Positions 1 to 64,000 of a DNA stretch of 64,000 nucleotides are shown piece by piece. Position numbers and translations under genes: made by a program. Position 1 is the first letter of the stretch. Every line of letters begins with the position of its first letter. The notes below the pieces were generated by a model. That model was not told where the DNA came from. It saw nothing but the letters and a program-made list of their open reading frames with translations, and did no database searches. The stretch is from the NCBI GenBank assembly GCA_963826535.1, contig CAWGXL010000011.1, positions 448,809 through 512,808 on the forward strand, written 5' to 3'. This DNA comes from an uncultured bacterium (GTDB taxonomy: Bacteria > Patescibacteriota > Microgenomatia > Levybacterales > UBA12049).

Positions 1-1
1 C

Positions 2-601
2 TTTTCTGCTTTGTTAAATGCCTGCACTGACTGTTTCGGCTGCGTTGGTTTAACTCATAAAAAATATTGTATTTTTAACAAACAATATACTAAGGAAGAA
101 TATTTAAAAAAAGTTGAAGAGCTGAAAAAAGAAGATCCGGAAAAACAACTCGCGCAAATGTTTGAGATAAAAAAGCAGATACCTCATCCTTCAAGTCAGC
201 AAGTAAATGCAGAAAATTGTCCTTATGGAAATTATATTTATGATTCAAAAAATAGCTACTGGTGTTTTAATAGTTATTATATTGAAAATTGCGGCTATAA
301 TATTTTTAGCGGGTATGCAAAAAATTGTTGGGATGTCTTTTGTTTTGGAGATTCCAAAGCAACTTCTGAGCTTTGTTATGAGCATTTCTATACGTCCTGG
401 TGCTATAACTGCGCCTTTCTTAGTTATTCATTTACTTGTACTAACTGCCATTATGGTACTCAGCTTAAAAATTGTACTGATTGTTTCGGCTGTGTGGGGC
501 TTACCAATAAAAAATACTGCATATTAAATAATCAGCTAACAAAAGACCAGTATCAAAAAGCTGTAAATGTTATTAAAAATGAGCTTGGGTGGAAAAATTA
601 G
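2..601 (+). CDS. Cys-rich CxxC-repeat protein, paralog family member (5' end cut by window edge)
   Basis: Frame is open from the window start. Repeat architecture and conserved C-terminus (TNKKYCILNNQLTK..ELGWKN) match the paralogs at 632, 2265, 3198 and 21960(-). Confidence 0.6.
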   Translation, partial: FSALLNACTDCFGCVGLTHKKYCIFNKQYTKEEYLKKVEELKKEDPEKQLAQMFEIKKQIPHPSSQQVNAENCPYGNYIYDSKNSYWCFNSYYIENCGYNIFSGYAKNCWDVFCFGDSKATSELCYEHFYTSWCYNCAFLSYSFTCTNCHYGTQLKNCTDCFGCVGLTNKKYCILNNQLTKDQYQKAVNVIKNELGWKN

Positions 602-631
602 CGAATAAACTTACTGCTATAATACTAATCA

Positions 632-1543
632 ATGAAATTTCTTGAAAAATATGAACTCCTGAAAAAATCTATTCCGGTTCCGGCAGTAATCAGGGATAAA
701 ACAAGCATTAATTGTGAATTAGTGGATTACTGCAGTGGTTGCAAGAATTGTTTTTATTCTTTTTATATTTATAAATCTGAAGACTGTATATATACAACTT
801 GGGGTTGGGGTAATAAGCTCGTAGATTGTACTGTGCTTACGAAAGGATCTGAAAAATGTTATCAATGTGTTGATAGCAATAATTGTAATAATTGCATTTA
901 TCTCCTGGATTGCAATAATTGTACTGACTGCAATTTTTCAGCATACTTGAATTCATGCAGTGATTGTATTGGTTGTGTTGCATTGACTCATAAAAAATAT
1001 TGCATCTTTAATAAGCAGTACACAAAAGAAGAATATTTAATGCAGGCTGAACGATTAAAGAAAGAAAAGCCTGAAAAAGCATTGGAACAAATGTTGAAGT
1101 TAAAAAAGACGATTCCCCATCCTGCGAGTCAACAATTTAATAGCGTGAATTGCCCTTATGGAAATTATATTTATAATTCAAAGAATTGCTTTTGGTGTTT
1201 TAATACTTATGATAGTGAAAGTATCGGATATAGTAATTTAGACGGCGGAATAAGGAAGTGTTTTGATACTTTTTGGTGCGGCGGCCCCAGAGATAGATTG
1301 ACCGAAAATTGTTATCAACTTGTAGGCTCAGGTCTTTACTATAATTGTTATAACTGCGCATTTTTAACCGATAGTGAAGGTTGTACGAATTGTTATTACG
1401 GTAGAGATCTGAAAAACTGCTCTGACTGCTTTGGTTGTGTCAGTCTGACCAACAAAAAATACTCCATCTTGAATAACCAATTGAGTAAAGAACAATACGA
1501 AAAAGCCATTAAAGATATTAGAAAAGAGCTTGGGTGGAAATAA
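632..1543 (+). CDS. Cys-rich CxxC/CxxCxxC-repeat protein, paralog 2
   Basis: 303 aa. Conserved N-terminus MKFLEKYELLKKSIPVPAV, internal THKKYCIFNKQYTKEEY linker and C-terminal KELGWK. Two duplicated halves of Cys repeats. No signal peptide. Confidence 0.65.
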   Translation: MKFLEKYELLKKSIPVPAVIRDKTSINCELVDYCSGCKNCFYSFYIYKSEDCIYTTWGWGNKLVDCTVLTKGSEKCYQCVDSNNCNNCIYLLDCNNCTDCNFSAYLNSCSDCIGCVALTHKKYCIFNKQYTKEEYLMQAERLKKEKPEKALEQMLKLKKTIPHPASQQFNSVNCPYGNYIYNSKNCFWCFNTYDSESIGYSNLDGGIRKCFDTFWCGGPRDRLTENCYQLVGSGLYYNCYNCAFLTDSEGCTNCYYGRDLKNCSDCFGCVSLTNKKYSILNNQLSKEQYEKAIKDIRKELGWK

Positions 1544-1580
1544 ATTGACTTTTTATACATCATGATGTATAAATATATAT

Positions 1581-1841
1581 ATGATACGAACACAGGTTTA
1601 TATCACATCCAAACAACATGCGCTGCTTAAGAAAAAAGCACATGCAGAGAATGTCACGCTTTCTGAGGCATTGAGAAAGGTTATTGATAAAGATTTATTG
1701 AAAGCAGAAAAGGTTCACAGGCAACAGCCGCACAAAAATTGGTTTCGCTCTGTGGTAAAAGAGGTTGAACAATTAGGCGGAGAAGGACCATCTGATTTGG
1801 CAAGTAATGTTGATGAATATTTATACGGGGGCAAAAAATGA
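1581..1841 (+). CDS. type II antitoxin, ribbon-helix-helix (VapB-like)
   Basis: 86 aa. 4-bp ATGA overlap with the downstream PIN gene. N-terminal beta-strand/helix pattern typical of RHH antitoxins. Confidence 0.5.
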   Translation: MIRTQVYITSKQHALLKKKAHAENVTLSEALRKVIDKDLLKAEKVHRQQPHKNWFRSVVKEVEQLGGEGPSDLASNVDEYLYGGKK

Positions 1842-2260
1842 GGGTATTTGGGGATTCGAATTATTTAATTGCTCTTTTTAACATCAAGGATGGTCTGCAT
1901 GAAAAAGCGTTGACAATAAGCGATAAGCTTACTAATGAAAATACTACCCTAGTTGTCTCCAGTTTTATATTTTTAGAGACTGTCACGGTTTTATCACAGA
2001 AAGTAAATAGAGAAGTAGCGAGGCGTGTAGGCAATGAATTATTGCTGAGAGGTCAAGTTGAGATACTGCATGTTACAGAAGTATTACAAGATAAAAGCTG
2101 GGAGATATTTCAAGAGATAAATAGAAAAAATGTAAGCTTTGTAGATTGTAGTATATTGGCAATTATGGAGCAAGAAGATATACCTTTACTTTTGACATTT
2201 GACAGGGAAGATTTTAAACCTTTACAAAAGGCTTATAAATTTGAGATTTATAGTAAATAA
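1838..2260 (+). CDS. vapC: PIN-domain toxin (VapC-like)
   Basis: 140 aa. N-terminal FGDSNYLIAL acidic motif and C-terminal LTFDREDF, typical PIN residues. Translationally coupled to the upstream antitoxin. Confidence 0.6.
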   Translation: MRVFGDSNYLIALFNIKDGLHEKALTISDKLTNENTTLVVSSFIFLETVTVLSQKVNREVARRVGNELLLRGQVEILHVTEVLQDKSWEIFQEINRKNVSFVDCSILAIMEQEDIPLLLTFDREDFKPLQKAYKFEIYSK

Positions 2261-2264
2261 GACC

Positions 2265-3173
2265 ATGACATTTCTTGAGAAATACGAACTATTGAAAAAA
2301 TCGGTTCCTGTTCCGGCTGTGTTTGCGCCATATAGTATAAACTCTGAATATGCAGATAATAATATGAGAGGTAAGAATTGTTATTACTGCTTTGATGGGT
2401 ATTATTATGAAAATTGTATGTATACTGGCATTGGCGCGTACAACAAATGGATTGTAGATTGTATACAGATGGAATTATCTGAAAAATGTTATGAGACTAT
2501 AGATAGCACCAGATGTTATGGTTCTTCCTATTTGATAGAGTGCAATAGTTGTAATGATTGTCATTTTTCCGCCTTTTTAAACTCTTGTGCTGACTGTTTC
2601 GGTTGCGTGGGTTTAACTCACAAAAAATACTGTGTTTTTAATAAGCAATACAGCAAAGAAGAATATTTTAAAAAGGTTGAAGAATTAAAAAAAGAAAAGC
2701 CGGAAAAGATACTGGCCCAAATGCTTGAACTAAAACAAACCGTTCCGCATCCAGCAAGTCAGCAGTCAAATAATGAGAATTGCCCGTATGGTAATAATAT
2801 ACATGATTCAAAAAATTGTTTTTGGGCTTTCAATATATATTATTTTGACAATTGCGGCTATGTTTTTAACGGATCGTACGCAAGGAATTGTTGGGACTCA
2901 TATCTATTTGGGGGGAACCCCGGGATAAAAACTGTCTCAGAATTATGTTATCAGCAGGTATATACGGAAACTTGTTACAACTGCGCTTTTTTAATCTACT
3001 GTGAAAATTGCACAAATTGTCATTACAGCTCATATCTCAGAAGCTGCACTGATTGTTTCGGTTGTGTTGGCCTGACAAAGAAAAAATACTGCATCTTGAA
3101 TAACCAACTGACCAAAGATCAATATGAAAAAGCTTTGAAAGAGATCAAAAGGGAGTTGGGGTGGAAGTTTTAG
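2265..3173 (+). CDS. Cys-rich CxxC-repeat protein, paralog 3
   Basis: Start moved to the conserved MTFLEKYELLKK. The upstream extension of the track ORF overlaps vapC. Ends KRELGWKF. Confidence 0.65.
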   Translation: MTFLEKYELLKKSVPVPAVFAPYSINSEYADNNMRGKNCYYCFDGYYYENCMYTGIGAYNKWIVDCIQMELSEKCYETIDSTRCYGSSYLIECNSCNDCHFSAFLNSCADCFGCVGLTHKKYCVFNKQYSKEEYFKKVEELKKEKPEKILAQMLELKQTVPHPASQQSNNENCPYGNNIHDSKNCFWAFNIYYFDNCGYVFNGSYARNCWDSYLFGGNPGIKTVSELCYQQVYTETCYNCAFLIYCENCTNCHYSSYLRSCTDCFGCVGLTKKKYCILNNQLTKDQYEKALKEIKRELGWKF

Positions 3174-3197
3174 TAATGAGTCGCAAATATCAATGCT

Positions 3198-4115
3198 ATG
3201 ATATTTCTTGAGAAATACGAACTCCTGAAAAAATCTGTTCCTGTGCCGGCTGTGTGGAATGGCTCATATACGGTTGATTGTGAATATGTAGATTATGTCT
3301 ATCAAAGCAAAAATTGCTACCACTGCTTTGATTCAGCAGCGCTGGAAGATAGTATGTATGCAACGATGTCGCGGGGAAATAAACTGATAGATTGCACCGC
3401 TGTATTTGAATCTGAAAAATGTTATCAAAGTATTGATAGCACCAGATGTCAGAATTGTACAAATCTGTTGGATTGCAACAATAGTACCGATTGTCACTTC
3501 TCAGCCTTTTTAAACAATTGCACTGATTGCTTCGGTTGCTTAGCTCTGAATAATAAGAAGTATTGCATTTTTAACAAACAATACACAAAAGAAGAATATT
3601 TTAAAACGGTTAAGGAACTAAAGAAAGAGAAGCCGGAAAATTTATTAGCCCAATTGTTTGAACTAAAACAAAAGTTTCCCCATTCCGCAAGTCAGCAATT
3701 TAATACACAAAATTGTCCATATGGTAATTATATATATGATTCAAAGAATTGCTATTGGGCTTTTAACATGTATTCTTGTGAGAATTCTGGATATATCTAT
3801 AATGGTTATTATGCGAATAACAGTTGGGATGTTTATCTATCCGGTAGGATGGGGAATCAAAAGGGACATCCACTTGGCGAGCGATTGTACGAACTTATAG
3901 CTACAGGGCCATCTTGTTACGACTGCGCATTTCTTGCCAATTGCACTTATTGTACAAATTGTTACTATAGTGCATATCTTAGAAACTGCGCTGATTGTTT
4001 CGGGAGTGTTGGCCTGACGAATAAAAAATACTGCATCCTGAATAACCAACTGACCAAAGAACAATATTTAAAAGCCTTAAAAGAGATCAAAAAAGAACTT
4101 GGGTGGAGAGTTTAA
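3198..4115 (+). CDS. Cys-rich CxxC-repeat protein, paralog 4
   Basis: 305 aa. MIFLEKYELLKKSVPVPAV ... KELGWRV. Same two-half architecture. Confidence 0.65.
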   Translation: MIFLEKYELLKKSVPVPAVWNGSYTVDCEYVDYVYQSKNCYHCFDSAALEDSMYATMSRGNKLIDCTAVFESEKCYQSIDSTRCQNCTNLLDCNNSTDCHFSAFLNNCTDCFGCLALNNKKYCIFNKQYTKEEYFKTVKELKKEKPENLLAQLFELKQKFPHSASQQFNTQNCPYGNYIYDSKNCYWAFNMYSCENSGYIYNGYYANNSWDVYLSGRMGNQKGHPLGERLYELIATGPSCYDCAFLANCTYCTNCYYSAYLRNCADCFGSVGLTNKKYCILNNQLTKEQYLKALKEIKKELGWRV

Positions 4116-4184
4116 AATTGATTGTGTGGCATTTTATTTTACCCGTGTTATAATTATCTATAAATTAGTGCGCAGATTATCTTT

Positions 4185-4835
4185 ATGAAACTAATAGTGG
4201 GACTCGGCAATCCGGGGGAGAAGTATAAGAATACCCGGCATAATCTGGGTTTTAAGACTGTAAATCGATTCATGCAGGATTTTGAGACTGTGCAAAAGAC
4301 TGAATGGACGAAGAGCGTGAAGTTGAAAAGCAATATTGTGGATCTTGACTGGCAGCCGAAGACAGGACCTATGGAACATGTAATCCTTGCAAAACCATCG
4401 ACGTATATGAATAATTCCGGTATGGCGGTTCAACTTATTTCGGCATACTATAAAATTAATCCCGGGGATATTTGGATTGTGTATGATGAGTTGGATCTGC
4501 CAATTGGCTCAATGCGAATCCGTTTAGGCGGAGCGGCTGCAGGACATCGCGGAGTGGAGTCAATTATTGAAAGTTTAGGGACTGACCGTTTTTGGAGGTT
4601 CCGGATGGGAATTGGAACTGAGCATCCTCATTCGGGACGAAGAGCACGGGAAGACGGGAAAGTGCATAAGAATAGTAAACAATTTTTAGGTGATGTTAAT
4701 GATTATGTCCTTAGTCCATTTGGTCAAGAGAATAATAATAAAGCCCGAGAGCTTATCAAGCATGCATCAGATGCCATTTCCGAAGCTTTGGAAAAGGGGC
4801 TCGAGAAGGCGATGAACCGGTATAATACGAAGTGA
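4185..4835 (+). CDS. pth: peptidyl-tRNA hydrolase with C-terminal extension
   Basis: GLGNPG..Y..TRHNLGF N-terminal signature of Pth. TGA stop. About 40 extra C-terminal residues. Confidence 0.85.
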   Translation: MKLIVGLGNPGEKYKNTRHNLGFKTVNRFMQDFETVQKTEWTKSVKLKSNIVDLDWQPKTGPMEHVILAKPSTYMNNSGMAVQLISAYYKINPGDIWIVYDELDLPIGSMRIRLGGAAAGHRGVESIIESLGTDRFWRFRMGIGTEHPHSGRRAREDGKVHKNSKQFLGDVNDYVLSPFGQENNNKARELIKHASDAISEALEKGLEKAMNRYNTK

Positions 4836-4837
4836 AG

Positions 4838-4922
4838 AATAATTTTCAATTTTTAATTTTCAATTATCAATCAAATCTAAATTTTCAATTTATAAATGTT
4901 TAAAACATTGAAAATTGAGTAA
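4838..4922. repeat. AT-rich palindromic spacer element (TTGAAAATT/AATTTTCAA units), family copy
   Basis: Strong similarity to 53322-53422 (shared aatttttaattttcaat..caaat..taatgtttaaa..acatt) and to 53792-53829. Confidence 0.55.
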
Positions 4923-5258
4923 TTGAAAATTTTAAATTGTAAATTGAAATTTTTTATGCAGTCTGTGAAGCAGGTCCTCAAGAAATTTGATCCAATTAAG
5001 GATAAGTATGTTTCGCGTGAGTTTCAAACGTTTGGGTTGTATTTGTCGGAGCAATTAGATGATTATAAGCATAGAAGTCTTTATATAAAACTCTCAAAGA
5101 CGGTGCATAGGTCTATTTTGGAGAAGGCATTGTCATTCGTAGCAGATAGTAAAGCTGATAGTAAAGGAGCGTTATTTATGTGGAAGTTGAAAGAGCTACG
5201 GAAAAATTCAAAATCCAAAATTATCACTAGGATCCCTGTGGGGACAAATCACAAATAA
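4923..5258 (+). CDS. hypothetical protein (111 aa) bracketed by AT-rich palindromic elements
   Basis: ORF only. Both flanks are copies of the spacer element family. Confidence 0.35.
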   Translation: MKILNCKLKFFMQSVKQVLKKFDPIKDKYVSREFQTFGLYLSEQLDDYKHRSLYIKLSKTVHRSILEKALSFVADSKADSKGALFMWKLKELRKNSKSKIITRIPVGTNHK

Positions 5259-5359
5259 ATTCAAATATCAAAATTCTAAATTCAAAAAGTTTTGGATTTA
5301 ATTATTTGAATTTTGATATTATTTGGAATTTGGTGCTTTGAATTTGTAATTTAATTTCT
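5259..5359. repeat. AT-rich palindromic element, IVS-type copy
   Basis: Shares ttttgatatt..ttggaatttggtgctttgaatttg with the 23S IVS (24040-24100) and with 37110-37160. Confidence 0.6.
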
Positions 5360-5629
5360 ATGAAACAAGCGCATGTTTTTATATCCGGGTCGGTGCAAGG
5401 GGTTGGATATCGTTTTTTTGTTAAGAGTTGGGCTAAAACATATGGAATTGCCGGGTGGGTCGGTAATATACCTGACGGCCGGGTGGAAGGAGTTTTTCAG
5501 GGAGAGAGGCAGGCTATTGGTGAACTTATTACAAAGTGCCGAGAGGGTTCGTTTCTGGCGGAAGTTAAGGATATAGAGGTGAAATGGGAAGAAACTGAGG
5601 AGGAGTTTGGGGATTTTCAGGTTAGGTAG
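5360..5629 (+). CDS. acyP: acylphosphatase
   Basis: 89 aa. VQGVGYRFF and GWVGN..DGRVE signatures. Confidence 0.8.
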   Translation: MKQAHVFISGSVQGVGYRFFVKSWAKTYGIAGWVGNIPDGRVEGVFQGERQAIGELITKCREGSFLAEVKDIEVKWEETEEEFGDFQVR

Positions 5630-5656
5630 TTAATGTTTAAGCTGTGCAGCAAAATT

Positions 5657-6124
5657 TTATTCTCTTCCCTGAGCAGTCAATCTTTTCTCTTCGTTTATAT
5701 CAGATAGGTCTTTTTCTATTTGAACTAATACTTCTTCCTTAAAAACTCTCGTATTTATAACAGATGCTCCATCTGATTTACGGATTACTCTATAAATATC
5801 TTTTTCAGTATAGTGATGAATTAAATCTACACAATTATTAAATATATCTAAATATTGACCCCCGCTTTCTCCAAGCCTTCGATTTCTCATTGTTTCATTT
5901 AAAGCAGCTTTTGCTGCAATAAATTCAATATGCGTTTTGCCTGGATTGAAATCATTACCATATAAACGAAGGTTGAAGTCTACATATTCTTGTCTTGCTC
6001 TATCACCGATAGCCATGCTACTAATTGAATATGCTTTTTCTCCTATGAGAAATTTTTCAAGCCTCTGACGAGGTGTCTGCGATTGTTCAGATTCTTTTGT
6101 CGGTCTGGGCCGTTCTACTGGCAT
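5657..6124 (-). CDS. hypothetical protein
   Basis: 155-aa ORF with no recognisable motifs. Confidence 0.4.
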   Translation of the reverse strand: MPVERPRPTKESEQSQTPRQRLEKFLIGEKAYSISSMAIGDRARQEYVDFNLRLYGNDFNPGKTHIEFIAAKAALNETMRNRRLGESGGQYLDIFNNCVDLIHHYTEKDIYRVIRKSDGASVINTRVFKEEVLVQIEKDLSDINEEKRLTAQGRE

Positions 6125-6200
6125 AGGAAAAGGATTATAGCAGTTGAGGTATAAATCTTCAAGCCTAGCTATTATTTTTTCACCTTTAGCAAAAATAATT

Positions 6201-6226
6201 TGTCATTCCCCTGGACAGGGGAATCT
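6201..6226. repeat. REP-like hairpin variant TTGTCATTCCCCTG-GA-CAGGGGAATC
   Basis: Perfect 9-bp stem. Shares the GTCATTCCC arm with the 6288-6314 hairpin and lies in inverted orientation about 60 bp from it. Confidence 0.5.
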
Positions 6227-6287
6227 AGAAGATATAAATAAATATTCCTTAATAGAGGATAAATGGAAAAAATTTATTTTACCTGCT

Positions 6288-6314
6288 GGATTCCCGCGTT
6301 CGCGGGAATGACAA
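6288..6314. repeat. hairpin repeat GGATTCCCGCG-TTC-GCGGGAATGACAA (family copy 1)
   Basis: Near-identical copies at 22201-22227 and 45966-45992. Confidence 0.6.
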
Positions 6315-6328
6315 TTGTGTAATATGAG

Positions 6329-7162
6329 CTACTTTTTTAGTTCTTGTTCGATGAGTGTTTGGAATTGGGGGAAGGGTTGGGCGCCGGTTAGTCTCCAGCC
6401 GTTGACGAAGAAGGCGGGGGTTCCGTCTACGCCAACTTTGTTGGCTTCGGCAATATCATCATCGACCTTTTGTTTGTATTTAGCGGAGTCTAAACACGAG
6501 CGAAATTGTTCAGTGTTTAAGCCAAGTTCTCCGGCATAATCGGTGAAGGTGATAGCGGCATCGGCGGCTGCTAATGGCGACCAGGTATCCTGATTTTTAA
6601 ACAACAGGTCATGGTAATCCCAGAATTTGTCCTGCTCATTAGCGCACTCTGATGCCTCGGCAGCTTTCTGAGCATTAGGGTGGATTGATATGAGGGGGTA
6701 GTGCCGATAGGCAAATTTAATTTTGTCTGTTTTGATGTAAGTGTCAAAAAGCTGAGGGTAGGTGTTGTCTATATACTGTTTGCAGAATGGACATTGGAAG
6801 TCGCTGAATTCAACGACAGTTACTTTGGCGTTATCATTACCGAGAGTAGGTAAATGACCAATAGCGACGTCAACTTTTGGTTGAAGGGTGGGAATAAGTG
6901 GCGCGGTGTCATTGGCTGCAATATTGTTTAGCTGTCCGGTTTGAGTATTATTGCTGTTTTGAGTTTTTAACGTGTCCTGGAGATAGAAGACTCTATGGGT
7001 TAATATGCCTAGAAAAAAGGCGAAGATGACTAATGCAATAACCAGGTAGAGGTTGACGGATTTGAAGGAGAGGCGAGGAATTTTGATTTGTAAATATTCA
7101 TTTTGCTGGGTTTTTGGTTTTTCTAATTCTTTAGTAGTCGTGTCGGGTAGACTTTTTTTCAT
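6329..7162 (-). CDS. DsbA-family thiol:disulfide oxidoreductase, membrane anchored
   Basis: FQCPFC thioredoxin-fold active site. N-terminal TM helix (LYLVIALVIFAFFLGIL). Confidence 0.75.
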   Translation of the reverse strand: MKKSLPDTTTKELEKPKTQQNEYLQIKIPRLSFKSVNLYLVIALVIFAFFLGILTHRVFYLQDTLKTQNSNNTQTGQLNNIAANDTAPLIPTLQPKVDVAIGHLPTLGNDNAKVTVVEFSDFQCPFCKQYIDNTYPQLFDTYIKTDKIKFAYRHYPLISIHPNAQKAAEASECANEQDKFWDYHDLLFKNQDTWSPLAAADAAITFTDYAGELGLNTEQFRSCLDSAKYKQKVDDDIAEANKVGVDGTPAFFVNGWRLTGAQPFPQFQTLIEQELKK

Positions 7163-7286
7163 TTAATTATATTCTAGTTGTTAATGCCTGAATTGTCAAT
7201 TAAAATTGTAGAGAGAATGTTAGCCCATCTTGAAATTTTGTAGTAATTAATTGTTAAGATAGTGGTTGGGAAAAAGAGCAATGTTG

Positions 7287-7619
7287 TTATTTATTTTTAT
7301 CGGGGAAAATCTGAGTAGAATTGCGATCTTTCTTTCCTATCTCACTAAGTCTATCTCTTAGTTTATTGAGTCGATGCTCATCATTTAGCACTTCCATTAA
7401 GGCTTCTGGCGTCAAAACTTTTTTGCCTGAGACCTGCAGAGCAGCCTCGAGAAATTGAGCCGCTTTATGTGGTACAACGGCAGCATACTCTCTTTTATGA
7501 TGACTAATATGGATAATTTCATCTCCAACTGCGGCACGAGCCAGTGCATCGCCTAAATTATTCCGGAATTCTACTGTAGTATAGCTTTTCGGCGCCTTTT
7601 TAAGTCGTTCTGATGACAT
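7287..7619 (-). CDS. Phd/YefM-like antitoxin-domain protein (no adjacent toxin)
   Basis: N-terminus TVEFRNNLGDALARAAVGDEIIHISHHKREYAAVVP resembles Phd/YefM. No partner ORF on either side. Confidence 0.4.
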   Translation of the reverse strand: MSSERLKKAPKSYTTVEFRNNLGDALARAAVGDEIIHISHHKREYAAVVPHKAAQFLEAALQVSGKKVLTPEALMEVLNDEHRLNKLRDRLSEIGKKDRNSTQIFPDKNK

Positions 7620-7820
7620 AACTAAGATTAGTATTGTATATTATGGGCTGGGGTATGTCAATTTTTTTTGGATTTGATTATAAAAAAGTCTGAATAGCTA
7701 AGGCGTAAAGTTTTGAGACGAGTTGGGTTTTGCCGAAATTCCATCTTATAATACTTGTCAAGGGATATTTTGAGGGTTATTTGGTGATATATTTAATCCC
7801 TGTAGTATAATAGCGATATT

Positions 7821-8312
7821 ATGTCGGCAGAGATACCTGTACCAGGTCAAGGGGCGAAGGAACAAAGAGGGGTATTACTTACTCCCCGGCAAATGCTTGA
7901 AGAGCTTTTTCAGGAAGGCAGCGGTAGAGCTACGAAAGTAAAAGCCGTATTTGCTCATGCATGGTATCATAAATTACATGCTATTAAAGATACTATGGAT
8001 CTGAGGAAATCCGTCCTAGAACAAAAAGGACAATACGTGCCAGAGGATATAATTGCTGGTCTTAATCACGCAGCGGCTGCAGTGGAAGCCTTTGGGAAGA
8101 AGGTGAATAGGTGGTGGAGTCCAGAAGCAGGACCGCAGAAAGAAACATATTTTGAAGGGAGAGGAATAGCAAGGCGGATTTTTGAACAATATCTTGATAT
8201 TGTTGAAGCTGGTGAGGACAGAGTAATAGCTGAGCGAGGATTAGCTTTAGGTATTAAGTACGGCTATGATTGGCATGTGCGTCCCTCTTTAGAAAGACTT
8301 GTGGCTGCCTAG
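7821..8312 (+). CDS. hypothetical protein
   Basis: 163-aa ORF. Confidence 0.4.
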   Translation: MSAEIPVPGQGAKEQRGVLLTPRQMLEELFQEGSGRATKVKAVFAHAWYHKLHAIKDTMDLRKSVLEQKGQYVPEDIIAGLNHAAAAVEAFGKKVNRWWSPEAGPQKETYFEGRGIARRIFEQYLDIVEAGEDRVIAERGLALGIKYGYDWHVRPSLERLVAA

Positions 8313-8383
8313 ATGGTTATGTCTGAGATAAAAGATATACTTAAAATAAATAGCAAAAAGACAAAATAGTTCGTGATGGTATT

Positions 8384-8755
8384 TTATTTTAATGCTGGGA
8401 TGAGTTGGGTTTTGCCGAAGAATTTTAGGCGCAGGAGTTTTTTGTCTTGGGTTAGGAAAAAGTCGCAGTCGGCATTGGCGGCGCTATGGAGTTGGATGTT
8501 ATCTTCTAAGTCTGCAGTTGGGCCGGTTAGAGCCTTTTCCAAAATTTCCAGCGTAAAATCTGTAATTTGAAATTTTTGCATCTGTGTGAATATATTTTTA
8601 TTTGGCAACTTTATCTTAAATACATAACAATAAATATGAAATGAAAGGGATGAGGTGTAAACAATATGATTTAAAAGGTGATTAAGAATTTGTTTTTCAG
8701 GCCTTCTATGAATTGAATCAATTAAGTAATTAGTGTCGAGAAAGACTTTTGCCAT
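8384..8755 (-). CDS. vapC: PIN-domain toxin (VapC-like)
   Basis: MAKVFLDTNYLID N-terminus and C-terminal LTQDKK. Overlaps the upstream antitoxin gene. Confidence 0.55.
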   Translation of the reverse strand: MAKVFLDTNYLIDSIHRRPEKQILNHLLNHIVYTSSLSFHIYCYVFKIKLPNKNIFTQMQKFQITDFTLEILEKALTGPTADLEDNIQLHSAANADCDFFLTQDKKLLRLKFFGKTQLIPALK

Positions 8756-9005
8756 ATTTATCCATTAAATGCTTTCTATATATTTTCTCTCTTTGCTTAT
8801 AGGAAGTTTTTGGTAGATTAAGCTCTTCAGCTATTCTCTTGAGAGTTTTTACACTTTCCTCAGTAAATGGCTTAACTGCCTTTTTCGGTGTAACTTCACC
8901 AATAATCTTTGAGCGGTGAATCAACGTTACTGATCCGCCACTTCTAAGGGTTTTAACCAGTTGTGAAGATTTCGTACGTAAATCGGTAGTTGTAATGTAT
9001 TGCAT
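8730..9005 (-). CDS. Phd/YefM-like antitoxin of PIN toxin
   Basis: 91 aa. N-terminus ITTTDLRTKSSQLVKTLRSGGSVTLIHRSKIIGEV. Overlaps the PIN gene. Confidence 0.5.
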   Translation of the reverse strand: MQYITTTDLRTKSSQLVKTLRSGGSVTLIHRSKIIGEVTPKKAVKPFTEESVKTLKRIAEELNLPKTSYKQREKIYRKHLMDKYGKSLSRH

Positions 9006-9107
9006 ATATTTAAATATATATTAAAGTGTACATTTCGTCAAGACGGATTATTTTTTTCCTTGACAGGGGGAGAGCTGTCTTGTAAGATTAATAAACCCTT
9101 TTTATTT

Positions 9108-9434
9108 ATGTCAGATGTCATTTTTACAGATCTGAATTTTAAGAAAGATGTTCTTGGAAATAGTCTTCCGGTAGTCCTGGATTTTTGGGCTCCGTGGTGT
9201 ATGCCATGCCGGATGGTTTCGCCTATTATAGAGCAATTAGCAAGTGAGTATACGGGGAAGGTGATTGTGGGGAAGATGAATGTTGATGAGAACACTGAGA
9301 CTGCATCGCAATTTGGCATTATGAGTATTCCGACAGTAATGGTTTTTAAAAACGGTAAGCCGGTTAAGAGTCTGATCGGGGCACAGAGGAAAGACAATTA
9401 TAAGAAGATGATTGAAGAAGCGCTCGCTGCGTAG
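9108..9434 (+). CDS. trxA: thioredoxin
   Basis: WAPWCMPCR active site. Start taken at MSDVIFTD. The upstream extension of the track ORF was rejected. Confidence 0.85.
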   Translation: MSDVIFTDLNFKKDVLGNSLPVVLDFWAPWCMPCRMVSPIIEQLASEYTGKVIVGKMNVDENTETASQFGIMSIPTVMVFKNGKPVKSLIGAQRKDNYKKMIEEALAA

Positions 9435-9439
9435 CAGCG

Positions 9440-9630
9440 AGTAAATCCGAAGCACGAAATCCGAAATACGAAACAATATCAAATGACCAAAATACAAAAC
9501 GTTTTGGACATTTGGTATTTGAAGATTAGCCCCGCAAGGGGATCAAGAAATTTGTTTCGAATTTCTCCCGCAATCGTAGATACGGGATCCCGCTATTTTC
9601 ATAGTCGGGAGATATTCGAATTTCGGATTT
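9440..9630. repeat. AT-rich palindromic element copy in the trxA-trxB spacer
   Basis: cgaagcac..atatcaaa and caaaacgttttgg palindrome core shared with the 23S IVS start (23955-23975) and with 37095-37117. Confidence 0.45.
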
Positions 9631-9637
9631 TTTATTT

Positions 9638-10564
9638 ATGGATACTTTATATGACGTTATTATTATTGGTTCCGGGCCTGCAGGTCTGACTGCTGCTTTA
9701 TATACTACGCGCGCAAGTTTGAAGACTCTTATTATTGCCGGAGAAAAGTGGGGGGGGCAACTGATGCTTACTACTCAGGTGGAAAATTATCCGGGGTTTC
9801 CTGATGGAATAGAAGGACCGGAACTTATGATGCAGATGCGGAAACAAGCGGAGAAATTCGGGGCAGAATTTGTTGAGGAGAGTTTCGCGTCAGGAGATTT
9901 CCGCAAGGCTCCATTTGTGGTTAAAACATATGAGAAAATATTTCAGTCGAAATCTGTAATTATAGCAACCGGCGCGGATACAAAGTGGCTTGGTGTTACG
10001 GGTGAGATGGAGAAGATCGGGCGCGGTGTTTCTTCGTGCGCACCGTGTGACGGACCATTTTTTCGTGATAAGGATATAGTTGTAGCAGGAGGAGGGGATA
10101 GCGCAATGGAGGAGGCTATCGTACTGACACGCTTTGCTAAAAGCGTCACACTTATTCATAGGAGGGAAAGTTTCCGGGCGTCTCCAATTATGATTGAAAG
10201 AGCTCAGAAAAATCCTAAAATTAAAATTATTTTAAATAAGCGAATTGTCGAGATTTTGGGGAAAGACCGGGTTACAGGTATTAAGCTTACCGATGCTAAG
10301 ACAAATGAGATAACGGAGATGAATATTGAAGGGGTTTTTGTGGCAATTGGTCACATGCCAAATAGTAAGGTTTTTCAGGGCATTGACAGAGACGCGCTAG
10401 GGTATATTGTTGTGCACGCGCATACGAAGACGAATATTGACGGCGTTTTTGTGGCGGGGGATGTTCATGATAGCGCATACCGTCAAGCAATTACTGCTGC
10501 GGGGTTTGGTTGCGCTGCTGCACTTGAGGCGCAGTGGTGGCTGGAAAAAAAAGATTTGGCATAG
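9638..10564 (+). CDS. trxB: thioredoxin-disulfide reductase
   Basis: IIGSGPAG FAD motif, CAPCDG redox-active disulfide, GGGDSAMEEA NADPH motif. Confidence 0.85.
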   Translation: MDTLYDVIIIGSGPAGLTAALYTTRASLKTLIIAGEKWGGQLMLTTQVENYPGFPDGIEGPELMMQMRKQAEKFGAEFVEESFASGDFRKAPFVVKTYEKIFQSKSVIIATGADTKWLGVTGEMEKIGRGVSSCAPCDGPFFRDKDIVVAGGGDSAMEEAIVLTRFAKSVTLIHRRESFRASPIMIERAQKNPKIKIILNKRIVEILGKDRVTGIKLTDAKTNEITEMNIEGVFVAIGHMPNSKVFQGIDRDALGYIVVHAHTKTNIDGVFVAGDVHDSAYRQAITAAGFGCAAALEAQWWLEKKDLA

Positions 10565-10584
10565 CAACTCCTGCGAAATAAAAT

Positions 10585-12612
10585 ATGGAGAGCTCCTTAA
10601 AACAACATAATGTAGAACAAGCTAAGCCTGGATTCGATATCAAGCCGGTCATCGAGCAAAAGCCGTTTGAAAGTCCGCCAGTGCGAAGGTTTTTTGCAAA
10701 ATGGTGCGAGATTAACGATTCAATTCAGCCACAAATTGTCAGCCGCGATGATTGGGAACAAAGAGGTGAGAAGGGGATATTGGAAAAAAGGCCGGACAAC
10801 AAGAAAACTCTATTCATCCCCAAAGATTTACAATTGTGGGAAATGATCGGAGTTTTAGAGGTGGTAGAAAATGATACTTTTATCGATAAACCAGAACGAC
10901 AGGGGGAAGCAAAAGAAAAGATTTTACAATTAGGAAAAACATTTAGAAATGCTGGGGTGTACATTGCTCAGCGATTAGACTGCGTAAATGAAGGAAAATC
11001 TATAGCTTCTAATCTTGCTGAGGATTTTTACCAGTATGGTCAATCTCTTGAGACGGGTAAAAAATCTGAGGAACATGCTACTGTTGAGGATATTGCCAAA
11101 CTTACTTTAACCCCCGAAGAAACAGAAGCAGTTGATCATTTTCTTGCAGGAGACAGCCTGTATGAATCACGACAGGCAAGGGCCGAGAAGTTATCTATTA
11201 CGGATCCCTTAAAAAGAGATGAATTTTATGAAGCAGAACGTCGAAGAACCCTCGGCAAATTTTTCAAAGCTACAGAGAAAGCTTTTGAATTAAAAGGTAA
11301 ATCTGAAAGAGGAGAGTTACAGAAGTCCAAAGCTGACGTGAAGCCGTGGCAGAGGCGCACTCCTGTCCACAGTGCATTTGTTGCCAAAAGTGAAAAAGGA
11401 TTGACCCAACAGATTGAAACTCCAAAAAGAGAATTGGAAGATAGTTTTTTTCGTCGAGGCTTGGAAAAAGTTAAAAATGAGATGACACAGCCAGGGTGGG
11501 GGCAGTTTATAAATTTCGTCCTTGAAAGACATGGGTTTGATTATCGTGTTGGGGAGAAAAAAATTATTGATTCTTTAGGCATAAAACAGCTTAGAACAGA
11601 ACTTGAAATCCTCAGACAATCAGGAGATGTTAGCAAAATAAGCGCAAAAGAGCGAAAAATCGCAGATAAAATTCAAGCAGAAATCAACAGCTTACCGCGT
11701 CATGATGCAAATAATCCCTCAGAAATACTGGCGAATCAATACATTAATTGTTTGGGTGCTTCTATCCTCGGAGGAGCGCTAATGCGGGAGGCTGGGTTAA
11801 ATTATCTCCTAGGCGATTTGCCGCGGCATTCGATCTTGTTATTAGTTACAAGCGATGGGCATGTAGAGTGGAGGGATATGCAAAAACCTTCACACAACGA
11901 AATTTTAACAGATAAGATGATCGGCAGTAGAAGAAAAGATGGTTCTACGCTTACGGTTTCTGATATTGTGGAATTTAGTAAAAAGCCTCAACCCGAGGGA
12001 TTGATGCTCGATTTTGACAATAGAAAATATCGAAGGAAACTTCCATGGGTCAAAAAAGGAGAAAGACAATACGTAACCATGTTTGCACCTGAATACGGTC
12101 AAAAAATTCAATTATTAAATAATACAGGCATAGCCCTTTCAAAGCTTGGTTTAATGGAGGAGGCAATTGAGGCATATCGTGAGGCAATTGCACTTGATCC
12201 GAAATACCCGCATCTTTATTCCAACCTTGGCATTGACCTTAAACATCTAGGTAGAAATGAGGAGGCAATTGAGGCATATCGTGAGGCAATTGCACTTGAT
12301 CCAAAAGATGCCAAATCCTACAACCGCATCGGAGATGCCCTTTCCGAGCTTGGGGATAACGAAAAAGAAACAGAAACCTATCGCCAACGTCTTAAAGAGG
12401 AGGCAATTGAGGCATATCGTGAGGCAATTGCACTTGATCCGAATTACTCCCATCCTCACTTTAACCTCGGCAGCACCTTTTATGAACTCAATCGCGATTC
12501 AGAATCGATTGAGGAATACCAGAAATTTATTCGCTTAGCAGACAAAAATAAAGATTATTGGTTAATAAACGAAGCTGAAGAAGCAATTACTGAATTAAAA
12601 AACGAAGCGTGA
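10585..12612 (+). CDS. TPR-repeat protein (unknown N-terminal domain plus C-terminal TPRs)
   Basis: EEAIEAYREAIALDP(K/N)Y repeated. Three identical 47-nt repeat units lie at 12162-12448. Confidence 0.6.
   Translation: MESSLKQHNVEQAKPGFDIKPVIEQKPFESPPVRRFFAKWCEINDSIQPQIVSRDDWEQRGEKGILEKRPDNKKTLFIPKDLQLWEMIGVLEVVENDTFIDKPERQGEAKEKILQLGKTFRNAGVYIAQRLDCVNEGKSIASNLAEDFYQYGQSLETGKKSEEHATVEDIAKLTLTPEETEAVDHFLAGDSLYESRQARAEKLSITDPLKRDEFYEAERRRTLGKFFKATEKAFELKGKSERGELQKSKADVKPWQRRTPVHSAFVAKSEKGLTQQIETPKRELEDSFFRRGLEKVKNEMTQPGWGQFINFVLERHGFDYRVGEKKIIDSLGIKQLRTELEILRQSGDVSKISAKERKIADKIQAEINSLPRHDANNPSEILANQYINCLGASILGGALMREAGLNYLLGDLPRHSILLLVTSDGHVEWRDMQKPSHNEILTDKMIGSRRKDGSTLTVSDIVEFSKKPQPEGLMLDFDNRKYRRKLPWVKKGERQYVTMFAPEYGQKIQLLNNTGIALSKLGLMEEAIEAYREAIALDPKYPHLYSNLGIDLKHLGRNEEAIEAYREAIALDPKDAKSYNRIGDALSELGDNEKETETYRQRLKEEAIEAYREAIALDPNYSHPHFNLGSTFYELNRDSESIEEYQKFIRLADKNKDYWLINEAEEAITELKNEA
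12162..12448 (+). repeat. three copies of an identical 47-nt unit (gaggaggcaattgaggcatatcgtgaggcaattgcacttgatcc) inside the TPR gene
   Basis: Copies at about 12162, 12258 and 12402, read directly from the sequence. Confidence 0.8.
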
Positions 12613-12803
12613 ACGTAATCGCATTTAGCGCGGTGGTTTGAAATTCTAAAGATATCTCTACAAGACTAAATTTACTATCCTCAATGTTAACTTAGATGTC
12701 ATTTTATATGTAAATTTGTAATGTGGCTCCTTGACAATTTATCTTGTGGTATTTACAATGCAAGACGAATCGATCTTATTGCCCCTCTGAGAATTCCTCA
12801 CTA

Positions 12804-14183
12804 ATGAACGTTGCTGAATTTTTATTGGAAAAAATAAAAACAAAAAAAATAATTGTTGGTATTGTTGGTTTAGGGTATGTTGGATCATACCTAGCAGCTC
12901 TCATTGTCAAAAAAGGTATAGAAACAATCGGATTTGATATCAGCCAAAAACGGGTTGATACTCTCAAGCTTCAAGGCAAGAAATTACTCAGGGCAACAAC
13001 AGATATGTCACTTTTGAGAGATTGTGATGTTATCCTTATTTGTGTACAAACGCCAGTTGATGAAAATAAGTTACCTGATCTTCGTTTCCTGATAGCAGCG
13101 ACGGAACAAACGGCTGCGTTTTTGCGGAAAGGTCAATTGGTTATTGTTGAAAGTTCGATTGCAACGGGAACAACAAGAAACGTAGTATTTCCATTATTAG
13201 AAAAGGTAGGTTTGGTTCATGGTTCAGACTATTTCCTGGCGTTTTCTCCTGAACGGGTTGATCCGGGGAATAAAAATTTTACGCTTGATCAAATACCAAA
13301 AGTGGTTTCCGGGTTGGATGGGTTGTCACTCCAATTAACTGTCGTTTTTTATGAACAAATTATGAAGCAGGTTGTACCTGTTACTTCGCTTGAGACTGCC
13401 GAGATGGTAAAGCTTGTTGAGAATACATTTCGTCTGGTAAATATTAGTTTGGTTAATGAACTTTCAGTTTATGCAAAAAGTTGGAATGTTGATATGTGGG
13501 AAGTTATAAAAGCCGCAGCGACCAAGCCATTTGGATTTATGCCGCATTACCCAAGTCCGGGTGTTGGCGGGCATTGTATTCCAATTGACCCTTTTTATCT
13601 TTTTGAGGACGCGAAAAAACGCGGGGTGTACTTGAGTTTAATTGATACAGCGGGAAAAATTAATGATGCACAACCTAAAAAAGTAGTACAAAGGGCAATC
13701 GAAATACTTAAAGGACAAAAAGTTTTTGATAAAAAACTTTCTGAAACCGGTGCCCGAATTTTGCGGATGTTTAGAATGAGGCCGGTATTGAATCTTGCAC
13801 AGCAGACTTTTCCCTTGGCGGGGCAAAAGGGAGGGAAGAGCTTAGCTGTACGCAAAAAGGGTAAGCATAATATCTTGTTAGTTGGTCTTTCTTATAAGCC
13901 GGATGTTGATGATGTACGAGAATCACCTGCCTTACATATCTGGAGAATGCTGGAAAAGTCGGGTTGTAGTGTAGCGTATCATGACCCTCACGTTCCATTG
14001 TATAAAGGTACAGCATCACAGTCATTAACTCCTGATGTACTTGATCAACAGGACCTGATTATTATTGTGACTAACCATAGTATGGTGGACTATGCAAAAT
14101 TAGCAAGTCAAGGCATACCGGTGCTTGATACACGGAATGCTTATTCTAATGGGTCAAAACAGCCCCATATTTACAGCTTATGA
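12804..14183 (+). CDS. nucleotide-sugar dehydrogenase (UDP-glucose/UDP-ManNAc dehydrogenase family)
   Basis: GIVGLGYVGS Rossmann motif and GGHCIPIDP catalytic Cys motif. Start moved to MNVAEF. Confidence 0.75.
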   Translation: MNVAEFLLEKIKTKKIIVGIVGLGYVGSYLAALIVKKGIETIGFDISQKRVDTLKLQGKKLLRATTDMSLLRDCDVILICVQTPVDENKLPDLRFLIAATEQTAAFLRKGQLVIVESSIATGTTRNVVFPLLEKVGLVHGSDYFLAFSPERVDPGNKNFTLDQIPKVVSGLDGLSLQLTVVFYEQIMKQVVPVTSLETAEMVKLVENTFRLVNISLVNELSVYAKSWNVDMWEVIKAAATKPFGFMPHYPSPGVGGHCIPIDPFYLFEDAKKRGVYLSLIDTAGKINDAQPKKVVQRAIEILKGQKVFDKKLSETGARILRMFRMRPVLNLAQQTFPLAGQKGGKSLAVRKKGKHNILLVGLSYKPDVDDVRESPALHIWRMLEKSGCSVAYHDPHVPLYKGTASQSLTPDVLDQQDLIIIVTNHSMVDYAKLASQGIPVLDTRNAYSNGSKQPHIYSL

Positions 14184-15118
14184 AATATACTTTAGTTACA
14201 GGCGGGGCAGGATTTATCGGAACCAATCTCTGCATAAAACTTCAAGAAATGGGTAAACAGGTTATTGCGGTTGATAATTTTATTACTTCTACAGGGCAGA
14301 ATTTGGCATCCATTAGTAATCCAAATTTTATTTTTGTAAAACATGATATTACTAAACCATTTCCTTCAAGAATCAAGAATCAAGAATTAAGAATTAAGGA
14401 GATATATCATTTGGCTTGTCCAACAGGTGTGCCCAACGTTACAAGACATTCTGAAGAAATGATCAGGACGTGTTCTGTAGGGACGATCAATGTTATGGAA
14501 CTTGCTAAGGAAAAAGGTGCAAAGGTGTTATTTACCAGTTCAAGTGAAGCTTATGGTGATCCCGAGGTGTTTCCGCAAGATGAAAGATACACCGGCAATG
14601 TCCATCCGACAGGCGTCCGGAGTCCGTATGAAGAAGGAAAACGTTTCTCAGAAAGTATTGTCATCATGTATGTTCGTAAATACAAAGCTGATGCAAAAAT
14701 CGTGCGTATTTTTAACACTTATGGTCCACATATGTCTTTAAAAGACAGCCGGGTTATTCCAAATTTTATCAAGCAAATATTAAACCACACACCACTTACA
14801 GTCCAGGGGGACGGAACACAGAAAAGAACTTTTTGTTATGTCGATGATCTGGTTGAAGGATTAATGATCGTTATGGATAAAGGCACAAGCGGTGAAGCGT
14901 ATAATCTCGGCAGTGACCAGGAAATTCAAATTAAAGATCTAGCAGTACTGATTCTTAAGCTAGCAGACGCCAAAAATACAACAGAGTTTGTCAAACGGCC
15001 AAAACACGATCATCAAGGGCGTCGTCCATCGCTGGAAAAAGCATCAAAGATTGGATGGAAAGAAAAAATAAACCTTGAGGATGGGTTGAGGAGGGCACTA
15101 GCATGGTATGGATTATAG
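14180..15118 (+). CDS. NAD-dependent epimerase/dehydratase, UDP-glucuronate decarboxylase (UXS)-like
   Basis: VTGGAGFIGTNL and S..YEEGKR catalytic region. 4-bp overlap with the upstream gene. Contains a heptamer tract at 14367-14398. Confidence 0.7.
   Translation: MKYTLVTGGAGFIGTNLCIKLQEMGKQVIAVDNFITSTGQNLASISNPNFIFVKHDITKPFPSRIKNQELRIKEIYHLACPTGVPNVTRHSEEMIRTCSVGTINVMELAKEKGAKVLFTSSSEAYGDPEVFPQDERYTGNVHPTGVRSPYEEGKRFSESIVIMYVRKYKADAKIVRIFNTYGPHMSLKDSRVIPNFIKQILNHTPLTVQGDGTQKRTFCYVDDLVEGLMIVMDKGTSGEAYNLGSDQEIQIKDLAVLILKLADAKNTTEFVKRPKHDHQGRRPSLEKASKIGWKEKINLEDGLRRALAWYGL
14367..14398 (+). repeat. (CAAGAAT)3(TAAGAAT) heptanucleotide tract inside a CDS
   Basis: Encodes ..SRIKNQELRIKE.. within the epimerase/dehydratase gene. 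Confidence 0.7.
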
Positions 15119-16338
15119 GGTTATTAACACTCACGGGATATAATTTTTCTTTTTGGGTTATTGTTGGTTTGATCAGAGTAGTTTATGAAAGAGTATTTCC
15201 TTCGGCCACACCGGTCGCAAGACCGATAAAAAATGCAATAACTATCAATGATATTGCAGCTATAATTCCAGCACACAATGAAGAACTTTCAATAACACGC
15301 ACCATAACTGCGCTTTTGAAGATTTTGCCTCCGCACCGCATTTATGTTGCAAGCGATTTTTCAACGGACAGGACCCTTGAGATTGTTCGTAAACTTGGAG
15401 TTAGATCAGTTGATCTCCGGCCAAACCGCGGAAAAGCAAAGTCGCTAGTATCTATTATGTATGAATACAGGATGCTAGACGCATATAAAGCAATTATTAT
15501 TAATGATGCCGACTCTGAAATAGATATAAATTATGTCAAATTGGCATTGCCTTATTTTAATGATGAAAAAGTTGCATGTATTGCGCCTCATGGTGTGACA
15601 AGGTGGAGGAAATACGGATTTTGGGAAGAGTTTTTTGTGGCATATAGAATACGGCTGTGGAGAATTGTTCAGCTTGGAATGCGGTATGGGCAAACCTGGA
15701 AGTTTACAAACGTCAGTTATATAGTTCCCGGTAGCCTATCGTTTTATAGAACTAGTGTATTGAGGCAACTTGAAATAGATGCACCCGGATTGGTAATTGA
15801 AGATTTCAATATGACATTTGAATTGCATAAGAAAAAGCTTGGGAAAATAGCATACAACCCGAAGATCATTGGAATCCATCAAGACCCGTATAACCTGAGA
15901 GATTACATTAAGCAAATTCAACGCTGGAATGTCGGATTTTGGCAGACTGTCAAGAGGCATGGCATTTGGCCAAGTCTTTTTTGGTTATCTACCGGGTCAT
16001 TTATTATTGAATTTCTACTGTATACATTGTTTATGGTACTTGTTCCAACAATTTTTGTTCTGTATGTTCTTTCATCATTTCAGCCATTGGATATCCCAAT
16101 TGTCTCATCAAATCTTACATTTACTGATTTTCTCATAGGTATTTTTGCAGTAGATTATATCACCACAATAATTGTTGCGATTGTCGAGAAGAAACCAATT
16201 CTTCTTATGTACGGGCTTGGTTTTATTTTTCTTCGAATTCTTGATTCTATAGTTTATCTTGGATCAATTCCAGTTGCATTTCTCACAAAATCAGACGGCA
16301 CCTGGAGTAGTCCTGTCAGAAAAGAAGCTGTAGCATGA
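15103..16338 (+). CDS. family 2 glycosyltransferase, polytopic membrane (processive synthase-like)
   Basis: IIPAHNEE and DAD..E motifs. QRWNVGFW (QxxRW-like). Multiple C-terminal TM helices. Confidence 0.6.
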   Translation: MVWIIGLLTLTGYNFSFWVIVGLIRVVYERVFPSATPVARPIKNAITINDIAAIIPAHNEELSITRTITALLKILPPHRIYVASDFSTDRTLEIVRKLGVRSVDLRPNRGKAKSLVSIMYEYRMLDAYKAIIINDADSEIDINYVKLALPYFNDEKVACIAPHGVTRWRKYGFWEEFFVAYRIRLWRIVQLGMRYGQTWKFTNVSYIVPGSLSFYRTSVLRQLEIDAPGLVIEDFNMTFELHKKKLGKIAYNPKIIGIHQDPYNLRDYIKQIQRWNVGFWQTVKRHGIWPSLFWLSTGSFIIEFLLYTLFMVLVPTIFVLYVLSSFQPLDIPIVSSNLTFTDFLIGIFAVDYITTIIVAIVEKKPILLMYGLGFIFLRILDSIVYLGSIPVAFLTKSDGTWSSPVRKEAVA

Positions 16339-16411
16339 GGTAACACACTAAAAGGAAACTGGGAAAGGTACTAATAGTTGTTGAACATAAGGATTGACTG
16401 TGTAAGGTGAA

Positions 16412-17539
16412 TTATTTTGCTTTGCGTATTTTATTCCAAATTTCAGGGTCTTCGCCACCTAGGCGCCAGAAATGAACACCTGCAATGCCAAGATCTCTGG
16501 TAAGTTCTAGTTTTTCAAGAATACTGAATTGGTCTTCATACCAGACAAGCCGTCTTTCAGGACCATTATAATACACAAAATGTGGTGTCTCGGATTTTTT
16601 GTCCCACAAGGGGACTACCTTCCCCGAAGGGTCGTCCCATAGAGGGTCAATTTTGAATTGCCGCGTTATTGCCATAACTTCTTCATATTGAAGGTCATTA
16701 TTTATACCTTGATAGGAATCATCTTGTTTTTGGTGCCATTCTATTCCCATAAGTCCTGCTCCAAGAAATGCTTTTTCTCTTGGGACTTTTCCTGAGGTTA
16801 ATGCATAGCGCATTACACGTTCAATCCATTCTATCGAGCCGGCAGGTCCCGGGTCTGAGAAAAAACCGTGTTCAAGGTAGGTCATAAAATGCAGTTGATC
16901 TGCCCAGCGCCCAATACGCTCTAAATCCTGCGCATGTGAACCGTTGTCTTCTTCCGGCTTAAATTCGCCTGTTTTGGGATGGATTGCAACGGCAAGTATT
17001 TTCTCCTTTTTATGAAGGACAACAGAGAGTTCTTCGATAAAAAGGCTGAAATTTTCTCTTTGATTGCGTTTAAGAGCTTCGTAATCAATAAGAACTCCAT
17101 CGAATTTTTTTTTCTCAGCTAATGCCATTAATGCTTTGATATGCTTATTTCTTGCTTGTTCTGTTAAGATAACGCGTTCAACGCGTTGCGAGTCCCAATT
17201 CTCTTCAGACGTATCATCATCTGCGAGGTTTGCCACGAGCATCAGGGTTTTGACATTATGCTTCTTGGCAAAATTGATCGCGGAAACGTCTTCATTTGCA
17301 TATTTATACTTTTCAATATTTCCCGATTCATCCAGGTGGTACCAAAAAAAGGAGACTAAATCAATGCGCTCAACATTTTTTTTAAATGATTCCATTGCCC
17401 GTTGCTGATCCCAGTAAGGGATGGAGGCAATAACAGTTAAATTGTCTGAGACGACATTTTTTTGCATAAGACCTTCAATAAAAACAAACACGAGCAAAAG
17501 CAATATAAGAATTGTAAGGCTAATAATATCCCTTTTCAT
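16412..17539 (-). CDS. GH18-like glycoside hydrolase (chitinase fold) with N-terminal anchor
   Basis: FDGVLIDYE matches the DxxDxDxE GH18 catalytic motif. N-terminal hydrophobic helix. Confidence 0.55.
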   Translation of the reverse strand: MKRDIISLTILILLLLVFVFIEGLMQKNVVSDNLTVIASIPYWDQQRAMESFKKNVERIDLVSFFWYHLDESGNIEKYKYANEDVSAINFAKKHNVKTLMLVANLADDDTSEENWDSQRVERVILTEQARNKHIKALMALAEKKKFDGVLIDYEALKRNQRENFSLFIEELSVVLHKKEKILAVAIHPKTGEFKPEEDNGSHAQDLERIGRWADQLHFMTYLEHGFFSDPGPAGSIEWIERVMRYALTSGKVPREKAFLGAGLMGIEWHQKQDDSYQGINNDLQYEEVMAITRQFKIDPLWDDPSGKVVPLWDKKSETPHFVYYNGPERRLVWYEDQFSILEKLELTRDLGIAGVHFWRLGGEDPEIWNKIRKAK

Positions 17540-17711
17540 ACTTAGCAGATATTATACCTAATTTTTTGCGTCTTTTTTTGATCATATCACTTATTCCGTG
17601 ATTTTTTAAAATCCGATGGCCGCTGGATTTCCCTCAAACGCCATAACGTGAAAAGTGTAAAAACGTCTATCTATTGATTGTCTCTTTAATCAATGATAGA
17701 CTACGCCAGGA

Positions 17712-18635
17712 ATGCCAACTCAACAAGATAAACCAAACGATTTAATAATTACCCCTGAAAAACTTTGGCCAAAAGAGCTTCTTTACTGGCGACGAATGAG
17801 TTCGAAGCATATTTCAGATTATAAAAATAACACTCCAAAAGAGAAGCGGTTGCTTCTGTATGTATGGGGCACGATAGAATCCCATGGCCCGGTGAACGCA
17901 GTTGCCAATGATACTTTTCTAGCGGCAATAGCAGCAGATAAAGTGGCGAAAATACTTTACGAGCAACATGGCATTCAGCCGATCATTGTTGATACGTTCA
18001 AAGATGTCGGCACTCCGTCGGCAACATGGGAATTCCCCGGAGCTCTTGGCTATGAGAGTTTGCTTAAACAGTTATGGGAGCAAACCCTTGCAAGGACTGT
18101 GGAGAAAGAAGGATTTAAAAGGCATTTTATTGTGAATGGGGACGGGGGAAATTGGCTGAATGTTTGGTCGAGACTCAAATGGGAATCAGGTTATATTCGT
18201 AAACTTATTCATGAGAATAAAATCATTTTGGACGGCTCGAATTGGGATCAGGAGGAGGGCGAGCCGTACGTACATGCCGGAGTGTATGACCATGCATTAA
18301 TCGTATGGGCTTGCAATTACGCGCCTGAGTTTGAGCGCCTTTCAGCGCTTCGTCATGGTTTTCGAGCAGCAACAATGGATGAAATACAGCAAGCCAATAT
18401 AGATGGGGTAGATATGGCGCACTTGGAAGACGAGCCTTACCGCACTAGTGATTGGAGTCAATACCCGGGGCAGGACAAATATTTGTCTGTTACTGAATTT
18501 ACACTGAAGAAATACAAAGAGGTTCTCTATAATCCCGACGGCACGGCGAGAACTAAAGGTGGAGTACAAGCTGATTATGAAGCGAAAATAGATAATTTGA
18601 TGGAGAGAATTCTTGCTGTCATGAAAGCGAAATAG
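17712..18635 (+). CDS. creatininase-family amidohydrolase-like protein
   Basis: GTIESHGP and NGDGGN resemble the creatininase-family E.HGPH and NGHGGN motifs. Weak. Confidence 0.35.
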   Translation: MPTQQDKPNDLIITPEKLWPKELLYWRRMSSKHISDYKNNTPKEKRLLLYVWGTIESHGPVNAVANDTFLAAIAADKVAKILYEQHGIQPIIVDTFKDVGTPSATWEFPGALGYESLLKQLWEQTLARTVEKEGFKRHFIVNGDGGNWLNVWSRLKWESGYIRKLIHENKIILDGSNWDQEEGEPYVHAGVYDHALIVWACNYAPEFERLSALRHGFRAATMDEIQQANIDGVDMAHLEDEPYRTSDWSQYPGQDKYLSVTEFTLKKYKEVLYNPDGTARTKGGVQADYEAKIDNLMERILAVMKAK

Positions 18636-18692
18636 GCCTCCAAGCACATCCGCTTGTTGTTTTTCGCATATTTTTTGCTATAATCCTGTATT

Positions 18693-19376
18693 ATGACTGA
18701 GCGATCAAGAAGAGTTGGAGGCGTTGAAGTATTAAATGGAGACCGGGTAGAAGGCAAAGATGTAACACGAGCAGGATTACGAGTGTTACAACGGCGTACT
18801 ATTTTGTCCCCTGACGTAGCCTTTGGCAAGGGAGTTTATGATGATACCGTAAAAAATCCTAATGGCTCAATAGGACATAGATTTTTGACTATTTACCCTG
18901 ATGGCGCGGTTATGGTTCTGCCCGTAGTAAGAAGACCAAGAGCTAGTAGGACAATTCTTTATCTTGGTAAAAATTTGATGCTGTATGGAATTGGGGCGGC
19001 AGAGGAAGCAGGGGAAATTGAAGCCCTGGGCAGCCGTATCGGCAAGCATAGGACAGCCGAAGAGGCTGCAACAACTATTGTTGAGGGCAAGGGATTGAGG
19101 ATCAAAGAACTAGTAAAGGTTGGAAAAACCAATGAAACTTCAAGCAGACAGTATAATTGGACCGATAAGTTCGCGGCACTGGTTGAATCTAAAATTAATG
19201 CAAAACAAGTGGAAAAAGAAAACCTGTTAGCGGTTTCATTAACTGAGGCATTATGGATGATAAGAAATGGTATTATAACAAACGACGCAACCATTTCGGC
19301 TATTCATTTAACTCGAGAATACCTTAGAATGACTTCCTCTTCTCAAGGCATTGTCAGACCTACAACAGGGAAGTAG
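18693..19376 (+). CDS. hypothetical protein
   Basis: 227-aa ORF. Confidence 0.4.
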   Translation: MTERSRRVGGVEVLNGDRVEGKDVTRAGLRVLQRRTILSPDVAFGKGVYDDTVKNPNGSIGHRFLTIYPDGAVMVLPVVRRPRASRTILYLGKNLMLYGIGAAEEAGEIEALGSRIGKHRTAEEAATTIVEGKGLRIKELVKVGKTNETSSRQYNWTDKFAALVESKINAKQVEKENLLAVSLTEALWMIRNGIITNDATISAIHLTREYLRMTSSSQGIVRPTTGK

Positions 19377-19401
19377 TGGCTAGGGTCGAAAGAACTAGAT
19401 T

Positions 19402-20217
19402 TTATTTTCCACTTATAATACTTTGTCTCTTTGCTAAATCCTCATTCATGATCAAATCAATTATCGACAAATTCTGTAGAAATCCGGTTTTGGGGAATTG
19501 TTGGGTATAGGGCTGGCATTTCCAGTCCTGAAGTATGGTTTTAATGCCGGCTTTATGGAAGGCGTCCTCGTCCATATAAGCGCTGTGACTTGTCCCGCCA
19601 TAGATGTATTCATCGGCACCCGCGTATTTACAAAGCGCGATACACCAGTCATTCGTATGATTTTTCTCGGGCGGAGGGACACTAGACTCAGATGCCAGAA
19701 AAATAGTTTTTAGCCGGAATGGATGATCTTTTTTAAGTAATTCACTTATTCCTTCTTTAGTGAGTGCGTCTTTGGGGAGCGGTTCTTGAGTTATAAGTCT
19801 TGCTAGTCCCCATATTACAGTTGTTAATGTCAAATCCGAAATATTATCATAGCGTTTCGTAAGAATCACTTCTATCTCAGGAAAAAATCGAGAAAAATTC
19901 TGTGATTTTCTGTAGCCAACTTCAATGCTTTTCAAATGATCTTTTGCCCAGTTTTGCGAATAATCAATCACTGTTTTATTAATTGGAAGTAATCTTTCAT
20001 GGGAGGGGACAGCGAGGAATAATTCTCCCTGAACTTGCTTTATAATTGTATGCGCCTGATATGATTTTCCCCGTTTAGTTGTGCCATCGGGAAGAGGATA
20101 TGCATGTTTTTTGACGAATTGTACGTAATCAGAGACCTCAAATATATCCGAGTCGACTACGCGATTAAGATAGTGAAGTCTTGGAAAATATTGTGGTTGA
20201 TAGCCGCAGAGCCTCAT
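19402..20217 (-). CDS. WbqC-like family protein (polysaccharide biosynthesis associated)
   Basis: N-terminus LCGYQPQYFPRLHYLNRV resembles the WbqC-family MQP.Y.P..GYF start. Confidence 0.45.
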   Translation of the reverse strand: MRLCGYQPQYFPRLHYLNRVVDSDIFEVSDYVQFVKKHAYPLPDGTTKRGKSYQAHTIIKQVQGELFLAVPSHERLLPINKTVIDYSQNWAKDHLKSIEVGYRKSQNFSRFFPEIEVILTKRYDNISDLTLTTVIWGLARLITQEPLPKDALTKEGISELLKKDHPFRLKTIFLASESSVPPPEKNHTNDWCIALCKYAGADEYIYGGTSHSAYMDEDAFHKAGIKTILQDWKCQPYTQQFPKTGFLQNLSIIDLIMNEDLAKRQSIISGK

Positions 20218-20220
20218 AAA

Positions 20221-20952
20221 TTAGACAATCATCCGGTAAGTGAAAAATGCTTCCGCCGCAGAAGCGCCTGATTCAATACCCCGGTAATGAGCAAGATTTT
20301 TCATGGATTGTGTTGACCGCGGATGAGCGCCATTCCTTATCTGTGAACGGTATAGTTTTAGGGCAGTTAGCTTGGTTTTTAAATCCTCATCCTTAAGACT
20401 CAAGTAAAAATTCAAATTAGGGGCATTAGTATTCCACCAATTTGCGGTGGGTACCGATTCATAACCTAAAACAACTTTTTGAAAAGGCTTGGTATCAACA
20501 GGCGCGGGCCGGGTTGCAGCGAGCACTGCTTCAGTGCAGACGCGATGATCCTGATTGTAGTCAGGATAGATTGGGGTTGTCACTATAGTTGGCTTAATTG
20601 TGTTAAGAGAAATTTTTATTCCGTTTTCAATTTCATTCATCATATCTTTTTGGGGTATTTTATCGAGCTTCAGGTGAAAATCATCGCCAAAGAAAGCTAT
20701 TCTATAGTCATCGAATTTCAAGTATTTTGCCACATTTTCAATTTCTTTTACGCGTTCGTGTCCTGTTGAGATACCTGTTTTGCTATTATCCAATGTCACC
20801 CCAACTGTCAGAAAAAGCACGTAGACTTTGCCGCCTTCATCTTTGACTCTTTTAATTAAACCACCGCATCCGAGCACCTCATCATCGGGGTGAGGGGAGA
20901 TGATTAATAATGTTTGTTTTTTAAAGTTTAACATAGTGGATAAAGCTAACAT
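20221..20952 (-). CDS. PIG-L/LmbE-family N-acetylglucosaminyl deacetylase
   Basis: IISPHPDDEVLGCGG signature. Confidence 0.75.
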   Translation of the reverse strand: MLALSTMLNFKKQTLLIISPHPDDEVLGCGGLIKRVKDEGGKVYVLFLTVGVTLDNSKTGISTGHERVKEIENVAKYLKFDDYRIAFFGDDFHLKLDKIPQKDMMNEIENGIKISLNTIKPTIVTTPIYPDYNQDHRVCTEAVLAATRPAPVDTKPFQKVVLGYESVPTANWWNTNAPNLNFYLSLKDEDLKTKLTALKLYRSQIRNGAHPRSTQSMKNLAHYRGIESGASAAEAFFTYRMIV

Positions 20953-21048
20953 ATTATAAGTTATATTTCTTATATTGCAATAGTTGATGTAGTGATATCA
21001 GTCGGGCATAGTAGGCAAATGCATGAATTAAGTTCGAAGAAGCCAATA

Positions 21049-21960
21049 CTAAATCTTCCAACCAAGTTCTTTTTTAATTTCATTTACGGTTATTATATAT
21101 TGCTCTTTCGTTAACTGATTATTTAAAATACAATATTTTTTATTGTTCAATCCTACACACCCGAAGCAGTCAGAGCAGTTTTTGATATTTGTTCCATAGT
21201 AACAATTTGTACAAAACTCACTATATTGTAAAAATGCACAATCGTATAAAGAAGGTCCTGAATGCACAAGTTCATAACACCTTTCACCAAGAACTCCCGT
21301 AAGGTATCCTTTTTTGCCGGAGTTAGCGATATCCCAACAATTCTTTGTGGCAGTACCAACATACATATATCCTGAATTTTCACAATATTGACTGTTAAAT
21401 GACCAATAACAATTCTTTGAATTATATATATAGTTTCCGTAAGCACTGTTCTCGCTATTGATTTGTTGACTGGCAGGATGCGGTGTCTGTAGTTTAATCT
21501 CAAACAATTGCTCCAGAATCTTTTCCGGCATCTCTTTTTTCAGTTCCCGGACTCTTTTAATGTAATCTTCTTTTGTATATTGAATATTCAAAATGCAGTA
21601 TTTTTTATGAGTTAAAGCAACACAACCAAAGCAATCAGTACAATTGTTTAGAAAGGCTGAGAAGTGACAAGCAGTACAACTATTACAATCCATTAAATAC
21701 GAGCAACTGTTACATTTGTTTGAGTCTATAGATTGATAACACTTTTCAGATTCTATTACCAAAATACAATCTACCAGTTTATTTCCCCAACCGATAGTAC
21801 TATACATACTATCTTCTAATGCAACTGAGTCGAAGCAGTAGTAGCAATTCTTGCTTCTGATAGTATTATCTACATATTCGCAATCTATAGTATAAGGAGA
21901 AAAAACTGCAGGTACAGGAATAGATTTTTTCAAGAGCTCATATTTTTCAAGAAAGGTCAT
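21049..21960 (-). CDS. Cys-rich CxxC-repeat protein, paralog 5 (dispersed copy)
   Basis: MTFLEKYELLKKSIPVPAV ... KELGWKI. Start moved to the conserved M. Confidence 0.65.
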   Translation of the reverse strand: MTFLEKYELLKKSIPVPAVFSPYTIDCEYVDNTIRSKNCYYCFDSVALEDSMYSTIGWGNKLVDCILVIESEKCYQSIDSNKCNSCSYLMDCNSCTACHFSAFLNNCTDCFGCVALTHKKYCILNIQYTKEDYIKRVRELKKEMPEKILEQLFEIKLQTPHPASQQINSENSAYGNYIYNSKNCYWSFNSQYCENSGYMYVGTATKNCWDIANSGKKGYLTGVLGERCYELVHSGPSLYDCAFLQYSEFCTNCYYGTNIKNCSDCFGCVGLNNKKYCILNNQLTKEQYIITVNEIKKELGWKI

Positions 21961-22200
21961 CTTTTTTATTTCGTTTAATCTACGCACAGTTTAACATAGG
22001 CGTTTATGTAGTCAAGATTCAGTTGTACATTATACATGAATTGGGTCTATTGACAGGTTTGAGGAGCGTATGATAATATAATTCCACGATTAAACAAAAG
22101 AGTCGTCTATGATAATGTTTGCAACTAACCTTTTAATTTCTAGTTATTCCGCAGATATTTAACGTCTTCTTTTGGTTTAATTTCATCTCATAAAATATAG

Positions 22201-22227
22201 ATTCCCGCCTTCGTGGGAATGACAATT
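22201..22227. repeat. hairpin repeat ATTCCCGCC-TTC-GTGGGAATGACAA (family copy 2)
   Basis: Matches 6288-6314 and 45966-45992. Confidence 0.55.
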
Positions 22228-22267
22228 GGAAGAAGAACTTTTAAAATCGGATATTCGCCCTTTACTG

Positions 22268-22307
22268 AGAACGTTAAACGTTTCTTTCGAGGAACGTCAA
22301 ACGTTTC
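22268..22307 (+). promoter_or_regulatory. two tandem near-palindromic 16-bp sites GAACGTTAAACGTTTC / GAACGTCAAACGTTTC upstream of tRNA-Ala/23S
   Basis: Direct repeat of palindromic AACGTT/AAACGTTT cores spaced 24 bp apart, immediately 5' of the tRNA. Confidence 0.3.
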
Positions 22308-22311
22308 ATTC

Positions 22312-22384
22312 GGGCCGGTAGCTTAGCTGGTAGAGCGTCGCGTTTGCATCGCGAAGGTCGAGAGTTCGAATCTCTTCCGGTCCA
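22312..22384 (+). tRNA. tRNA-Ala(TGC)
   Basis: Hand-folded cloverleaf. Acceptor GGGCCGG/CCGGTCC with G3:U70. Anticodon loop TTTGCAT. TTCGAAT T-loop. No encoded CCA. Confidence 0.85.
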
Positions 22385-22386
22385 CT

Positions 22387-22418
22387 AGCTTAGCTATTAG
22401 CTGTCAGCTATCAGCTTT
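22387..22418. repeat. ATTAGCT(N)TCAGC motif copy (tagctattagctgtcagctatcagc)
   Basis: Same motif at 27175-27200 and 42063-42097. Confidence 0.45.
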
Positions 22419-23191
22419 TGGATTTATGATTTTTTTGTCTGAAAGCAGAAAGCTAAGAGCTTAAAGCAAATTTTGCTTCGCAGTTTGAAGCAAGCCCCCT
22501 AGTTAGAGGGGGTTTTCTTCAAGCGTTGTGAGGCATGTCTTTTTACCCAAGGGTATGAGACAGGGTTTTTTGATTCTTGACTCCGATTTAAACGGAGTTG
22601 ACAGAACGAAAGGACTTAAAGCTTATCAATTGAGGTTCTTTGACAAGTGAAGAGAAGATCCCGCGTTTTGCTATCTGGCAAAATACGGGATTGTGGAAAT
22701 GTAAATATTTATTAATGCCAACAATGGATGCCTAGGAGATTCTGGCCGAGGAAGGACGCAGACGGCGGCGATACTCGTCGGGGAGGTGCCATCAACCTCT
22801 GATCCGGCGGTTTCCGAATGGAGCAATCCCTCCATCGCAAGATGGAGACCCTAGCGTAAAAATGGTTCGCAAGAATCATATAGCATTAGGGTGGGAACGG
22901 CGTGAACTGAAACATCTTAGTAACGCCAGGAAAAGACATCATATGAGATTCCCTTAGTAGCGGCGAGCGAAAGGGGAACAGCCTAAACTCCGATTTATCG
23001 GAGGGTTGCAGGGCAGACGATATTTGAGTGTTGCGAATAGCAGAAAGATCCGGAATGATCTTCCAAAGAAAGTGAAAGGCCTGTATGCGAAATTCAAAAC
23101 ACCGATAGTTTGTTCCTAAGTACCATGGAGCACGATTTAAACTCTGTGGGAATCCGGGTCGACCACGATCCAAGGCTAAATACCAGAATCT

Positions 23192-23230
<39 letters not shown>

Positions 23231-23544
23231 CACCCCGGAAGGGGGATGAAATAGAACTGAAATTGTTGGCTAACAAGCAGACAGAGGCCTTCGGCGAAAG
23301 CTCAGGCTAATGTCGTGCCTATTGAAGAATGAGCCGGTGAGTTTTTGATTGCTGCATGTTTAACCAATTTTACATTGGGAAGACGAAGTGAAAGCGAGCC
23401 CTAATTGGGCTACCAAAGTAGCAGTCATTAAACCCGAAACCGGGTGAGCTAACCTTGAGCAGGGTGAATCCCGACTAAAGTCGGGAGGAGGCCCGAACTC
23501 GTGAATGTAGCAATATTCTGAGATGACTTGAGGTTAGGGGCAAT

Positions 23545-23576
<32 letters not shown>

Positions 23577-23810
23577 CCCGAAATATATTAAGGTATAGCG
23601 CTTGGTAATTACAGCAGGGGGTAGAGCACTGAATGGTTCGCGGCGGCGCAAGCTGTCGTAACCAATCAAACTCCGAATACCTGTCTTGTGTATCCAAGTA
23701 GTCAGTCTTGTCGGGCTAAGCTGATGAGATTAAAGGGAAACAACCCAGACTCTCGATTAAGGCCTCGAAATAAAGGCTAAGTTTTAAAGGAAGTCAAATT
23801 CCAGAGACAT

Positions 23811-23841
<31 letters not shown>

Positions 23842-23924
23842 TAAAGATAGCGTAACAGCTCACTGGCGGATGGGATTTGGCGCCGAAAATGTAACGAGGA
23901 TTAAGCCTTTTGCCGAAATCGGAG

Positions 23925-24112
23925 ACTCTTGTCCGGAGGACAAGGAATATCAAAATACGAAGCACAGGATTAAATTCAAAATCCAAAATTACAAATTCCA
24001 AATAATATCAAAATTCAAATAATAAAATTCAAAACATTTAGAATTTTGATATTTGGATTTATTTAGGATTTGGTGCTTTGATATTTGAATTTCTCGTCCT
24101 TTGGATGAGTTT
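23925..24112 (+). other. intervening sequence (IVS) hairpin in the 23S helix-45 region, ORF-less
   Basis: An AT-rich inverted repeat of about 150 nt replaces the helix between GCCGAAATC.. and ..GGTAGGGGAGCG (E. coli helix 45 position). Sequence-related to intergenic elements at 5259-5359 and 37060-37168. Confidence 0.6.
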
Positions 24113-24860
24113 GGTAGGGGAGCGTCTTAAGTGCAGTGAAGTCGAATCGTAAGGTTTGGTGGAGCGGTTAGAAGTGAGAATGCCGGCATGAGTAGCGTAA
24201 TCCGCCTGAGAACGGCGGACACCGAAAGCACAAGGTTTCCTCCGCAATGTAAGTCAGCGGAGGGTAAGTCGGACCTAAGGGTATTCCTCGTTAAAGGGGA
24301 TTAGCCCGATGGACAAGTCGTTAATATTCGACTACAGGATGTGTGTATTATAAGGGGGTGTCGAAGGTGGAAGAATTGAGCGGGCCGCAAGGCTGCCGTC
24401 TAAGCAGTAAGATAGGGATAATTGGCAAATCTGTTATTCTGGTTAATTAAGCTGCGAATGAAAGCTGCGTGTAAAAACGGAGCGATTTGATCTCTTTCAG
24501 CTTCCAAGAAACGCCTCATTATCCAAATCGTAAGATTTGGAAAACACATGTTTTTCCGTACCGCAAACCGACACAGGTGTGCAGGTCGAGAAGACTAAGG
24601 TGATCGGAAGATGGATGATTCAGGAACTCGGCAAAAAAGCTAGGCGTAACCTATGGGAGATGCCTTGCCCCGCTATGCGGGGCTGCAACAAAAGTTTACT
24701 TAGCGACTGTTTATCTAAAACACAGGTCCCTGCAAAGCCGAAAGGCAACGTATAGGGGCTGACACCTGCCCAGTGCCGGTAAGTCAATGATGCTGAGTGA
24801 TGTCGCCGCAAGGCGACTGAGCTTGGTATCAAAGCTCCGGTGAACGGCAGCAGTAACTAT

Positions 24861-25575
24861 GAATACAGTTTGTAGTTGTAAAAGTCGACTAAATGCTGGA
24901 ATACCCGGTTGTATATGTTGATACTTTGGTCTATTATAAATAGAATATGCCAGGTAACAATTCAACATTGAGCGTCAATGAGACGCACCGGACAATCAGC
25001 AGGAAAGACTTGAGCCGAGAAGAACTAGGATTTTTCCTAGCAGGATTTGTTGAAGGAGAAGGGAGTTTTAATGTTTCATTACGACGAAAATCAGACTATC
25101 AAGTAGGATGGCAAGTCGTTATGAGCTTTAATGTTTCTCAAAAAGATCCGACTTTGCTTTTTCAATTAAAAGAGCAATTAGGATGCGGGATAATTAAAGT
25201 ACGAAAGATTGATAAACTCTATTCATTTGATGTAACAAATCCTAAGGATATAATCCAAAGAGTTATTCCATATTTTCAAAAATATCCAGTTCTTTCTGTT
25301 TCTAAACAAAGAAACTTTTTTTTATTTTGTGCAATAGCATATTTAATGGAGAAAGGTGAACATAGAAATTTGATAGGACTTCGGAAAATCCTTGAACTTC
25401 GGGAGATAATTAACGAAGGAAAAGGACGAAAACGAAAATATGAAATAGCAGATGTTTTTCTTGCTTAAGAATCCTCAGAGACTATACGTCGACCCCCGAT
25501 TAAATCGGGGATGATATAGTCCGACCTCATGGGCGACCATGAGACTCTGTAATCAATCAGAGCTTGTAACAATGT
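24861..25575 (+). mobile_element. group I intron at 23S GTAACTAT site (E. coli about 1917) encoding a homing endonuclease
   Basis: Exon sequence stops after gtaactat (24860) and conserved exon text resumes later. Contains the LAGLIDADG ORF. Confidence 0.7.
24947..25468 (+). CDS. LAGLIDADG homing endonuclease (single-motif type)
   Basis: LAGFVEGEGSF motif. 173 aa. Located within the 23S intron. Confidence 0.8.
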   Translation: MPGNNSTLSVNETHRTISRKDLSREELGFFLAGFVEGEGSFNVSLRRKSDYQVGWQVVMSFNVSQKDPTLLFQLKEQLGCGIIKVRKIDKLYSFDVTNPKDIIQRVIPYFQKYPVLSVSKQRNFFLFCAIAYLMEKGEHRNLIGLRKILELREIINEGKGRKRKYEIADVFLA

Positions 25576-25590
25576 GAACTGTTCTAAGGT
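25576..25590 (+). other. putative 15-nt 23S micro-exon AACTGTTCTAAGGTA between two introns
   Basis: Matches E. coli 23S AACGGTCCTAAGGTA (13/15). Flanked by intron-like sequence on both sides. Confidence 0.4.
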
Positions 25591-25842
25591 AACCAACTTC
25601 GTTGCCCTAGGAGTCAGTGTTTTAGTAATCCAACTATTTGCTGGAAAGACTCAGAATCCGACAATACCTGCAGAGGTAATAATTTGTTCGGTGGAGTTGA
25701 TCAGCAGGGAAGATCCCGATTAAATCGGGAAACCCTCAGAGACTATACGTTGGACCCCGATAAAATCGGGGAAGATATAGTCCGAACTCTATAGCGATAT
25801 AGAGAAATATAGATTACAAGGGTCTATAGATTAACATATTGA
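25591..25842 (+). mobile_element. second ORF-less group I intron (about position 1931), 3' region homologous to the first intron
   Basis: A 57-nt block CCTCAGAGACTATACGT..CCCGAT(T/A)AAATCGGGGA.GATATAGTCCGA.CTC occurs at 25472-25528 and 25733-25790. Exon resumes at GCGAAGTTCCTTGTCGGG. Confidence 0.45.
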
Positions 25843-26314
25843 GCGAAGTTCCTTGTCGGGCAAGTTCCGACCCGCACGAAAGGTAGAACGACTGAGTAAC
25901 TGTCTTAATCATCTATCCGGCGAAATTGAGATGGCTGTGAAGACGCGGCCTAGGTATACATGGACAAAAAGACCCCGGGAGCTTTACTGTAGCTTGGCAT
26001 TTGCAAGCTCGTTTTAATTGTTTAGAATAGGAGGGAGACTTCGGTCAACAGTGAAATACCTCTCTTTGAAATGAGCGAGCATCACTTCTAGCCGCATAAA
26101 AATACGGCAGAGGGACATTGTCTGGTGGGCAGTTTTACTGGGGAGGTAGACTCCTACAACGCAACGGAGTCGTGCAATGGTTGGCTAATCTTGAATGGAA
26201 ATCAAGATGATAGCATAAAGGCAAAAGCCAGCTTGACTGCGAGACCCACAAGTCGAGCAGGTACGAAAGTAGGCCTTAGTGATCCTCCGATGCTTGGTGG
26301 CAAGCACGGAGCTT

Positions 26315-26347
<33 letters not shown>

Positions 26348-26390
26348 GATCGCATCCAAGCGTCCACAGCGACGATGCGGTTTGGCACCT

Positions 26391-26728
26391 TAAGTAACAT
26401 TGGGGCGCCTATAGAGCAATCTGTAAGTCTGGTTATTCAATAACGCATTTAGAGAGTGCGGTGAATAAAAATACTAGTCAAAATCGGTGAATACCATTGA
26501 TATGAACAATTAATGGTTAATACCGAGGTTCTGTAAAGCAGAATGATCTTTATGATACTGCTGGCAGCACCGTATCGACTTTTATGTTCAGTTAATATGG
26601 GCATAAAGAGAAGGGGCTTTTGTTCCCGATTTAACGGGGCAAAAAATTATAGTCCTTCTAAAACACTAGCTCCTTTAGCAATAGAGGATGAAGGTATAGT
26701 CAACGCGTTTGGTAACAAACGAATAGAG
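26391..26728 (+). mobile_element. ORF-less intron at 23S position about 2449 (between GGCACCT and CGATGTCGGCTCATCACATCC)
   Basis: A 338-nt non-rRNA insertion between two perfectly conserved exon blocks. Confidence 0.55.
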
Positions 26729-26789
26729 CGATGTCGGCTCATCACATCCTGGGGGTGGAGAAGCTCCCAAGGGTCCGGCTGTTCGCCGG

Positions 26790-26820
<31 letters not shown>

Positions 26821-26967
26821 GCGTAAGCCAGTTCGGTCTCTATCCTGTATACACGTTTGAGATTTGAGGAGATTTGATCCTAGTACGAGAGGACTGGATT
26901 GAGGGAATCCCTGGTGTGCCAGTTGTTCCGATATTATCGGGCATCGCTGGGTAGCTAGATTCCCATC

Positions 26968-27000
<33 letters not shown>

Positions 27001-27174
27001 GTCTCCAAGATTAGATCTCGATCCCCGATTTATCGGGGGAAAGACCCTGGGAGACTACCAGGTTGATAGGCGGGCGGTGGAAGCTTCGTAAGGAGTTAAG
27101 CTTACCCGTACTAATGGTCGAGGAGTATTTTTTTTCCTATTCTCTTCACTTTTCAAGGAACTTGAATTAGCTTT

Positions 27175-27200
27175 CAGCTGTCAGCAATTAGATATATTGA
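27175..27200. repeat. ATTAGCTTTCAGCTGTCAGC motif copy between 23S and 5S
   Basis: See 22387-22418 and 42063-42097. Confidence 0.45.
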
Positions 27201-27213
27201 AAAGAGAAATTTT

Positions 27214-27331
27214 CTGGTGATTTGAGCGATGTGGCACCACCTCTTCCCATTCCGAACAGAGAAGTGAAACGCATCAGCGCCTACGATACTAAGCACGATA
27301 GGTTGCATGGGAAAATGGGTCATCGCCAGGA
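27214..27331 (+). rRNA. rrf: 5S rRNA
   Basis: TCTGGTGA..CCCATTCCGAACAGAGAAGTGAAAC..CATCGCCAGGA conserved 5S blocks. Confidence 0.8.
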
Positions 27332-27412
27332 GATTTCTCTTTTTAATTAAAACCCTGTACTGTGGATACCAGATTAAAAGCCTAGTAGTTATGAGATTTG
27401 GTAACGATGGCT

Positions 27413-30400
27413 TTAGGCATTAGTTTTTGTTTCAAAATATCTATCAATAGTTTCCAGCATTGCTTCGTATCCTGATGGTTTGAGTATTTCAATAAAATTA
27501 TCATGGTTAAGAAATTTAATATTTACACCCGGGTCTAAAATTTTGTATTTTTGTTTGAATTTATCGTATGGTAAACGCTGTCCATTTTCATAAGCTGCTT
27601 CTTGAAAACTTCTAAATGCTTCTTCCATATTGCCTCCATTGGCCAGTATCCAATTTTCAACGCCTACGCCGCCGAATCCTCCATGCTCTTGCTTTTTATA
27701 GGCATGACCCTCTTTGAGTATTTGTTTTGCGAGAATAATATTAGCCACAGTTTGTTCATAAGCTTCTTGTCCACTATGTGTTTTTATAGAAGTTAGTTTG
27801 TCGCGAATGGCATCATGTGTACCGTAGGAACTTATATCAGATTTATTTGCAAAACCAATATCTATATCTAAAGGCTTATCCAGGCGTAAGCCACCAATTT
27901 CTGTTACACCTTGATTTCTAAGTTGATAGTAGCCGGCTTCTTGTGCGCTAGAATTATCTTTTTCGAAAACCATAGTTGCTTTTATGGCTTCGGCTAACTG
28001 TTGGGCACGCGGGAAATCTAAGGCATCCAGATTAAGGCTAAAATCAAAATCAAAATCTCCAGGCATATTCGTATGACGCCCAGTTGAGCCGGTATCTAAT
28101 AAGTCAGCTCCTAATATACTTGTGTCAAATTCTGTACGCAAGGATACGCCAAGTCCACTTAATGCTTTTTGGATTTGCTTTCTAACAATTTGTGTTGCAA
28201 GACTTACACGTTCACTATCTTCACCTAATCCGGCAACTATTTCTGAAATTTTTGAATAAGATACTTGATCCGGAGTTGTAGGGTGGATTTCTAATTTATT
28301 GCCTTCGTACTTATCTATTCCTGCAAAAACCTTACGAAAATCATCAAACATTTTCGGAGTAAAAAGAACTTTTCCCTTAGTGTCAGTTACTGGTATGTAA
28401 AAGCCGTTTTGCGCGATTTCAAAGAACACTTTTTCCATTTCCTTGGGCTGCGAAGCTAGCGAGTCTAAGGTTATCATGAAATCTATTTCACTGGTAGGAA
28501 AGCCCGTTCGTATTCCATAATGACGATCTCCACGTACACCGGTTTGGAAAAGTTCCAATTTTCCAGCTTCCCCCTTGATCTGACCTTCACGGTTAGTCAA
28601 TTGGTATTGTCCGCGATCTTTAAGCGCAAACAGCAATTGGCCATATCCTCCAGCAAGAGACATTTCTATTGCTCCGGAAAAACCGTTTTCTGTATCTTCT
28701 GGCTTGACCAGGCTGATGTCAGTATCGAATGGAGTAGAATCTGAGTTCGAACTTGCTCCTAAAAATTCTTTTGCCACAGAGCCGTTTTGAAGAATATTTG
28801 AAATATATCTCACGTCAACCCCCTTGAGAAAATCGCCGGATTTTAACTCAAGCGTAAATTCCTCATTCCCTTCGCTGGTTTTGTGCTGGGCTTCTTCAAT
28901 CATTGCCCTGTTTCTTTGATCGGCAGAAGATTTGGCCGTACGCATTTTTTCAAGCAATTGTTCAAGACTTGTTATGCCTGCCGGTTGTAGATACATCTCG
29001 GAAATTCTCTCAAGAACTGTTTGATTTTCGCCAACCTTTAAACTTTTACGCACACTGTTTATCCTTTCCTGTATATTGGAAAGCCCGGCGCTTTTAAAAG
29101 CGTCGTCCGCAGTTTCCAATGCTGATCTAGCATGTAAAGTTTCTAGTTTGCCCACAAAATAGCCGAGCTGTTCTTGTTGACGGGGATCTAGGCTTGATAA
29201 TCCTTCTTTCTCATACTGTTCCATCACTTGGCTGCCGCCTTGCAGTGTTTTTGCATATTCTTTTAAAGACCTGTTACCCGACTTGATGTGTACATCTAGT
29301 AAGTCCTGATAAATAGTACTATAACGCCTCCTGGTGCTCGACTGTTTTAATATAGGGCTTACCCTATCGGCATTGGTGTCAATTTGGGAACCTAATTTTT
29401 CCGGAGCATATAGCGTTTCAAAAACTCCAAAAATTTTACCAACAGTCGGAATATTATTTTTAATAAAAATTGATTCAATTTTTTGATAATTTTCGACCGG
29501 GTTATCAGACTCAACCAACTGAGCTATCAATGAGTCTTTAAGCCTCTGTATTTCCTGAGAGGGAGAATCGCCAATTTTTTGAAAAATTTCCAGGTATGTA
29601 GAAACTTTTTCCGGAGACATTGATGAGATTGGGATTATGGCGTCAAGGTTGCGCCACATAAAATCTTGAGATTTGGGAGAATCCTTAAATCTTTCAAAGA
29701 TGGGTAAAAGATTGTGTTCGGAAATACTTTTAAGAGCTATAAAATCTTCTATCGGATTCCGATGCATACCTATCATATCTAATTGCTGATGAATTTCAAA
29801 GATTCTTGGATTGTCACGAAGTTCTTCGAATTTAGAGGTATCTACAAGAACTAACTCATATTTAGTTACATATTTCCCAGTTAGTGGGTCATATTCGTCA
29901 CTGCTTTCGTATGTATATTTAGGCACGTATTCGAAATGGTTTATCATTTTTTCTATTGCGGGACGAAGCGTGGGATCGCTGTTGACCAGTGCGGCTGCTG
30001 TGTTGATATTATTGGGTTTTTCCCTAAGTCCGTTTTTCACAAAAGCAAGTGTTTCCGGATTATCAAACATCTCCCGAAACTTAGGGTCATCGCTAATTTT
30101 GACCAGATCAGCGGCATTATGCATTGAAAAATTTATCCCAAACTCATTCTTTACATGACCTAGTGTTTCAACTGTCTTAGGTTCGAAAAGTTTGCTGCAA
30201 AGTTCTTGGTTTCTAAGCGTGCTAAGTAAGTTACTTAATTGGTTATTGTCGTGGTCATCGTTTGGATTATAACTATAGCCATAAATTTCCTTTAATTTTT
30301 TAAGGGTCGATGCGGAATCGGGAATTTTCGTTAATTCGGCTAATGCTGGCCCATTCCAAATACCTGCATTAACTTCAAATATACCAAGCTGTTTTGCAAG

Positions 30401-32065
30401 TGCGACTCCGGTTTCCGATTCAACAGCTGACCGAAATGATTCATTGTGATAATTTGATATAAGTTGATTATTAGTTGGGTAATCATTAAAAAAATCATTG
30501 AATTTAAATTTATACCCTGCTTTTTCACAATCGCTTGCGAACTTTTTAAAATCCGGTTCTGCCACAACTTCAAAAAGCTCTTTATAGGCGGCCGCTTGTT
30601 CAGGTTTACCAAGATATTTATCCAGTTCCCAACCGTGAGCAATAACTCCCAAATCTGATATATTCGCGAGCGCAGGACCGGCTTCCTGAACTTTACCTGT
30701 TATTTGTTGAAATACTTGCATGTGTTCTGGGCTCAAAGTGTCTTCCGCTCCGAAAATCTTACCGGCGCCGCGCGCCAGCTCATAGAGGTCTGGATTGGTC
30801 TTAATAGATTCAGCAGCTGCGCGAATATTCTTAGCAGTCTGTTCTCTGTTTTCTTCGCCCCATCGAGAATATATGCCTAAGGATGTTTCAGTAAATCCGT
30901 CTTTAAGTAAAGCTGCTACTTCATTTTCAATTCCGGCATCTTTAAATGTATTCAGTTTATGAATCCAATCTCTTTCGTCAATATCTTTAGTTGTCTGTAT
31001 AAGTGCAGATAGAATCCCTAATGCGGTATTATCAGATGCGAGACGGGCCCAACTTTCTAGATAATCAGAGTTTACAGGCTTACCTAATAAAAGGGAAATT
31101 TTCCCAATTCCTATTTCAGCATCAGGAGTAAGAATATGTTCTGCTGCTTCGTTTGTCGCAAGTTTTGATAGTCTAGGTAGAGAATCATAATCTTTAATAA
31201 AGTCACGCGTGATATTTGTTCCTCCAAAGGATTTAAGTTTTTCTAATAGTGGTAAAATATCGGGATTCTGAGAAATCTCCTTTAATTTATCATGGTTAAC
31301 TAACCGCCAGCCTTTATAAATCTCCAATTTATAACCGTGATGCTGCAAGGCTTCAAATAACCTGACCGGGTCATTGGGCGATTTAACTATTTCATCAAGG
31401 TCTTTTGCAAGCCATTTGGACTCACTCGCGTTAAATGAATAAGGATTTTCTTTTGTCGCCCACACGTTCGTTTGTTCATCCCCTGGTTTATGTTCATAAA
31501 CTTCAACCTTATATCCCTGATCTCTTAACTTTTGAGCCACCTTTTCTATTTTTTTAATCTTTGCTTTATCTATTTTTAAATGTTGAGAATCTGTTTCTAC
31601 AGCATTTTCTTCAAGATAGTGAGCAAGTGCTAAAACTTGCTCAGGATTTTCTATTCCCTGCATTTTTAAACGTATCAGGCGGGCTTTTTCTTTCACAGCT
31701 TCAAATCCTGTGCGTTGGTGCTCGGCCATATATTGGTCAAGTGATTGTGGCCGCGGGGTTTCTTGCCGTGTTGATTCAACTCTGTTTATTGCAGGCGTCA
31801 ATTCTTGAGACCTATTTGGGTTTTCGGGGTTTGAAGTTACCGAAGCTCCATTTACTTTTTGGCTTTCTAAATCTATTGGTTCATCAAGTATTAGCATAAG
31901 GCCTTCACGGCCACGTTCAGAAACACTCCTGTCAAGAGTACCAAGTGTATTCATTAGTCCTGTTTTTTCTTGCTCACTTGGTTCCATATGCCTTGCTGGT
32001 GGTTTAGGCGTAGGCTTGTCTGGAGATTTTATATTTTGGTTGTCTTCCGATGTACTTTCTGCCAT
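27413..32065 (-). CDS. giant (1550 aa) soluble helical protein with C-terminal Pol-beta-superfamily nucleotidyltransferase-like domain
   Basis: No signal peptide or TM. C-terminal GSTGRHTNMPGDFDFDF (G-S-x9-D-x-D) followed about 45 aa later by LDIDIGF (third acidic beta-strand). Motif encoded at about 28048-28110. Confidence 0.6.
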   Translation of the reverse strand: MAESTSEDNQNIKSPDKPTPKPPARHMEPSEQEKTGLMNTLGTLDRSVSERGREGLMLILDEPIDLESQKVNGASVTSNPENPNRSQELTPAINRVESTRQETPRPQSLDQYMAEHQRTGFEAVKEKARLIRLKMQGIENPEQVLALAHYLEENAVETDSQHLKIDKAKIKKIEKVAQKLRDQGYKVEVYEHKPGDEQTNVWATKENPYSFNASESKWLAKDLDEIVKSPNDPVRLFEALQHHGYKLEIYKGWRLVNHDKLKEISQNPDILPLLEKLKSFGGTNITRDFIKDYDSLPRLSKLATNEAAEHILTPDAEIGIGKISLLLGKPVNSDYLESWARLASDNTALGILSALIQTTKDIDERDWIHKLNTFKDAGIENEVAALLKDGFTETSLGIYSRWGEENREQTAKNIRAAAESIKTNPDLYELARGAGKIFGAEDTLSPEHMQVFQQITGKVQEAGPALANISDLGVIAHGWELDKYLGKPEQAAAYKELFEVVAEPDFKKFASDCEKAGYKFKFNDFFNDYPTNNQLISNYHNESFRSAVESETGVALAKQLGIFEVNAGIWNGPALAELTKIPDSASTLKKLKEIYGYSYNPNDDHDNNQLSNLLSTLRNQELCSKLFEPKTVETLGHVKNEFGINFSMHNAADLVKISDDPKFREMFDNPETLAFVKNGLREKPNNINTAAALVNSDPTLRPAIEKMINHFEYVPKYTYESSDEYDPLTGKYVTKYELVLVDTSKFEELRDNPRIFEIHQQLDMIGMHRNPIEDFIALKSISEHNLLPIFERFKDSPKSQDFMWRNLDAIIPISSMSPEKVSTYLEIFQKIGDSPSQEIQRLKDSLIAQLVESDNPVENYQKIESIFIKNNIPTVGKIFGVFETLYAPEKLGSQIDTNADRVSPILKQSSTRRRYSTIYQDLLDVHIKSGNRSLKEYAKTLQGGSQVMEQYEKEGLSSLDPRQQEQLGYFVGKLETLHARSALETADDAFKSAGLSNIQERINSVRKSLKVGENQTVLERISEMYLQPAGITSLEQLLEKMRTAKSSADQRNRAMIEEAQHKTSEGNEEFTLELKSGDFLKGVDVRYISNILQNGSVAKEFLGASSNSDSTPFDTDISLVKPEDTENGFSGAIEMSLAGGYGQLLFALKDRGQYQLTNREGQIKGEAGKLELFQTGVRGDRHYGIRTGFPTSEIDFMITLDSLASQPKEMEKVFFEIAQNGFYIPVTDTKGKVLFTPKMFDDFRKVFAGIDKYEGNKLEIHPTTPDQVSYSKISEIVAGLGEDSERVSLATQIVRKQIQKALSGLGVSLRTEFDTSILGADLLDTGSTGRHTNMPGDFDFDFSLNLDALDFPRAQQLAEAIKATMVFEKDNSSAQEAGYYQLRNQGVTEIGGLRLDKPLDIDIGFANKSDISSYGTHDAIRDKLTSIKTHSGQEAYEQTVANIILAKQILKEGHAYKKQEHGGFGGVGVENWILANGGNMEEAFRSFQEAAYENGQRLPYDKFKQKYKILDPGVNIKFLNHDNFIEILKPSGYEAMLETIDRYFETKTNA

Positions 32066-32371
32066 ATTATTCTTGTATCAGACATACGCTTCTATCTCAT
32101 TATGGGTCATAAAAAGGGAATATTCAAGTTCAGAAGGTGGTTTTATAGTTTGGAGCAAAAGGTCATAGCGCTGTTGTACAAGAGTTTAGGATTTGATAAA
32201 GAATAAATTATTTAAAATTAATCAGCATAAAAGCCTTTTATTTTAATAACTTTAGCTGAGTTGATTTGTCTATTGACATAGCCTAATTTCATATGTAGAA
32301 TCTCGTGAGTAAGTTTTTCATTATTTTTTTAGTTATCATTTTAATTTAAAGTAAGCTATTTTTATAATTTT

Positions 32372-33394
32372 ATGTCAGCCGAAGCATTACAAATAAGACC
32401 GGATATATCAAAACAATTACTAAGAAGGCGGGAAGGCGAGGTTATTCAAGGTGAATATAAAGGCCCATCAATTGCTGTTATGAATGGGGGGCTATTATGG
32501 TTTCCACTTTTTGTAAATGCACCAGATAAGGAAGCCGGTGTAAGTAAGAGTGTGGAGATGCCTAGAACGGTTGATGAATGGAAAATAGACCACACCATTA
32601 ACTTGCGTTATGATTTTACGAGGGAAAAGTTTAGGCTTATGTTGGGGATAATCGGAGGTAGTGCTCAGAATATGGACCACAATGTTATTGCTGAAGCTAT
32701 AGGAAAGGATGCGCCTCTATCAGCATTGTATTATGCAATGGGAAATGAAGAAGAAAGACGGGGTAATAAAGACAATGAAATTACGAGGACAACAGCACTT
32801 TTTATTGTCCAGAAAAAGCAGATCCTCAAACCGCATAGCGATGGTAGGGTGGATATTAGGGTAAAAATTATAGATAAAGGTACCACAAGTTTAACTTTGG
32901 AACATGAAGGTACTCAAAATGGTGAAGCAGTTAGTAATGGTGGAAGTGTTATTTCTTTTCAAAGATTTCCTTATGTAGCAAAACCAAAGAAAGACCGACA
33001 AGCCGAGGATTATAGCAAATATGTAGCATGTGGTGGACCAGTCACGGCTAGTAAAGAAGAGGTTGAAGCTTTTGCAAATGATATTTCGGGAGATGTCAAT
33101 CAGGCACACAGAGATGAAATATATGCAGCAAAAACAGTCTTTGGTGAGCCTATTGTTCATGGCTTAATCACTCTTGGCAAAGTTCTTGTTTTATTAGCAG
33201 ATGATGCTAGAAAAATGGGAGAAAAAGGAACGCTTAAGGGTTATGAAGTTAATTTTAGAAATGCGGCGTTCTTTGATGAGACAATAGTTACAAAAAAGGT
33301 AAAGAGGCCGGTAAATGGCAGCTATGCATACGATTTCGTTTCGACTAAAGTAAGTGGTGAGCCAATTATGGTAGGAACTGCTACTTTTGCTTAG
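32372..33394 (+). CDS. protein with unknown N-terminal region and C-terminal MaoC-like hot-dog domain
   Basis: C-terminal FGEPIVHGLITLGKV...YEVNFRNAAFFDETI resembles MaoC dehydratase hot-dog fold motifs. Confidence 0.45.
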   Translation: MSAEALQIRPDISKQLLRRREGEVIQGEYKGPSIAVMNGGLLWFPLFVNAPDKEAGVSKSVEMPRTVDEWKIDHTINLRYDFTREKFRLMLGIIGGSAQNMDHNVIAEAIGKDAPLSALYYAMGNEEERRGNKDNEITRTTALFIVQKKQILKPHSDGRVDIRVKIIDKGTTSLTLEHEGTQNGEAVSNGGSVISFQRFPYVAKPKKDRQAEDYSKYVACGGPVTASKEEVEAFANDISGDVNQAHRDEIYAAKTVFGEPIVHGLITLGKVLVLLADDARKMGEKGTLKGYEVNFRNAAFFDETIVTKKVKRPVNGSYAYDFVSTKVSGEPIMVGTATFA

Positions 33395-33437
33395 TAGGGT
33401 CTTTGCATTTGCGATGTGCTTGCTGACCGGAATGTTT

Positions 33438-34368
33438 CCGTAAATATCCGACACTTTAGTTTAGCTGGTAAGCGGCGGTTTCATTCCTAAACTAATATGC
33501 GGTCTATGATAATGATATCTTTGAAGAAATGCTTCAATAAGGCTTTTTGCTTCTAAAAGTTCTGATTTTCTATACTTGTTCCACCCCAGGCATTCTTTTC
33601 TTACTGTTTTGTTAAAGCTTTCAATGAAAGATTGTTCATTTTTCTTGTAAGGTCTTGAAATACGAAATCTATCTGTGTAAGTATAGACTTTTTCTGCAAA
33701 TTTGTCTTTAAACTCCGGCCCGCCATCTGCCTGTATTAAATCGCTATGCCCATTGAAGCGTCTTCTCATACAGGTATCCAGGAAAATAACACCATCATTA
33801 CTGGTTAGGGATGGGCGAAGGACAACATCTGCTTCTCTGGAAAAGATATCAACTGCTGTAAAGGCAAAGAGTTCTCCAAAGTCAATTGTATCCATTTGAA
33901 TTACTTCCCGAGGTTTTACCGCTTTTGGTACCGGCCCACGTTTTATGTTATTGCCTCGTCTCTTCCGAAGAACGTACTTCTCTTTTAATATCTCATAAAT
34001 CTTAGGAATTGAGATAGAAACGGCGTGTTCTTTTTTGAGAAAGTATTGTATTTTATCTCCGCAACAATCCATCTCACGCTCTCTAATCTGCCAGACCCAC
34101 CTTTTTAGAATTGCATTCACTTGCCGTTTAGGACGGTCTCCTTTCTTAGCCACAAGATAGTAGTCTAGGAATCCCATAAGCCCTTGTGGATTATTGAGAA
34201 TACCACAGATCCATAAATGAACAGTTTCCCGATGAATGCCAAGCTGCTTGGCAATATGAGTCTTTGGCATCCCTTGTTCAAACAATTCCCAGGCGAGAGA
34301 AACTTTCGTTATTTGTTGCATATTCATAGTATATCTTTTCTCTGCCGCTTACTGTCGGATTTCTACGG
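33438..34368 (-). mobile_element. IS481-like insertion sequence (single-ORF HTH + DDE/rve transposase) with imperfect terminal inverted repeats
   Basis: Left end ccgtaaatatccgacac...ggtaagcgg versus right end reverse complement ccgtagaaatccgacagtaagcgg. Boundaries approximate. Confidence 0.5.
33461..34327 (-). CDS. DDE transposase/integrase (rve core) with N-terminal HTH
   Basis: HIAKQLGIHRETVHLWI helix-turn-helix. Core QMDTIDF...ADGGPEF...ESFNKTVRKE (D, D, E spacing typical of the retroviral-integrase superfamily). Confidence 0.7.
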   Translation of the reverse strand: MNMQQITKVSLAWELFEQGMPKTHIAKQLGIHRETVHLWICGILNNPQGLMGFLDYYLVAKKGDRPKRQVNAILKRWVWQIREREMDCCGDKIQYFLKKEHAVSISIPKIYEILKEKYVLRKRRGNNIKRGPVPKAVKPREVIQMDTIDFGELFAFTAVDIFSREADVVLRPSLTSNDGVIFLDTCMRRRFNGHSDLIQADGGPEFKDKFAEKVYTYTDRFRISRPYKKNEQSFIESFNKTVRKECLGWNKYRKSELLEAKSLIEAFLQRYHYHRPHISLGMKPPLTS

Positions 34369-34448
34369 AGAATAATCCGCTGACTTGCAGGGGGAGGGGG
34401 AGGGTGGTATACTTAGTTTATCTTTCTAAGAAAGGCTTATGATGAGCA

Positions 34449-35537
34449 ATGAAAATAAAACTTCAAGTAAATAAACCTGCGGGCGCGATGGCGCGACTTC
34501 TAGCATCGCATAAAGATTCGTTTATTTCACTAAAAAAAGGAGAGTCAGTTAAAGGGAAAATTACTAAGTTGACAGCATCTGAGATATTGGTTGATGTTGG
34601 CGCGAAGACAGAGGCGGTCGTCCTTGAGAAGGATAAGGCTATTTTGCATACGCTTCTTTCGGTATTTAAGAGTGGAGAAACAGTGGAAGTGCTTGTTCTA
34701 ACTCCCGAATCGGAAACGGGGCAGCCAATTGTTTCTTTGAGGCGGTATTTGGGTAATATTGCCTGGAAGAAGCTAGAGAAACTCATTGAAAGCCGCGAGC
34801 CGATCGAGGTTACGGTGAGTGATATAGGCAAAGCCGGCTACATTGTATCAACATCTTTTGGTATTTCAGGATTTTTGCCTCAATCGCATGTATCTTTTAC
34901 AGGAAGCCAAGCTATATCTTTTGGAGATACTCTTTCTGTGACAGTGCTTGAATTGAATCGGGAAGAGCGCAAAATCATTTTTTCACAGAAACCGTCTTTT
35001 ACAGACGAAGATTTTACGCAACTTATTGCAAAGTTTAAACCAGAACAGAAGGTTAAGGTTCACGTTACTAATGTTGCCTCTTTTGGTATGTTTGTTTCTT
35101 TACCGGTTGACGGCAGCACCATTCCCCTTGAGGGGTTTATACATATATCAGAGGCTTCTTGGGAAAGACAAGCGGAGTTAGGTAATTTGTTTACTACCGG
35201 ACAGCAGATTGAGGCGGTTATTCTCAAATTTGATAAGGATGCTAAGAAAGTGCAATTGTCTATTAAACGACTAACTAAAGATCCATTTGACTCGGTAATG
35301 GCAAAATATCCTATTGATAAGAAGATTACCGGTACTGTGGCAAAGGTCGATGAAGGAGGAATTGGCGTCGATATAGGTGAAGGAGTTGAGGGATTTATAA
35401 GACGTGAGAAGATTCCTCCGACAGTTACTTATGCTGTTGGACAGAAGCTTACTGTTTTGGTATCAGAGTACGATAAAAAGCGAAAAAGAATTTTTGTTGC
35501 GCCAGTTCTTCTTGAGAAACCGATTGGATATAGGTAG
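34449..35537 (+). CDS. rpsA: 30S ribosomal protein S1, short 4-domain form
   Basis: Four S1 (OB-fold) repeats, e.g. GESVKGKITKLTASEILVDVG, KVKVHVTNVASFGMFVSL, KITGTVAKVDEGGIGVDIGEGVEGFI. Confidence 0.7.
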   Translation: MKIKLQVNKPAGAMARLLASHKDSFISLKKGESVKGKITKLTASEILVDVGAKTEAVVLEKDKAILHTLLSVFKSGETVEVLVLTPESETGQPIVSLRRYLGNIAWKKLEKLIESREPIEVTVSDIGKAGYIVSTSFGISGFLPQSHVSFTGSQAISFGDTLSVTVLELNREERKIIFSQKPSFTDEDFTQLIAKFKPEQKVKVHVTNVASFGMFVSLPVDGSTIPLEGFIHISEASWERQAELGNLFTTGQQIEAVILKFDKDAKKVQLSIKRLTKDPFDSVMAKYPIDKKITGTVAKVDEGGIGVDIGEGVEGFIRREKIPPTVTYAVGQKLTVLVSEYDKKRKRIFVAPVLLEKPIGYR

Positions 35538-35658
35538 TATGTATCATGTAGTACGTATTATGTATACACAATTTCTCACGCATACTACATAATACATTCT
35601 ACTTACTACAGTTTCTGTTCAGCTTCATTTTTTTTCTGCCTAAGCGTATAATAAGATT

Positions 35659-37074
35659 ATGCCAAAGAATAAAACCGTAATAAATTTTGTATGCCAGGAG
35701 TGCGGTTATGATAGTCCTTCCTGGCTTGGTAAATGTCCAGAATGCGGAAGTTGGAACTCTCTCAAGGAGTTCAAAGTTCAAAGTTCAAAGTTCAAAGTTG
35801 ACCAAGGAGGTATTAGTAAGGGGCAGTCGGCAAAACCTCAAAGATTAAGAGAAATTGTGTATGAAGAAAAGCTGAGGATTCAAACTGAATATTCTGAGTT
35901 GAATACTGTTTTAGGTGGAGGAATTGTGAGGGGTTCTGTTACTCTTATGGCAGGCGACCCCGGAGTAGGTAAGTCGACACTTTTGCTTCAGTTGTGTTTG
36001 TCGCTCGCCAAGCAGGGGAAGAAAGTGCTTTATGTGTCGGGCGAGGAATCTGAGGAACAAATTAAGATGCGGGCTGAGCGGATTATGGCCAACAGCAAAG
36101 GCCGAATGGAGAAAAGAAATAATAAGTTGGATGAAAATTTGTATTTGGTATCGCTAACAGATTCGGATGCAATAGTGGAAGTAATTATTAAGGCAAAGCC
36201 TGATTTAGTGATTATTGATTCGATACAGACGATTGAGTCACAAAATGTATCAGGATTGTCTGGTTCGGTTGCACAAGTTCGCTATGGAGCATTGCAGTTT
36301 GTGCGCTGTGCAAAGCAGAATTCTATACCAATTATAATTGTAGGGCACGTAACGAAGGAAGGGATGGTTGCCGGGCCGATGATTTTGTCACACATGGTAG
36401 ATACGGTACTTTTCCTTGAAGGAGAAAGATTTACTGAGACAAGAATTTTGAGGTCGCTTAAAAACCGATTTGGTCCGGTTGACGAAGTTGGGATATTTCT
36501 TATGACCGATTCCGGAATGAATGAGGCAACTAATCCGGAGCAACTTTTTCTAAATTCCAATACCGCGTCAAATGCGGCTACGCCAGGAAGCGTTCTTGTT
36601 GTGACTTTAGAGGGGTCGAGAGCTTTTCTGGTTGAGATACAGGCACTTGTTGTCAGGTCAGGACTGCCAATGCCCCGTAGGGTGGTTTCAGGATGTGATC
36701 CTCGACGGGTTGAGCTCTTATTGGCGGTGCTGCAAAAGCATTTACGACTTCCATTGGACACACTGGATGTTTTTGTTAATATTGCCGGGGGATTAAGACT
36801 TTCTGATCCGGGCGCGGATTTAGGTGTATGTTTGGCCGTATTTTCAAGTTTTTCAAATGTTTCACTTAATGGGGTTGTTGGAATTGCGGAGGTTGGATTA
36901 CTAGGGGAATTGAGGGTGATTCCCGGACTTGAAAAGAGAATTCGCGAAGCGGGAAAACTGGGATTAAAAAAAATAATATCGGCAAAAACACATAAGACAC
37001 TGAGAGAAGTAATAGAATCATTAAACAAACCAGAGATTAAAAATTCAAAATTCAAAGCATCAAATTCCAAATAA
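35659..37074 (+). CDS. radA: DNA repair protein RadA/Sms
   Basis: N-terminal C4 zinc finger CQECG..CPECGSW, Walker A GDPGVGKSTLLLQ, KNRFG motif, C-terminal Lon-like domain. Contains an (AGTTCAA)4 tract. Confidence 0.85.
   Translation: MPKNKTVINFVCQECGYDSPSWLGKCPECGSWNSLKEFKVQSSKFKVDQGGISKGQSAKPQRLREIVYEEKLRIQTEYSELNTVLGGGIVRGSVTLMAGDPGVGKSTLLLQLCLSLAKQGKKVLYVSGEESEEQIKMRAERIMANSKGRMEKRNNKLDENLYLVSLTDSDAIVEVIIKAKPDLVIIDSIQTIESQNVSGLSGSVAQVRYGALQFVRCAKQNSIPIIIVGHVTKEGMVAGPMILSHMVDTVLFLEGERFTETRILRSLKNRFGPVDEVGIFLMTDSGMNEATNPEQLFLNSNTASNAATPGSVLVVTLEGSRAFLVEIQALVVRSGLPMPRRVVSGCDPRRVELLLAVLQKHLRLPLDTLDVFVNIAGGLRLSDPGADLGVCLAVFSSFSNVSLNGVVGIAEVGLLGELRVIPGLEKRIREAGKLGLKKIISAKTHKTLREVIESLNKPEIKNSKFKASNSK
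35768..35795 (+). repeat. (AGTTCAA)x4 heptanucleotide tandem repeat inside radA, encoding FKVQSSKFKV
   Basis: Read directly from the sequence. Same AGTTCAAAG unit as in the intergenic spacers at 44385, 48350 and 53340. Confidence 0.8.
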
Positions 37075-37168
37075 TATCAAAATACAAATAATAAAATCCA
37101 AAACGTGTTTTGATATTTGAAATTTGATATTTGAATTTATTTGGAATTTGTAATTTTGGATTTTAGAT
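37060..37168. repeat. AT-rich palindromic element, IVS-type copy (radA-yacL spacer)
   Basis: ccaaataatatcaaaatacaaataataaaatccaaaac / gttttgatatttgaaatttgatatttgaatttatttgg inverted repeat. Near-identical left arm in the 23S IVS. Confidence 0.6.
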
Positions 37169-37177
37169 TTGACTAAT

Positions 37178-37969
37178 ATGGATAAAAAAGAACAAAGAGA
37201 TATACAAGATTTAGTTAAAGATAAGCCAGAAGAGAAGAAAACTCCTGTTTTTTCTTCAAAAATGATAGGGGATATTGCGGAGGAGGTTTCCAGGACGCTA
37301 ATTAGCAGGCTTCCTGCTATGATGCGCCGGCCAAAAAGAAAGGCAAAAAATAAAAAGATAAAAAAAATAGAATATGCAATTTTACTTGATACCTCGGCAA
37401 TTGTTGATGGGCGGATTTTCGATGTAATTTCTACCGGTCTTCTTAATGGAAATATCGTTATATTATCAAGTATTCTTATGGAGCTTAAACATCTGGCTGA
37501 TTCTCAAGATACGGTCAAGCGGGAGCGGGGAAGAAGGGGACTTGAATTACTTGAAAATTTACGAAAGGAAAAACAGATTAATATTATTACTTTAGTTGCT
37601 GATGACGAGGCGAAAATGGAAAATATAGAGGTTGACGAGCGGCTTATACGTCTTGCGAAAATATATAAGGGAAAGATAGTAACCTGTGATTATAGCCTTG
37701 AGAAAAAAGCAGTGGTTGAGAATATTAGGGCGATTAATATTAATGCTTTGGCAAATTATTTGAAAGTTATCGCAGTTCCCGGCGAAGCGCTATATATCCA
37801 AGTATCTCATCAGGGCAAAGAAGCTACGCAGGGTGTGGGATATATGGATGACGGGACAATGATTGTAGTTGATAAAGGTGTTGATTTGATTGGAAAAAAA
37901 GTTAATGTGGTTGTTTCGCGGGTAATACAGACGGCTACGGGACGAATTTTATTTGCGAAGAAGATTTGA
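37178..37969 (+). CDS. yacL: PIN- and TRAM-domain protein (YacL-like)
   Basis: N-terminal PIN (ILLDTSAIVDGRI..) and C-terminal TRAM-like beta domain. Conserved position immediately after radA. Confidence 0.6.
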   Translation: MDKKEQRDIQDLVKDKPEEKKTPVFSSKMIGDIAEEVSRTLISRLPAMMRRPKRKAKNKKIKKIEYAILLDTSAIVDGRIFDVISTGLLNGNIVILSSILMELKHLADSQDTVKRERGRRGLELLENLRKEKQINIITLVADDEAKMENIEVDERLIRLAKIYKGKIVTCDYSLEKKAVVENIRAININALANYLKVIAVPGEALYIQVSHQGKEATQGVGYMDDGTMIVVDKGVDLIGKKVNVVVSRVIQTATGRILFAKKI

Positions 37970-38048
37970 AATATCGCGAATTTGATTTGAGTTAGCTAAA
38001 TTTAGTCCACCCCTGTCTCAGCTGATTAAATCGGCTTCGCAGGCCAGC

Positions 38049-38063
38049 TCTCCCGCTTAGCGG
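38049..38063. repeat. short hairpin TCCCGCTTAGCGGGA
   Basis: Related hairpin GTCCCGCTCAGCGGGAA at 39634-39650. The two flank the GT2 gene 38784-39590. Confidence 0.35.
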
Positions 38064-38783
38064 GATCCGCTCCTCTTCTATGAAGAGGTAAGAGTACCTG
38101 CCCTATACTCCTACCTCATCATAAATGACGAGCAGTCCTGCTGAGTTTGATGCAAAATCTTCGTGAAAAGTCTTGATCTGTCAAATAGAAAATTTAATTT
38201 CAGCCTCAGCTTTTTTCTTGACAATACCTACTTGCTTGTTGTATTTTACTTATAAGCACTTAGTTTTATTCCTGCCTGAAGAACTAATTGCTGTTTACCT
38301 TAAGAGCATTGCTTCTCGTACTAGAACTTATCATTTGAGTAACGAAAGCGATGCTCTTTTTTGGATTCGAATGTATCCGAATTACAATACTCCGAATTCA
38401 TCCGAATAAAGATTCTTCTTGCAATTTTAAAGAACAGCGATTGGGATTTGTAATCCAAGTTCCTGTAATTTCTTAAATTGTTGTCTGCCTGTTTGAATTA
38501 ATGCTTCCCTTTTGCCTGAGTCAGTCTGTGGGTTACGATCAAGTCCGAGTGGTTGGATCCTTTTTTTATTTAAGTTCCGATTGAATCCGGTTAAGCCTAA
38601 TAGAGAGATGAACAGTTTCATAGATTATCTGAATAATAACACATCTTTTTTAATATGTCAACCTATAATAAGTAATACAAATAATATCATATGTCCTAGA
38701 GTATATAATAAGTTGATTGGATTGTAAATTCAAGGTAATTTTTAAAACTTAAATTATGTGGATAACTTTGGGATATGAATAAG

Positions 38784-39590
38784 CTATTCATAGCGCGGTT
38801 CAAAGAGGGATTTTAAAGCGGGTAGGGAGGAAGGGAGGGAGGGGCGGTAGTCATAAGACGAACGGGATTTGACTAATAACTTCAGTAAAGAGAATGTATG
38901 CCTGATTTTGCCCGACTTGCGGGTATAACGACGGATGCCGACTCTGTGTCTGTATAATGATTGACTCAGGTTGGCAATTTTTCCATACTGGAGAAGTTTG
39001 ATAAAAACCTCGGTAAATACTAATGGATATTTATTCGTTGTGAAGTGAAGGATGTCTTTGGGGACTAACATACGGTTGATCATGACTGTTTCGGGCTTGA
39101 GTGAGCGGGAAGGGAGTATTGACTGATAAATCGCTTCGTGTTCTTGCGGGAGACTGCTTTTTTCCAGTGGTTTGTTGTTTTCATCCATTGTGACATATTG
39201 GGAGCCAATAGCAACAGTTTTGGCATTATCACACAGATAATTTACCTGCCTTTTAAGTTTTTGGAGGGATATTGTGTCATTCGGATTCATTAAGGCTAGG
39301 AACTGACCTTGAGCCAGCCGGAGAGCCCTATTTAAACACACGGCCGGGCCATAATGCTTTTTATTCTGTAGGATTTGAATCCTTCGACTCCGCTCAGGAC
39401 AAGTTTTATTGATGTTTTTTTGGAATTCTTTGAGGATTTTGAGGGAGTTGTCTTTGGAGTTATCATTGATAGCAATAATTTCCAAATTGGAATAGCTTTG
39501 ACTAGCCAGGGTTTCCAGGCACTGCGGGAGAAACTTTCCCGCATTGTATACAGGCATGATAATTGAAACTAATGATTGTTTTAATTTCAT
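38784..39590 (-). CDS. family 2 glycosyltransferase
   Basis: VSIIMPVYNAGKFLPQCLETLASQSY...IIAINDNSKD (GT-A N-terminal signature). Confidence 0.7.
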   Translation of the reverse strand: MKLKQSLVSIIMPVYNAGKFLPQCLETLASQSYSNLEIIAINDNSKDNSLKILKEFQKNINKTCPERSRRIQILQNKKHYGPAVCLNRALRLAQGQFLALMNPNDTISLQKLKRQVNYLCDNAKTVAIGSQYVTMDENNKPLEKSSLPQEHEAIYQSILPSRSLKPETVMINRMLVPKDILHFTTNKYPLVFTEVFIKLLQYGKIANLSQSLYRHRVGIRRYTRKSGKIRHTFSLLKLLVKSRSSYDYRPSLPSSLPALKSLFEPRYE

Positions 39591-39854
39591 ATAAGAAGTT
39601 TATTGAGGCCCCTAACTATGCATATCTCATGCCGTCCCGCTCAGCGGGAAGCCCATGAGGGGCTCAAGTTCGGGACAGGCCACAAGTAGTTTTCATAATT
39701 GTGGCAGGCAGAATTATAAAATTGTAAATGTAATAAAAAAAAGTAGCAGGCTCTAATTATTACTAAGTTAGAGCTAGACGTTAGGCAGATAGAATATGTA
39801 AAAGCAGAAGATAGAAGTAAAAATAGCATAAGTGGGAGGGATTGTCAAATGTTA

Positions 39855-40247
39855 TCAGACCAATTTAGGAATAGGAAGATTTATACTGCTACTTCCGGTG
39901 AACAAAAATGTGAGTACTTGAACAATAAAAAACGCCAGAATTGCAATAAGCAGACCGACTATAGATGCGATAATTCCCGCTCTTGCCTGTTCGACTTTGG
40001 CTTTGTCTCCGTTGGATGTAATCCATTTAATACCGCCCCAAGTTAAAAAGATGAGTGATACTAAGATTGCTATAATTATTAAAAGCTGAATGAGATTGCC
40101 GAGGATTTTGGTATTGTCGAAATTTATACCGCAAAGGCTTTCAAATCCGGGGGGACAGGGCCCTGCCTGGGCAAAAGCTGCAAAAAAGACAGGCACGAAG
40201 AAAAGGTTTAATATGAAGGCTGATAAGGCTGCAAAGGAAATTTTCAC
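39855..40247 (-). CDS. small secreted membrane protein: signal peptide plus two TM helices (VirB2/TrbC-pilin-like topology)
   Basis: MKISFAALSAFILNLFFVPVFFAAFAQA signal, then two hydrophobic helices separated by the charged loop WITSNGDKAKVEQARAG. Confidence 0.4.
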   Translation of the reverse strand: MKISFAALSAFILNLFFVPVFFAAFAQAGPCPPGFESLCGINFDNTKILGNLIQLLIIIAILVSLIFLTWGGIKWITSNGDKAKVEQARAGIIASIVGLLIAILAFFIVQVLTFLFTGSSSINLPIPKLV

Positions 40248-40499
40248 TCTACAATTATCTTAATAGGGTAGGAAAGGCGTGTCAAGTAGAATATATAGAA
40301 CAGTTTCAGGCTATTGACAAATTGGTAGGAGTGTGGTGTAATGGCGGTAGCTTTAGAAACACAAGCTACGATTAGCTAACTAGTTGTAGCAAGCTTCAGT
40401 AAGTAATTTATTTTCCTACAGCGATACATGCATTCTGACATTTAATAATTAAACATTTCACCAATTCACATGTAATTTCAGTAAGAAGGAAGTATATAT

Positions 40500-42062
40500 A
40501 TGGTTTATAAAAAAACAACAACTCCCAGTCGTTCGGCGGGACAAGCAAAAGCAGTTACGGTTGACGATTTTGTGGGGAAAAAGCCATCTGTAACATCAAA
40601 AGTTCAAACTATCCCTACCAATGATTCGCCAGCCCCAATCAAATCGGGGCCAGCTCCGATTCAATCCGAGCCAGCCGGTGGAGCCAGGCGACGGATTCAT
40701 ATTTCAGATTCTACCTCCACTTCAAACCCAACGACAGTTTCAAAGCCTAACATTACCGCTATTACCCCGGTTCCAAATTCTGCTTCGACGCTAAGTGGGA
40801 ATAACGATACTTCTGTGTCCGCGTCAAACGCGACTGGGGCAAACCCAACGACCGGTTCTCCACTACACCAAGGCTCTGCAGGGCAAGGTGTGGCTGGGGC
40901 TACGCTCAACGGGACTAACGGATATCAGCCTATGGCTCAAACAGCTGCTGCGGCAACACCTACAGACATGGTAAAGGGATTTTTGGATATTCAGATTGAA
41001 GGTCATGGTTTTTTACGGCCTAAATTTGTTCCGTCAGCGCGAGATATTTATATCTCACAATCACAAATTAGAAGGTTCATGCTCAGGCCAGGTGATGAAG
41101 TTGAGGGAGTGGCAAGACCTCCGAAAGATACGGAGCGATACTACGGTCTATTAAAGGTTGAGAAGGTGAATGAAATTGTTGCCGATGATTCATTACGACG
41201 GCCGTATTTTGATGATTTGACACCGATTTACCCAAACAAGCAAGTTATTCTGTCCACTGGTAAAGATATAGTGTCAACGCGTATGATAGACCTCATAGCG
41301 CCGATCGGGTTTGGACAAAGAGGGATGATCGTTTCTCCACCAAAAGCAGGGAAGACGACTATACTTAAAGATATCGCAGCCGGTATATCAAAGAATTTTC
41401 CGAAAGCGCATTTAATGGCAGCACTTATAGGTGAGAGGCCGGAAGAGGTAACAGATATTTCTATGTCTGTACGGGGAGAAGTTGTGGCGTCTAATTTTGA
41501 TGAACCGCCGGAAAATCAAACGAGAATTGCAGAGATAACATTGGACCGGGCAAAACGGTTGGTAGAACTTGGAAAGGATGTTATTATTCTTCTTGATTCG
41601 ATTACTCGTTTGGCTAGGGCGTATAATCTTTCGGTTGATCCATCGGGAAGAACTCTTTCCGGAGGATTTGATCCCGCAGCTTTATACCCGGCAAAGCGAT
41701 TTTTCGGAGCAGCACGAAATTGCCAGGAGGGCGGTTCTCTGACAATTATCGGGACAGCCTTGGTTGAGACAGGCTCACGCATGGATGATCTTATTTATGA
41801 GGAATTTAAGGGGACCGGGAATATGGAATTGCATTTGGTACGGGCACTCGCTGAGAGGCGTATTTATCCGGCTATTAATATTGAAAGATCGGGTACACGC
41901 GGGGAAGAGCGGATTTTGTCGGAGGGCGCGTATAAAAAGATTGTGACAATGAGGCGTATGATGGATATGCTTGGACAGGATGAGAGGACAAGTATTTTGG
42001 TCGAGAGGCTTTCAAAAACCGAGACTAATGAGGAGTTTCTGGAAACTTTGGGGAAAGGGTAG
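40500..42062 (+). CDS. rho: transcription termination factor Rho with about 160-aa low-complexity N-terminal extension
   Basis: RNA-binding OB region, Walker A PPKAGKTTILKDIA, and the Rho ATPase C-terminal domain. Confidence 0.85.
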   Translation: MVYKKTTTPSRSAGQAKAVTVDDFVGKKPSVTSKVQTIPTNDSPAPIKSGPAPIQSEPAGGARRRIHISDSTSTSNPTTVSKPNITAITPVPNSASTLSGNNDTSVSASNATGANPTTGSPLHQGSAGQGVAGATLNGTNGYQPMAQTAAAATPTDMVKGFLDIQIEGHGFLRPKFVPSARDIYISQSQIRRFMLRPGDEVEGVARPPKDTERYYGLLKVEKVNEIVADDSLRRPYFDDLTPIYPNKQVILSTGKDIVSTRMIDLIAPIGFGQRGMIVSPPKAGKTTILKDIAAGISKNFPKAHLMAALIGERPEEVTDISMSVRGEVVASNFDEPPENQTRIAEITLDRAKRLVELGKDVIILLDSITRLARAYNLSVDPSGRTLSGGFDPAALYPAKRFFGAARNCQEGGSLTIIGTALVETGSRMDDLIYEEFKGTGNMELHLVRALAERRIYPAINIERSGTRGEERILSEGAYKKIVTMRRMMDMLGQDERTSILVERLSKTETNEEFLETLGKG

Positions 42063-42097
42063 ATTAGCTTTCAGCTTTTTGCTATTAGCTATCAGAT
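42063..42097. repeat. ATTAGCTTTCAGC...ATTAGCTATCAGA motif copy downstream of rho
   Basis: See 22387-22418 and 27175-27200. Confidence 0.45.
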
Positions 42098-42298
42098 TTC
42101 AACTGCTTAATTTCTGCTTCGCGATTACCCACTTAATTTGACTTTTGATGCTGAATTTGTTAATTTAGAGGCTGGAGAAAGATGAGAAAAGATATTAGAG
42201 CTTTTATTTCTTTTTTTGTTTATTATAGTTGCCGGAAAATAATGCGTTTTTCCGTGCGTTTTGAAAAGAATAAGAATTACTTAGTTAAATTTTTTATA

Positions 42299-43270
42299 AT
42301 GAAACGGGGCCGATACAATCGGCCTTTTTTGCATTTGGCTACTATGGGGGTGTTGGCAGTTGGTATTCTTATCGCACCATATCTTACGGATACTTATCCA
42401 ATATTTGCGGCTAAATCACCGGTATTTGCACAGCAGTCAGACGAGGTGAGTCAATCAACTATAGAGGTTGGACAGGAGGTTTTTGAAACTGAACGATCTC
42501 AAAAGCCCCGTGATAAAATTATTACATATAGCGTTGAGAAAGGCGATACTATCGTAACCATAGCGAAAAAGTTTGACATCTCAGCTGATACTATTAAATG
42601 GGAAAATGATATTGATGGTATAGAAATTTTGAGTATAGGGCAGGAGCTTAAGATTTTGCCGGTTACCGGTGTGGCTCATAAGGTTGCGCCTCAAGAGACA
42701 ATTTATTCAATTTCCGAAAAGTATAAAACTAATGCGCAGGGGATTGCTGATTTCCCATTTAATACTTTTGCAGATCCTGAGACTTTTGCTATGGTGGCAG
42801 GCCAGATAGTTATAGTTCCGGGTGGGGTTCCTCCATCAGATCAGCCACAGTATATAAAGAAACAACCGGTGTATGTGGCGAGCGGGCCAATGCCTGTGAG
42901 CACAGGCGGTTGGTATTTCCCGGTAACAGGGGGGGTTTCGCAATATCCTGCTTGGTATCATATGGCTGTAGATGTGTCGGGTCCGATTGGCACGCCGGTT
43001 TATGCAGCTCATAGCGGGACTGTAGAGCAGGTAATCGGAGGTTGGGATGGAGGATTTGGAAATAATGTCTGGATTAATAATGGAGATGGTATTAAGACAC
43101 ATTATGCACATTTAAGCGGCTCTAATGTTTCGGCCGGTCAGAGTGTGGTTGGCGGCCAGACAGTTATCGGGTGGAGGGGAAATAGCGGGCGTTCAACAGG
43201 ACCGCATACACATTTTGAGATTCAAGTTAATGGAGTATTAGTTAATCCTCTGAACTACGTGCATCCGTAA
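42299..43270 (+). CDS. LysM-domain M23-family metallopeptidase
   Basis: LysM repeats (YSVEKGDTIVTIAKKF, HKVAPQETIYSISEKY). M23 HxxxD/HxH motifs (HMAVDVSG, THYAHL, HTHFEI). Start moved to MKRGRYNRP with a TM anchor. Confidence 0.75.
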   Translation: MKRGRYNRPFLHLATMGVLAVGILIAPYLTDTYPIFAAKSPVFAQQSDEVSQSTIEVGQEVFETERSQKPRDKIITYSVEKGDTIVTIAKKFDISADTIKWENDIDGIEILSIGQELKILPVTGVAHKVAPQETIYSISEKYKTNAQGIADFPFNTFADPETFAMVAGQIVIVPGGVPPSDQPQYIKKQPVYVASGPMPVSTGGWYFPVTGGVSQYPAWYHMAVDVSGPIGTPVYAAHSGTVEQVIGGWDGGFGNNVWINNGDGIKTHYAHLSGSNVSAGQSVVGGQTVIGWRGNSGRSTGPHTHFEIQVNGVLVNPLNYVHP

Positions 43271-43344
43271 AAAAATTGATTTTTTAATTTAGTAATTTAT
43301 GCTAATATATAATTGATTGTTAAATTGTATTTATAGATCATAAT

Positions 43345-43875
43345 ATGAGTGATTCTAAAAGAAGAGTAGGGAATAACGAAGTAACACCGGCATCAAAAGA
43401 AACGGGGGCTGGGTTTGATTCAAAAAGGGCGGTTGGTCTAGAGACCGGTTTGTTCAAAAGCTTTAAAAACGCAGGCAATAAAAATATGAATCGATTCGTA
43501 GCTGCGTTTACACTGGGTACGGTGTTGACTTTTGGCTTGTATGGTGATTCAAATAACGAGCAAGATAAGCAGGGGTTGGCGCAATCCGGATCAGGCATGA
43601 GTCTTGAACAGAAAGGTGGTAATGTAAAAGAAAATCTGAGGAGGTTTGGACTAAAAGGCGTGGATGACAATATGGCATCTTCACTTGTAAAGCAGGGAAT
43701 TATCGATGAAGATGAGGCGGCAAAATATGCTAGGGAAAATGATGGAAAAGCTAATGGTAATGTAAAAGAAAGTCTTAGGAAATTTGGACTACAAGGCGTG
43801 GATGATAACACGGTTAACTCTCTAGTAAAGCAAGGTATTCTTGATGAAGAAGCGACGACAAAATATGCTGAATAG
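43345..43875 (+). CDS. secreted protein with two about 45-aa internal repeats (probable true start 43486, MNRFVAAF signal peptide)
   Basis: Repeats GNVKE(N/S)LR(R/K)FGL(K/Q)GVDDN..SLVKQGI(I/L)DE..KYA. Signal peptide at the internal Met. Confidence 0.45.
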   Translation: MSDSKRRVGNNEVTPASKETGAGFDSKRAVGLETGLFKSFKNAGNKNMNRFVAAFTLGTVLTFGLYGDSNNEQDKQGLAQSGSGMSLEQKGGNVKENLRRFGLKGVDDNMASSLVKQGIIDEDEAAKYARENDGKANGNVKESLRKFGLQGVDDNTVNSLVKQGILDEEATTKYAE

Positions 43876-43916
43876 CCGATAAATAATAATGGGAGGTGAG
43901 TAAAATTTGATCGACT

Positions 43917-44201
43917 ATGGAAACTAATTTTCAGAAAATTCAAAAATTAATATCTAGTTCTGATTTGACTGCAGAAGAGCAGGATAAATTTCTTGAACTT
44001 CTATTGAGGACTACAGATGAAGAGCTTAAGCCGCTAGCGGAACTTTTTGCTGAGGATTCCAATTGGATAAGAAAAATCTGTGATAATTATAAAGCAAAAC
44101 AGGCTGTTTTTGCAGCTAAAGATAATGCTGCATGGGAAGAAGTGTTGAAAGGGGAAGATAATTTATTTCAGGAATTGATGAAAGATGAAATAGCCCAATA
44201 G
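43917..44201 (+). CDS. hypothetical acidic helical protein
   Basis: 94-aa ORF. Confidence 0.35.
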   Translation: METNFQKIQKLISSSDLTAEEQDKFLELLLRTTDEELKPLAELFAEDSNWIRKICDNYKAKQAVFAAKDNAAWEEVLKGEDNLFQELMKDEIAQ

Positions 44202-44296
44202 TTATCTAATAATAATTTTGTATCCATTTGCTCCAGTGAGTCAATCCCTTTCCCTTTTTTCATAATATGAAGTGTAGTATAATTTGGAAACTTGGC

Positions 44297-44367
44297 GGGC
44301 CTATGGTATAACGGTAGCACACTGCATTCGCATTGCAGAGATCCGAGTTCGATTCTCGGTAGGTCCA
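44297..44367 (+). tRNA. tRNA-Ala(CGC)
   Basis: Hand-folded. Acceptor GGGCCTA/TAGGTCC (G3:U70). Anticodon stem CTGCA/TGCAG with loop TTCGCAT. T-loop TTCGATT. No CCA. Confidence 0.75.
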
Positions 44368-44473
44368 CAAAGTAAGTTAAAAGTTTAAAGTGCAAAGTTC
44401 AAAATTATAGATTAAAAGTTTAAAAAATTAAATTTAACTTTGTATTTTGAACTTTGAATTTTTAAGTTAGCTT
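44368..44473. repeat. AT-rich palindromic spacer (caaagttcaaaat...attttgaactttg) between two tRNA-Ala genes
   Basis: Inverted repeat of AGTTCAAA units. Same unit family as the spacers at 48340-48417 and 53322-53422. Confidence 0.5.
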
Positions 44474-44544
44474 GGGCCCGTGGTATACCGGTAACATGCT
44501 TCCATGGCATGGAAGAGTAAGGGGTTCGATTCCCCTCGGGTCCA
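44474..44544 (+). tRNA. tRNA-Ala(GGC)
   Basis: Hand-folded. Acceptor GGGCCCG/CGGGTCC (G3:U70). Anticodon stem CTTCC/GGAAG with loop ATGGCAT. T-loop TTCGATT. No CCA. Confidence 0.75.
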
Positions 44545-44857
44545 CTCATTAACTATTAGCATATTTGTTATTGTTTGTTATGCTTAGGTGGTGTTTGGAT
44601 AGGGTGTAGTTTGGTGTTTACTCTTCTTTTAAATCGTGGTATAATACTTCTAGTTTTATTCCGGGTATTCTAAGGTAACGCATTACGGGTATTCCGCGGG
44701 TGGGCGGATAAATTTTTAACCTCAAGGTCACTTAGGATTATAAACGGAAACCCGCCTAATCTTGCCGTTCGCCTTAGTAGATTTCTACTGCGGCTCACGG
44801 AGCGATTTATCGGCGGGCAGGCCCGCTAAAGGCGGGCAAGAAGGTAGGTGGACTTAA

Positions 44858-45154
44858 GTGGCAGAACTTCAAGATATAACTCTTAATTGTAAAGACTGCG
44901 GGCAAAGTTTTGTTTGGACAGTTGACGAACAAGAGTTTTACAGACAAAAGAATTTTAGCGCTCCTTTAAGATGCAAGAATTGTCGTGCACAGGCTCGAGC
45001 CCGATTTAATGGCGGGGGAAACGCAGGAGGCGCAAGGCAATCTTTTCCAATAACTTGCGCTAATTGCGGTGCACAAGATACTGTACCTTTCCAACCAAGA
45101 GGCGATAGGCCGGTTCTTTGTAGAAATTGTTTTAGGAAGGGAGATAATAAATAA
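44858..45154 (+). CDS. tandem zinc-ribbon protein (2x CxxC-x15-CxxC), Gly/Arg-rich linker
   Basis: CKDCG..x15..CKNC and CANCG..x15..CRNC. 98 aa. Preceded by an about 260-nt GC-rich structured leader. Confidence 0.55.
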   Translation: MAELQDITLNCKDCGQSFVWTVDEQEFYRQKNFSAPLRCKNCRAQARARFNGGGNAGGARQSFPITCANCGAQDTVPFQPRGDRPVLCRNCFRKGDNK

Positions 45155-45286
45155 ATCTCAAATCGCAAAGCTCAAATCTCAAAACTACAAATCAAAACTT
45201 AAAACGACTGAATATTGTGAGTATCTTGTGCGTGAGAGTTGAGATATTGATTAAGTCTGAGTAGGTATGTTAATTACTTTGGACAT

Positions 45287-45784
45287 TTATCGTGGAGCTT
45301 TAGGACTTGAGGAGTCTCTTTCAACAATTATATCCCGAATATTAAACAGATCCTTTGTGACAAATGAGCTAGCTTGTGAATAGCTACGTTGAGTTCTTTC
45401 CTTCAATGTTTTTCTATAATCTAGGGTTATGCTGGATAATTTTTGCAATTCGGCGTCATAGCCTAGTAAGGCAACACTTCGGTGATTAATCTCTCTAGAA
45501 ATCTGTCTTGCTTCAAACTCCTCCATAGACATTTGAGGATTTATTTGTCGTCTTTCTGTAGTAGGTTGATGGCTTAATAATTCTTTTAGAGCCAGTAGTC
45601 TTGATTCTGCATCCAGAAAATGAGCCCAATCGTTTATAGCAATCAGCTTAGTTGAGCCAATAGTTGCATCATCTGCAAACTCTATTAATTTACTTCTAAA
45701 TCTTTCTCTAACTGACTCTGTTGGTTTTAGGTCTTCTTTCATATAACAGTCAAAATTATAACAAATTATATCGTTGTTAGTCAA
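45287..45784 (-). CDS. hypothetical protein
   Basis: 165-aa ORF. Confidence 0.4.
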   Translation of the reverse strand: MTNNDIICYNFDCYMKEDLKPTESVRERFRSKLIEFADDATIGSTKLIAINDWAHFLDAESRLLALKELLSHQPTTERRQINPQMSMEEFEARQISREINHRSVALLGYDAELQKLSSITLDYRKTLKERTQRSYSQASSFVTKDLFNIRDIIVERDSSSPKAPR

Positions 45785-45965
45785 ACTAGTCTCTTGCCCA
45801 GTCTTAACTAATCAAATAAAGAGGGCAAGAGAAGACTCTGTTTTATTCATTTAAATATAATAAAGAAGTTTAATTTTATATTTATATATCTTTTGCTATA
45901 GTTGCCTATTCATTTATGTTTATTTGTTCGTTTTTTAACGATAAGGAAATTTGTTTATACCTACT

Positions 45966-45992
45966 GGATTCCCGCCTCCGCGGGAATGACAA
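45966..45992. repeat. hairpin repeat GGATTCCCGCC-TCC-GCGGGAATGACAA (family copy 3)
   Basis: Matches 6288-6314 and 22201-22227. Lies just 3' of the stop of the minus-strand gene 46011-48257. Confidence 0.55.
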
Positions 45993-46010
45993 ATGCGTAA
46001 GTAATATTAG

Positions 46011-48257
46011 CTACGGGGTTTGGGTTGGGCTGATTTTTTCTGTTGGGGTAAGTTCTGATTTACCAGGAGTCGGGGTGGGGCTGCCTTTTGGGGTGGGGGA
46101 AATGGTGGGGCCGGGGATTTTGACTTTGGGGTCTCTTTCCGGTAGTTGGGTTCCTGGTTCGTTAATCCTTAGTGGCTCAGTTTCGGTAGTTGAGCCCTCT
46201 ATAGCGGCACTGGATGTGGCATTTTGCGGAGCCGAATCTTGACTGGCTTGTTGGTTGACTTTGTTTTGCAGGGCTTGGATCTCTTCTGTTATTTTTTTAG
46301 TATTCTCTTTATTGTCTACCACTAGTGTTTTGACTATTTGATAAGCTGCTAGCGCTTCAGTATTGTTGCCTTTCATTTCGAGAGCGTGACCAAGATTGTA
46401 ATAGGCGTTCGCGTAATCGTTTTTCAAACTAATAGAGGTTTGAAATTGGCGAATGGCTTCATCAAACATGCCAAGTTGATAATAAATTCCTCCCAGGTCG
46501 AGATATGCCTGTGGATTTTTGGGGTCGAGAGCAATGGCTTGCTGGGTGGTTAGAATCGCAAATCTATCAGCGTTTTCACCGAAGCCTATTAGATTTCTGT
46601 AAATACTAGAGAGATTGCTCCAGTTAAATGAAGATTGGGGTGCGATTATTGCCGCATTTCTACCGGCTGTTATTGATTGTTGAATCAGGGTAAGAATATT
46701 TTGTTGGTCCTGAGCACTTGGGCTGGCCTCACGCGTCTGTAGAGCAAGTGAGTTGGCTAGGGCAATATTGGTTTGAGAAATACCTCTATAGTACAGGTCA
46801 CGATATGGAAATACATTAATAGAAGCTGACTGTAAATTGTATGTTTCCAGCCCGTTGTTTTGGGAATAGGCTACCAGAGATCTTTGATAAAGAAGGTCTG
46901 AGATAAAGTATCTTATGGAAAAGTATAGAGGTAATCCGATTAAAACAAGTAAGAGGATGGAGAAGAATAGCGGGAGTAATCTATTGTATTTGCGAGATGC
47001 TGCATGCTCGGCATTTTCTCCATCGGTACGCGCAGCAAGTAGCCCCCGCTTTAAAGCCACAAAGTAGAGCTCTACTTCGGTAAACTTGTTTGGATTATTG
47101 TGCGCGTGGATGACTGCGGATATTCCAAGTAAGACAAAAAATACTATTTGAAGAGTGAATGAGAACGGGAGAAGAAAGGCCGAGATAATAGCAAGAATGA
47201 GGGGTAAAAAGAAGACGCGTTCTTTGATTATTTTGTATACCAGGAAGATGAACGCCAGAAAGCCTGCGATACCGGTTGTGGCGAGTAATTCTAAAACGAA
47301 AGTTGAGGAGCGGAAGAAAGTGAAAGACCAGAGATTTTGATCAAGGTTGAACGCGTCGGGTTTGAATCTTGTGAAATCTGTTACATAGGTTCCAAGACCG
47401 CTGCCGAATAAGAATCCCCAGAATACGCGGCCGGTATCTTGGGAGATTGAAGCAAATGCAGTTTGAAAGCCTGTCTCCAGGGGGAGAATGAGGGGTTTCT
47501 GAGAAGTTGCCAGTTGATAAGCGGTTATTGCCAGACCGGAGACTATTATAATGAAGGCGATAGAGAAGCCGGCTGTGATGGCTGATTTATTGTTATTGGG
47601 AGTTTTTTGTCCTGCCTGCCGGTCAGGCAGGTCTGCTGCGAATAGAGATTGAGACTTCCTTTTTGAATTTAATGCTGTAAATATGGCATGGACGAAGTAG
47701 CCTGTAATCGGGAGAATGAGAACTAAATAGATTGCCTGATCGAGCAGCGAACCAAAGGTATTGAAATACTGGACTTGGGTATATGGGAAGGGAAGAGGGT
47801 AGATTTTAAGGTAAGAAAGAATTGCGAGCAGAGATGCCAAAACCGTGCCGAGTACGAGGCTTGAGAGGATGAAAAGAAGCTGAGAGGCGCTTTTCACGGT
47901 ATTGGTTATTACAAAATAGAGGAGTGCTGCGAAGAGAAAGGGAAGGAAGGCATTTAGGGAATCGGCCTTATTTACAGCAAATATAGATGAGGCTAATATC
48001 AATATAGCGAGAAGAGCTACGGGTAAATCGAAGGGTGTGGAACGAAATCTGATCTTGCCTTCAATAAGTGTTTTTAAACCAAAAAGAATAACAGATATGC
48101 TTACGACTGCGGTCAGGAGCATTTGTTTGGGCAGGATGAAGGCGTCTGTTGTTGTAGCCAGAAATAATATGGGAAGGAAAAGGAGAAAAATCGCTACCAA
48201 AGCCAAGGTAAAATTTTCGAGATAATAAATAATTTGTTTTTTAGTTTTTTCGGGCAT
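46011..48257 (-). CDS. polytopic membrane protein (O-antigen-ligase/Wzy_C-like core) with C-terminal TPR repeats and Pro/Thr-rich tail
   Basis: More than 10 TM helices. C-terminal TPR-like AYLDLGGIYYQLGMFDEAIRQFQTSISL...AYYNLGHALEMKGNNTEALAAYQ. Terminal PTP(K/G)(S/T)P tail. Confidence 0.5.
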   Translation of the reverse strand: MPEKTKKQIIYYLENFTLALVAIFLLFLPILFLATTTDAFILPKQMLLTAVVSISVILFGLKTLIEGKIRFRSTPFDLPVALLAILILASSIFAVNKADSLNAFLPFLFAALLYFVITNTVKSASQLLFILSSLVLGTVLASLLAILSYLKIYPLPFPYTQVQYFNTFGSLLDQAIYLVLILPITGYFVHAIFTALNSKRKSQSLFAADLPDRQAGQKTPNNNKSAITAGFSIAFIIIVSGLAITAYQLATSQKPLILPLETGFQTAFASISQDTGRVFWGFLFGSGLGTYVTDFTRFKPDAFNLDQNLWSFTFFRSSTFVLELLATTGIAGFLAFIFLVYKIIKERVFFLPLILAIISAFLLPFSFTLQIVFFVLLGISAVIHAHNNPNKFTEVELYFVALKRGLLAARTDGENAEHAASRKYNRLLPLFFSILLLVLIGLPLYFSIRYFISDLLYQRSLVAYSQNNGLETYNLQSASINVFPYRDLYYRGISQTNIALANSLALQTREASPSAQDQQNILTLIQQSITAGRNAAIIAPQSSFNWSNLSSIYRNLIGFGENADRFAILTTQQAIALDPKNPQAYLDLGGIYYQLGMFDEAIRQFQTSISLKNDYANAYYNLGHALEMKGNNTEALAAYQIVKTLVVDNKENTKKITEEIQALQNKVNQQASQDSAPQNATSSAAIEGSTTETEPLRINEPGTQLPERDPKVKIPGPTISPTPKGSPTPTPGKSELTPTEKISPTQTP

Positions 48258-48417
48258 GGATATCTAATAACTTTAACAATTTTTTCTATATATTGTCAAG
48301 TTAGAAAAATCTTGAGCCTAAGGGGCGGGAGGTAGCAAATTAGTTCAAAGATCAAAGTTAAAAGTTGCAGATAAGAGATCAAAGTTTGTTTTTGCCTTTT
48401 AAAGTTGCGATACTTGA
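48258..48417. repeat. AT-rich spacer with AGTTCAAAG units downstream of the four-helix-bundle gene
   Basis: agttcaaagatcaaagttaaaagttgc...agatcaaagtttg. Confidence 0.4.
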
Positions 48418-48750
48418 TCAGACTATCTTTGCAAGCTCTTCTCTTTCTTTTAATAAAGTATTAATTTCTGTGATAAGTTCTCTATCCAAATCTCTTGCTA
48501 ATGCCAACCAGAATTTTGTCTCATTGGCACTCTTAAGAGCATGATTGAGATAGTTTATAAAGTCTTTTTTACTTGACGCTGCCTGTGCTTCTATGATATT
48601 TGCGCCAATTGAAGTTACTGCTCTGAGTAATTGATCAGATATTACCCGAGCAGATCTTTTTTGAGGAAACTTATCCATCAATTTAAGTACTTGACGAGAG
48701 TGTTGAAAAGCTCTGTGTATAAGTTGTTTTCTAAATTCGTGATTATTCAT
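48418..48750 (-). CDS. four-helix-bundle protein (23S rRNA IVS protein / DGR Avd family)
   Basis: 110 aa. SIGANIIEAQAASSKKDFINYLNHALKSANETKFWLALARDL matches the family signature GANIAEG..R.S.KDF..FL.IA.GS..E..Y.L.LA.DL. Confidence 0.7.
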   Translation of the reverse strand: MNNHEFRKQLIHRAFQHSRQVLKLMDKFPQKRSARVISDQLLRAVTSIGANIIEAQAASSKKDFINYLNHALKSANETKFWLALARDLDRELITEINTLLKEREELAKIV

Positions 48751-48800
48751 AATTTTACGCTTTTAACTTTAACTTTGCATTTTGCACTTTGGATTTTGAA
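48751..48800. repeat. AT-rich spacer (ttttaactttaactttgcattttgcactttggattttgaac) between giant gene 1 and the 4HB gene
   Basis: Same TTTGAA/CAAAG unit family. Confidence 0.4.
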
Positions 48801-51800
48801 CTATGGTGATCCAGTCAGCGGGCCAAACCTCACGGCGGAGTCTTCGTTGTAGAGGGTGCGAATTTGGGTCGCATTGAGGGCGTAGTTGTAGATGCGGATG
48901 TCGTCGATGAGGCCATCAAAAAACTGCTGGTCAACTTCGGTTGAACCAAGACGAAGCTCAGTTGTATCCGTGGTTAAAACTGATCCCGTAGAAACGGTCT
49001 TGACTAAATTTCCATTTAAGTAGAGATAGATAGAGTCTGCTGCATCGTCATAAACTCCCACTAAATGTTCCCACACATTTGTACCAGAAAGAGGATACCC
49101 CTGATCATATTGCGAATTAGCGATCCCCATTGCAAATTCGTTTTCATTATTAATTAGTAGAAAATACAACTGCCCTTTGCGAACAATCTCCCGGAATTGG
49201 CTATCTAGCACATCCCGTTTCACCCAAGCTGAAATAGTCAATTGTGAAGTAATTTGTAATGAGGAAGAATTCGGCATTGATACATAGTCATTCGTCCCGT
49301 CAAATCCTAGGCTACTGTTGAATTTTCCAGAAGTACCATCATGCCACATCTCTGTACTTGTGCCTGAGTTGCAGGTGCCTGCAGTGTCGTTGTCACCGCT
49401 TGTGTCGCCAGGAGTGATGGTGCCGTTGTTGCCTTTGCCTGAGCTATCATAGGCTGTGGTGCCTGTACATTCGTCGAGTTTCCAGTGGCCGATTGGTTTG
49501 CCGCGGTTGTAGATCCAGGCGACTTGGGATTGGGTGGGCGCGTAGTTATACATGCGAACATCGTCTATAGTAGTATCTGGTTCTATTTCCTCGATTAAGA
49601 AAGATTGGCCGGAATTAGCAAACCCGCTTCCGGCATTATATGAGCCCGATCCGGCCAGTAGGCCATCCTTATATACTTGACAGGTGCCATTATCCAAAAT
49701 AAAAACGACATGATGCCATGCATTATTAAGTATGTTTGTAGCATAATCAGTGCACGGATCTTGGTTAGTTCCGGCTGATGTATCAACCCGTATGTATAAG
49801 TCTTTGTTCTGGCTGCCCGCATTGTTGTGTATAGCCCATCCGGTGGTAGCGAAATCCGATTTGTACATAAGTCCATCGAAGTCACCGTTTGCCGTGCCTT
49901 TAACCCAAAATGAAACTGCCATCGTTGTATTTAGATTGATACTTGGGCTGTTGCTAACAGTAATTCCCGCATCACTTTTAAGAAGGAGTCCCTGCCCAAT
50001 TTTGCCGGAAGTCCATGATGCCCCGATTCCCAGGGTGCCGGTGTTGGCGTTGCCGGTGATATCGTTGGCGGTGGTGCCGGTGCGCTCGTCGAGAGTCCAG
50101 TGGCCGACGGGGGCGGGGTTGAGGCCGGCGGCGCAGTTGGTTTCGGTGTTGCCGGGGGGGCAATAGGCGCGGGCGGCGGAGTTGGAGGCTGTGATGCCAT
50201 CGGGATTGGTGGAGAGGGTGCCAAAGACGACGGCTTTGCCTTGGTTGTATTCTACTTTGACTTCGTCGGGGTTGAGGCCGTAGTTGTAGATTTTGACTTC
50301 GTCAATTGAACCTGTCCATGGCAGCCCGCTGCTGTAGGGAAATCCTATAAAGAAATTATTGCTCATGCCTTGAGTAGCACCGCTTGGGGTTGAACCAACT
50401 AAACTGCCATTTTTATATGCGAATAGATTGCCGTTGCTGTGGACCCAAGCAATATGGGTCCACTCGTCTGCTGAATATGTAATTCCGATTCTATCTTGGT
50501 TGCCGTCCCAGTTATACACCCAAATCCTGTCTAAGCCGCCGATAACTCCCCGATATATTCCTGCAAAGCCACCATCATCTCCTATTGCACCTTTTCCTTC
50601 AAAAGCTCCAGAGATAGTAGGAGATGAACCGGTTGGCTTGATCCATATTGAAATCGCAGCTTCAGACGCTGTCATAAGGGATGACATAGTGTTATTGGTT
50701 GCGACGTAGTCATTAGTCCCGTCAAATAGTAGTGCTTTACCGAGTTTGCCTTCATTGGTCCACCCTGAGGTGACTGTAGCAGGGGAGGCCATGCTGGTGA
50801 GGGTGCCATTGCCGGTGGAGCCAAGTGAGCCGGAGTTTTTGGTGGTAGTACCGTAGCCGTCGTCGAATTTGTAGTGGGCAAGAGCTGATCCGACAGGAGA
50901 GCCGACGGCGGGGTGGCCGGCGTTCATGTCTTGGATGATTTGTTTGGGGGTGCGGGCGTAGTTGTAGATGCGCACGTCGTCGATGAGACCGGGAAAGAAC
51001 TCATCGGAACCACGATCGCCTATGCGAACCGGTATATTATTGGTCGTTGATGTCCATGTGCCGCTCGTCGTCGACTTAAATACACCGTCTATGTAGATCG
51101 AGATAGAAGTGGGTGTGTTAACAGCATTCACCAGATGCCATTTGCCGTCATCTATACACTGCTGGGCGGCATTGAGAGAATCAATATCCGACGTTCCCCG
51201 TATTGTCATCCGCGGCATACACTGCCACACTCCCAAATCCCATCCATCGACCCCAGATAAATACTTGCCAATAATAGGCCGAAAACCGGCATTTGAGGTT
51301 TTTACCCAAACAGAAAGAGTGAAGTCTGAAGTGAAATCAAAATTTGATTCATTAGCCACGCTCACATAATCATTCACCCCGTCAAACTGTAATCCCTGTC
51401 CGAGTTTGCCGGCTGCCCAGGAGGGGCCGCCGGTGAGAGTGCCGTTGTTGGCGTTGCTACTGATATCGTTGGCGGTTATTCCTGTGCGTTCGTCGAGAGT
51501 CCAGTGGCCGACGGGGCCGGGGGCCCAGTCAGCGAGGGCGGCGACTTCGGAGGGGGAGAGGGCGCGATTGTAGAGGCGGACGTCGTCGAGAATACCATCG
51601 AGATAACGTGATGGGGCTCCAAGACAATGACCGAATTCGACACTTGATCCGGTTGGCCTTTCAAATGTGTTTGAGTTGGTTGCTTCTAATACTCCGTTGA
51701 CGTACATTCTTGCCGCAGAGCCGTCATATGTGCTTGTAATGTGATACCAGGTATTGGTGGAAACAGTGCTTACGGAGTTAACCCCATTCGCGTTACCTCC

Positions 51801-53321
51801 ATCGTTGGGTACTAAACTGACGGTATTATTGCTGTTGAGGACTAATCCACCACAGGAGCTTGATGTGGTGAAAATGCCTTTGATCGTTGATACCACGTCA
51901 AACTTTACCCAGGTGGACATGGTGAAGGTTGAGGGTATTGTGACTGAGGCACTGACATTATCATCTGTCCCGTCAAACGTGACAGCATTACTAAACTTGC
52001 CGGTGATATTAGCAGCACCATTGTTCCAGGCGGCGTCTTTTGCATTTCCGGAACTGTCGCAGCTGTCATTCACACCTCCGGAACAGGTATTCGCAGCAGT
52101 TTCATCCATTTTCCAGTATCCGGCGAGGCCTTCGTGTAGAGTGCCGGAGGGGTCTTGGCCTATTAGGGTAGCGCTTTGGTTGTAGATAGCTTTTATGTCG
52201 CTGTTGGTGAGGGCGTAGTTGTAGATGCGGACGTCGTCGAGGGGGCCGGGAAAGAAATCACCAGCATTACGAGTGCCTATCGTTACCGGTTCGTTATTGG
52301 TTGTTGACGTCCATGTACCACTCGTCGTCACATTCAATACTCCGTCTATATAGGTTGAGACAGAAGTGGGCGTATTAACTGTAGTCACTAGATGCCAGTT
52401 GCCGTCATCTATCCGCACTGTGGCTTCATTATTAGTATCAATATTTGACGTTCCCCGCAACAAAATCCGTGGCTTGCCGAGGAACACTCCCAAAGACCAT
52501 CCAGTATTAGCGCCAACTTCCTTACTGATAATAGGGCTGTAGCCGGCAAATGTGGTTTTTACCCAAACAGAAAGAGTGAAGTCTGAAGTAAAATCGAAGT
52601 TGGATTCGTTGGCAACACTCACATGATCATTCACCCCGTCAAAGTTGAGTGCTTTGTCGAATTTGCCTTGATTATTCCAGCCGGATGAAATTGTGGCCGG
52701 GGAGGCCATCCCGGTAAGGGTACCATTATTAGCGGAGCTTGTTGTGCCGGAGTTTTTGGCGGTTGTACCGTTGCCGTCGTCGAATTTCCACCAGCCAACT
52801 GGGGCTTTGCCTTTTTCTTCAGTTCCCACCAAAGGGCTTCCGCCTGAGGGAGCGAGAGAAGTGAAAGATGAGACATTCTGGCTGGCTGATTTGGCATCGG
52901 GGTTGCCATAGTAGATAAATCCTGTATTGGCACCATTGTAAATCACCGGGAAGACGACGTCATAGGTGGTTGAGGCATTATTGCAGGTGCCTGTAAGTTG
53001 GTAGTCTAATGCTTTTCCGTTGATATCGGTAAAACGGGTGTCGTCACAGTCGGACTGCATTTTGCCAGCTGAGATAAAGGTGGCAGTATCTACCGTTACC
53101 GTTATCCGTCTATCGCTTGTGATACTTGCATTGTGGGTGAAGCTTATTTTCTGTCTGTAACCATAGCTCGCGTCAAACCAGCCGGCCGCGACTTGAGAGG
53201 GGCGGAAGATGATGAGGATGGCGGGGACGAGGATGAGGAAGGCGAGTAAGACGGCCAGGGAGCGGCGGTAGAGAGTTTTTTTGGGAAAGAAGTTTTTAAT
53301 TTTCATGACAATATGTTTCAT
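48801..53321 (-). CDS. giant (1506 aa) secreted/anchored protein: N-terminal DUF2341-like domain followed by about 7 LamG/concanavalin-A-like lectin domains
   Basis: N-terminal TM or signal anchor. GWFDASYGYRQKISF (DUF2341-like). Repeated LxFDGxNDxVxV...FT.S.W(V/I)K....WH.V......YIDG.....DDVRIYN blocks. Near-identical internal duplication of about 70 aa. Confidence 0.7.
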   Translation of the reverse strand: MKHIVMKIKNFFPKKTLYRRSLAVLLAFLILVPAILIIFRPSQVAAGWFDASYGYRQKISFTHNASITSDRRITVTVDTATFISAGKMQSDCDDTRFTDINGKALDYQLTGTCNNASTTYDVVFPVIYNGANTGFIYYGNPDAKSASQNVSSFTSLAPSGGSPLVGTEEKGKAPVGWWKFDDGNGTTAKNSGTTSSANNGTLTGMASPATISSGWNNQGKFDKALNFDGVNDHVSVANESNFDFTSDFTLSVWVKTTFAGYSPIISKEVGANTGWSLGVFLGKPRILLRGTSNIDTNNEATVRIDDGNWHLVTTVNTPTSVSTYIDGVLNVTTSGTWTSTTNNEPVTIGTRNAGDFFPGPLDDVRIYNYALTNSDIKAIYNQSATLIGQDPSGTLHEGLAGYWKMDETAANTCSGGVNDSCDSSGNAKDAAWNNGAANITGKFSNAVTFDGTDDNVSASVTIPSTFTMSTWVKFDVVSTIKGIFTTSSSCGGLVLNSNNTVSLVPNDGGNANGVNSVSTVSTNTWYHITSTYDGSAARMYVNGVLEATNSNTFERPTGSSVEFGHCLGAPSRYLDGILDDVRLYNRALSPSEVAALADWAPGPVGHWTLDERTGITANDISSNANNGTLTGGPSWAAGKLGQGLQFDGVNDYVSVANESNFDFTSDFTLSVWVKTSNAGFRPIIGKYLSGVDGWDLGVWQCMPRMTIRGTSDIDSLNAAQQCIDDGKWHLVNAVNTPTSISIYIDGVFKSTTSGTWTSTTNNIPVRIGDRGSDEFFPGLIDDVRIYNYARTPKQIIQDMNAGHPAVGSPVGSALAHYKFDDGYGTTTKNSGSLGSTGNGTLTSMASPATVTSGWTNEGKLGKALLFDGTNDYVATNNTMSSLMTASEAAISIWIKPTGSSPTISGAFEGKGAIGDDGGFAGIYRGVIGGLDRIWVYNWDGNQDRIGITYSADEWTHIAWVHSNGNLFAYKNGSLVGSTPSGATQGMSNNFFIGFPYSSGLPWTGSIDEVKIYNYGLNPDEVKVEYNQGKAVVFGTLSTNPDGITASNSAARAYCPPGNTETNCAAGLNPAPVGHWTLDERTGTTANDITGNANTGTLGIGASWTSGKIGQGLLLKSDAGITVSNSPSINLNTTMAVSFWVKGTANGDFDGLMYKSDFATTGWAIHNNAGSQNKDLYIRVDTSAGTNQDPCTDYATNILNNAWHHVVFILDNGTCQVYKDGLLAGSGSYNAGSGFANSGQSFLIEEIEPDTTIDDVRMYNYAPTQSQVAWIYNRGKPIGHWKLDECTGTTAYDSSGKGNNGTITPGDTSGDNDTAGTCNSGTSTEMWHDGTSGKFNSSLGFDGTNDYVSMPNSSSLQITSQLTISAWVKRDVLDSQFREIVRKGQLYFLLINNENEFAMGIANSQYDQGYPLSGTNVWEHLVGVYDDAADSIYLYLNGNLVKTVSTGSVLTTDTTELRLGSTEVDQQFFDGLIDDIRIYNYALNATQIRTLYNEDSAVRFGPLTGSP

Positions 53322-53422
53322 ATTAGTTCAAAGTTCAAAGTATAAAATAATTTTCAATTCGAAATTTTTAATTTTCAATCAAATATTAATGTTTAAATAT
53401 TAAAATTTAAAAACATTTATAA
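53322..53422. repeat. AT-rich palindromic spacer element between giant gene 1 and 4HB gene 2
   Basis: Homologous to 4838-4922. Contains agttcaaagttcaaag. Confidence 0.55.
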
Positions 53423-53791
53423 TTATAATGTATTACTTGCAATTTTAGAAAAAATTAAGGTAAGTTCGTGTGCTTCCTGCCACAATATTCTATATTCTTC
53501 TTTTCCTTCATCTGTTGCTTTTGCTAAAATTCGGAGCCAGTATTTTGTTTCTTTTGATTCTTTTTTACAGATAAAAATTTTATTTTTAAAATCTTTTTTG
53601 CTACTTGCACCATTGGCCTCACAGTAATTTGCTCCCATACTGGTACCTGATCGCACTAGTTGGCCAATAATGGGTCTGGTAACGTCATTTTTAGGCGCTT
53701 TTTTGCAAAGCTCTATAATCTTTTCACTAAACAATGCTGTTCTTTCTTCTAAATCATACTTTCCGCTTTGTTTATTTGTAATTTTATTCAT
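53423..53791 (-). CDS. four-helix-bundle protein (23S rRNA IVS protein / Avd family), second copy
   Basis: 122 aa. SGTSMGANYCEANGASSKKDFKNKIFICKKESKETKYWLRILAKA carries the same signature. Confidence 0.65.
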   Translation of the reverse strand: MNKITNKQSGKYDLEERTALFSEKIIELCKKAPKNDVTRPIIGQLVRSGTSMGANYCEANGASSKKDFKNKIFICKKESKETKYWLRILAKATDEGKEEYRILWQEAHELTLIFSKIASNTL

Positions 53792-53829
53792 TGTGATTTA
53801 ATTGAAAATTTCAAATTGAAAATTGTAAA
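53792..53829. repeat. AT-rich spacer (ttgaaaatttcaaattgaaaattgtaaatt) between giant gene 2 stop and the 4HB gene 2 start
   Basis: Similar to 4896-4922. Confidence 0.45.
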
Positions 53830-56800
53830 TTAATTTATGATCCACCAGTTTACTTTCACGTCATTGGGTTGGAGTTCTTGGAGTTTGATGGAAAAGGTGT
53901 TGTTGTCTTTGGGTCGCGCGCCGATGCCGATGGGTTGGTCAGGTGTGGCGAAGATGAGGGATTTTGTAGTTAGCAGGCTGGTATTGACGTCTATACTGAT
54001 TTCTCCTGCCGGGATGATAATAGAGCCGGCAGCTGTTGATAATGTTGCAGATGGACTGGAAGTAGTATCTGCTGCGATATTGAGTTTGTCGGTATTTATC
54101 TTTTTGACAGTTATTTCACCTTTGGTGGTAATGTTGCCGTTTTCGGTGATTTTTATTTTTCCGTCCAGGATGTCCAAGCCGTAGAGGCCGTGGGATTGGA
54201 GCTTGAGGGAGCCTGCGGAGGTGTTGATCGCAGCAAATCCGTCATCATTAAGACCGTTTATTGAGAGGAGGCCGTTGGTTATATTCCCGGTAACAGAGAG
54301 ATCGGAGAGGGTGGTTCTTCCGAGAACGTTGAGATCGCCTGAGATGGTGGCGAGATTTACATCAAGGTTTTCAAGGCTGAGCTGTAACCCGGCTGATTGA
54401 CTGGCATTTATTGTAGAGAGAATGGGTGATTTCAATAAATCATTTAAGAATGCTGCGTCTGATGCGATTTGTTTGGTCATGTTTTCAAGTAAGCTGATTT
54501 TGTTATCAAGAGTAGAAAGCTGATCCCACTTGGCTAAAGCTTCGCGGGACAAGGTTGAGAGTTGGGCTTCAACTGATGCGAAGCGAGCAGTGTCGCTGGC
54601 GGTTAAGACTGCTTGGGCGGAGGAGGAAGATGTATTTTGATTTAGCAAGTCAGCGATATCGATACCATTTATACTGAGTTTACGGGCATCAATCTTGCCT
54701 GCGGTTAGGTTGGCGATGTCAGCGTCGGAGAAGATGCCGACTCTTTTGATTTCGCCGGTTGGATCGGCGATCTTGAATTTGCCATCGGAAGATGCAGGAT
54801 CGGGGGTGATTGCGATATCGCCTGTTTCTGAAATGGATATGCCTGGGTCGTGCCAGGTTCGACTGACAAAAATTTGAATACTACCAATACTACTCGAGTC
54901 AGAACTTGCATAATTTCCTAATGCCCGGCCAATAACTTCTCCGGCTTGGCTAGCTTTGACTGCGATGCCCGGCACATTTGATGCAGTAAGTAAATCTCCA
55001 TACTTGATTGGTCCATTGGCAGCGGAGACCCTAGCAGGAACTTGTCCTAATAAGCCAACTATTACTTTGTCAGGCCCTTCTTCGCCTCCCTTTACAGCAG
55101 GAGCATCGGAGATGATGCCTAGTATTCTTGGATATGAAGTTGTGCTGCATGGTATAACTCCATGATCACTTTGACAAACCAAAGTTCCACTTGGGAATAG
55201 ATTTCTCTTATCTTCTTCTGTGTAATTTATAGGCAGAATGCTTTCATCAATTGCAAAATACTCGGCATAATCGGCTCCGCCTGTTTGATATGTAACTCCT
55301 GTAGCTCCGTTGCCTATAATTTGTCCTCTTCTGTTTGAGTCTCCGCGCATGAAATTGATGAATGCGTCATTGGCATTTGGATTGGTGGCCGAATTGGCTG
55401 CGCCCATTCTTATGATAAGACCTGTATGACCTGCGGTGTTATTGGCACCTGTATTTTCAATCATGGCTGAAGCTGTTGAGACTAGATTGTTTGATACATG
55501 CAGTTTCCATAATGGTGTTGTTGTACCGATGCCGACGAGGCCGGTGCTGTCAATTCTCATTCTTTCCGAGCCTGCGGTCGAGAGAGCAATGTTGCCGCCG
55601 GTGTAGGCGTCGAAGTTGTATTTGTAGACTCTGGCGTCAGTAATATCTGTAATCCAGAAATAGCCATTGTAATAGGTCATACCAACGGGAGCGTCGCTTC
55701 CGCCGGCGGCAGTGTCAAAGGAGGTGCCTGTATACGTGCCTGTTGTGCTGTATTTGTAGACTTCGTCGTCAGTTGCATCTGTAATCCAGAAATAGCCATT
55801 GTAATAGGTTATGCCATTGGGATTGGTATTACTGCTGGGGGCAGTGTCAAAGGAAAAGTTTGCATAGGTGCCATCGGTGTTATATTTGTAGACTTCTTCG
55901 TCAGCAGCATCAACAATCCAGAAATAGCCATTATAATAGGTTATGCCCCTGGGAGTGTCGTTTCCGCTGGCGGCTGTGTCAAAGGAAGTTCCTGTATACG
56001 TGCCTGTTGTGTTGTGTTTGTAGACTTCGGCGTCAGAAGCATCAGTAATCCAGAAATAGCCGTTGTAATAGGTCATGGCTCTGGGATCCCCATTCCCGCT
56101 GGCTGCGGTGTCAAAGGAGAAGTTGGCATAGCTGCCGTCGGTATTGTATTTATAGACCAGTGCGTCAGAAGTATCAGTAATCCAGAAATAGCCGTTGTAA
56201 TTGGTTATGCCTGTGGGGTTACCATTTCCGCTGGCTGCCGTGTCAAAGGAGCTGTTGGTGTAACCTGAGGAGCCGTTTCCGGAACTCAAAGCAAGAGTGT
56301 AGGCGCTTCCGGTTGCAGTGCCAAAACCATAGAATCCTTGTCCGGTTGTTCCAAGGACGAGGTTGTTGGCCTCGATATTTCCATCGGCTCTAATGTCGCC
56401 GCGTACAGCTAAAGCAGCTGCAGGGGAGGCGCTACCTCCGATACCGATGTTGCCGGCGGTAGTCATGGTCATACGATCAACCCATGAACTCCCATTCCAA
56501 CCGGCAAACCGAAGCGAGTTGTCCGTGCTGTTCATGTAAATAGAATGCGATTCTTCTCTGGTGTCGGGATCAGAAAAAGTCAATCCTAAACTGCCTGCAA
56601 CTGTGCTTTGATGTTCAAGACTTATTGAGCCTACAACGTTCAATGTTTCTTGCGGATTAGTCGTGCCGATGCCGACGTTGCCGTTTTGTTTGATTACAAA
56701 GCGATTCAGGCCGGAGGAGGAGGCAGTGAAGAGGTCGCCTACGCCTTTGTTGTCAACGACCATTGCCGCGAAGGAGGATTGGGCGGAGATGGAGGCAGCG

Positions 56801-59800
56801 GGTTCAGTGCCGAGATTGCTTCTTACATCAAAGGTAGCCTGCGCTGAGTTAGCAGTGCTGCCGCCAAGGAGTAAGCGCAGGTTTTGGGTTGGTGACCAGC
56901 TATTATATGTTCCACTTGTAGGGACATTACCGATACGAAGGGTATTATCTGTTCCACTGGTTGTCGCAGCACCCAAACCCCATGCACCTGAGTTGTTCCA
57001 ATTTCCAACATAATTTGCGAAGGGAGTTCCTGATGAGTAATCGCTGGAGAAGATAGATTTGGGAAAGTTTGTATCTCCATTATTGCCCACTTGTAATGCG
57101 GCTAATGGACTGGTTGTTCCTATTCCCACATTACCGCTGTTGGCAATAACAAATTTGCTGGCTCCGGATTTGGAGGCGGTGAAGAGGTCGCCTGTACCAG
57201 TGTTATCGACTAGCAAACTTGCAAAGTGGGAGTTGGCTGATATTGATGCTGCAGGAGTAGTGGCGTTGTTGCCACGGATGTCAAGGGTGGCGAGGGCGGC
57301 GGAGGTGGTGCCGATGATGACTCTGCCGTTAGTATCAATCTTCATTCTTTCAGAGCCTGATGTTGAGAGGGCGATGGAGCCGCCAGTGTAGGCATCAAAG
57401 TTGTATTTGTAGACTTCGTCGTCAATATTTTCAGAAATCCAGAAATATCCGTTGTAATAGGTTATGCCATTAGGATCATTGTTCCCGCTGACAGCTGTGT
57501 CAAAGGAGGTGCCAGTATAGACGCCGTCGGTGCTGTATTTGTAGACTTCGTCGGCACCACCATCAACAGTCCAGAAATATCCGTTGTAATAGGTTATGCC
57601 ATGGATTTGGGTGTTCCCGCTGGCAGCTGTGTCAAAGGAGGTGCCTGTATAGATACCGTCGGTGCTGTATTTGTAGACTTCGCTGTCAGTAAAATCAGTA
57701 ATCCAGAAATAGCCATTGGCATAGGTTATGCCAGTAGGATCACCGTTCCCGCTGGCGGCGGTGTCAAAGGAGGTGCCTGTATAGATACCGTCGGTGCTGT
57801 ATTTGTAGACTTCGTCGTCAACATTATCCGCAATCCAGAAATAGCCATTGTAATAGGTTATGCCAAATGGATCACCGTTCCCGCTGGCGGCTGTGTCAAA
57901 AGATTTGTTTGCATAGGTGCCATCGGTGTTGAATTTGTAGACTTCGTCGGCACCAACATCAACAGTCCAGAAATAGCCGTTGTAATAGGTTATGTCCAAG
58001 AGACCACTATTCCCGCTGGCGGCTGTGTCAAAGGAGCTGCCAGTGTAGCCTGAGGCACCATTTCCAGAACTCAGAGAAAGGGTGTGGGCGTTTCCGGTTG
58101 CAGTGCCAAAGCCGTAGAATCCTTGGCCGGTTGTCCCAAGAGCTAGGGCGTTGCTTTGTATATTCCCATCCGCTCTAATGTCACCACGTACGGCTAATGC
58201 CGCGGCAGGGGAGGCATTCCCACCGATACCGACGTAGCCTACACCGCTGGGGTTGAGGAGGGTGTTGCCTGTGGTGTTGTAGGTTGAAGAGTTGCCGAGA
58301 GTAAGAGTTCCTCTGTTTGTGGTTGCGAGTGTACCATTTCCTGTGAGATAGGCTGCGTTATTGCCTGAATTGGCTGAGATTGAAGCAGTTGGTGTTCCGC
58401 CTGCGACGTTGAGGAAGCCGAACTTGGCACTGGTTGTGGCAGTTGCTCCAAGTAAGAGATCATCGGTAAGGTTGGAAGGAGCGAGAGCGCCTGAGATTCT
58501 TTGCCAGTAGCCAACTACTCCGGAGGTGGCACAGTCTTGTCCGCTGATACAGAGAGTTCCACTTGCATCTGGTAGAGTCCAGGTCTGAGTACTTGTTGCG
58601 GCAGAGGCTAAAGTACTTAAGACATTTGTGGTTCCGGCAAGTTGGAGATTGCCGTTGTTAAGAATTGTGAATTTGGTTTTTCCGGATTTGGAGGCTGTGA
58701 AGAGATCGCCGACACCTGAATTGTCAACAATTAAAGAGGCGAAGGAGGATTGTGCGGAGATGGAGGCGGCGGGGGTGGTGGCGGAGGTGCCGCGGACGTC
58801 GAGGGTGGAGAAGAGTGAGTTTGTGCCTGTTCCTATGCCAATCCGTTGATTGGTTGAATCAGCATTAAAAAAGGTCGTACTAGCGGCATCCAGGATACGG
58901 AACGATTGCGTAGTGTTATTGGCGACACTGAAGAGAGCCTCGGTGTCACTGATCGAAAAGGCTATGTTGTTGTTGTCTTCATTAATAACTCTGAACAAAT
59001 CCTCATCGCCGGCGCCCCAGATGGCTACTCCGTCGTCGGTTAGTTTTATGCCTCCGGAGTCATCTGATCCTCCATATTGGAGTATAAGACCGTTTCCGCT
59101 ATTTCCATAATTCTGCAAATTAGTTAGAGTTCCTCCTCCTAGGCTGCCTGTAACCGTAGGTGATGAACCGACAAATATTTTAGTATTGCCATTGGCAATG
59201 TCTGTAACTGGTGAGAAGAGGGCTAATTTTCCGCTTTGTTCCACAGTGAATCTGGGCAGGCCGCTTGAGGAAGCTGTGAAGAGGTCGCCGAGGCCTTTGT
59301 TGTCGACGACTAAGGCGGCGAAGGAGGATTGACCGGAGAGTGAGGCAACAGGAGTGGTGCCGGAGTTGCCGCGGACATCGAAGGTGGCGAGGGCTAATGG
59401 GGCATTGATGCCTACACTGCTGCCTTCTCCTGTCAAATCAAAGTTTATATTACCTCTGTTGAATGTACGCAGGGTGAGGTCGTTGCTTTCAAAGATTTCG
59501 CCTGCTTCAAGGGTGAGGGGGCCGTAGGATTTTATGAAGCTGGCGGTTTGGTTGGTGAATTGGAGGTCGTAGGCGATTGAGACGTCGCCTGCGGCGGTGA
59601 ATTGGTGGGGGGCAGCTGAGGTGATTTGGGTTTTATCTACTTTGAAGACGGTGGAACCGTTATCTGTGATATTTAAGAGGGTGGCCAAAGTGGTGGTAGA
59701 TCCTGCAATTTGGAGTAGGGCGTCAGGTGTGTTGGTGTTGATGCCTATATTGCCGTTTTGTTTGATGACGAAGCGGTTGAGGCCTGAGGAGGAGGCTGTG

Positions 59801-62800
59801 AAGATGTCACCGAGGCCGCGGTTGTCGACAACCATGGCGGCGAAGTTGGAGTTGGCTGAGATTGAGGTGGCAGGAGTTGTGGCTAAATTGCCGCGGACAT
59901 CGAGGGTGGCGAGAATTGTATCTGTTCCAATACCTAAGTTCCCACTTTGATCCAATGTCATAAGAGGATTGGTGTTACGGATTTCACCTGCTGTTGTATA
60001 ATCCCATGAAAATTTATCACCGTCATTCATTCCTGCCATCCAGGCATTTGCGCCTGTATTTGCATTTCTATATGTTATGTATTTTTCACCAGTGTCTCCT
60101 CCGGTGTTTGCGCCTATGGTGATGGTTGTGTCTACAGTTCCACCACCGTCACCAAGAAATGAAGCAACATTCTCAATAGCAGTTCCTGTAGTCCTTACGT
60201 CCAATCTGGCTAATGGGTTCGTCGTGCCGATGCCGACGTTGCCTGCACCATTGGGGTTGAGGAGGATGTTACCAGTGGTGTTGTGGGTTGAGGAGTTTCC
60301 TAGAGTAAGTGTCCCTCTGTTAGTGGTTGCGAGTGAGCCATCGCCTGTAATGTAGACTGCGTTGTTGCCGGAATTGGCAGAAATGGAGGCTGTTGGGGTA
60401 CCGCCTGCGACGTTGAGGAAGCCGAATTTGGCTGAGGTTGTGGCTGTTGATCCGAGTAGAAGATCATCGGTTATATTGGTGGGAGCGAGAGCGCCTGAGT
60501 TTCTTTGCCAGAAGCCAACTACTCCGGAGGACGCACAGCTTTGTCCGCTGATACAGAGAGTTCCTGTTGCATCGGGTAGAGTCCAGGTTTGAGCGCTTGT
60601 TGCGGCAGAGGCTAGGGTACTTAGGAAGTTTGTGGTTCCGGCAAGTTGGAGATTGCCATTGTTTAGAATGGTAAACTTGGTGGCTCCACTCTTGGAAGCT
60701 GTGAAGAGGTCGCCTGAACCATTGTTGTTTACTAACATAGTGGCGAAATTGGTGGAGCCTGAGAGAGAGGAGATGGGAGTGGTGGCGGAGTTGCCTCTGA
60801 TGTCGAGGGTGGCGAGGGGGGAGGTGGTGCCGATGCCGACGTTGCCAATACTTGAGATACGCATGCGTTCAGCAAAGGCAACTCCTGCCTGAACGGTGTA
60901 AAATCCAAGATAGCCATTATTGTTTCCACTAGTGCTGTTTTCTTTAGCGCCCCGAATACCTCCAAAGACACCAGGATCATTACTAGCACGATTACCACCC
61001 AAAGAAACCATGGCTCCAACATCTGTTCCATGGGCGTCTGTTGTGAATGCTGTGATATTGCCGAGGTTGGTAGTTGAAGCAACAACTGACGTGCCGGAAA
61101 AGGCATTTGGTGCATAAACCTGCAACTTGGTATCCGGAGATGTCGTGCCAATGCCCACATTGCCGTTTTGTTTGATGACAAATCTGTTGAGGCCGGAGGA
61201 GGAAGCTGTGAAGAGATCGCCGAGGCCTTTGTTGTCGACTACTAAGGCGGCGAAGGAGGATTGGGCGGAGATGGAGGCGGCGGGGGTGGTGCCGGAGTTG
61301 CCGCGGACGTCCAGGGTGGCGAGGGGGGAGGTGGTGTTGATGCCGACGTTGCCGGAAGTGTCAATCCGCATGCGTTCACTACTCGAAGATGTCTTGAAGA
61401 CTAAGCTCGCGTTCGAGGCAGCTAATGAAATCTCTCCAGCCCCTGAGTAACCCAATCTTCCGTTGATACTACTACTATCAACATAAGTCGGTCCCCAGCG
61501 AATCAGAGAATCGTCTGAACCAGTAGTGGAAAAAACGTCTAGAACACTAGTTGAGAATTGACTTAATGTGGCTGGAGTAGAGCCGTTATAGAGATAGGTT
61601 TTGCCGTTGTACACTTCCAGCCCGGAGTTAGTGACTGCGCCATTCCCTTTTACCGTTAATGGTGAAGTAGGACTTGTGACACCGATGCCTACATTGCCGG
61701 TGCCGTTGGGGTTGAGGAGGATGTTGCCGGTGGTGTTGTAGTTTGAAGAGTTGCCGATGGTGAGCGTGCCTCGGTTGGTTGTTGCGAGTGTGCCATCGGC
61801 TGTTAAGTATGCACCTACACCATTTAGGCCTGAGGAGACTGAGGCGATTGGAGTTCCTCCTGCCATATTGAGAACGGCGAATTTGGCAGAAGTTGTAGCA
61901 GTTCCACCAATCAGGAGATCTTTGGTGCTGTTGTTGGGGTAAAGCGCTCCAGCTGTGGAATCCCACCAATTGGTTCCTGCACCTAGAGCACAGCTTTGCC
62001 AAGTGGGGGCAGAAGCACCTGAGACAAGACAGAGGTTTTGTGAGGCTGTGGTGGCTTGGGCTAAGACACCTGTGGTTTGGGTGCCGTAGAGCACAGCATT
62101 TTGCCCTGTGAAGCCCGGAAGAGTAATTCCTTGGCCTGATCTGCCAAGGGTGAGAGTGGTGGCATTAGTTGTACCGATACCAAGAGTACCGGCTGTCAAA
62201 GTATCAATGTTCTGTGCAGCTGCGATTCTAAGATCGCCTCCATTTGTGATGACAAACTTGGTTATTCCTCCTGCAGAAGCAGTTAAAATATCTTGATTTT
62301 CAATTTGGTCAAATATTGCCAGGGATTTGCCTGTTGTCCCAAAGCTCAAAGGTCGGGATACATGCAACTGGCTGATAGGACTACCTTCTCCAACACCAAG
62401 TTGTCCGTTTGAGAGAATAGTCATTCGGTTATTAAACCCGCTTGTTCCCCGTGTATAGAATTCCAGTTGAGCATAGGCGTTGGATTGATCAATATTTTTG
62501 GAAGCTATGCCTGAGGTAATAGCGCCGGAGCCGTGGAAAGAAAGTTCTGTAAAGTTATTTGTGGTTGAATCGCTATTTCTAATACCCAGATGCGAGAAAG
62601 AAGAGAAGGCGGCAGTTGATGGGTTGGCGCGGTTAATATCCAGAGCATATTGAGCTGCTCTGTTAATTCCAACACCTCCGGTATTATTGAGAGGGGAGAG
62701 TGTGATATTGCCTGTTGTATCACCTCCCAGAGTTAAGGTCTGGTTGGCGGTAGATTGGATAGTTGGTGTTCCGTAGAGTTTGAGTGCTCCTGAGATGGAG

Positions 62801-64000
62801 GCTGTACCATTGACGTCGAGAAGGGCAGTTGGGGTGGTGGTGCCAATGCCGATATTGCCGCTGCTATTAATCCTCATTCTTTCTGAGCCTGCGGTTGAGA
62901 ATGCGATGGTGCCGCCTGTGTAGGCGTCGAAGTTATATTTGTAGACTTCGTCGTCAGCATCATCAGAAATCCAGAAAAAGCCATTGTAGAAGGTTATGCC
63001 ATCCGGATCGCCGTTGCCGCTCGCAGTTGTATCAAAGGATGTTCCAGTATACGTTCCGTCGGTGTTGAATTTGTAGACTTCGTCATCACCATCATCAGGA
63101 ATCCAGAAATAGCCATTGTAGTAGGTTATGCCTTCCGGATCGTCGCTTCCGATGGCGTTGGTGTCAAAGGAAGTGCCGGTATAAGTGCCGTCGGTGTTGT
63201 ATTTGTAGACTTCGTCATCACCATCATCAGCTATCCAGAAATAGCCATTATAATACGTTATGCTTTCCGGATCGGCATTACCGCTGCCAGCTGTGTCAAA
63301 GGAAGTGCCGGTATAAGTGCCGTCGGTGTTGTATTTGTAGACTGCATCGTCAGTCTCATCAGGAATCCAGAAATAGCCATTGTAGTAGGTTATGCCTTTT
63401 GGGTTGTCGTTTCCGCTGGCGACTGTATCAAAGGAGCTGTTGGTATAAGTGCCGTCGGTGTTGTATTTGTAGACTTCGCCATCTATGTCATCCGTAATCC
63501 AGAAATAGCCGTTGTAATAGATTATGCCCTCGGAATTATCATTTCCGCTAGCGGATAGGTCAAATGAGGTGCCAGTGTAACCGGAGGTACCGTTTCCGGA
63601 ACTCAAAGCAAGGGTGTGGCCGGTGCCTCCGGTTCCAGTGCCAAAGCCGTAGAATCCTTGGCCGGTTGTCCCGAGGGCGAGGTTGCTAGTTTGGATATTT
63701 CCATCCGCTCTAATGTCACCGCGTACGGCTAATGCTGCGGCGGGGGAGGCGTTGCCTCCGATACCAACCCAACCTACACCGCTAGGATTTATGAGTATGT
63801 CTCCTGTTGTGTTGAAGGCGGAGGAGTTTCCAATTGTTAGTGTTCCCCTGTTTGCTGTGGCGAGTGTTCCATTGCCTGTGAGGTAGGCTGCATTGTTTCC
63901 TGAATTGGCTGAGATGCTCGCAGTTGGAGTACCGCCTGCGACATTGAGGAAGCCGAATTTGGCAGAGGTTGTGGCTGTACCGCCAACTAAGAGGTCAAGT
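53830..64000 (-). CDS. giant repeat protein (more than 3389 aa; N-terminus lies beyond the window): three beta-propeller-like modules of YYNGYFWI..D.DDEVYKYNTDGTYTGTSFDT blades, G/S/T/N-rich fibre repeats, tail-fibre-like C-terminus
   Basis: The reading frame is open from 63606 to the window edge with no stop, and the track start at 63606 is an internal TTG. Three clusters of 5-6 blade repeats of about 40 aa. Repeated ATLDVRGNSGTTPAASISAQSSFAALVVDNKGLGDLFTASSSGLNRFVIKQNGN units. Long near-identical intragenic DNA repeats. Confidence 0.7.
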   Translation of the reverse strand, partial: LDLLVGGTATTSAKFGFLNVAGGTPTASISANSGNNAAYLTGNGTLATANRGTLTIGNSSAFNTTGDILINPSGVGWVGIGGNASPAAALAVRGDIRADGNIQTSNLALGTTGQGFYGFGTGTGGTGHTLALSSGNGTSGYTGTSFDLSASGNDNSEGIIYYNGYFWITDDIDGEVYKYNTDGTYTNSSFDTVASGNDNPKGITYYNGYFWIPDETDDAVYKYNTDGTYTGTSFDTAGSGNADPESITYYNGYFWIADDGDDEVYKYNTDGTYTGTSFDTNAIGSDDPEGITYYNGYFWIPDDGDDEVYKFNTDGTYTGTSFDTTASGNGDPDGITFYNGFFWISDDADDEVYKYNFDAYTGGTIAFSTAGSERMRINSSGNIGIGTTTPTALLDVNGTASISGALKLYGTPTIQSTANQTLTLGGDTTGNITLSPLNNTGGVGINRAAQYALDINRANPSTAAFSSFSHLGIRNSDSTTNNFTELSFHGSGAITSGIASKNIDQSNAYAQLEFYTRGTSGFNNRMTILSNGQLGVGEGSPISQLHVSRPLSFGTTGKSLAIFDQIENQDILTASAGGITKFVITNGGDLRIAAAQNIDTLTAGTLGIGTTNATTLTLGRSGQGITLPGFTGQNAVLYGTQTTGVLAQATTASQNLCLVSGASAPTWQSCALGAGTNWWDSTAGALYPNNSTKDLLIGGTATTSAKFAVLNMAGGTPIASVSSGLNGVGAYLTADGTLATTNRGTLTIGNSSNYNTTGNILLNPNGTGNVGIGVTSPTSPLTVKGNGAVTNSGLEVYNGKTYLYNGSTPATLSQFSTSVLDVFSTTGSDDSLIRWGPTYVDSSSINGRLGYSGAGEISLAASNASLVFKTSSSSERMRIDTSGNVGINTTSPLATLDVRGNSGTTPAASISAQSSFAALVVDNKGLGDLFTASSSGLNRFVIKQNGNVGIGTTSPDTKLQVYAPNAFSGTSVVASTTNLGNITAFTTDAHGTDVGAMVSLGGNRASNDPGVFGGIRGAKENSTSGNNNGYLGFYTVQAGVAFAERMRISSIGNVGIGTTSPLATLDIRGNSATTPISSLSGSTNFATMLVNNNGSGDLFTASKSGATKFTILNNGNLQLAGTTNFLSTLASAATSAQTWTLPDATGTLCISGQSCASSGVVGFWQRNSGALAPTNITDDLLLGSTATTSAKFGFLNVAGGTPTASISANSGNNAVYITGDGSLATTNRGTLTLGNSSTHNTTGNILLNPNGAGNVGIGTTNPLARLDVRTTGTAIENVASFLGDGGGTVDTTITIGANTGGDTGEKYITYRNANTGANAWMAGMNDGDKFSWDYTTAGEIRNTNPLMTLDQSGNLGIGTDTILATLDVRGNLATTPATSISANSNFAAMVVDNRGLGDIFTASSSGLNRFVIKQNGNIGINTNTPDALLQIAGSTTTLATLLNITDNGSTVFKVDKTQITSAAPHQFTAAGDVSIAYDLQFTNQTASFIKSYGPLTLEAGEIFESNDLTLRTFNRGNINFDLTGEGSSVGINAPLALATFDVRGNSGTTPVASLSGQSSFAALVVDNKGLGDLFTASSSGLPRFTVEQSGKLALFSPVTDIANGNTKIFVGSSPTVTGSLGGGTLTNLQNYGNSGNGLILQYGGSDDSGGIKLTDDGVAIWGAGDEDLFRVINEDNNNIAFSISDTEALFSVANNTTQSFRILDAASTTFFNADSTNQRIGIGTGTNSLFSTLDVRGTSATTPAASISAQSSFASLIVDNSGVGDLFTASKSGKTKFTILNNGNLQLAGTTNVLSTLASAATSTQTWTLPDASGTLCISGQDCATSGVVGYWQRISGALAPSNLTDDLLLGATATTSAKFGFLNVAGGTPTASISANSGNNAAYLTGNGTLATTNRGTLTLGNSSTYNTTGNTLLNPSGVGYVGIGGNASPAAALAVRGDIRADGNIQSNALALGTTGQGFYGFGTATGNAHTLSLSSGNGASGYTGSSFDTAASGNSGLLDITYYNGYFWTVDVGADEVYKFNTDGTYANKSFDTAASGNGDPFGITYYNGYFWIADNVDDEVYKYSTDGIYTGTSFDTAASGNGDPTGITYANGYFWITDFTDSEVYKYSTDGIYTGTSFDTAASGNTQIHGITYYNGYFWTVDGGADEVYKYSTDGVYTGTSFDTAVSGNNDPNGITYYNGYFWISENIDDEVYKYNFDAYTGGSIALSTSGSERMKIDTNGRVIIGTTSAALATLDIRGNNATTPAASISANSHFASLLVDNTGTGDLFTASKSGASKFVIANSGNVGIGTTSPLAALQVGNNGDTNFPKSIFSSDYSSGTPFANYVGNWNNSGAWGLGAATTSGTDNTLRIGNVPTSGTYNSWSPTQNLRLLLGGSTANSAQATFDVRSNLGTEPAASISAQSSFAAMVVDNKGVGDLFTASSSGLNRFVIKQNGNVGIGTTNPQETLNVVGSISLEHQSTVAGSLGLTFSDPDTREESHSIYMNSTDNSLRFAGWNGSSWVDRMTMTTAGNIGIGGSASPAAALAVRGDIRADGNIEANNLVLGTTGQGFYGFGTATGSAYTLALSSGNGSSGYTNSSFDTAASGNGNPTGITNYNGYFWITDTSDALVYKYNTDGSYANFSFDTAASGNGDPRAMTYYNGYFWITDASDAEVYKHNTTGTYTGTSFDTAASGNDTPRGITYYNGYFWIVDAADEEVYKYNTDGTYANFSFDTAPSSNTNPNGITYYNGYFWITDATDDEVYKYSTTGTYTGTSFDTAAGGSDAPVGMTYYNGYFWITDITDARVYKYNFDAYTGGNIALSTAGSERMRIDSTGLVGIGTTTPLWKLHVSNNLVSTASAMIENTGANNTAGHTGLIIRMGAANSATNPNANDAFINFMRGDSNRRGQIIGNGATGVTYQTGGADYAEYFAIDESILPINYTEEDKRNLFPSGTLVCQSDHGVIPCSTTSYPRILGIISDAPAVKGGEEGPDKVIVGLLGQVPARVSAANGPIKYGDLLTASNVPGIAVKASQAGEVIGRALGNYASSDSSSIGSIQIFVSRTWHDPGISISETGDIAITPDPASSDGKFKIADPTGEIKRVGIFSDADIANLTAGKIDARKLSINGIDIADLLNQNTSSSSAQAVLTASDTARFASVEAQLSTLSREALAKWDQLSTLDNKISLLENMTKQIASDAAFLNDLLKSPILSTINASQSAGLQLSLENLDVNLATISGDLNVLGRTTLSDLSVTGNITNGLLSINGLNDDGFAAINTSAGSLKLQSHGLYGLDILDGKIKITENGNITTKGEITVKKINTDKLNIAADTTSSPSATLSTAAGSIIIPAGEISIDVNTSLLTTKSLIFATPDQPIGIGARPKDNNTFSIKLQELQPNDVKVNWWIIN

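Follow-up and report, generated by a model that had tools for sequence, protein, structure and literature searches.

The cysteine-rich paralogs encoded in this 64-kb stretch of DNA (the window) belong to a very large, undescribed protein family of the ultra-small CPR/Patescibacteria. Modelling predicts a fold of the beta-solenoid class with no close solved relative, and most of the cysteines appear, from the alignment, to form the inward ladder of a tight beta-coil rather than DnaJ-like or Fe-S sites. Tentatively, with a probability of about 0.4, the proteins can be read as soluble, non-enzymatic recognition scaffolds that work with a zinc finger and a VirD4/TraD-like ATPase.

Six-frame translation of the window contains exactly five family copies (family HMM, E 3e-98 to 4e-141). 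The open reading frames and the HMM agree with the initial annotation on four head-to-tail copies and a fifth on the opposite strand, and the others are 58-64% identical to copy 2; the paralog family is real. The relevant features of the window are:

2 to 601, + strand: paralog 1, the 3' two-thirds, cut by the window edge (family HMM E 3e-98); C-terminal part of the full 298-aa P0022 in the source genome
632 to 1543, + strand: paralog 2, 303 aa, 30 Cys, core-only short form (P0050)
1581 to 1841, + strand: RHH/NikA-like putative antitoxin, 86 aa (PF21983 E 0.002, PF01402 E 0.019, both below curated cut-offs)
1838 to 2260, + strand: PIN-domain (VapC-like) toxin, 140 aa (PF01850 E 6e-15; TIGR00028 E 4e-4, below cut-off)
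2265 to 3173, + strand: paralog 3, 302 aa, 27 Cys (P0030); starting at the ATG at 2265 yields the N-terminus conserved in the family
3198 to 4115, + strand: paralog 4, 305 aa, 24 Cys
4185 to 4835: pth (PF01195, 5e-57)
21049 to 21960, - strand: paralog 5, 303 aa, 25 Cys (P0001 is this gene called from an upstream GTG)
21541 to 21903, - strand: paralog 5, N-terminal lobe (residues 20-140; pLDDT 90.2), a predicted Cys/Ser-ladder beta-solenoid with the cap motif CTDCFGCVALTHKKYCILNIQYTKEDY and a helix
21091 to 21453, - strand: paralog 5, C-terminal lobe (residues ~170-290), a homologue of the N-terminal lobe
44858 to 45154, + strand: stand-alone zf_Tbcl + zf_Tbcl_2 protein, 98 aa (PF13451 1e-16, PF23477 4e-18)

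The copies share the N-terminus MxFLEKYELLKKS(I/V)PVPAV and a C-terminus of the form ...KKYCILNNQLTKEQY...ELGWK (KKYSILNNQLSKEQY in copy 2), both as noted before. Each protein consists of a single lobe of about 120-130 residues duplicated in tandem; the internal duplication already remarked on is clear in copy 5, where the N and C halves are 36% identical (E 9e-29). The predicted absence of membrane segments and signal peptides stands, with Kyte-Doolittle values of at most 1.12 in every 19-residue segment, and none was seen in four window copies or in 68 long forms of the family. The pI is close to neutral, the C-terminal tails are Lys-rich or net-positive, and the paralog sequences contain no obvious nucleic-acid-binding or secretion signal. 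The cysteine count given at first, 40 or more each, was too high: full-length copies have 24-30 (7.9-9.9%) and the partial copy 18. Nor is CxxCxGC an arrayed repeat, since it occurs twice per protein (once in copy 4), one closing each lobe. An assembly artefact is ruled out by nucleotide identities of 67-71% and a longest shared exact word of at most 22 nt; the copies are genuine separate genes. A thioredoxin-reductase-like gene and a DsbA-like gene lie within about 6 kb; the window contains the gene for a DsbA/MdbA-like oxidoreductase.

AlphaFold (AF2) modelling of the paralog 5 protein gives a pLDDT of 79 and a pTM of 0.70 for the whole protein and a pLDDT of 90.2 for the N-terminal lobe, both of them all-beta with 'E--E--E' bridges. 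Foldseek matches are solely beta-solenoids, none a close relative; the best neighbour is a predicted giant-virus Cys-rich protein annotated TNFR-Cys (TM 0.54). When 431 family members are aligned, the Cys-rich columns fall strictly at every third residue, and the cysteine autocorrelation is 0.5-0.7 at each multiple of 3 and about -0.3 elsewhere. These columns prefer Cys over Ser and Ser over Leu, Val or Ile, which substitute freely, and the ladder phase has an entropy of 0.5-0.7 bits against 1.1-1.5 for the outward phases. The lobe cap, C-x-D-C-F-G-C-V-G-L-x2-K-K-Y-C-I-x-N-x-Q-Y-T-K-E-E-Y followed by a helix, is conserved. Because the period-3 columns exchange Cys for Ser, Leu or Val and the model is beta-solenoid-like, most cysteines would point into the coil; facing and Cys-Cys distances are taken solely from sequence periodicity and DSSP strings. 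Conservation reaches 90% or more only at C107, C110, C113, C266 and C275, the remaining Cys columns being 17-79% Cys, and there would therefore be at most one small site per lobe. These five residues could form one or two metal sites (CxxCxxC in lobe 1, C...C in lobe 2).

The antifreeze protein TmAFP of Tenebrio molitor (PDB 1EZG) is a Cys-laddered right-handed beta-helix with 12-residue coils and the repeat TCTxSxxCxxAx, which places Cys or Ser at every third position. This spacing is common to both, and the window family likewise has a very narrow predicted coil with 'E--E--E' bridges. However, the two do not match significantly (Foldseek E 5.8, TM 0.20/0.26). TmAFP is secreted and fully disulfide-bonded, whereas the window family has no signal peptide or Thr-rich ice-binding face, tolerates Leu/Val in its ladder, has two lobes plus caps, and occurs in bacteria together with a linked zinc finger and ATPase. 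The pentapeptide-repeat proteins (Qnr, MfpA, AlbG; PF00805) are cytoplasmic, non-enzymatic beta-solenoids for surface recognition or mimicry and provide the top PDB fold matches (2xt2, E 9e-4; 2w7z, E 0.04), with a TM of only 0.11-0.26. In contrast to their period of 5, coils of 20 and Leu/Phe ladder, the window family has a period of 3, coils of about 12 and a Cys-based ladder; it is not acidic and has no PF00805 match.

The paralogs have no match in Pfam, NCBIfam, PDB or the defence-system families, and no curated family can be assigned to proteins that the initial annotation had not recognised either. None of the 478 close matches carries a Pfam domain. At 50% identity the family has 3,521 representatives at E<=1e-3, of which 1,143 reach E<=1e-30, and GTDB species representatives hold at least 546 family stretches. 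Nearly all of the best 79 loci bear Patescibacteria labels from many classes, a few having another or no taxon label, and tandem arrays are the usual layout across Patescibacteria. In many CPR classes the family appears close to universal; phages, plasmids and viral contigs contain no relatives. The 0.9-Mb source genome alone carries at least 29 copies. Synonymous sites between paralog pairs are saturated (dN 0.20-0.31), and identity is 52-80% among in-genome paralogs and 76% for some cross-genome orthologs. Since synonymous sites are saturated and orthologs are conserved across genomes, these comparisons indicate an expansion that is old, stably kept and under purifying selection; the rapid diversification proposed earlier is not supported.

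Most relatives are 550-600 aa long with treble-clef zinc-finger pairs at both ends. These are the 'probable treble clef' domains zf_Tbcl/zf_Tbcl_2 (PF13451, PF23477; TIGR04272 CxxC-x17-CxxC), found at one or both termini of the long forms and absent from the five paralogs of the window, which have the core-only form. In Microgenomates and Gracilibacteria the pair is a separate gene of ~93-103 aa. At all six core-only loci examined outside the closest relatives of the source genome (L020, L064, L080, L081, L082/L083, L084) an ATPase gene, the zinc-finger gene and one or more solenoid genes stand side by side, with the stand-alone zinc-finger gene directly upstream of the core-only genes. In L080, L081, L082, L084 and L064 the ATPase gene immediately precedes the zinc-finger gene in the same orientation; in L020 it is also adjacent, but convergent. 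In L084 the cassette sits among PrgI-, TraC- and VirB4-like genes. The initial annotation had the paralogs and the toxin-antitoxin pair right; the long zinc-finger-flanked form and this cassette were not visible to it.

Of the 79 loci, 15 contain the ATPase, where 1.2-2.0 would be expected (naive Poisson 1e-9 to 1e-12, the sampled loci not being phylogenetically independent). It is adjacent in eight, seven of them co-directional with gaps of 2-77 nt. The association covers about 20% of the loci sampled; the neighbours of most array loci are different ones, among them a TrmB-type regulator (14/79) and housekeeping genes. Where Pfam-typed, the architecture is DUF8128-DUF87-TrwB_AAD_bind. The linked ATPases match TrwB_AAD_bind, T4SS-DNA_transf, TraG-D_C and the VirD4/TraD NCBIfam models, with all NCBIfam scores far below cut-offs, and their tight co-directional linkage to solenoid genes resembles the way in which T4CP genes are linked to relaxosome or effector partners. 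Unlike VirD4/TraD/TrwB coupling proteins, most have no TM-like segment as anchor, they carry the N-terminal DUF8128, a relaxase and a defined translocation signal are absent, and they are usually not beside virB4 (PMC12102498). A Patescibacteria genome has about two VirD4-like T4CP homologues; of 5,713, only 148 are near virB4, and their exaptation 'cannot be ruled out' (PMC12102498).

Within one genome, variability is concentrated in columns 20-70 and 195-250, the rest being near-constant. The proteins would be soluble, non-catalytic recognition scaffolds rather than multi-metal proteins. Their constant parts (N-terminal helix, second half of each lobe, PHPASQQ linker and C-terminal tail) may dock onto shared partners, presumably the treble-clef zinc-finger pair and the VirD4/TraD-like ATPase that mostly has no membrane anchor. 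The hypervariable first coils of each lobe could present a separate ligand-binding surface for each paralog; the old paralogs of the array, at least 29 in number, would then make up a standing set of specificities. In their most likely role, the solenoid proteins would serve as cargo or adaptors that the ATPase handles. We infer the scaffold role, the docking partners and the relation of ATPase to substrate or adaptor; applying the partnership to the copies in the window means extrapolating from other genomes, because a six-frame HMM search of the 64 kb finds no ATPase gene and the sole zinc-finger gene, at 44858-45154, is unlinked to the paralogs. This gene encodes the two-domain module known from the flanks of long-form members, with only ~24% identity to the cassette-linked zinc-finger genes, and its protein is an uncertain partner. 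Candidate processes are host-directed export, nucleic-acid handling, and conflict or defence.

A cysteine content of 8-10%, with 8-13 CxxC motifs per protein, would also fit metal-binding proteins in which CxxC, CxxCxxC and CxxCxGC ligate Zn (DnaJ- or zinc-ribbon-like) or Fe-S for metal storage, redox or electron transfer. The CxxCxxC triad ending lobe 1 is 91-96% conserved, lobe 2 has two Cys at 90% or more, relatives carry genuine zinc-finger domains as fusions, and the two redox genes lie near. Such neighbours are not conserved across loci, however, and the Ser, Leu, Val and Ile that replace the other cysteines cannot ligate metal. Window paralogs miss many of these cysteines (NSxxC for NCxxC, CFGSVG for CFGCVG), and the strict period of 3 is that of a structural ladder. 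The core matches no DnaJ_CXXCXGXG, Fer4 or zinc-ribbon model, and CxxCxGC stands once per lobe within the conserved cap, so the DnaJ-like zinc finger suggested initially falls away and general Zn or Fe-S binding is quite unlikely. Beta-helix enzymes of the hexapeptide acyltransferase or pectate-lyase type are a far more remote prospect. The invariant D64/D210 and the N-x-Q pairs in both lobes might supply Asp, Asn and Gln for an active site, but they lie in cap and ladder motifs, duplicated symmetrically as structural residues would be. The match to maltose O-acetyltransferase (E 0.13) is very weak and not significant, a conserved His/Cys/Ser-type catalytic constellation is absent, and thirty paralogs of one enzyme in a 0.9-Mb genome are hard to rationalise.

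Disulfides stabilise both the Tenebrio antifreeze beta-helix and TNFR-type Cys-rich domains. The period-3 Cys/Ser ladder and the TNFR-Cys neighbour could accordingly point to disulfide-laddered surface or effector proteins, exported by a non-Sec route such as a VirD4-like ATPase feeding type IV secretion to act on a host, with the paralogs as an effector or adhesin repertoire. The linked T4CP-family ATPase, the setting of the L084 cassette, the positive tails and the DsbA/MdbA-like gene fit this, as does a Patescibacteria T4SS that is essential for epibiotic growth and has unknown substrates (PMC12857230). Export is nevertheless unlikely: signal peptides and TM segments are lacking, most linked ATPases have neither the anchor of canonical coupling proteins nor a virB4 nearby (PMC12102498), an obligatory disulfide ladder would require better conserved Cys positions, fused zinc fingers are typical of cytoplasmic proteins, and the TmAFP match is not significant. 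A role in conflict or defence, with solenoids akin to Qnr/MfpA/AlbG or to immunity-gene arrays serving as DNA mimics, inhibitors, immunity proteins or sensors beside a HerA/FtsK-type ATPase in variable, TA-stabilised islands, is rather improbable. The top PDB matches are the pentapeptide-repeat DNA mimics AlbG and EfsQnr, the tandem arrays have hypervariable surfaces, the arrays of two related genomes hold different TA modules, and the ATPase is weakly similar to anti-phage HerA models. But those fold matches have a TM of at most 0.26 and E of 9e-4 or worse, the repeat period and near-neutral pI do not suit such mimics, PADLOC gave no match, phages, plasmids and viral contigs lack relatives, and old paralogs with conserved orthologs show no rapid turnover in a family seemingly near-universal where defence genes are patchy.

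The RHH-PIN pair lies between paralogs 2 and 3 as first described, the PIN assignment being clear and the RHH/NikA-like matches weak (E 0.002-0.02). As in VapBC modules, the PIN toxin gene overlaps by 4 nt the small RHH-like gene that precedes it; the pair differs in its weak antitoxin match and in a VapC subfamily score below cut-off. Because two paralogs of the close relative L001 flank another toxin, HicA (8e-10), in place of vapBC, the comparison supports TA modules as passengers inserted into the arrays. The proximity of the array to pth has no detectable significance.

A six-frame translation of the whole window contains exactly five matches to the family HMM (E 3e-98 to 4e-141), and the ORF listing bears out the five paralogs of the initial annotation:

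2-601, + strand: copy 1, 5′-truncated
632-1543, + strand: copy 2
2265-3173, + strand: copy 3, co-directional with copy 2
3198-4115, + strand: copy 4, co-directional with copies 2 and 3
21049-21960, - strand: copy 5

Copy 1 is truncated by the window edge and matches a complete 298-aa protein of the source genome (P0022). The window copies are 302-305 aa long, with the others 58-64% identical to copy 2 at the protein level. Their common N-terminus (MxFLEKYELLKKS(I/V)PVPAV) and tail (...KKYCILNNQLTKEQY...ELGWK) are as first described, and the internal duplication is genuine (copy 5 residues 1-135 versus 136-303, 36% identity, E 9e-29). No signal peptide was found in the window proteins, which are soluble by hydropathy (maximum KD19 about 1.0), as predicted at the outset. 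Two points of the earlier description need correction: full-length copies have 24-30 cysteines (8-10%) instead of 40 or more, and CxxCxGC forms no repeat array, since the motif occurs only once per lobe and 1-2 times per protein. The family is defined by two homologous lobes and a full-length HMM match, the lobe end being C-x-[DN]-C-F-G-C-[VA]-G-L-x2-K-x-Y-C-I-x-N-x-Q-[YL]-x-K-E-E-Y, and all five window copies belong to it.

The cysteine motifs had been likened to DnaJ-type repeats and read as general metal sites, a view not supported by comparison with known families. The DnaJ-type zinc finger consists of four tandem CxxCxGxG repeats with two Zn centres, and its profile PF00684 gives no match even at E<=1. 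Ferredoxin-type 4Fe-4S proteins carry CxxCxxCxxxCP motif(s) with invariant cysteines; Fer4 gives no match, and the spacing here is CxxCxxC-x8-C without the proline, with conservation of only 67% for the fourth cysteine of lobe 1 and of 56-67% for the first two of lobe 2. Among 431 full-coverage members the Cys-enriched columns fall strictly at every third residue, and in either lobe Cys frequency autocorrelates at 0.5-0.7 for every lag divisible by 3 and at about -0.3 for the remaining lags. In the same members, cysteine occupies only 17-79% of each ladder column, the alternatives being Ser, Leu, Val, Ile, Thr and Gly, and conservation reaches 90% or more at just five cysteines (three in the lobe 1 cap, C107, C110 and C113; two in the lobe 2 cap, C266 and C275). 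The entropy of the ladder phase in 25 source-genome paralogs is 0.51 bits versus 1.1-1.2 bits for the outward phases in lobe 1, and 0.74 versus 1.4-1.5 bits in lobe 2. The period of three, the substitution of cysteines and the low ladder-phase entropy therefore indicate an inward-facing structural ladder and not metal ligands. The family thus serves as a warning that CxxC density should not be read as metal binding.

AlphaFold2 gives an all-beta two-lobe model of the whole protein (pLDDT 79, pTM 0.70), and for the N-terminal lobe alone (pLDDT 90.2) a series of 'E--E--E' bridges followed by a helix. A Foldseek search of the PDB returns only beta-solenoids, namely AlbG and EfsQnr (pentapeptide-repeat), CAP/TBCC-type helices, pectate-lyase-like helices and tailspikes, with TM-scores <=0.26 and best E values of 9e-4 and 0.04. 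Pentapeptide-repeat proteins contain at least eight tandem A(D/N)LXX repeats and form a quadrilateral beta-helix of period 5; PF00805 gives no match, and the period here is 3. TmAFP is a secreted beta-helix of 12-residue coils with a small inward residue (Cys, Ser or Ala) at every third position and one intra-coil disulfide per turn. The family resembles it in the period-3 ladder, with columns of Cys/Ser plus Leu/Val in both lobes, but has no signal peptide, and 1ezg appears only at Foldseek rank 47 (E 5.8, TM 0.20/0.26). In the predicted fold, each lobe forms a tight beta-solenoid whose Cys/Ser ladder is analogous to that of TmAFP, the geometry being deduced from sequence periodicity and DSSP strings; a relationship of the lobe to any solved structure is not demonstrable. 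If the prediction is right, the Cys-ladder solenoid would be a new type of repeat scaffold. The best structural neighbour overall is an uncharacterised Cys-rich protein, predicted to have the lobe fold, from a choanoflagellate giant virus (BFVD A0A5B8IEK9, ChoanoV1; E 5e-5, TM 0.54/0.48).

Variation is unevenly distributed over this framework. The 25 in-genome paralogs differ most in the first coils of both lobes (columns ~20-70 and ~195-250, with 1.5-2.4 bits of entropy); the tail, the PHPASQQ...NCPYGNYIY linker, the N-terminal helix and the later half of each lobe vary little (0.3-0.8 bits). As read from the alignment, this pattern fits a constant docking hub carrying what may be paralog-specific recognition surfaces.

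CPR/Patescibacteria make up a large share of bacterial diversity and are epibionts with tiny genomes, most of whose lineage-specific proteins are uncharacterised. The core has no match in Pfam (even at E<=1) or NCBIfam, PADLOC returns no match, and the PDB sequence profile gives nothing meaningful (best E 0.13). The only PHROGs match is phrog_15341, of unknown function (E 1e-9). A further uncharacterised viral Cys-rich protein, BFVD H6SUK4 of Campylobacter phage IBB35, resembles the family lobe in fold or sequence; its 'CaiB/BaiF' label looks spurious. A word-indexed search yields 478 matches, none with a Pfam domain, and an exhaustive profile search of 1.84 billion cluster representatives yields 3,521 at E<=1e-3, 2,302 at E<=1e-10 and 1,143 at E<=1e-30. 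The family thus comprises at least 3,500 sequence clusters, with tandem arrays in many classes, yet it is absent from Pfam, NCBIfam and the PDB. Full-text literature searches found no description of it, and among the many hypothetical CPR-enriched families in the main text of Méheust 2019 none is identifiable as this solenoid family (PMC6744442).

Scanning a single genome for each GTDB species identifies at least 546 coding stretches of the family. The best 79 loci among these carry labels that are nearly all Patescibacteria lineages (Peregrini-, Peri-, Gracili-, Pacei-, Nomura-, Gottesman-, Abawaca-, Niyogi-, Giovannoni-, Sungiibacteria and others), with a few labelled just 'bacterium' or 'uncultured' and four auto-labelled Gammaproteobacteria. 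In the word-indexed search, the homologues that carry an organism name belong to Microgenomates, Beckwithbacteria and other Patescibacteria. The four gammaproteobacterial loci (L001, L002, L022 and L041, from 'uncultured Gammaproteobacteria' binchicken/ERP TPA MAGs) encode members 55-63% identical to the window proteins; their labels are probably wrong and the genomes Patescibacteria instead. Across the best 79 loci there are 208 family ORFs, as many as seven of them in tandem within 13 kb, so that tandem arrays characterise the family as a whole. The majority of relatives have 550-600 aa. They match the whole 300-residue core (E 1e-55 to 1e-85 for long-form representatives) and consist of an N-terminal zf_Tbcl + zf_Tbcl_2 treble-clef pair, the core, a conserved GEFFP...YNET.AQE linker and a second zinc-finger pair. 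The window proteins begin and end with the core and have no such pairs, which makes them core-only, a variant of Microgenomates-like genomes, in which the zinc finger has a gene of its own.

The expansion is old. An assembly artefact, as well as recent duplication or gene conversion, is ruled out by saturated dS between the window copies (1.3 or higher, or undefined; dN 0.20-0.31) and by a longest exact common word of 22 nt; nucleotide identity is 67-71%, and third codon positions are about 50-60% identical. The 894,453-bp source-genome contig supplies at least 28 of the 120 best database matches, and because copy 4 of the window adds to these, the genome has at least 29 copies, or ~3% of its 0.9 Mb. 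In-genome paralogs are 52-80% identical (median 61%), and several are closer (76%) to counterparts in other genomes. The expansion is therefore ancestral and kept under purifying selection, and not the rapid diversification initially proposed; that a streamlined genome has kept it argues that its role is important. GC content is 32-36% in the paralogs plus the PIN gene among them, and 33-36% in the paralogs by themselves, versus 41% in other window genes. Their GC3 (28-36%) lies within 1 SD of the remaining window genes, so the low GC reflects mostly an Asn/Tyr/Lys/Cys-rich composition and not foreign origin. A mobile-element origin was likewise rejected, since the viral contigs, phage records and plasmids searched contain no relatives.

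The neighbourhood in other genomes provides a concrete set of candidate partners. A VirD4/TraD/TrwB-like P-loop ATPase (PF10412, PF02534, DUF87) recurs in 15 of the 79 loci, versus 1.2-2.0 expected by chance at the published T4CP frequency of ~1.96 per genome (naive Poisson P 1e-9 to 1e-12, a value that ignores phylogenetic non-independence), and a TrmB-type regulator in 14, mostly in Peregrinibacteria/Peribacteria. The ATPase gene is directly adjacent in eight loci, in seven of them co-directional, with gaps of 2-77 nt. In all six core-only loci examined outside the closest relatives of the source genome, the ATPase, zinc-finger and solenoid genes are adjacent, and in five they follow on one strand in the order ATPase, 92-99 aa zinc-finger gene, solenoid gene(s).

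Cassettes at core-only loci of other genomes
L080, Beckwithbacteria: 455-aa ATPase (DUF87/TrwB_AAD_bind, weak); three solenoid genes
L081: 765-aa ATPase (DUF8128-DUF87-TrwB_AAD_bind) at 6423-8720; zinc-finger gene at 8722-9000; two solenoid genes, one at 9102-9998
L082/L083: 750-aa ATPase in L082 (DUF8128-DUF87-TrwB_AAD_bind)
L084 (GCA_001803415.1, Microgenomates RBG_16_45_19), 6489-12074: 766-aa ATPase (DUF8128-DUF87-TrwB_AAD_bind); cassette between yidD and yidC
L064, Gracilibacteria: 779-aa ATPase of the same homology cluster
L020, Gottesmanbacteria: 103-aa zinc-finger gene upstream of the solenoid gene; ATPase adjacent but convergent

Two observations argue for joint action of the three proteins: their conserved gene order, and a zinc finger that the long forms carry as a fusion and the core-only loci encode separately. 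TM-like segments are missing from most of the linked ATPases, none of which comes near the NCBIfam cut-offs for VirD4/TraD. T4CP homologues number ~1.96 per Patescibacteria genome, only 148 of 5,713 lie near virB4, and their exaptation 'cannot be ruled out' (PMC12102498). The L084 cassette lies inside the dnaA-dnaN-rpmH-rnpA origin region, with PrgI-like and TraC-like genes ~5 kb upstream and a DUF87/AAA_10/P-loop_TraG (VirB4-like) ATPase ~2 kb downstream. The L064 homologue (5968-7011) ends in a Lys-rich tail …PGKKAATTKPKVVKKPSKKKE that is absent from the window copies and could be a nucleic-acid-binding or translocation-signal extension. A search of the window for an ATPase homologue found none. 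The window does encode the module that flanks the long forms:

44858-45154, + strand: zf_Tbcl + zf_Tbcl_2 protein, 98 aa (TIGR04272 CxxC-x17-CxxC)

This protein is ~24% identical to the cassette-linked zinc fingers, and its gene adjoins neither a paralog nor an ATPase. The five copies are therefore satellite paralogs, and a cassette may lie elsewhere in the source genome.

The best explanation, to which we assign a probability of about 0.4, is that the solenoid proteins would be non-catalytic recognition scaffolds acting with the treble-clef zinc-finger module and the orphan T4CP-like ATPase, either as cargo of the ATPase or as adaptors, the paralog array representing a standing repertoire of specificities. 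That they are instead enzymes is very improbable. Beta-solenoids as a fold class and repeat scaffolds with variable surfaces are already known; the Cys-ladder two-lobe solenoid, the fusion and fission of the zinc finger and the cassette with an orphan T4CP-like ATPase are new. We are doubtful of a more ambitious version, a phylum-wide three-component system of a soluble orphan VirD4/TraD-like ATPase, a zinc-finger module and a variable-surface solenoid repertoire that would select cargo or be cargo, for example as host-directed effectors of the essential Patescibacteria T4SS or as capture proteins for host macromolecules; it would include a new beta-solenoid fold type with a 3-residue Cys ladder and no solved relative. 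What suggests a link of the solenoids to type IV secretion is their synteny with a T4CP-family ATPase. The conserved cassette offers a candidate function for the VirD4-like ATPases (about two per Patescibacteria genome) that lie away from virB4, a question raised in the recent T4SS literature.

Other readings account for part of these observations. Exported effector or surface proteins with disulfide ladders would suit the T4CP link and a TNFR-Cys-like structural neighbour; this is unlikely, as export signals are absent, the linked ATPase is soluble and the cysteines are poorly conserved. The Cys substitution pattern makes general metal binding by these motifs improbable, though one small site per cap may exist. 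A role in conflict or defence, or as DNA mimics, draws on the toxin-antitoxin modules embedded in the arrays and on the pentapeptide-like fold matches, but we rate it low: the paralogs are old and conserved, PADLOC has no match, and the proteins are near-neutral (pI 6.1-8.1 in the window, family medians 5.7-6.0) and not strongly acidic as expected of a DNA mimic. The RHH-PIN pair annotated between copies 2 and 3 holds for its toxin, a clear PIN protein (PF01850, E 6e-15, scoring 56 bits where the cut-off is 23.6), and less clearly for its antitoxin, an 86-aa ORF that overlaps the PIN gene by 4 nt and resembles the RHH_1 (E 0.019) and NikA-like (E 0.002) models with scores under the gathering thresholds. 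This vapBC-like pair is separated from copies 2 and 3 by spacers of 37 and 4 nt. In the closest relative recovered (L001, contig CAZJRC010000029.1), the stretch 5481-5992 holds a HicA toxin gene (PF07927, 8e-10) and, upstream of it, a 93-aa ORF that is a possible HicB; it lies between two paralogs, the preceding one being a 3′ end after a scaffold gap. Two different families in analogous array positions suggest that TA modules settle there repeatedly, as passengers or for stabilisation, and they probably play no functional part in the solenoid family.

The array is followed by pth (PF01195, 5e-57), as annotated. The remaining features of the window are:

6329-7162, - strand: DsbA/thioredoxin-fold protein (PF13462, 3e-32)
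9638-10564, + strand: thioredoxin-reductase-like flavoprotein
22312-22384: tRNA gene, before the 23S rRNA gene
22701-27134: 23S rRNA gene, 4,434 nt versus a 2,925-nt model
27213-27331: 5S rRNA gene, after the 23S rRNA gene
27413-32065, - strand: giant ORF, 1,550 aa
48801-53321, - strand: giant ORF, 1,506 aa
53830-63606, - strand: giant ORF, 3,258 aa

The DsbA-like and TrxB-like genes lie within 6 kb of the Cys-rich array. A redox link to the paralogs was considered and rejected, as these neighbours are not conserved across the other loci. The DsbA-like protein possibly belongs to the MdbA-like oxidoreductase family, reported as CPR-enriched (PMC6744442). No 16S gene adjoins the 23S gene in the window. 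The 23S insertions at 24947-25468 and 25581-25804 comprise a group I intron (RF00028, 72 bits) and an ORF for a LAGLIDADG homing endonuclease (PF00961, 1e-23), and are typical of CPR rRNA insertions (cf. PMC11270868). The stretched 23S gene, the missing 16S neighbour, the giant ORFs and the lineages of the named homologues mark the source as a CPR bacterium, its genome about 0.9 Mb in size. Pfam recognises no domain in the 3,258-aa or the 1,550-aa ORF at E<=1e-4. The 1,506-aa ORF contains six Laminin_G_3/ConA-like lectin domains (E 2e-141) and, judged by these domains, is probably a surface adhesin.

Follow-up and report, generated by a model that had tools for sequence, protein, structure and literature searches.

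Heptamer-array hairpins in a Patescibacteria genome: a probable IVS-type family of cassettes with ORF-less derivatives

REP sequences act in enterobacteria as spacer hairpins selected by the host, and Correia elements are substrates of RNase III. Heptanucleotide repeats known as STRRs were reportedly described from cyanobacteria by Mazel et al. in 1990, and one is said to have been found inside RNase P RNA by Vioque in 1997. Other tandem heptamers are on record as TAACTGA repeats of bacterial genomes (PMC4679880), as GGGAATC repeats of Xanthomonas, which are inverted and often form convergent pairs (PMC4692102), and as 4-5x heptamers in Geobacter (PMC2700814). A separate literature deals with the intervening sequences (IVSs) of 23S rRNA. 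The IVS of Coxiella occupies helix 45, carries an S23p ORF, is cut by RNase III and has tandem heptamers upstream, namely GACAGAT in 2-3 strain-variable copies (PMC4990558). RNase III has been shown to excise helix-45 IVSs in Coxiella, Salmonella and Leptospira (PMC4990558). None of these four papers (PMC4990558, PMC4679880, PMC4692102, PMC2700814) ties heptamer repeats to four-helix-bundle (4HB) genes or to IVSs, and our literature searches returned no paper linking 4HB genes with heptamer arrays, or heptamer repeats with IVSs. Here we describe a locus at which these features occur together.

Periodicity and subfamilies of the modules

The window, i.e., the whole 64,000-nt stretch that was analysed, had been reported in a preliminary description to carry AT-rich palindromic modules at eleven intervals. 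Arrays of a 7-nt unit were indeed found in all 11, although that at 45150-45200 is one-sided and its fold is indistinguishable from background (z=-0.1). Self-identity at lag 7 reached at least 0.7 in 109 sliding 28-nt segments, against at most 18 for each of the other lags (1-21), and period 7 is the sole periodicity enriched in the window. Tandem Repeats Finder located period-7 arrays at 20 sites or more; as in STRR-like heptanucleotide SSRs, these consist of a 7-nt unit in at least 3 tandem copies and are mainly intergenic.

Homology among the modules, which had been placed far above background, is uneven, z exceeding 4 (versus shuffles) in 22 of 105 module pairs. Both pairs named in support of the claim hold against dinucleotide shuffles (4838-4922 versus 53322-53422, z=8.4; the 5259 module versus the 23S module, z=28.7), and the best pairwise similarity on this scale reaches z~29, but several other listed pairs are no better than shuffles. 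Such pairs, together with spacers of 12-30% G+C and several marginal folds (z -0.1 to -1.3), are what one would expect from chance resemblance among low-complexity AT-rich spacers. We consider this explanation to have practically no probability in view of similarities up to z=29, a lag-7 excess unique among lags and strong matches to foreign profiles with clean shuffled controls; for subfamilies A, T and B, defined below, it is already refuted.

A type-A profile built solely from hairpins of other genomes matches four window sites (5243-5360, 9439-9633, 23945-24092 and 37030-37172) with E-values of 1e-12 to 1e-24, whereas the other module sites give E>=0.07 and no match in a locally shuffled window falls below E 4.9. 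Beyond the heptamer unit, about 120 nt of non-periodic order are common to the type-A copies. On these matches, the proposal of a single family built on AGTTCAAA units is wrong; AGTTCAAA is enriched in the window (13 matches versus 4 expected), but none of its matches lies within 4838-5359. The modules thus form several sequence subfamilies, at least 4, with one common architecture. Subfamily A (CAAAT-type) comprises the four sites listed above; subfamily T (AATTTTC-type) 4833-4965 and 53345-53847; subfamily B (AGTTCAA-type) 44369-44473, 48330-48806, 53322-53344 and an array in radA at 35768-35799; and subfamily D (AGCT-type) 22389-22470, 27165-27200 and 42063-42100. The link of the D-, E- and F-type arrays to the family consists of period and position only.

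In the common architecture, the 5' arm consists of 3-8 tandem 7-nt units and the 3' arm of the reverse-complement array. The arms meet directly in the ORF-less form, a hairpin of 85-150 nt, while in the gene-bearing form they enclose a 4HB gene of about 115-125 aa (TIGR02436/PF05635, the family named '23S rRNA intervening-sequence protein'), the start codon of which lies within the stem. Two gene-bearing cassettes are present in the window, together with an ORF-less counterpart of each and four ORF-less type-A copies. Rfam gave no match at gathering threshold over the whole window and none at E<=1 over 4780-5420.

Hairpins in mRNA, rRNA and tRNA spacers

T1, an ORF-less T-type hairpin with inverted arms (AATTTTC / GAAAATT; 4833..4965, + strand; RNA fold z=-3.0), fills the spacer from the stop of pth (4835) to the ATG (4956) of the ORF recorded at 4923-5258. 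Arm profiles from metagenome 4HB cassettes match it at 4833-4902 and 4902-4965 (E 8e-8 to 5e-6), and over its full length it shows 81% identity to the 5' arm and 3' region of cassette 2 of the window once the ORF of the latter is removed. A1, a type-A hairpin also devoid of an ORF (5243..5360, listed without a strand; foreign type-A profile E 2e-24; fold z=-3.8), sits between the same ORF and an acylphosphatase gene. The last codons of the ORF and its TAA stop lie in the 5' arm of A1, and the hairpin resembles the 23S and radA copies at z~28. The ORF had been taken for the cargo of these two modules, which turn out to be separate self-contained palindromes of different subfamilies. In the Levybacteria relative L016 the order pth / ORF / acylphosphatase is kept with just 3 nt between pth and the ORF, in the place of T1, and a type-A module is present in the equivalent ORF-acylphosphatase spacer. 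Since gene order is preserved around a 3-nt gap, we read the ORF, from its sequence context, as a resident gene beside which a hairpin was inserted, rather than as cargo.

A4, a type-A relative, lies between trxA and trxB as identified by Pfam (9439..9633, + strand; foreign type-A profile E 2.7e-12), and its 3' arm holds nested G+C-rich hairpins (~9531-9612). Several arrays surround radA. The spacer between an S1-domain gene and radA contains an E-type heptamer hairpin (GTATCAT / GTAGTAC; 35531..35610, + strand; fold z=-3.9), and the corresponding spacer of the related genome L001 contains different arrays plus GGGAATGACA hairpins. The heptamer array noticed earlier inside radA is perfect and in frame (AGTTCAA x4.6, 100% identity; 35768..35799, + strand) and falls in the RadA linker after the zinc ribbon, a position at which RadA orthologs carry other heptamer units, e.g., TCAAATC x4.7 in L001. 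Between radA and a PIN/TRAM gene, the type-A hairpin A3 (37030..37172, + strand; foreign type-A profile E 1.4e-23; fold z=-5.7) encodes in its 5' arm the last ~12 residues of RadA and the TAA stop; array-encoded C-terminal tails are widespread among RadA orthologs. The radA-PIN spacer is conserved in L001, measuring 94 nt in both genomes, though RadA is just 73% identical.

Two further arrays of mRNA spacers are one-sided. The first, of D-type (42063..42100, + strand), is found after a 520-aa ORF and upstream of a LysM/M23 gene; the ORF is syntenic with a Rho-like gene of L001, and the spacer is 119 nt long here versus 15 nt at the orthologous L001 site. The second, of F-type (AAATCTC; 45149..45205, + strand), follows a zinc-finger gene, and its fold is not significant. 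A role as promoter or intrinsic terminator was rejected: no sigma-70-like promoter in gene sense (+ strand) was detected within the modules examined and no terminator-like site within those at 4833-5360 or 37030-37172, and copies also lie within 23S rRNA and between tRNAs.

The copy in the 23S rRNA gene, A2 (23945..24092, + strand; foreign type-A profile E 3.5e-22), belongs to an insertion that spans ~23927-24110. Its long stem folds with an MFE of -35.4 kcal/mol (z=-5.8), a stability attained by 0 of 200 shuffles. When the gene is aligned globally to E. coli rrlH, 99+29 extra nt fall between positions ~1160 and 1185, which correspond to helix 45; the insert flanks, GCCGAAATCGGAG...TTTGGTAGGGGAGCG, match E. 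coli on either side of this helix, and the extra sequence replaces the helix tip (E. coli ~1164-1185). Being a hairpin in helix 45, A2 matches a classical IVS in position and shape and, as judged from alignment and fold, is the intervening sequence of this genome's 23S rRNA at the helix-45 site.

Other arrays lie in the spacers of stable RNAs. A D-type array pair (TTAGCTA / TCAGCTG; 22389..22470, + strand), recognised as a period-7 run with a weak fold (z=-1.3), occupies the tRNA-Ala to 23S spacer and is similar to 27165-27200 and 42063-42100 (z=5-8). The former of these is the D-type array of the 23S to 5S spacer (27165..27200, + strand; similarity to 42063-42110 z=8.0). These arrays were rejected as the processing stem of 23S rRNA, the predicted main stem being formed instead by 22620-22657 paired with 27139-27165. 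Finally, B1, an ORF-less B-type hairpin (44369..44473, + strand; fold z=-3.9), fills the spacer from tRNA-Ala(CGC) to tRNA-Ala(GGC), both of which were called, and shows 79-83% identity to the arms of cassette 1 (score 61-75 versus a shuffle mean of 22).

Four-helix-bundle cassettes, distribution and turnover

Cassette 1 (B-type; 48330..48806, - strand) consists of a 5' arm (48751-48806), a 4HB ORF (48418-48750) and a 3' arm (48330-48417). Cassette 2 (T-type; 53322..53850, - strand) is built alike from a 5' arm (53792-53847), a 4HB ORF (53423-53791) and a 3' arm (53345-53422), and a short B-type array at its edge (53322-53344) abuts the next gene. Both proteins score above the model cut-offs of 33.8 bits for PF05635 and 24 bits for TIGR02436 (79.7 and 89.4 bits for cassette 1; 57.7 and 75.1 bits for cassette 2). 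Profiles made from the arms of other loci match both arms of cassette 2 (E 2e-8 to 8e-6; shuffled controls clean). As had been noted, each 4HB gene is bracketed, with an array on its 5' side and the complementary array on its 3' side. The arms of both cassettes are predicted to cofold around the ORF, the stretch just downstream of the stop pairing with the 5' arm, the start codon and the first codons, and the ATG of cassette 2 is predicted to be sequestered. The notion of small cargo-carrying elements consequently survives for the 4HB genes and is abandoned for ORF 4923-5258; overall, the earlier observation is confirmed in part and its interpretation supported in part.

The same layout was sought in metagenomes at 80 loci, which are the best matches to a CPR-derived protein alignment and not an unbiased sample of the protein family. 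Across 77 loci, lag-7 identity beside 4HB genes was 0.37/0.40 versus 0.27 in controls, and the median own-arm complementarity score was 41 versus 21 for non-self arms. A stringent array threshold was passed in 49%/48% of 4HB flanks versus 3% of control segments, a 16-fold enrichment. Among plasmid 4HB genes of cultured bacteria, belonging to Cyanobacteria, Bacteroidota, Chloroflexota and Spirochaetota, arrays were visible by eye in 12/12 and passed the stringent threshold in 9/12; Nostoc punctiforme, with CAATTCG x4 / ORF / CGAATTG x4, is an example. The layout of a 4HB gene with inverted heptamers thus recurs across phyla, and Nostoc, Planktothrix, Bernardetia and Treponema are among the cultured genera that have it. 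A position inside a 23S gene was seen at none of the 80 metagenome loci. The upstream neighbour is co-oriented in 63 of 69 loci, with a median of ~50 nt between its stop and the 4HB ATG, and the cassettes sit directly after the stop codon of this upstream gene. Translational read-in through 5' arms open in all frames was rejected, the density of stop trinucleotides being 0.103 upstream versus 0.084 downstream.

The cassettes are discrete units, present in many phyla and among unrelated genes, and are gained and lost between related genomes. In those of loci L028 and L031, an identity of 80% is confined to the interval -51 to +50 around the ORF and stops sharply at the outer arm edges, and their neighbouring genes are unrelated. 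An exact type-A 22-mer abuts the 3' end of a 4HB gene in six other genomes and spans phyla from Patescibacteria to Nitrospirota and Desulfobacterota; the GC content of modules stays at 32-36% where that of the host is 50-57%. Empty sites, which the preliminary description had suggested looking for, exist for some modules in related genomes (spacers of 3 nt in L016 and 15 nt in L001), and at other sites the modules are conserved. A phage vector was rejected, the 22-mer being absent from viral contigs. With no PADLOC match, membership in a defence system was rejected too.

These differences bear on the possibility that the hairpins are host-owned operon punctuation, selected in spacers for RNA processing, mRNA stabilisation or translational coupling, inherited vertically and similar through a common trans-acting factor instead of mobility. 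Empty orthologous sites, near-identical copies at unrelated loci (including within a 23S helix and between tRNAs), a 22-mer that reaches across phyla and stays AT-rich in GC-richer hosts, and cassettes that bring their own gene are hard to reconcile with such a role, and we hold it to be unlikely. It would nevertheless fit the hairpins kept at orthologous sites (radA-PIN in L001, ORF-acylphosphatase in L016), the array-derived tails of many RadA orthologs, the exact fit of modules between a stop codon and the following ATG, and the lack of target-site duplications. It would also fit the 3'-arm core ATTTATTTGNNATTTG, which is conserved in 15-16 of 16 genomes, the 3' arm having played no part in locus selection. 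Across these 16 type-A copies, whose 5' arms were chosen by exact match, only conserved core pairs and no compensatory changes were seen. G·U and A·C mismatches between arms are about equally frequent (112 versus 118 in cassettes, 45 versus 35 in hairpins), so that there is no strand-specific wobble signature; the lack of a G·U excess speaks against an RNA duplex under strong selection, and selection on RNA structure only was rejected on the same counts.

Arm composition follows host GC (rho 0.51), which indicates that arms evolve in place, and protein similarity tracks arm similarity (rho 0.27, a value reached by 0 of 500 permutations). The former correlation would suit arrays formed on the spot by polymerase slippage, with palindromic pairs arising from local template switching and neither element identity nor transfer. 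So would the many distinct units within one 64-kb window and the different perfect units at an equal codon position of radA orthologs; the dominance of heptamers among bacterial long SSRs is ascribed to polymerase slippage in work cited in passages of PMC4679880 and PMC4692102. Yet type-A copies have the ~120 nt of non-periodic order in common and are recognised by a foreign profile at E 1e-24, T1 and B1 can be aligned with cassette arms over their whole length, the 16-fold enrichment is specific to the surroundings of 4HB genes, and cassette identity ends at sharp edges. As a sufficient explanation, slippage in place is in our view quite improbable.

Conventional MITEs, that is, deletion derivatives of DNA transposons mobilised in trans by a transposase recognising terminal inverted repeats, would also be small, palindromic, multi-copy and intergenic, with presence/absence differences such as those seen here (four type-A copies; empty sites in L016 and L001) and with arms common to ORF-less and ORF-bearing forms. 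However, no target-site duplication, another feature the preliminary description had proposed to look for, was found as a direct repeat at the edges of five ORF-less modules or of the L028/L031 cassettes. The sole ORF ever enclosed codes for a 4HB protein of ~120 aa without a transposase domain, and the arms are tandem arrays, not unique terminal repeats. The scanned ORFs adjoining modules and cassettes include no transposase or reverse transcriptase (RT); they have TPR or lectin-like domains, or no Pfam match. A MITE origin is thus very hard to sustain.

A proposed selfish family and its relation to known systems

We propose, with a probability of roughly 0.7, that the modules constitute a superfamily of heptamer-array hairpin cassettes, a selfish family of IVS type with ORF-less derivatives. 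The elements would be transcribed by read-through of host genes, and their arms would fold into an AU-rich duplex of 40-70 bp. By analogy with published helix-45 IVSs, this duplex is probably cut by RNase III, and the cut would remove the insert from 23S rRNA or separate flanking cistrons or tRNAs. If so, an insertion would be of low cost to its host, and the element could be retained as selfish DNA. Somewhat more speculatively, complementarity of the arms may be kept at the DNA level by slippage of 7-nt units and template switching in the palindrome, and not by selection on RNA pairing, and spread may occur without a conventional transposase.

We count several observations against this proposal: the radA-PIN and ORF-acylphosphatase hairpins at orthologous sites, with RadA only 73% identical; the lack of target-site duplications, of a nearby transposase or RT and of a copy on viral contigs; the missing G·U excess; the evolution of arms in place; a share of flanks passing the stringent periodicity threshold of about half; the link of D-, E- and F-type arrays through period and position only; and the choice of the 80 metagenome loci as best matches to one protein alignment. 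The orthologous hairpins and RadA tails look like long-term residence or host function and not like active mobility.

A broader extension, possible but rather doubtful, is that the 4HB protein and its inverted heptamer arrays form a widespread, unrecognised selfish cassette, in which the protein would bind the 7-nt units of its own arms and promote their formation, maintenance or spread, and of which 23S IVSs, cyanobacterial STRRs, TAACTGA and GGGAATC repeats and the ORF-less hairpins of Patescibacteria would all be products. The idea of unit binding draws on a solved homologue of the 4HB family, PDB 2RLD, which was deposited with five chains, and on arrays that commonly have ~4-5 units. The origin and function of rRNA IVSs have been open since 1990, and heptamer repeats have been unexplained equally long; with members of one sequence family in the helix-45 IVS site, in spacers of tRNAs and mRNAs and beside 4HB genes, three curiosities become one testable hypothesis. 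The arrays also matter for annotation of Patescibacteria, where they lengthen or break up genuine genes (RadA tails, linkers) and give rise to spurious ORFs.

Among described systems, the DGR accessory protein Avd has distant sequence similarity to the 4HB proteins and the same fold class. A DGR context was rejected: the Avd model NF033474 scores 18.9 bits versus a cut-off of 80, and no RT is found among the scanned neighbouring ORFs. MITE, REP, BIME, Correia, RUP and ERIC elements are, like the modules, short, palindromic, multi-copy, intergenic and transcribed with neighbouring genes, and ORF-less forms parallel a longer gene-bearing one; the modules differ from them by having no target-site duplications, no transposase or RAYT partner, and arms made of tandem arrays whose unit varies by subfamily. 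Heptanucleotide repeats share with the window's arrays the 7-nt unit in 2-8 or more copies, a mostly intergenic location that sometimes extends to genes and structural RNAs, a patchy phylogenetic distribution and an unexplained origin. In contrast to these, the arrays described here are the paired complementary arms of a defined cassette, and one subfamily has a conserved non-periodic core. The helix-45 IVSs are likened to the family by A2, which sits in helix 45 and is closed by a long terminal-inverted-repeat stem, and by the gene-bearing relatives, which encode the same protein family, PF05635. Unlike the IVSs, the rRNA copy carries no ORF, most copies reside outside rRNA, in mRNA and tRNA spacers, and the stems consist of heptamer arrays.

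Period-7 arrays and their subfamilies

The window has a G+C content of ~38% and carries a 4.4-kb 23S gene with a group I intron, one 5S and three tRNA-Ala genes; its closest RadA relatives are Levybacteria/Microgenomates-type Patescibacteria, at no more than 78% identity. AT-rich runs of 7-nt units are present in every interval that the preliminary description had assigned to a single palindromic family. Period 7 is the common property of these modules: self-identity of at least 0.7 at lag 7 was reached by 109 windows of 28 nt, and no other lag between 1 and 21 had more than 18 such windows. With dinucleotide shuffles as the baseline, strong mutual similarity links the modules at 5259, 23925 and 37060 (z=19-29), and the proposed likeness between 4838 and 53322 is borne out (z=8.4). 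Similarity above chance thus holds for some modules (z up to 29) but, because just 22 of the 105 pairs exceed z=4, the single family splits into several subfamilies. These are A (units such as AAATTCA, core CAAATAA), T (AATTTTC), B (AGTTCAA or AAGTTTA), D (TTAGCTA or TCAGCTG) and E and F, one example each; D-, E- and F-type arrays are joined to the family solely by period and position. The octamer from which the family had been named is enriched, with 13 matches where 4 are expected, yet it does not occur within the flagged span, 4838-5359.

Arrays also enter coding sequence. The RadA linker holds a perfect, in-frame AGTTCAA x4.6 array (35768-35799), and RadA orthologs carry other heptamer units at the linker position and at a second site; many have array-encoded C-terminal tails. 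Perfect in-frame arrays lie at 2613-2645 and 2999-3064 in radA of the related genome L001. Since gaining or losing one unit would put the codons beyond it out of frame, such radA arrays could be switchable tracts. Some of the orthologs P0002, P0005, P0012, P0052 and P0105 have linker peptides such as SLQRLQAGSSLRSS or SPLRQGFAGQA, which suggest that coding sequence in this clade is also invaded by a different repeat, rich in G+C. Elsewhere, an NAD-dependent sugar epimerase/dehydratase gene (14180-15118) contains, close to its 5' end, an in-frame TCAAGAA x4.7 array (14366-14398, 96% matches), and overlapping ORFs of the plus (43345-43875) and minus (43338-43943) strands both enclose a 138-nt tandem repeat (43617-43869; 1.8 copies, 81% matches).

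Hairpins of another dispersed family, ATTCCCGC-N4-GCGGGAATGACAA, occur at 6200-6314, 22196-22225 and 45960-45992 and in L001 (~2290-2440); they fit the ATTCCC-N8-GGGAAT pattern of Neisseria dRS3 repeats. The sequence GGGAATGACAA has four exact intergenic copies, and five matches with at most one mismatch vs 1.4 expected. Between the PIN/TRAM gene that follows radA and a glycosyltransferase gene, a ~200-nt non-coding block (~38160-38365), strongly conserved with L001 (~5200-5400), ends in a stem and a T run; Rfam models gave nothing at E<=1, and the block may encode a small RNA.

Type A modules and the 23S rRNA gene

Type A is a defined element. Aligned over ~120 nt, three copies from the window and the spacer between radA and the PIN gene in L001 have 79% mean column identity. 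A profile built from 14 foreign hairpins of the AAATTCCAAATAATATCAAAAT loci described below, window sequence excluded, matched 5243-5360 (E 2e-24), 37030-37165 (E 1e-23), 23969-24087 (E 3.5e-22) and 9439-9565 (E 2.7e-12), while the locally shuffled window gave a best E of 4.9. Core ATTTATTTGNNATTTG is kept in the 3' arm in 15-16 of 16 genomes, at loci selected without use of that arm. Among GTDB species representatives, the exact 22-mer AAATTCCAAATAATATCAAAAT was found in 31 contigs, 29 of which surround it with heptamer arrays; they are labelled as Patescibacteria lineages, Desulfobacteraceae and other "delta proteobacteria", Omnitrophota, Nitrospiraceae, Dehalococcoidales and Gammaproteobacteria MAGs. 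Type-A modules have 32-36% G+C even where the locus has 50-57%.

By alignment, the type-A insert of the 23S gene maps between E. coli rrlH positions ~1160 and 1185, which is helix 45, and forms a long hairpin (fold z=-5.8); in both position and shape, this copy is like a classical intervening sequence (IVS). Three more insertions, of intron type, lie at E. coli positions 1917 (24861-25576, with a LAGLIDADG endonuclease ORF at 24947-25468), 1931 (25581-25841, an Rfam group I intron match) and 2500 (26391-26728; 338 nt with an unannotated 105-aa ORF).

Cassettes around four-helix-bundle genes

ORFs 48418-48750 (cassette 1, B-type arms) and 53423-53791 (cassette 2, T-type arms) encode PF05635/TIGR02436 four-helix-bundle (4HB) proteins. 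Their bracketing by modules, noted earlier, was confirmed by cofolding, in which the region right after the stop codon pairs with the 5' arm, the ATG and the codons that open the ORF. A 4HB gene also directly abuts the array in six of the AAATTCCAAATAATATCAAAAT loci. Along its whole length, stretch 4833-4965 is 81% identical to the 5' arm and 3' region of cassette 2 minus its ORF (score 109.5; shuffles mean 56, maximum 81), and arm profiles from 18 foreign T-type cassettes matched only this stretch and cassette 2 in the window. The tRNA-spacer hairpin 44369-44473 is 79-83% identical to the arms of cassette 1. In these alignments, ORF-less copies parallel gene-bearing cassettes.

A metagenome scan that used a 4HB alignment gave 80 loci, a biased sample because they are the best matches to this CPR-derived protein alignment; no locus is within a 23S gene. 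Most of the listed genes, inspected by eye, have an array 5' and its complement 3', with units that vary among loci (e.g., AATTTTC, CTAATTA; ACGAATG in G+C-rich hosts). The 120-nt flanks have a lag-7 identity of 0.37/0.40 vs 0.27 in coding or distant sequence, stringent-threshold arrays occur in 49%/48% of flanks vs 3% of control segments, and median complementarity scores are 41 for own and 21 for non-self arms. At 63 of 69 loci the upstream neighbour has the same orientation as the 4HB gene; the median gap is ~50 nt.

In plasmids of cultured bacteria, arrays were seen by eye at 12/12 4HB genes, nine of which reach the stringent threshold in one flank or both. Examples are CAATTCG x4, ORF, CGAATTG x4 in Nostoc punctiforme and AATTCAA x4, ORF, TTTTGAA x4 in Nostoc flagelliforme, with comparable arrays in Planktothrix, Euhalothece, Gloeocapsa, Chlorohelix and Treponema. 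These genes are frequently within operons. We also observed cassettes inside defence or transport operons (L114, L121, L117, L123, L125, L120): cas2, 4HB, cas1 (Anabaena); 4HB, cas1 (Pseudanabaena); DUF1156, 4HB, Swt1-HEPN (Gloeocapsa and Chlorohelix); drmD, 4HB, MmeI (Planktothrix); and RND adaptor, 4HB, RND permease (Chondrinema). In the window, a cassette follows each of two giant minus-strand ORFs (within 48801-63606), a 1506-aa one with six Laminin_G_3 domains and a 3258-aa one without a Pfam match; both contain 132-nt tandem repeats and have ~50% G+C vs ~38% in the remaining window.

Gain, loss and relation to known systems

Modules are gained and lost between genomes. In the Levybacteria relative L016, the counterpart of ORF 4923-5258 is preceded by pth and followed by a type-A hairpin and then acylphosphatase, and the empty sites sought in relatives were found: the pth-ORF gap is 3 nt in L016 vs a 120-nt module in the window, and L001 has 15 nt vs a 119-nt window spacer holding a D-type array. 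The radA-PIN hairpin is kept in L001 (94 nt in both). Cassettes are discrete, as 80% identity between those of L028 and L031 is confined to -51..+50 around the ORF and the neighbour genes differ. Target-site duplications, also looked for, were not visible at the modules. Similarity of the 4HB protein core correlates with arm similarity (rho 0.27, reached by 0/500 permutations), and arm composition with host G+C (rho 0.51).

The elements would be transcribed by read-through; no sigma-70-like promoter (gene-sense (+) strand) or terminator-like site was found within the modules examined. RNase III would then cleave the long AU-rich duplex, as has been published for IVSs in helix 45 (PMC4990558), and insertion would thereby be nearly harmless to the host. 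G·U and A·C mismatches between arms are equally frequent, and arm complementarity therefore looks kept at the DNA level and not by selection on RNA pairing. Slippage and template switching in the palindrome, or merely recent copying, could account for this.

Literature searches found no paper linking 4HB genes to heptamer arrays. The closest known systems include helix-45 IVSs that carry S23p ORFs, STRRs, which are bacterial heptanucleotide repeats, and MITE/REP-type palindromes. Strain-variable GACAGAT heptamers are present in the Coxiella IVS (PMC4990558), and the TAACTGA (PMC4679880) and Geobacter (PMC2700814) heptanucleotide repeats and the inverted GGGAATC pairs of Xanthomonas (PMC4692102) are likewise among the nearest counterparts.

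Follow-up and report, generated by a model that had tools for sequence, protein, structure and literature searches.

Introduction

Where does the extra sequence that interrupts helix 45 of a bacterial 23S rRNA come from, and to what is it related? Fragmented 23S rRNA and intervening sequences (IVSs) have been known since 1990, and the structure of the PF05635 protein that IVSs often encode, known as "23S rRNA intervening sequence protein" (IVP), has been solved, while I know of no function for it. A 2016 study described IVS "functionality and origin ... unclear" (PMC4990558). In this article, I discuss one helix 45 IVS, found in a 64-kb window (the whole stretch of DNA that was analysed), that can be traced to hairpins in mRNA spacers of the same genome, to other rRNA helix tips and to cassettes bearing an IVP gene, and with such a case the origin of an IVS becomes experimentally addressable. 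The explanation that I favour, and that I hold to be probable though far from assured, is that this IVS is an ORF-less member of a transcribed family of heptad-hairpin cassettes, which would spread at the DNA level and presumably be removed from RNA by RNase III.

An intervening sequence at the tip of helix 45

The 23S rRNA gene occupies 22701-27134 of the forward strand (4434 nt; Rfam RF02541, 2055 bits, model positions 1-2925, a complete bacterial LSU rRNA), and a map of its insertions against E. coli rrlB shows that it hosts intron-type insertions as well as the one in helix 45. The latter adds ~170 bases at the helix tip (23924-24111) between Rfam model positions 1218 and 1219, in the helix preceding the conserved GGUAGGGGAGCG, which is helix 45, and alignment to rrlB places the site at E. 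coli nt ~1160-1181. In a Levybacteria MAG (L001) whose 23S is 82-84% identical, blastn finds exactly 23925-24112 of the window absent and a native helix 45 of 17 nt at the site; the initial annotation, which proposed an insertion of about 150 nt at 23925-24112, had thereby delimited precisely this gap. The location at a helix 25/45 tip inside 23S, the extended double-stranded stem that replaces the native tip, and the sporadic occurrence documented by the empty site in L001 all fit the classical IVS type, and this assignment is supported. A self-splicing intron core was sought in the helix 45 region (23600-24500), where Rfam returned no intron match, the sole Rfam intron match in the 23S gene lying at 25581-25804; a group I intron was rejected, there being no Intron_gpI match at helix 45.

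The region 23915-24125 folds as a single long imperfect hairpin with a minimum free energy (MFE) of -64.2 kcal/mol, against -36.9 +/- 4.2 kcal/mol for its shuffles (z -6.6; 0/200 as stable), which bears out the long imperfect inverted repeat previously read from the letters. All of its parts lie on the forward strand. Outermost is the extended helix 45 (23924-24111), defined by the cmscan alignment, the MFE fold and the absence in L001, in which GACTC (23924-23928) pairs with GAGTT (24107-24111) and the IVS lies between. Inside it the fold pairs a GC-richer 5' clamp, CTTGTCCGGAGGACAAGG (23928-23945), with the GC-richer 3' clamp CTCGTCCTTTGGATGAG (24093-24109), including several G-U pairs, and both clamps are further supported by the sense stability test described below; the 5' clamp resembles, when compared by eye, that of a helix 25 copy in another 23S gene (L038). 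An additional, IVS-specific segment of the left arm, AATATCAAAATACGAAGCACAGGATT (23946-23971), has its MFE partner at 24066-24092 and falls outside the nhmmer family match. The core (23972-24092) is the family member proper, a type-A heptad hairpin identified by the family profile (E 2.6e-21), alignment A1 and an exact 21-mer at 23993-24013. With a loop of ~10 nt and no ORF, and hence no PF05635 gene, the IVS represents an ORF-less form.

A dispersed family of heptad hairpins

Relatives of the IVS are found elsewhere in the same window. In its left arm, the 38 nt ccaaataatatc...caaaac (23998-24035) differ from 37067-37104 at 2 positions, so that the near identity to the radA spacer claimed initially holds, at coordinates that were off by 2 (37069-37106 had been given); the right arm, for which homology to 5300-5350 had been proposed, is indeed 81% identical to a copy at 5204-5352 over the aligned right-arm columns. 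When the whole IVS is searched against the window, blastn aligns it to 5245-5355 (83% over 111 nt, E 5e-25) and to 37004-37170 (74% over 168 nt, E 1e-24), and the family nhmmer profile matches the three window copies at E 2.6e-21 to 2.5e-24. The copy at 37041-37170 (forward strand, nhmmer E 2.5e-24) fills the spacer between radA and a PIN/TRAM gene, both identified by Pfam, and its left arm contains the last 11 codons of radA plus the stop codon. The copy at 5204-5352 (reverse strand, nhmmer E 4.7e-23) lies in the spacer between a small ORF and an acylphosphatase gene and bears a nested GC-rich insert of 21 nt. A diverged copy between the thioredoxin and thioredoxin reductase genes (9443-9583, forward strand; nhmmer E 1e-9, together with sequence, fold and Pfam), in which the right arm is broken by GC-rich mini-hairpins, brings the number of type-A copies in the 64 kb to four. 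The IVS is closest to copies of its own genome (83.5% and 81.8% identity), compared with ~65% to rRNA-borne copies of other organisms.

Could this be chance, with AT-rich low-complexity sequence resembling itself? The window is AT-rich (GC about 0.40) and the arms are repetitive, with weak alignments common in both orientations, yet the 21-mer AAATTCCAAATAATATCAAAA is exact in three window copies where dinucleotide shuffles give an expectation of 0.02, the nhmmer E-values reach 1e-21 to 1e-24, and the same 21-mer recurs within the same hairpin at 30 independent genome loci, so that a resemblance by chance is already refuted and its probability negligible. Judged by these comparisons, it is supported that the helix 45 IVS represents a copy of a dispersed family of AT-rich palindromes, members of which are likewise found in spacers between protein genes, and both the interspersed family and the similarity beyond AT-richness stand as initially annotated.

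The family consists of discrete hairpins of ~130 nt with sharp borders and unrelated flanks, the arms of which repeat every 7 nt, as (AAATNNC)n in the left arm and as the mirror (GNNATTT)n in the right, such that AA or TT is invariant at each seventh base while the intervening positions vary (invariant columns of alignment A1: A8-9, 15-16, 22-23 and 29-31; T74-75, 81-82 and 88-89). This heptad periodicity appears as a lag-7 autocorrelation peak of 0.15-0.38 in the arms, and 26/26 copies fold, with 34-54 pairs each. The family was detected with an nhmmer profile (alignment A1) instead of a covariance model because covariation was no better than in a column shuffle: 71.9% of cells pair in mirror register, against 71.6 +/- 0.7 after shuffling (146/500 as high), and RNAalifold found no consensus structure among the 26 copies.

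The exact 21-mer occurs at 37 GTDB loci, and reading of the 250-nt contexts places 30 of them in the same hairpin. These hairpin loci span CPR and non-CPR phyla, the non-CPR carriers including, according to the titles of their MAG records, a delta proteobacterium (contigs of 100-816 kb), Nitrospiraceae, Omnitrophota and Dehalococcoidales. The 21-mer had no match in viral contigs, and a phage vector is therefore unsupported; Rfam had no RNA family for the hairpin, either in the window at the gathering threshold or in six element-bearing loci at E <= 1. The elements stand out as AT islands, with a GC of 0.17-0.35 where that of their loci is 0.38-0.57, most of them tightly intercistronic with gaps of -34 to +56 nt between a stop and the next start, and nearly all copies whose surroundings were examined sit where transcription is expected, at rRNA helix tips, in short spacers between co-directional genes or in a tRNA spacer. 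One locus (L013) has three copies within 2.1 kb. Ribosomal RNA is also a recurrent home, as a metagenome scan that looked for GGTAGGGGAGC following the family right arm yielded 4 loci belonging to 23S rRNA genes, and the 23S of L038 carries four copies (E. coli nt ~280, ~545, ~1170 and ~1714-1770) and that of L041 copies at ~538 and ~1185.

Cassettes bearing an IVP gene

Some copies of the family carry a gene for the PF05635 four-helix bundle, and Pfam assigned the loop ORFs of L010, L021, L027, L030, L034 and L036 to PF05635; the ORF-less helix 45 IVS thus belongs to a family that also exists as IVP-bearing cassettes. The arms fall into sequence types, which I have named A to D, each paired with its own IVP clade. 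A type-A IVP, P0134, is encoded on a contig of 894,453 bp, equal in length to the one that bears the window's own proteins, and in five genomes that were reached via protein homology alone, the arm type matched the IVP clade.

The window holds two IVP cassettes, with arms of types other than A, and each of these arm types (B and C) also has a gene-less hairpin nearby in the window. The IVP1 cassette (53300-53850, reverse strand) has type-B arms around a PF05635 gene (ORF 53423-53791; Pfam E 1.5e-15; TIGR02436), the arm duplex reaching -26.9 against -12.5 +/- 3.1 kcal/mol, and type-B arms adjoin IVP1-like genes in 3 other genomes. Its ORF-less counterpart, a hairpin with the TTTTCAATT motif in the spacer between pth and a small ORF (4833-4960, no strand assigned), is 74% identical to the IVP1 arms over 141 nt. 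The IVP2 cassette (48320-48815, reverse strand) has type-C arms, which form a duplex, around a second PF05635 gene (ORF 48418-48750; Pfam E 2.3e-22; TIGR02436), the nearest solved chain being PDB 2RLD (E 1.7e-14), and an ORF-less type-C hairpin with the CAAAGTT motif lies between tRNA-Ala(CGC) and tRNA-Ala(GGC) (44381-44468, no strand assigned; sharing 87% identity with the IVP2 arms across 38 nt). When the type-B and type-C hairpins were used as single-sequence nhmmer queries, they matched only themselves, and it is pairwise blastn, together with k-mer counts and comparison across genomes, that accordingly supports the relationships drawn for B and C. The cross-phylum family, its strict 7-nt architecture and the two IVP cassettes in the window are points that were absent from the initial annotation.

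It is tempting to go further and regard PF05635 proteins and heptad arms as a kind of selfish cassette that has so far escaped description and from which bacterial rRNA IVSs in general derive, a generalisation that I consider doubtful. The mechanism that would go with it is speculative to the same degree, taken as a whole: a pentameric IVP would read the AA-every-7-nt code of its own arms, through periodic binding like that of TRAP or HutP, and would promote the maintenance of the cassette or its copying into transcribed hairpin tips, removal by RNase III would keep the insertions harmless, and the ORF-less hairpins would be non-autonomous derivatives. Such a reading of its own arms by an IVP would account for the tracking of IVP clade by arm type and for arms that are conserved without covariation.

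Turnover and mobility

The family had also been called active and MITE-like, and both words deserve a closer look. The copies at 5204-5352 and 37041-37170 are 89% identical to each other, and 74% and 84% identical to the same-position copies in relatives; copies cluster by genome and not by locus, which indicates turnover. The radA-PIN spacer has a type-A copy in the window and, at the same position, in L043, while in L045 the copy is of type B and in L044 a stub of 36 nt is present, and the L018 spacer syntenic to 5204-5352 has a copy in the opposite orientation. The genome-wise clustering, the same spacer with differing arm types and orientations, and the empty sites (helix 45 in L001 and the L018 site syntenic to 4833-4960, from which the hairpin is absent) lend indirect support to an active family. 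However, the positions of two window copies are conserved in the distant relatives L018 and L043, where flanking or neighbouring proteins are no more than 51-73% identical, and such sites agree equally well with mobility, with slow turnover or with a role in the host; likewise, an identical IVP protein in two genomic contexts, which would indicate recent movement, was not found among four proteins present on 12-24 contigs each, always in a single context. What stands of "active" is the turnover, recent transposition not having been seen directly.

As for a classical MITE, in which the hairpins would be non-autonomous derivatives of an insertion sequence moved in trans by a transposase, the small size (~130 nt, non-coding), the bounding inverted repeats, the dispersal of several copies within a genome, and borders that are sharp with flanks that are unrelated are all as expected. 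Yet no target-site duplication was seen at the flanks of ~20 copies in an alignment read by eye, though such a reading may overlook very short ones where the flanks are AT-rich, and neither a linked transposase nor a linked nuclease was seen. Nor does the window contain a cognate transposase-coding element with the same termini, its sole transposase (rve DDE, 33461-34327) having terminal repeats, TCCGTAAATATCCGACA, that are unrelated to the hairpin ends, on which ground it was rejected as mobilising partner. Moreover, the gene-bearing relatives encode PF05635 and not a transposase, and the entire element is palindromic in place of a unique core with short terminal repeats. I find a classical MITE very unlikely, and "MITE-like" holds for the short, palindromic, multi-copy form and fails for target-site duplication and transposase partner. 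A different view would make the hairpins a host cis-element, an intercistronic processing or stability signal or a protein-binding site under purifying selection and mainly vertical inheritance, with the rRNA copy as a by-product. The conserved sites just described speak for it, as do the conservation of the exact 21-mer across phyla, the tight packing of copies from stop codon to next start codon, and the invariance of AA/TT every 7 nt without covariation, which suggests sequence readout. It sits poorly, however, with the patchiness of the empty sites, with the differing arm types in the radA-PIN spacer and the inverted L018 copy, with grouping by genome, and with the status of the elements as AT islands in unrelated phyla whose genomes are GC-richer. 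Two copies were also scanned for sigma-70 promoters and intrinsic terminators, and inside the type-A elements nothing rose above shuffle expectation. I consider a host element unlikely, while taking it as partly compatible with the cassette explanation that I prefer, according to which copies would arise at the DNA level.

Fate of the hairpin in RNA

On the cassette explanation, the insertion would be tolerated because it is handled after transcription: the transcript is predicted to fold into a ~70 bp duplex, mostly of A-U and G-U pairs, that RNase III would cut out; in the case of 23S, two pieces of rRNA that remain associated would result. A near-continuous RNA duplex of ~70 bp is a generic, textbook substrate of RNase III, and excision of the helix 45 IVS would be plausible. 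The GC-richer clamp is present only on rRNA-borne copies, and it pairs well only in the rRNA sense (more stable in this sense in 8/8 rRNA-borne copies, p 0.008), which fits a role in excision. The AT-rich core folds no differently in sense and antisense (13/24, p 0.38), so that selection on an RNA stem is unsupported for the core. A sense-specific clamp would equally stabilise a hairpin that is retained in mature 23S as a surface extension of helix 45, leaving the 23S unfragmented, and the helix 45 tip does tolerate insertions, other 23S genes bear as many as four of these hairpins, at helix tips that vary, much like expansion segments, and a motif scan and Pfam on 35 ORFs found no RNase III gene in the window. 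Against retention, this cassette is also found in the spacers of mRNAs and tRNAs, in which a retained hairpin lacks a structural role, the duplex is of the kind that RNase III generically cuts, and every experimentally studied helix 45 IVS cited in PMC4990558 and PMC11270868 is removed by RNase III. Retention seems to me rather improbable, and I continue to favour excision.

Implications

A profile for this family enables annotators to recognise a common and so far unannotated CPR element that extends reading frames, as it does with the tail of RadA. PF05635 genes also occur inside cas and other operons (PMC3936711), and the present data suggest that these may be hitch-hiking cassettes and not functional partners of the operon. 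In addition, many contigs that bear an IVP gene are very short, so the element may break assemblies.

Comparison with known systems

Several known systems share one or another trait with these hairpins. TIGR arrays (TIGR-Tas) consist of two alternating repeats of 8-12 nt with 9-nt spacers in 36-nt units, beside a gene for the Nop-domain protein Tas (PMC12045711), whereas the period here is 7 nt and no Tas-like gene was present among the Pfam-scanned ORFs, and the comparison was dropped. REP/REPIN sequences offer a closer parallel, as dispersed extragenic palindromes served by a protein partner of their own, which is encoded in single copies, but REPs are 20-40 nt long and GC-rich, with GTAG/CGTC heads and a Y1 HUH transposase (RAYT), while the present elements combine AT-richness with heptad arms and are partnered by a four-helix bundle that is not known to be catalytically active; membership among REP/BIME was rejected on a length of 130 nt, a GC of 0.17-0.35 and an alignment free of GTAG/CGTC heads. 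Avd, the accessory protein of diversity-generating retroelements (DGRs), is related to PF05635, and pentamers of four-helix bundles are seen in its solved relatives. A DGR-like mechanism was nevertheless rejected, since neither a reverse transcriptase nor template or variable repeats lie near any cassette examined and since the heptad adenines are invariant, the opposite of the adenine-directed mutagenesis of DGRs.

Rickettsia palindromic elements (RPE), which Ogata et al. are said to have described in 2000, are reportedly palindromes of ~100-150 bp that may insert in frame into protein genes, and a likeness by description lies in the C-terminal tail of RadA that is encoded by the element and in the half element lying in frame inside radA of L043. 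To my knowledge, RPE are confined to one genus and have neither a heptad architecture nor an IVP partner. The Correia elements of Neisseria, a genus to which they are confined, have a unique core between terminal repeats of 26 bp, with a TA target duplication and promoter/IHF sites; I know of no report that places them in rRNA or gives them a PF05635 partner. They (also called NEMIS) resemble the family as inverted repeats of ~100-150 bp that are co-transcribed with adjacent genes and whose RNA hairpins are bound and either cleaved or protected by RNase III (PMC2649163).

The nearest systems are those of rRNA itself. The classical helix 45 IVSs of Salmonella, Coxiella burnetii and Leptospira occupy the same helix with a stem-loop that replaces the native tip and are sporadic among relatives, and those of Coxiella and Leptospira have an ORF of PF05635 (S23p), unlike the ORF-less copy here. 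The 5' arm of the Coxiella IVS has several tandem heptamers, upstream of the IVP ORF, and the first of them is where RNase III cuts (PMC4990558), tandem heptamers being a point of likeness to the arms here. The likeness is one of description, and what sets the present IVS apart is that its arms come from a family dispersed outside rRNA and across phyla, which is unreported for classical IVSs in the cited literature. In CPR 23S genes, Tsurumaki et al. (2024) report many short non-intron insertions at classical IVS sites, treated as uncharacterised and probably IVS-like, together with 22 IVP (PF05635) ORFs in rRNA insertions (PMC11270868). Inverted repeats, palindromes and hairpins are absent from that text by term search, and its passages on these insertions, unlike the present analysis, present no heptad architecture, extra-rRNA copies or link between ORF-less and IVP-bearing forms. 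The 23IS2 and 23IS4 insertions described there come from the same type of organism, lie in helices 25 and 45, measure <200 bp and have neither an ORF nor an intron core (PMC11270868), and the helix 45 IVS discussed here almost certainly belongs to this class of CPR short non-intron insertions.

A helix-45 insertion with relatives in the spacers

The window is AT-rich (GC about 0.40) and belongs to a bacterium of the candidate phyla radiation (CPR, Patescibacteria), with several proteins named Levyibacteriota among the nearest relatives of its RadA (70-78% identity). Rfam finds in it a complete bacterial 23S rRNA gene of 4434 nt on the forward strand (22701-27134), a 5S rRNA gene (27213-27331) and a tRNA-Ala gene at 22312. 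In a cmscan alignment of 23600-24500, all of the extra bases of this region fall between model positions 1218 and 1219, inside the hairpin (helix 45) that precedes the universally conserved GGUAGGGGAGCG, and alignment to E. coli rrlB with MAFFT places the site at E. coli nt ~1160-1181. The initial annotation had put the insertion at 23925-24112, and exactly this interval is missing from the 23S gene of L001, a Levybacteria metagenome-assembled genome whose gene is 82-84% identical, because blastn aligns window positions 22786-23925 and 24112-24860 to adjacent L001 stretches. The native helix 45 of L001 is GATTGCAGCAATGCAAT; that of the window spans GACTC (23924-23928) to GAGTT (24107-24111), a net insertion of ~170 nt. 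Described at the outset as a long imperfect inverted repeat, the inserted RNA indeed folds as one long imperfect hairpin (-64.2 kcal/mol, z -6.6 vs dinucleotide shuffles). By site, stem, sporadic distribution and lack of an intron core, which are all the criteria that sequence can address, the feature is an intervening sequence (IVS), and it is a member of the short non-intron insertions catalogued at CPR sites 23IS2 and 23IS4 (PMC11270868).

The central proposal was that this IVS is a copy of an interspersed, AT-rich palindromic family. Its left arm is nearly identical to the radA-yacL spacer, as claimed, with 2 mismatches in 38, but at 37067-37104, the coordinates first given being off by two. 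The homology proposed between its right arm and 5300-5350 is borne out by blastn within the window, which aligns the IVS with 5245-5355 (83% over 111 nt, E about 1e-24) and also with 37004-37170 (74% over 168 nt, E about 1e-24). Shared AT-richness does not account for this similarity, since all three window copies contain an identical 21-mer, AAATTCCAAATAATATCAAAA, for which chance would give 0.02 matches. Family members were aligned into a profile, which in the window returned type-A copies (types being classes of arm sequence) at 37041-37170 (E 2.5e-24) and, on the minus strand, 5204-5352 (E 4.7e-23), the type-A IVS core at 23972-24092 (E 2.6e-21) and a fourth copy, which has diverged, at 9443-9583 (E 1e-9). 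The core is 83.5% and 81.8% identical to copies in its own genome vs about 65% to rRNA-borne copies elsewhere. With these results the observation and its central claim stand, and I consider the accompanying interpretation largely right but incomplete.

The same 23S gene carries further insertions at 24861-25841 and 26391-26728: 716 nt after E. coli nt ~1917 with a LAGLIDADG_1 ORF (24947-25468), 251 nt after nt ~1931 that is a group I intron match in Rfam (25581-25804), and 338 nt after nt ~2500 that matched no Rfam family, has a 105-aa ORF (26543-26860) with no Pfam match, and is also present at the same site in L001 (343 nt). As 21049-22701 holds no 16S rRNA gene upstream of tRNA-Ala-23S-5S and the preceding gene is a minus-strand ORF, the rRNA genes appear to be unlinked; the 5S gene is bracketed by a 26-nt inverted repeat (27196-27221 / 27322-27347, 85% complementary), probably the 5S processing stem. 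Inverted repeats of other sequence lie at 35531-35610 (TAGGTAGTATGTATCATGTAGTA / TACTACATAATACATTCTACTTA), in the spacer of an S1-domain gene and radA, and at 6200-6314, the latter GC-rich at both ends (TTGTCATTCCCCTGGACAGGGGAATC ... GGATTCCCGCGTTCGCGGGAATGACAA); a similar GTCATTCCTGCGTAGGCAGGAATCC motif stands about 60 nt upstream of the element of another genome, L005, and this repeat looks like another dispersed palindrome family.

A heptad hairpin family spanning phyla

A scan for the 21-mer in GTDB genomes, one for each species, gave 37 loci. Judged by eye in 250-nt contexts, 30 of them hold it in the same structure, in which a short loop joins an A/C-rich left arm to a T/G-rich right one. 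Record titles name Levybacteria, Curtissbacteria, Saccharibacteria, Parcubacteria, Nealsonbacteria, Peribacteria and others within the CPR, and outside it Desulfobacteraceae, delta proteobacteria (contigs of 100-816 kb), Nitrospiraceae, Omnitrophota, Dehalococcoidales and Gammaproteobacteria assemblies. In the alignment the copies end sharply and their flanks are unrelated, and the elements are AT islands (GC 0.17-0.35 within loci of 0.38-0.57). No Rfam family matched the hairpin family.

When 26 ORF-less copies are aligned, AA is invariant in the left arm (columns 8-9, 15-16, 22-23, 29-31) and TT in the right (74-75, 81-82, 88-89). The spacing is strictly 7 nt and the bases in between vary; autocorrelation likewise peaks at lag 7. 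Every copy folds with 34-54 pairs, and in mirror register 71.9% of cells pair, falling to 57% and 54% with one-column slides. Covariation is absent from this alignment, because shuffling columns gives 71.6 +/- 0.7, in line with the observed pairing; RNAalifold finds no consensus structure in it, and the AT-rich core is no stabler in the transcribed sense than in antisense (13/24, p 0.38). It is the palindromic consensus that gives rise to the pairing. GC-rich mini-hairpins, several with a GGATCCC core, are nested in AT-rich arms in the window (5228-5248 and 9520-9620; AGGATCCCTGTGGGG, CGGGATCCCGC, GCCCCGCAAGGGG), in L054 and in L074 (CCCTCCGAATCGGAGGG), and may be a second layer of tiny insertions.

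The rRNA setting recurs. Metagenome contigs were scanned for a family right arm followed by GGTAGGGGAGC within 20-50 nt, and each of the four loci matched comes from a 23S rRNA gene whose helix 45 carries a family hairpin. A single 23S gene, that of L038, holds four copies (E. coli nt ~280, ~545 in helix 25, ~1170 in helix 45, and ~1714-1770), and L041 has copies at ~538 and ~1185. Copies in rRNA, and not those in spacers, are bracketed by a clamp of GC-richer segments: CTTGTCCGGAGGACAAGG ... CTCGTCCTTTGGATGAG in the window and CTTGTTCGCGGAACAAGG ... TCTCGCTCTGCGAGCGAG in helix 25 of L038, with TGTGCATGGCA common to two other L038 sites. In 8/8 cases the clamp is more stable when folded in the rRNA sense than in antisense, by 2.5-12.8 kcal/mol (p 0.008), with some tested segments containing a few native rRNA bases that would bias the result in the same direction; the whole window helix gives -63.1 (sense) and -51.2 (antisense). 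Because of this sense preference the clamp, but not the core, appears to be adapted at the RNA level to a place within rRNA.

The rRNA-borne copies of the window, L038, L041 and L039 score best against the profile in the same orientation relative to rRNA sense (8/8, clear in four and marginal in the rest), and spacer copies are found in either orientation with respect to their genes. The metagenomic 23S gene of L039 (= L040) has at least 10 insertions of 26-146 nt (E. coli nt ~544, 665, 923, 1105, 1163, 1354, 1376, 1700, 2199 and 2217), among which only the helix-45 one clearly matches the type-A profile.

Gene-bearing forms

At six 21-mer loci the arms stand 360-1000 nt apart around a loop ORF of 116-122 aa that matches PF05635, '23S_rRNA_IVP', a four-helix-bundle protein (IVP), at E 1e-13 to 1e-20. 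In this form the ORF replaces the inner left arm, with the ATG directly after ...CCAAATAAATCCAA and a complete right arm after the stop codon. A local HMM of the loop ORFs located two PF05635 genes (TIGR02436) on the minus strand of the window, IVP1 (53423-53791) and IVP2 (48418-48750), the latter nearest among solved chains to PDB 2RLD. Both lie between inverted AT-rich arms, of differing sequence type: those of IVP1 are type B (TTTTCAATT motif) and match the ORF-less hairpin at 4833-4960 (74% over 141 nt), and those of IVP2 are type C (CAAAGTT motif) and match the ORF-less hairpin at 44381-44468 (87% over 38 nt), between two tRNA-Ala genes. A type-A IVP, P0134, 88% identical to the L030 protein, is on a contig of 894,453 bp, the same length as the contig with the window's proteins, which makes it very probable that the source genome has a type-A cassette with a gene beyond the window.

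Among genomes reached via protein homology alone, arm type tracks protein clade: two type-A IVPs have type-A arms (in the contexts ruvA-IVP-ruvB and X-IVP-frr), and type-B arms go with three IVP1-like proteins, each from a different further context, k-mer counts being part of the comparison. The L028 IVP is flanked by a fourth type, TAATTCC/GAAATTA, also heptameric. In the window the IVP1 cassette sits between giant ORFs of 1506 aa, containing six Laminin_G_3 domains, and 3258 aa, both on the minus strand (48801-63606), in a region of clearly higher GC (0.49-0.52 vs about 0.40), and the IVP2 cassette between the 1506-aa ORF and a downstream TPR gene; L074 likewise has an IVP between a giant ORF and a TPR gene.

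Turnover, probably not by cut-and-paste transposition

The family had been called active and MITE-like. Several results speak for turnover: helix 45 is empty in L001, the 4833-4960 site is empty in syntenic L018, and the L018 spacer equivalent to 5204-5352 has a type-A copy in the opposite orientation. The radA-PIN spacer is occupied by type A in the window and L043, by type B in L045 and by a 36-nt stub in L044. Against recent activity, the 21-mer had no match in viral contigs. No target-site duplication was seen and no transposase partner emerged, which makes MITE-like the wrong label, and no second IVP context supports activity, four identical IVP proteins, on 12-24 contigs each, always having the same neighbours. 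The rve transposase of the window was considered as a partner and has unrelated ends. It belongs to an insertion sequence (33437-34369; rve, DDE integrase-core, transposase 33461-34327 on the minus strand; 17-nt terminal inverted repeats TCCGTAAATATCCGACA) that has a MaoC-like gene on one side and the S1-domain gene on the other. Also in favour of turnover, the window's two spacer copies share 89% identity, vs 74% and 84% to same-position copies in relatives. The data agree better with concerted evolution, or with copies being replaced repeatedly at preferred spacers, than with cut-and-paste transposition; membership in the MITE, REP, TIGR and intron families fails on their defining features.

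In the literature searched I found no description of an IVS as a member of a discrete, phyla-spanning family of heptad-structured hairpins, of such a family also in mRNA spacers, or of ORF-less and PF05635-bearing forms pairing by arm type. The broader pattern is worth pursuing, since rRNA intervening sequences would gain a concrete origin from it, and their enigmatic protein a role open to testing.

Transcribed settings and known systems

Most ORF-less copies fill the entire spacer of co-oriented genes (gaps of -34 to +56 nt), and IVP genes also lie between operon genes; an earlier survey listed 18 IVP genes inside cas operons, e.g., cmr3-IVP-cmr2 (PMC3936711). Copy 37041-37170 even encodes, in its left arm, the last 11 codons of radA and its stop codon (tail KNSKFKASNSK; region 36990-37074), with similar RadA tails in several relatives, and in L043 (2997-3097) half an element, the left arm without the right, lies in frame within radA (peptide QITNSKLQIPNNIQNSKSKIQNI; nhmmer 6e-9). 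Several RadA relatives have similar low-complexity inserts at this position, a variable linker. Since copies fill rRNA helix tips, spacers of co-oriented genes and one tRNA spacer, nearly all of those with examined surroundings are placed where they would be transcribed.

Removal or processing at the RNA level would be the simplest explanation for the tolerance of these hairpins, and for the window it is suggested by analogy: the studied IVSs cited in PMC4990558 and PMC11270868 are removed by RNase III in every case. The Coxiella IVS offers a striking parallel to the heptad arms, its 5' cut falling at the first heptamer in a tandem run of several that precede the IVP ORF (PMC4990558). The nearest functional analogue is the Correia elements, co-transcribed hairpins bound by RNase III (PMC2649163), and for in-frame coding insertions the nearest analogue is the Rickettsia palindromic elements.
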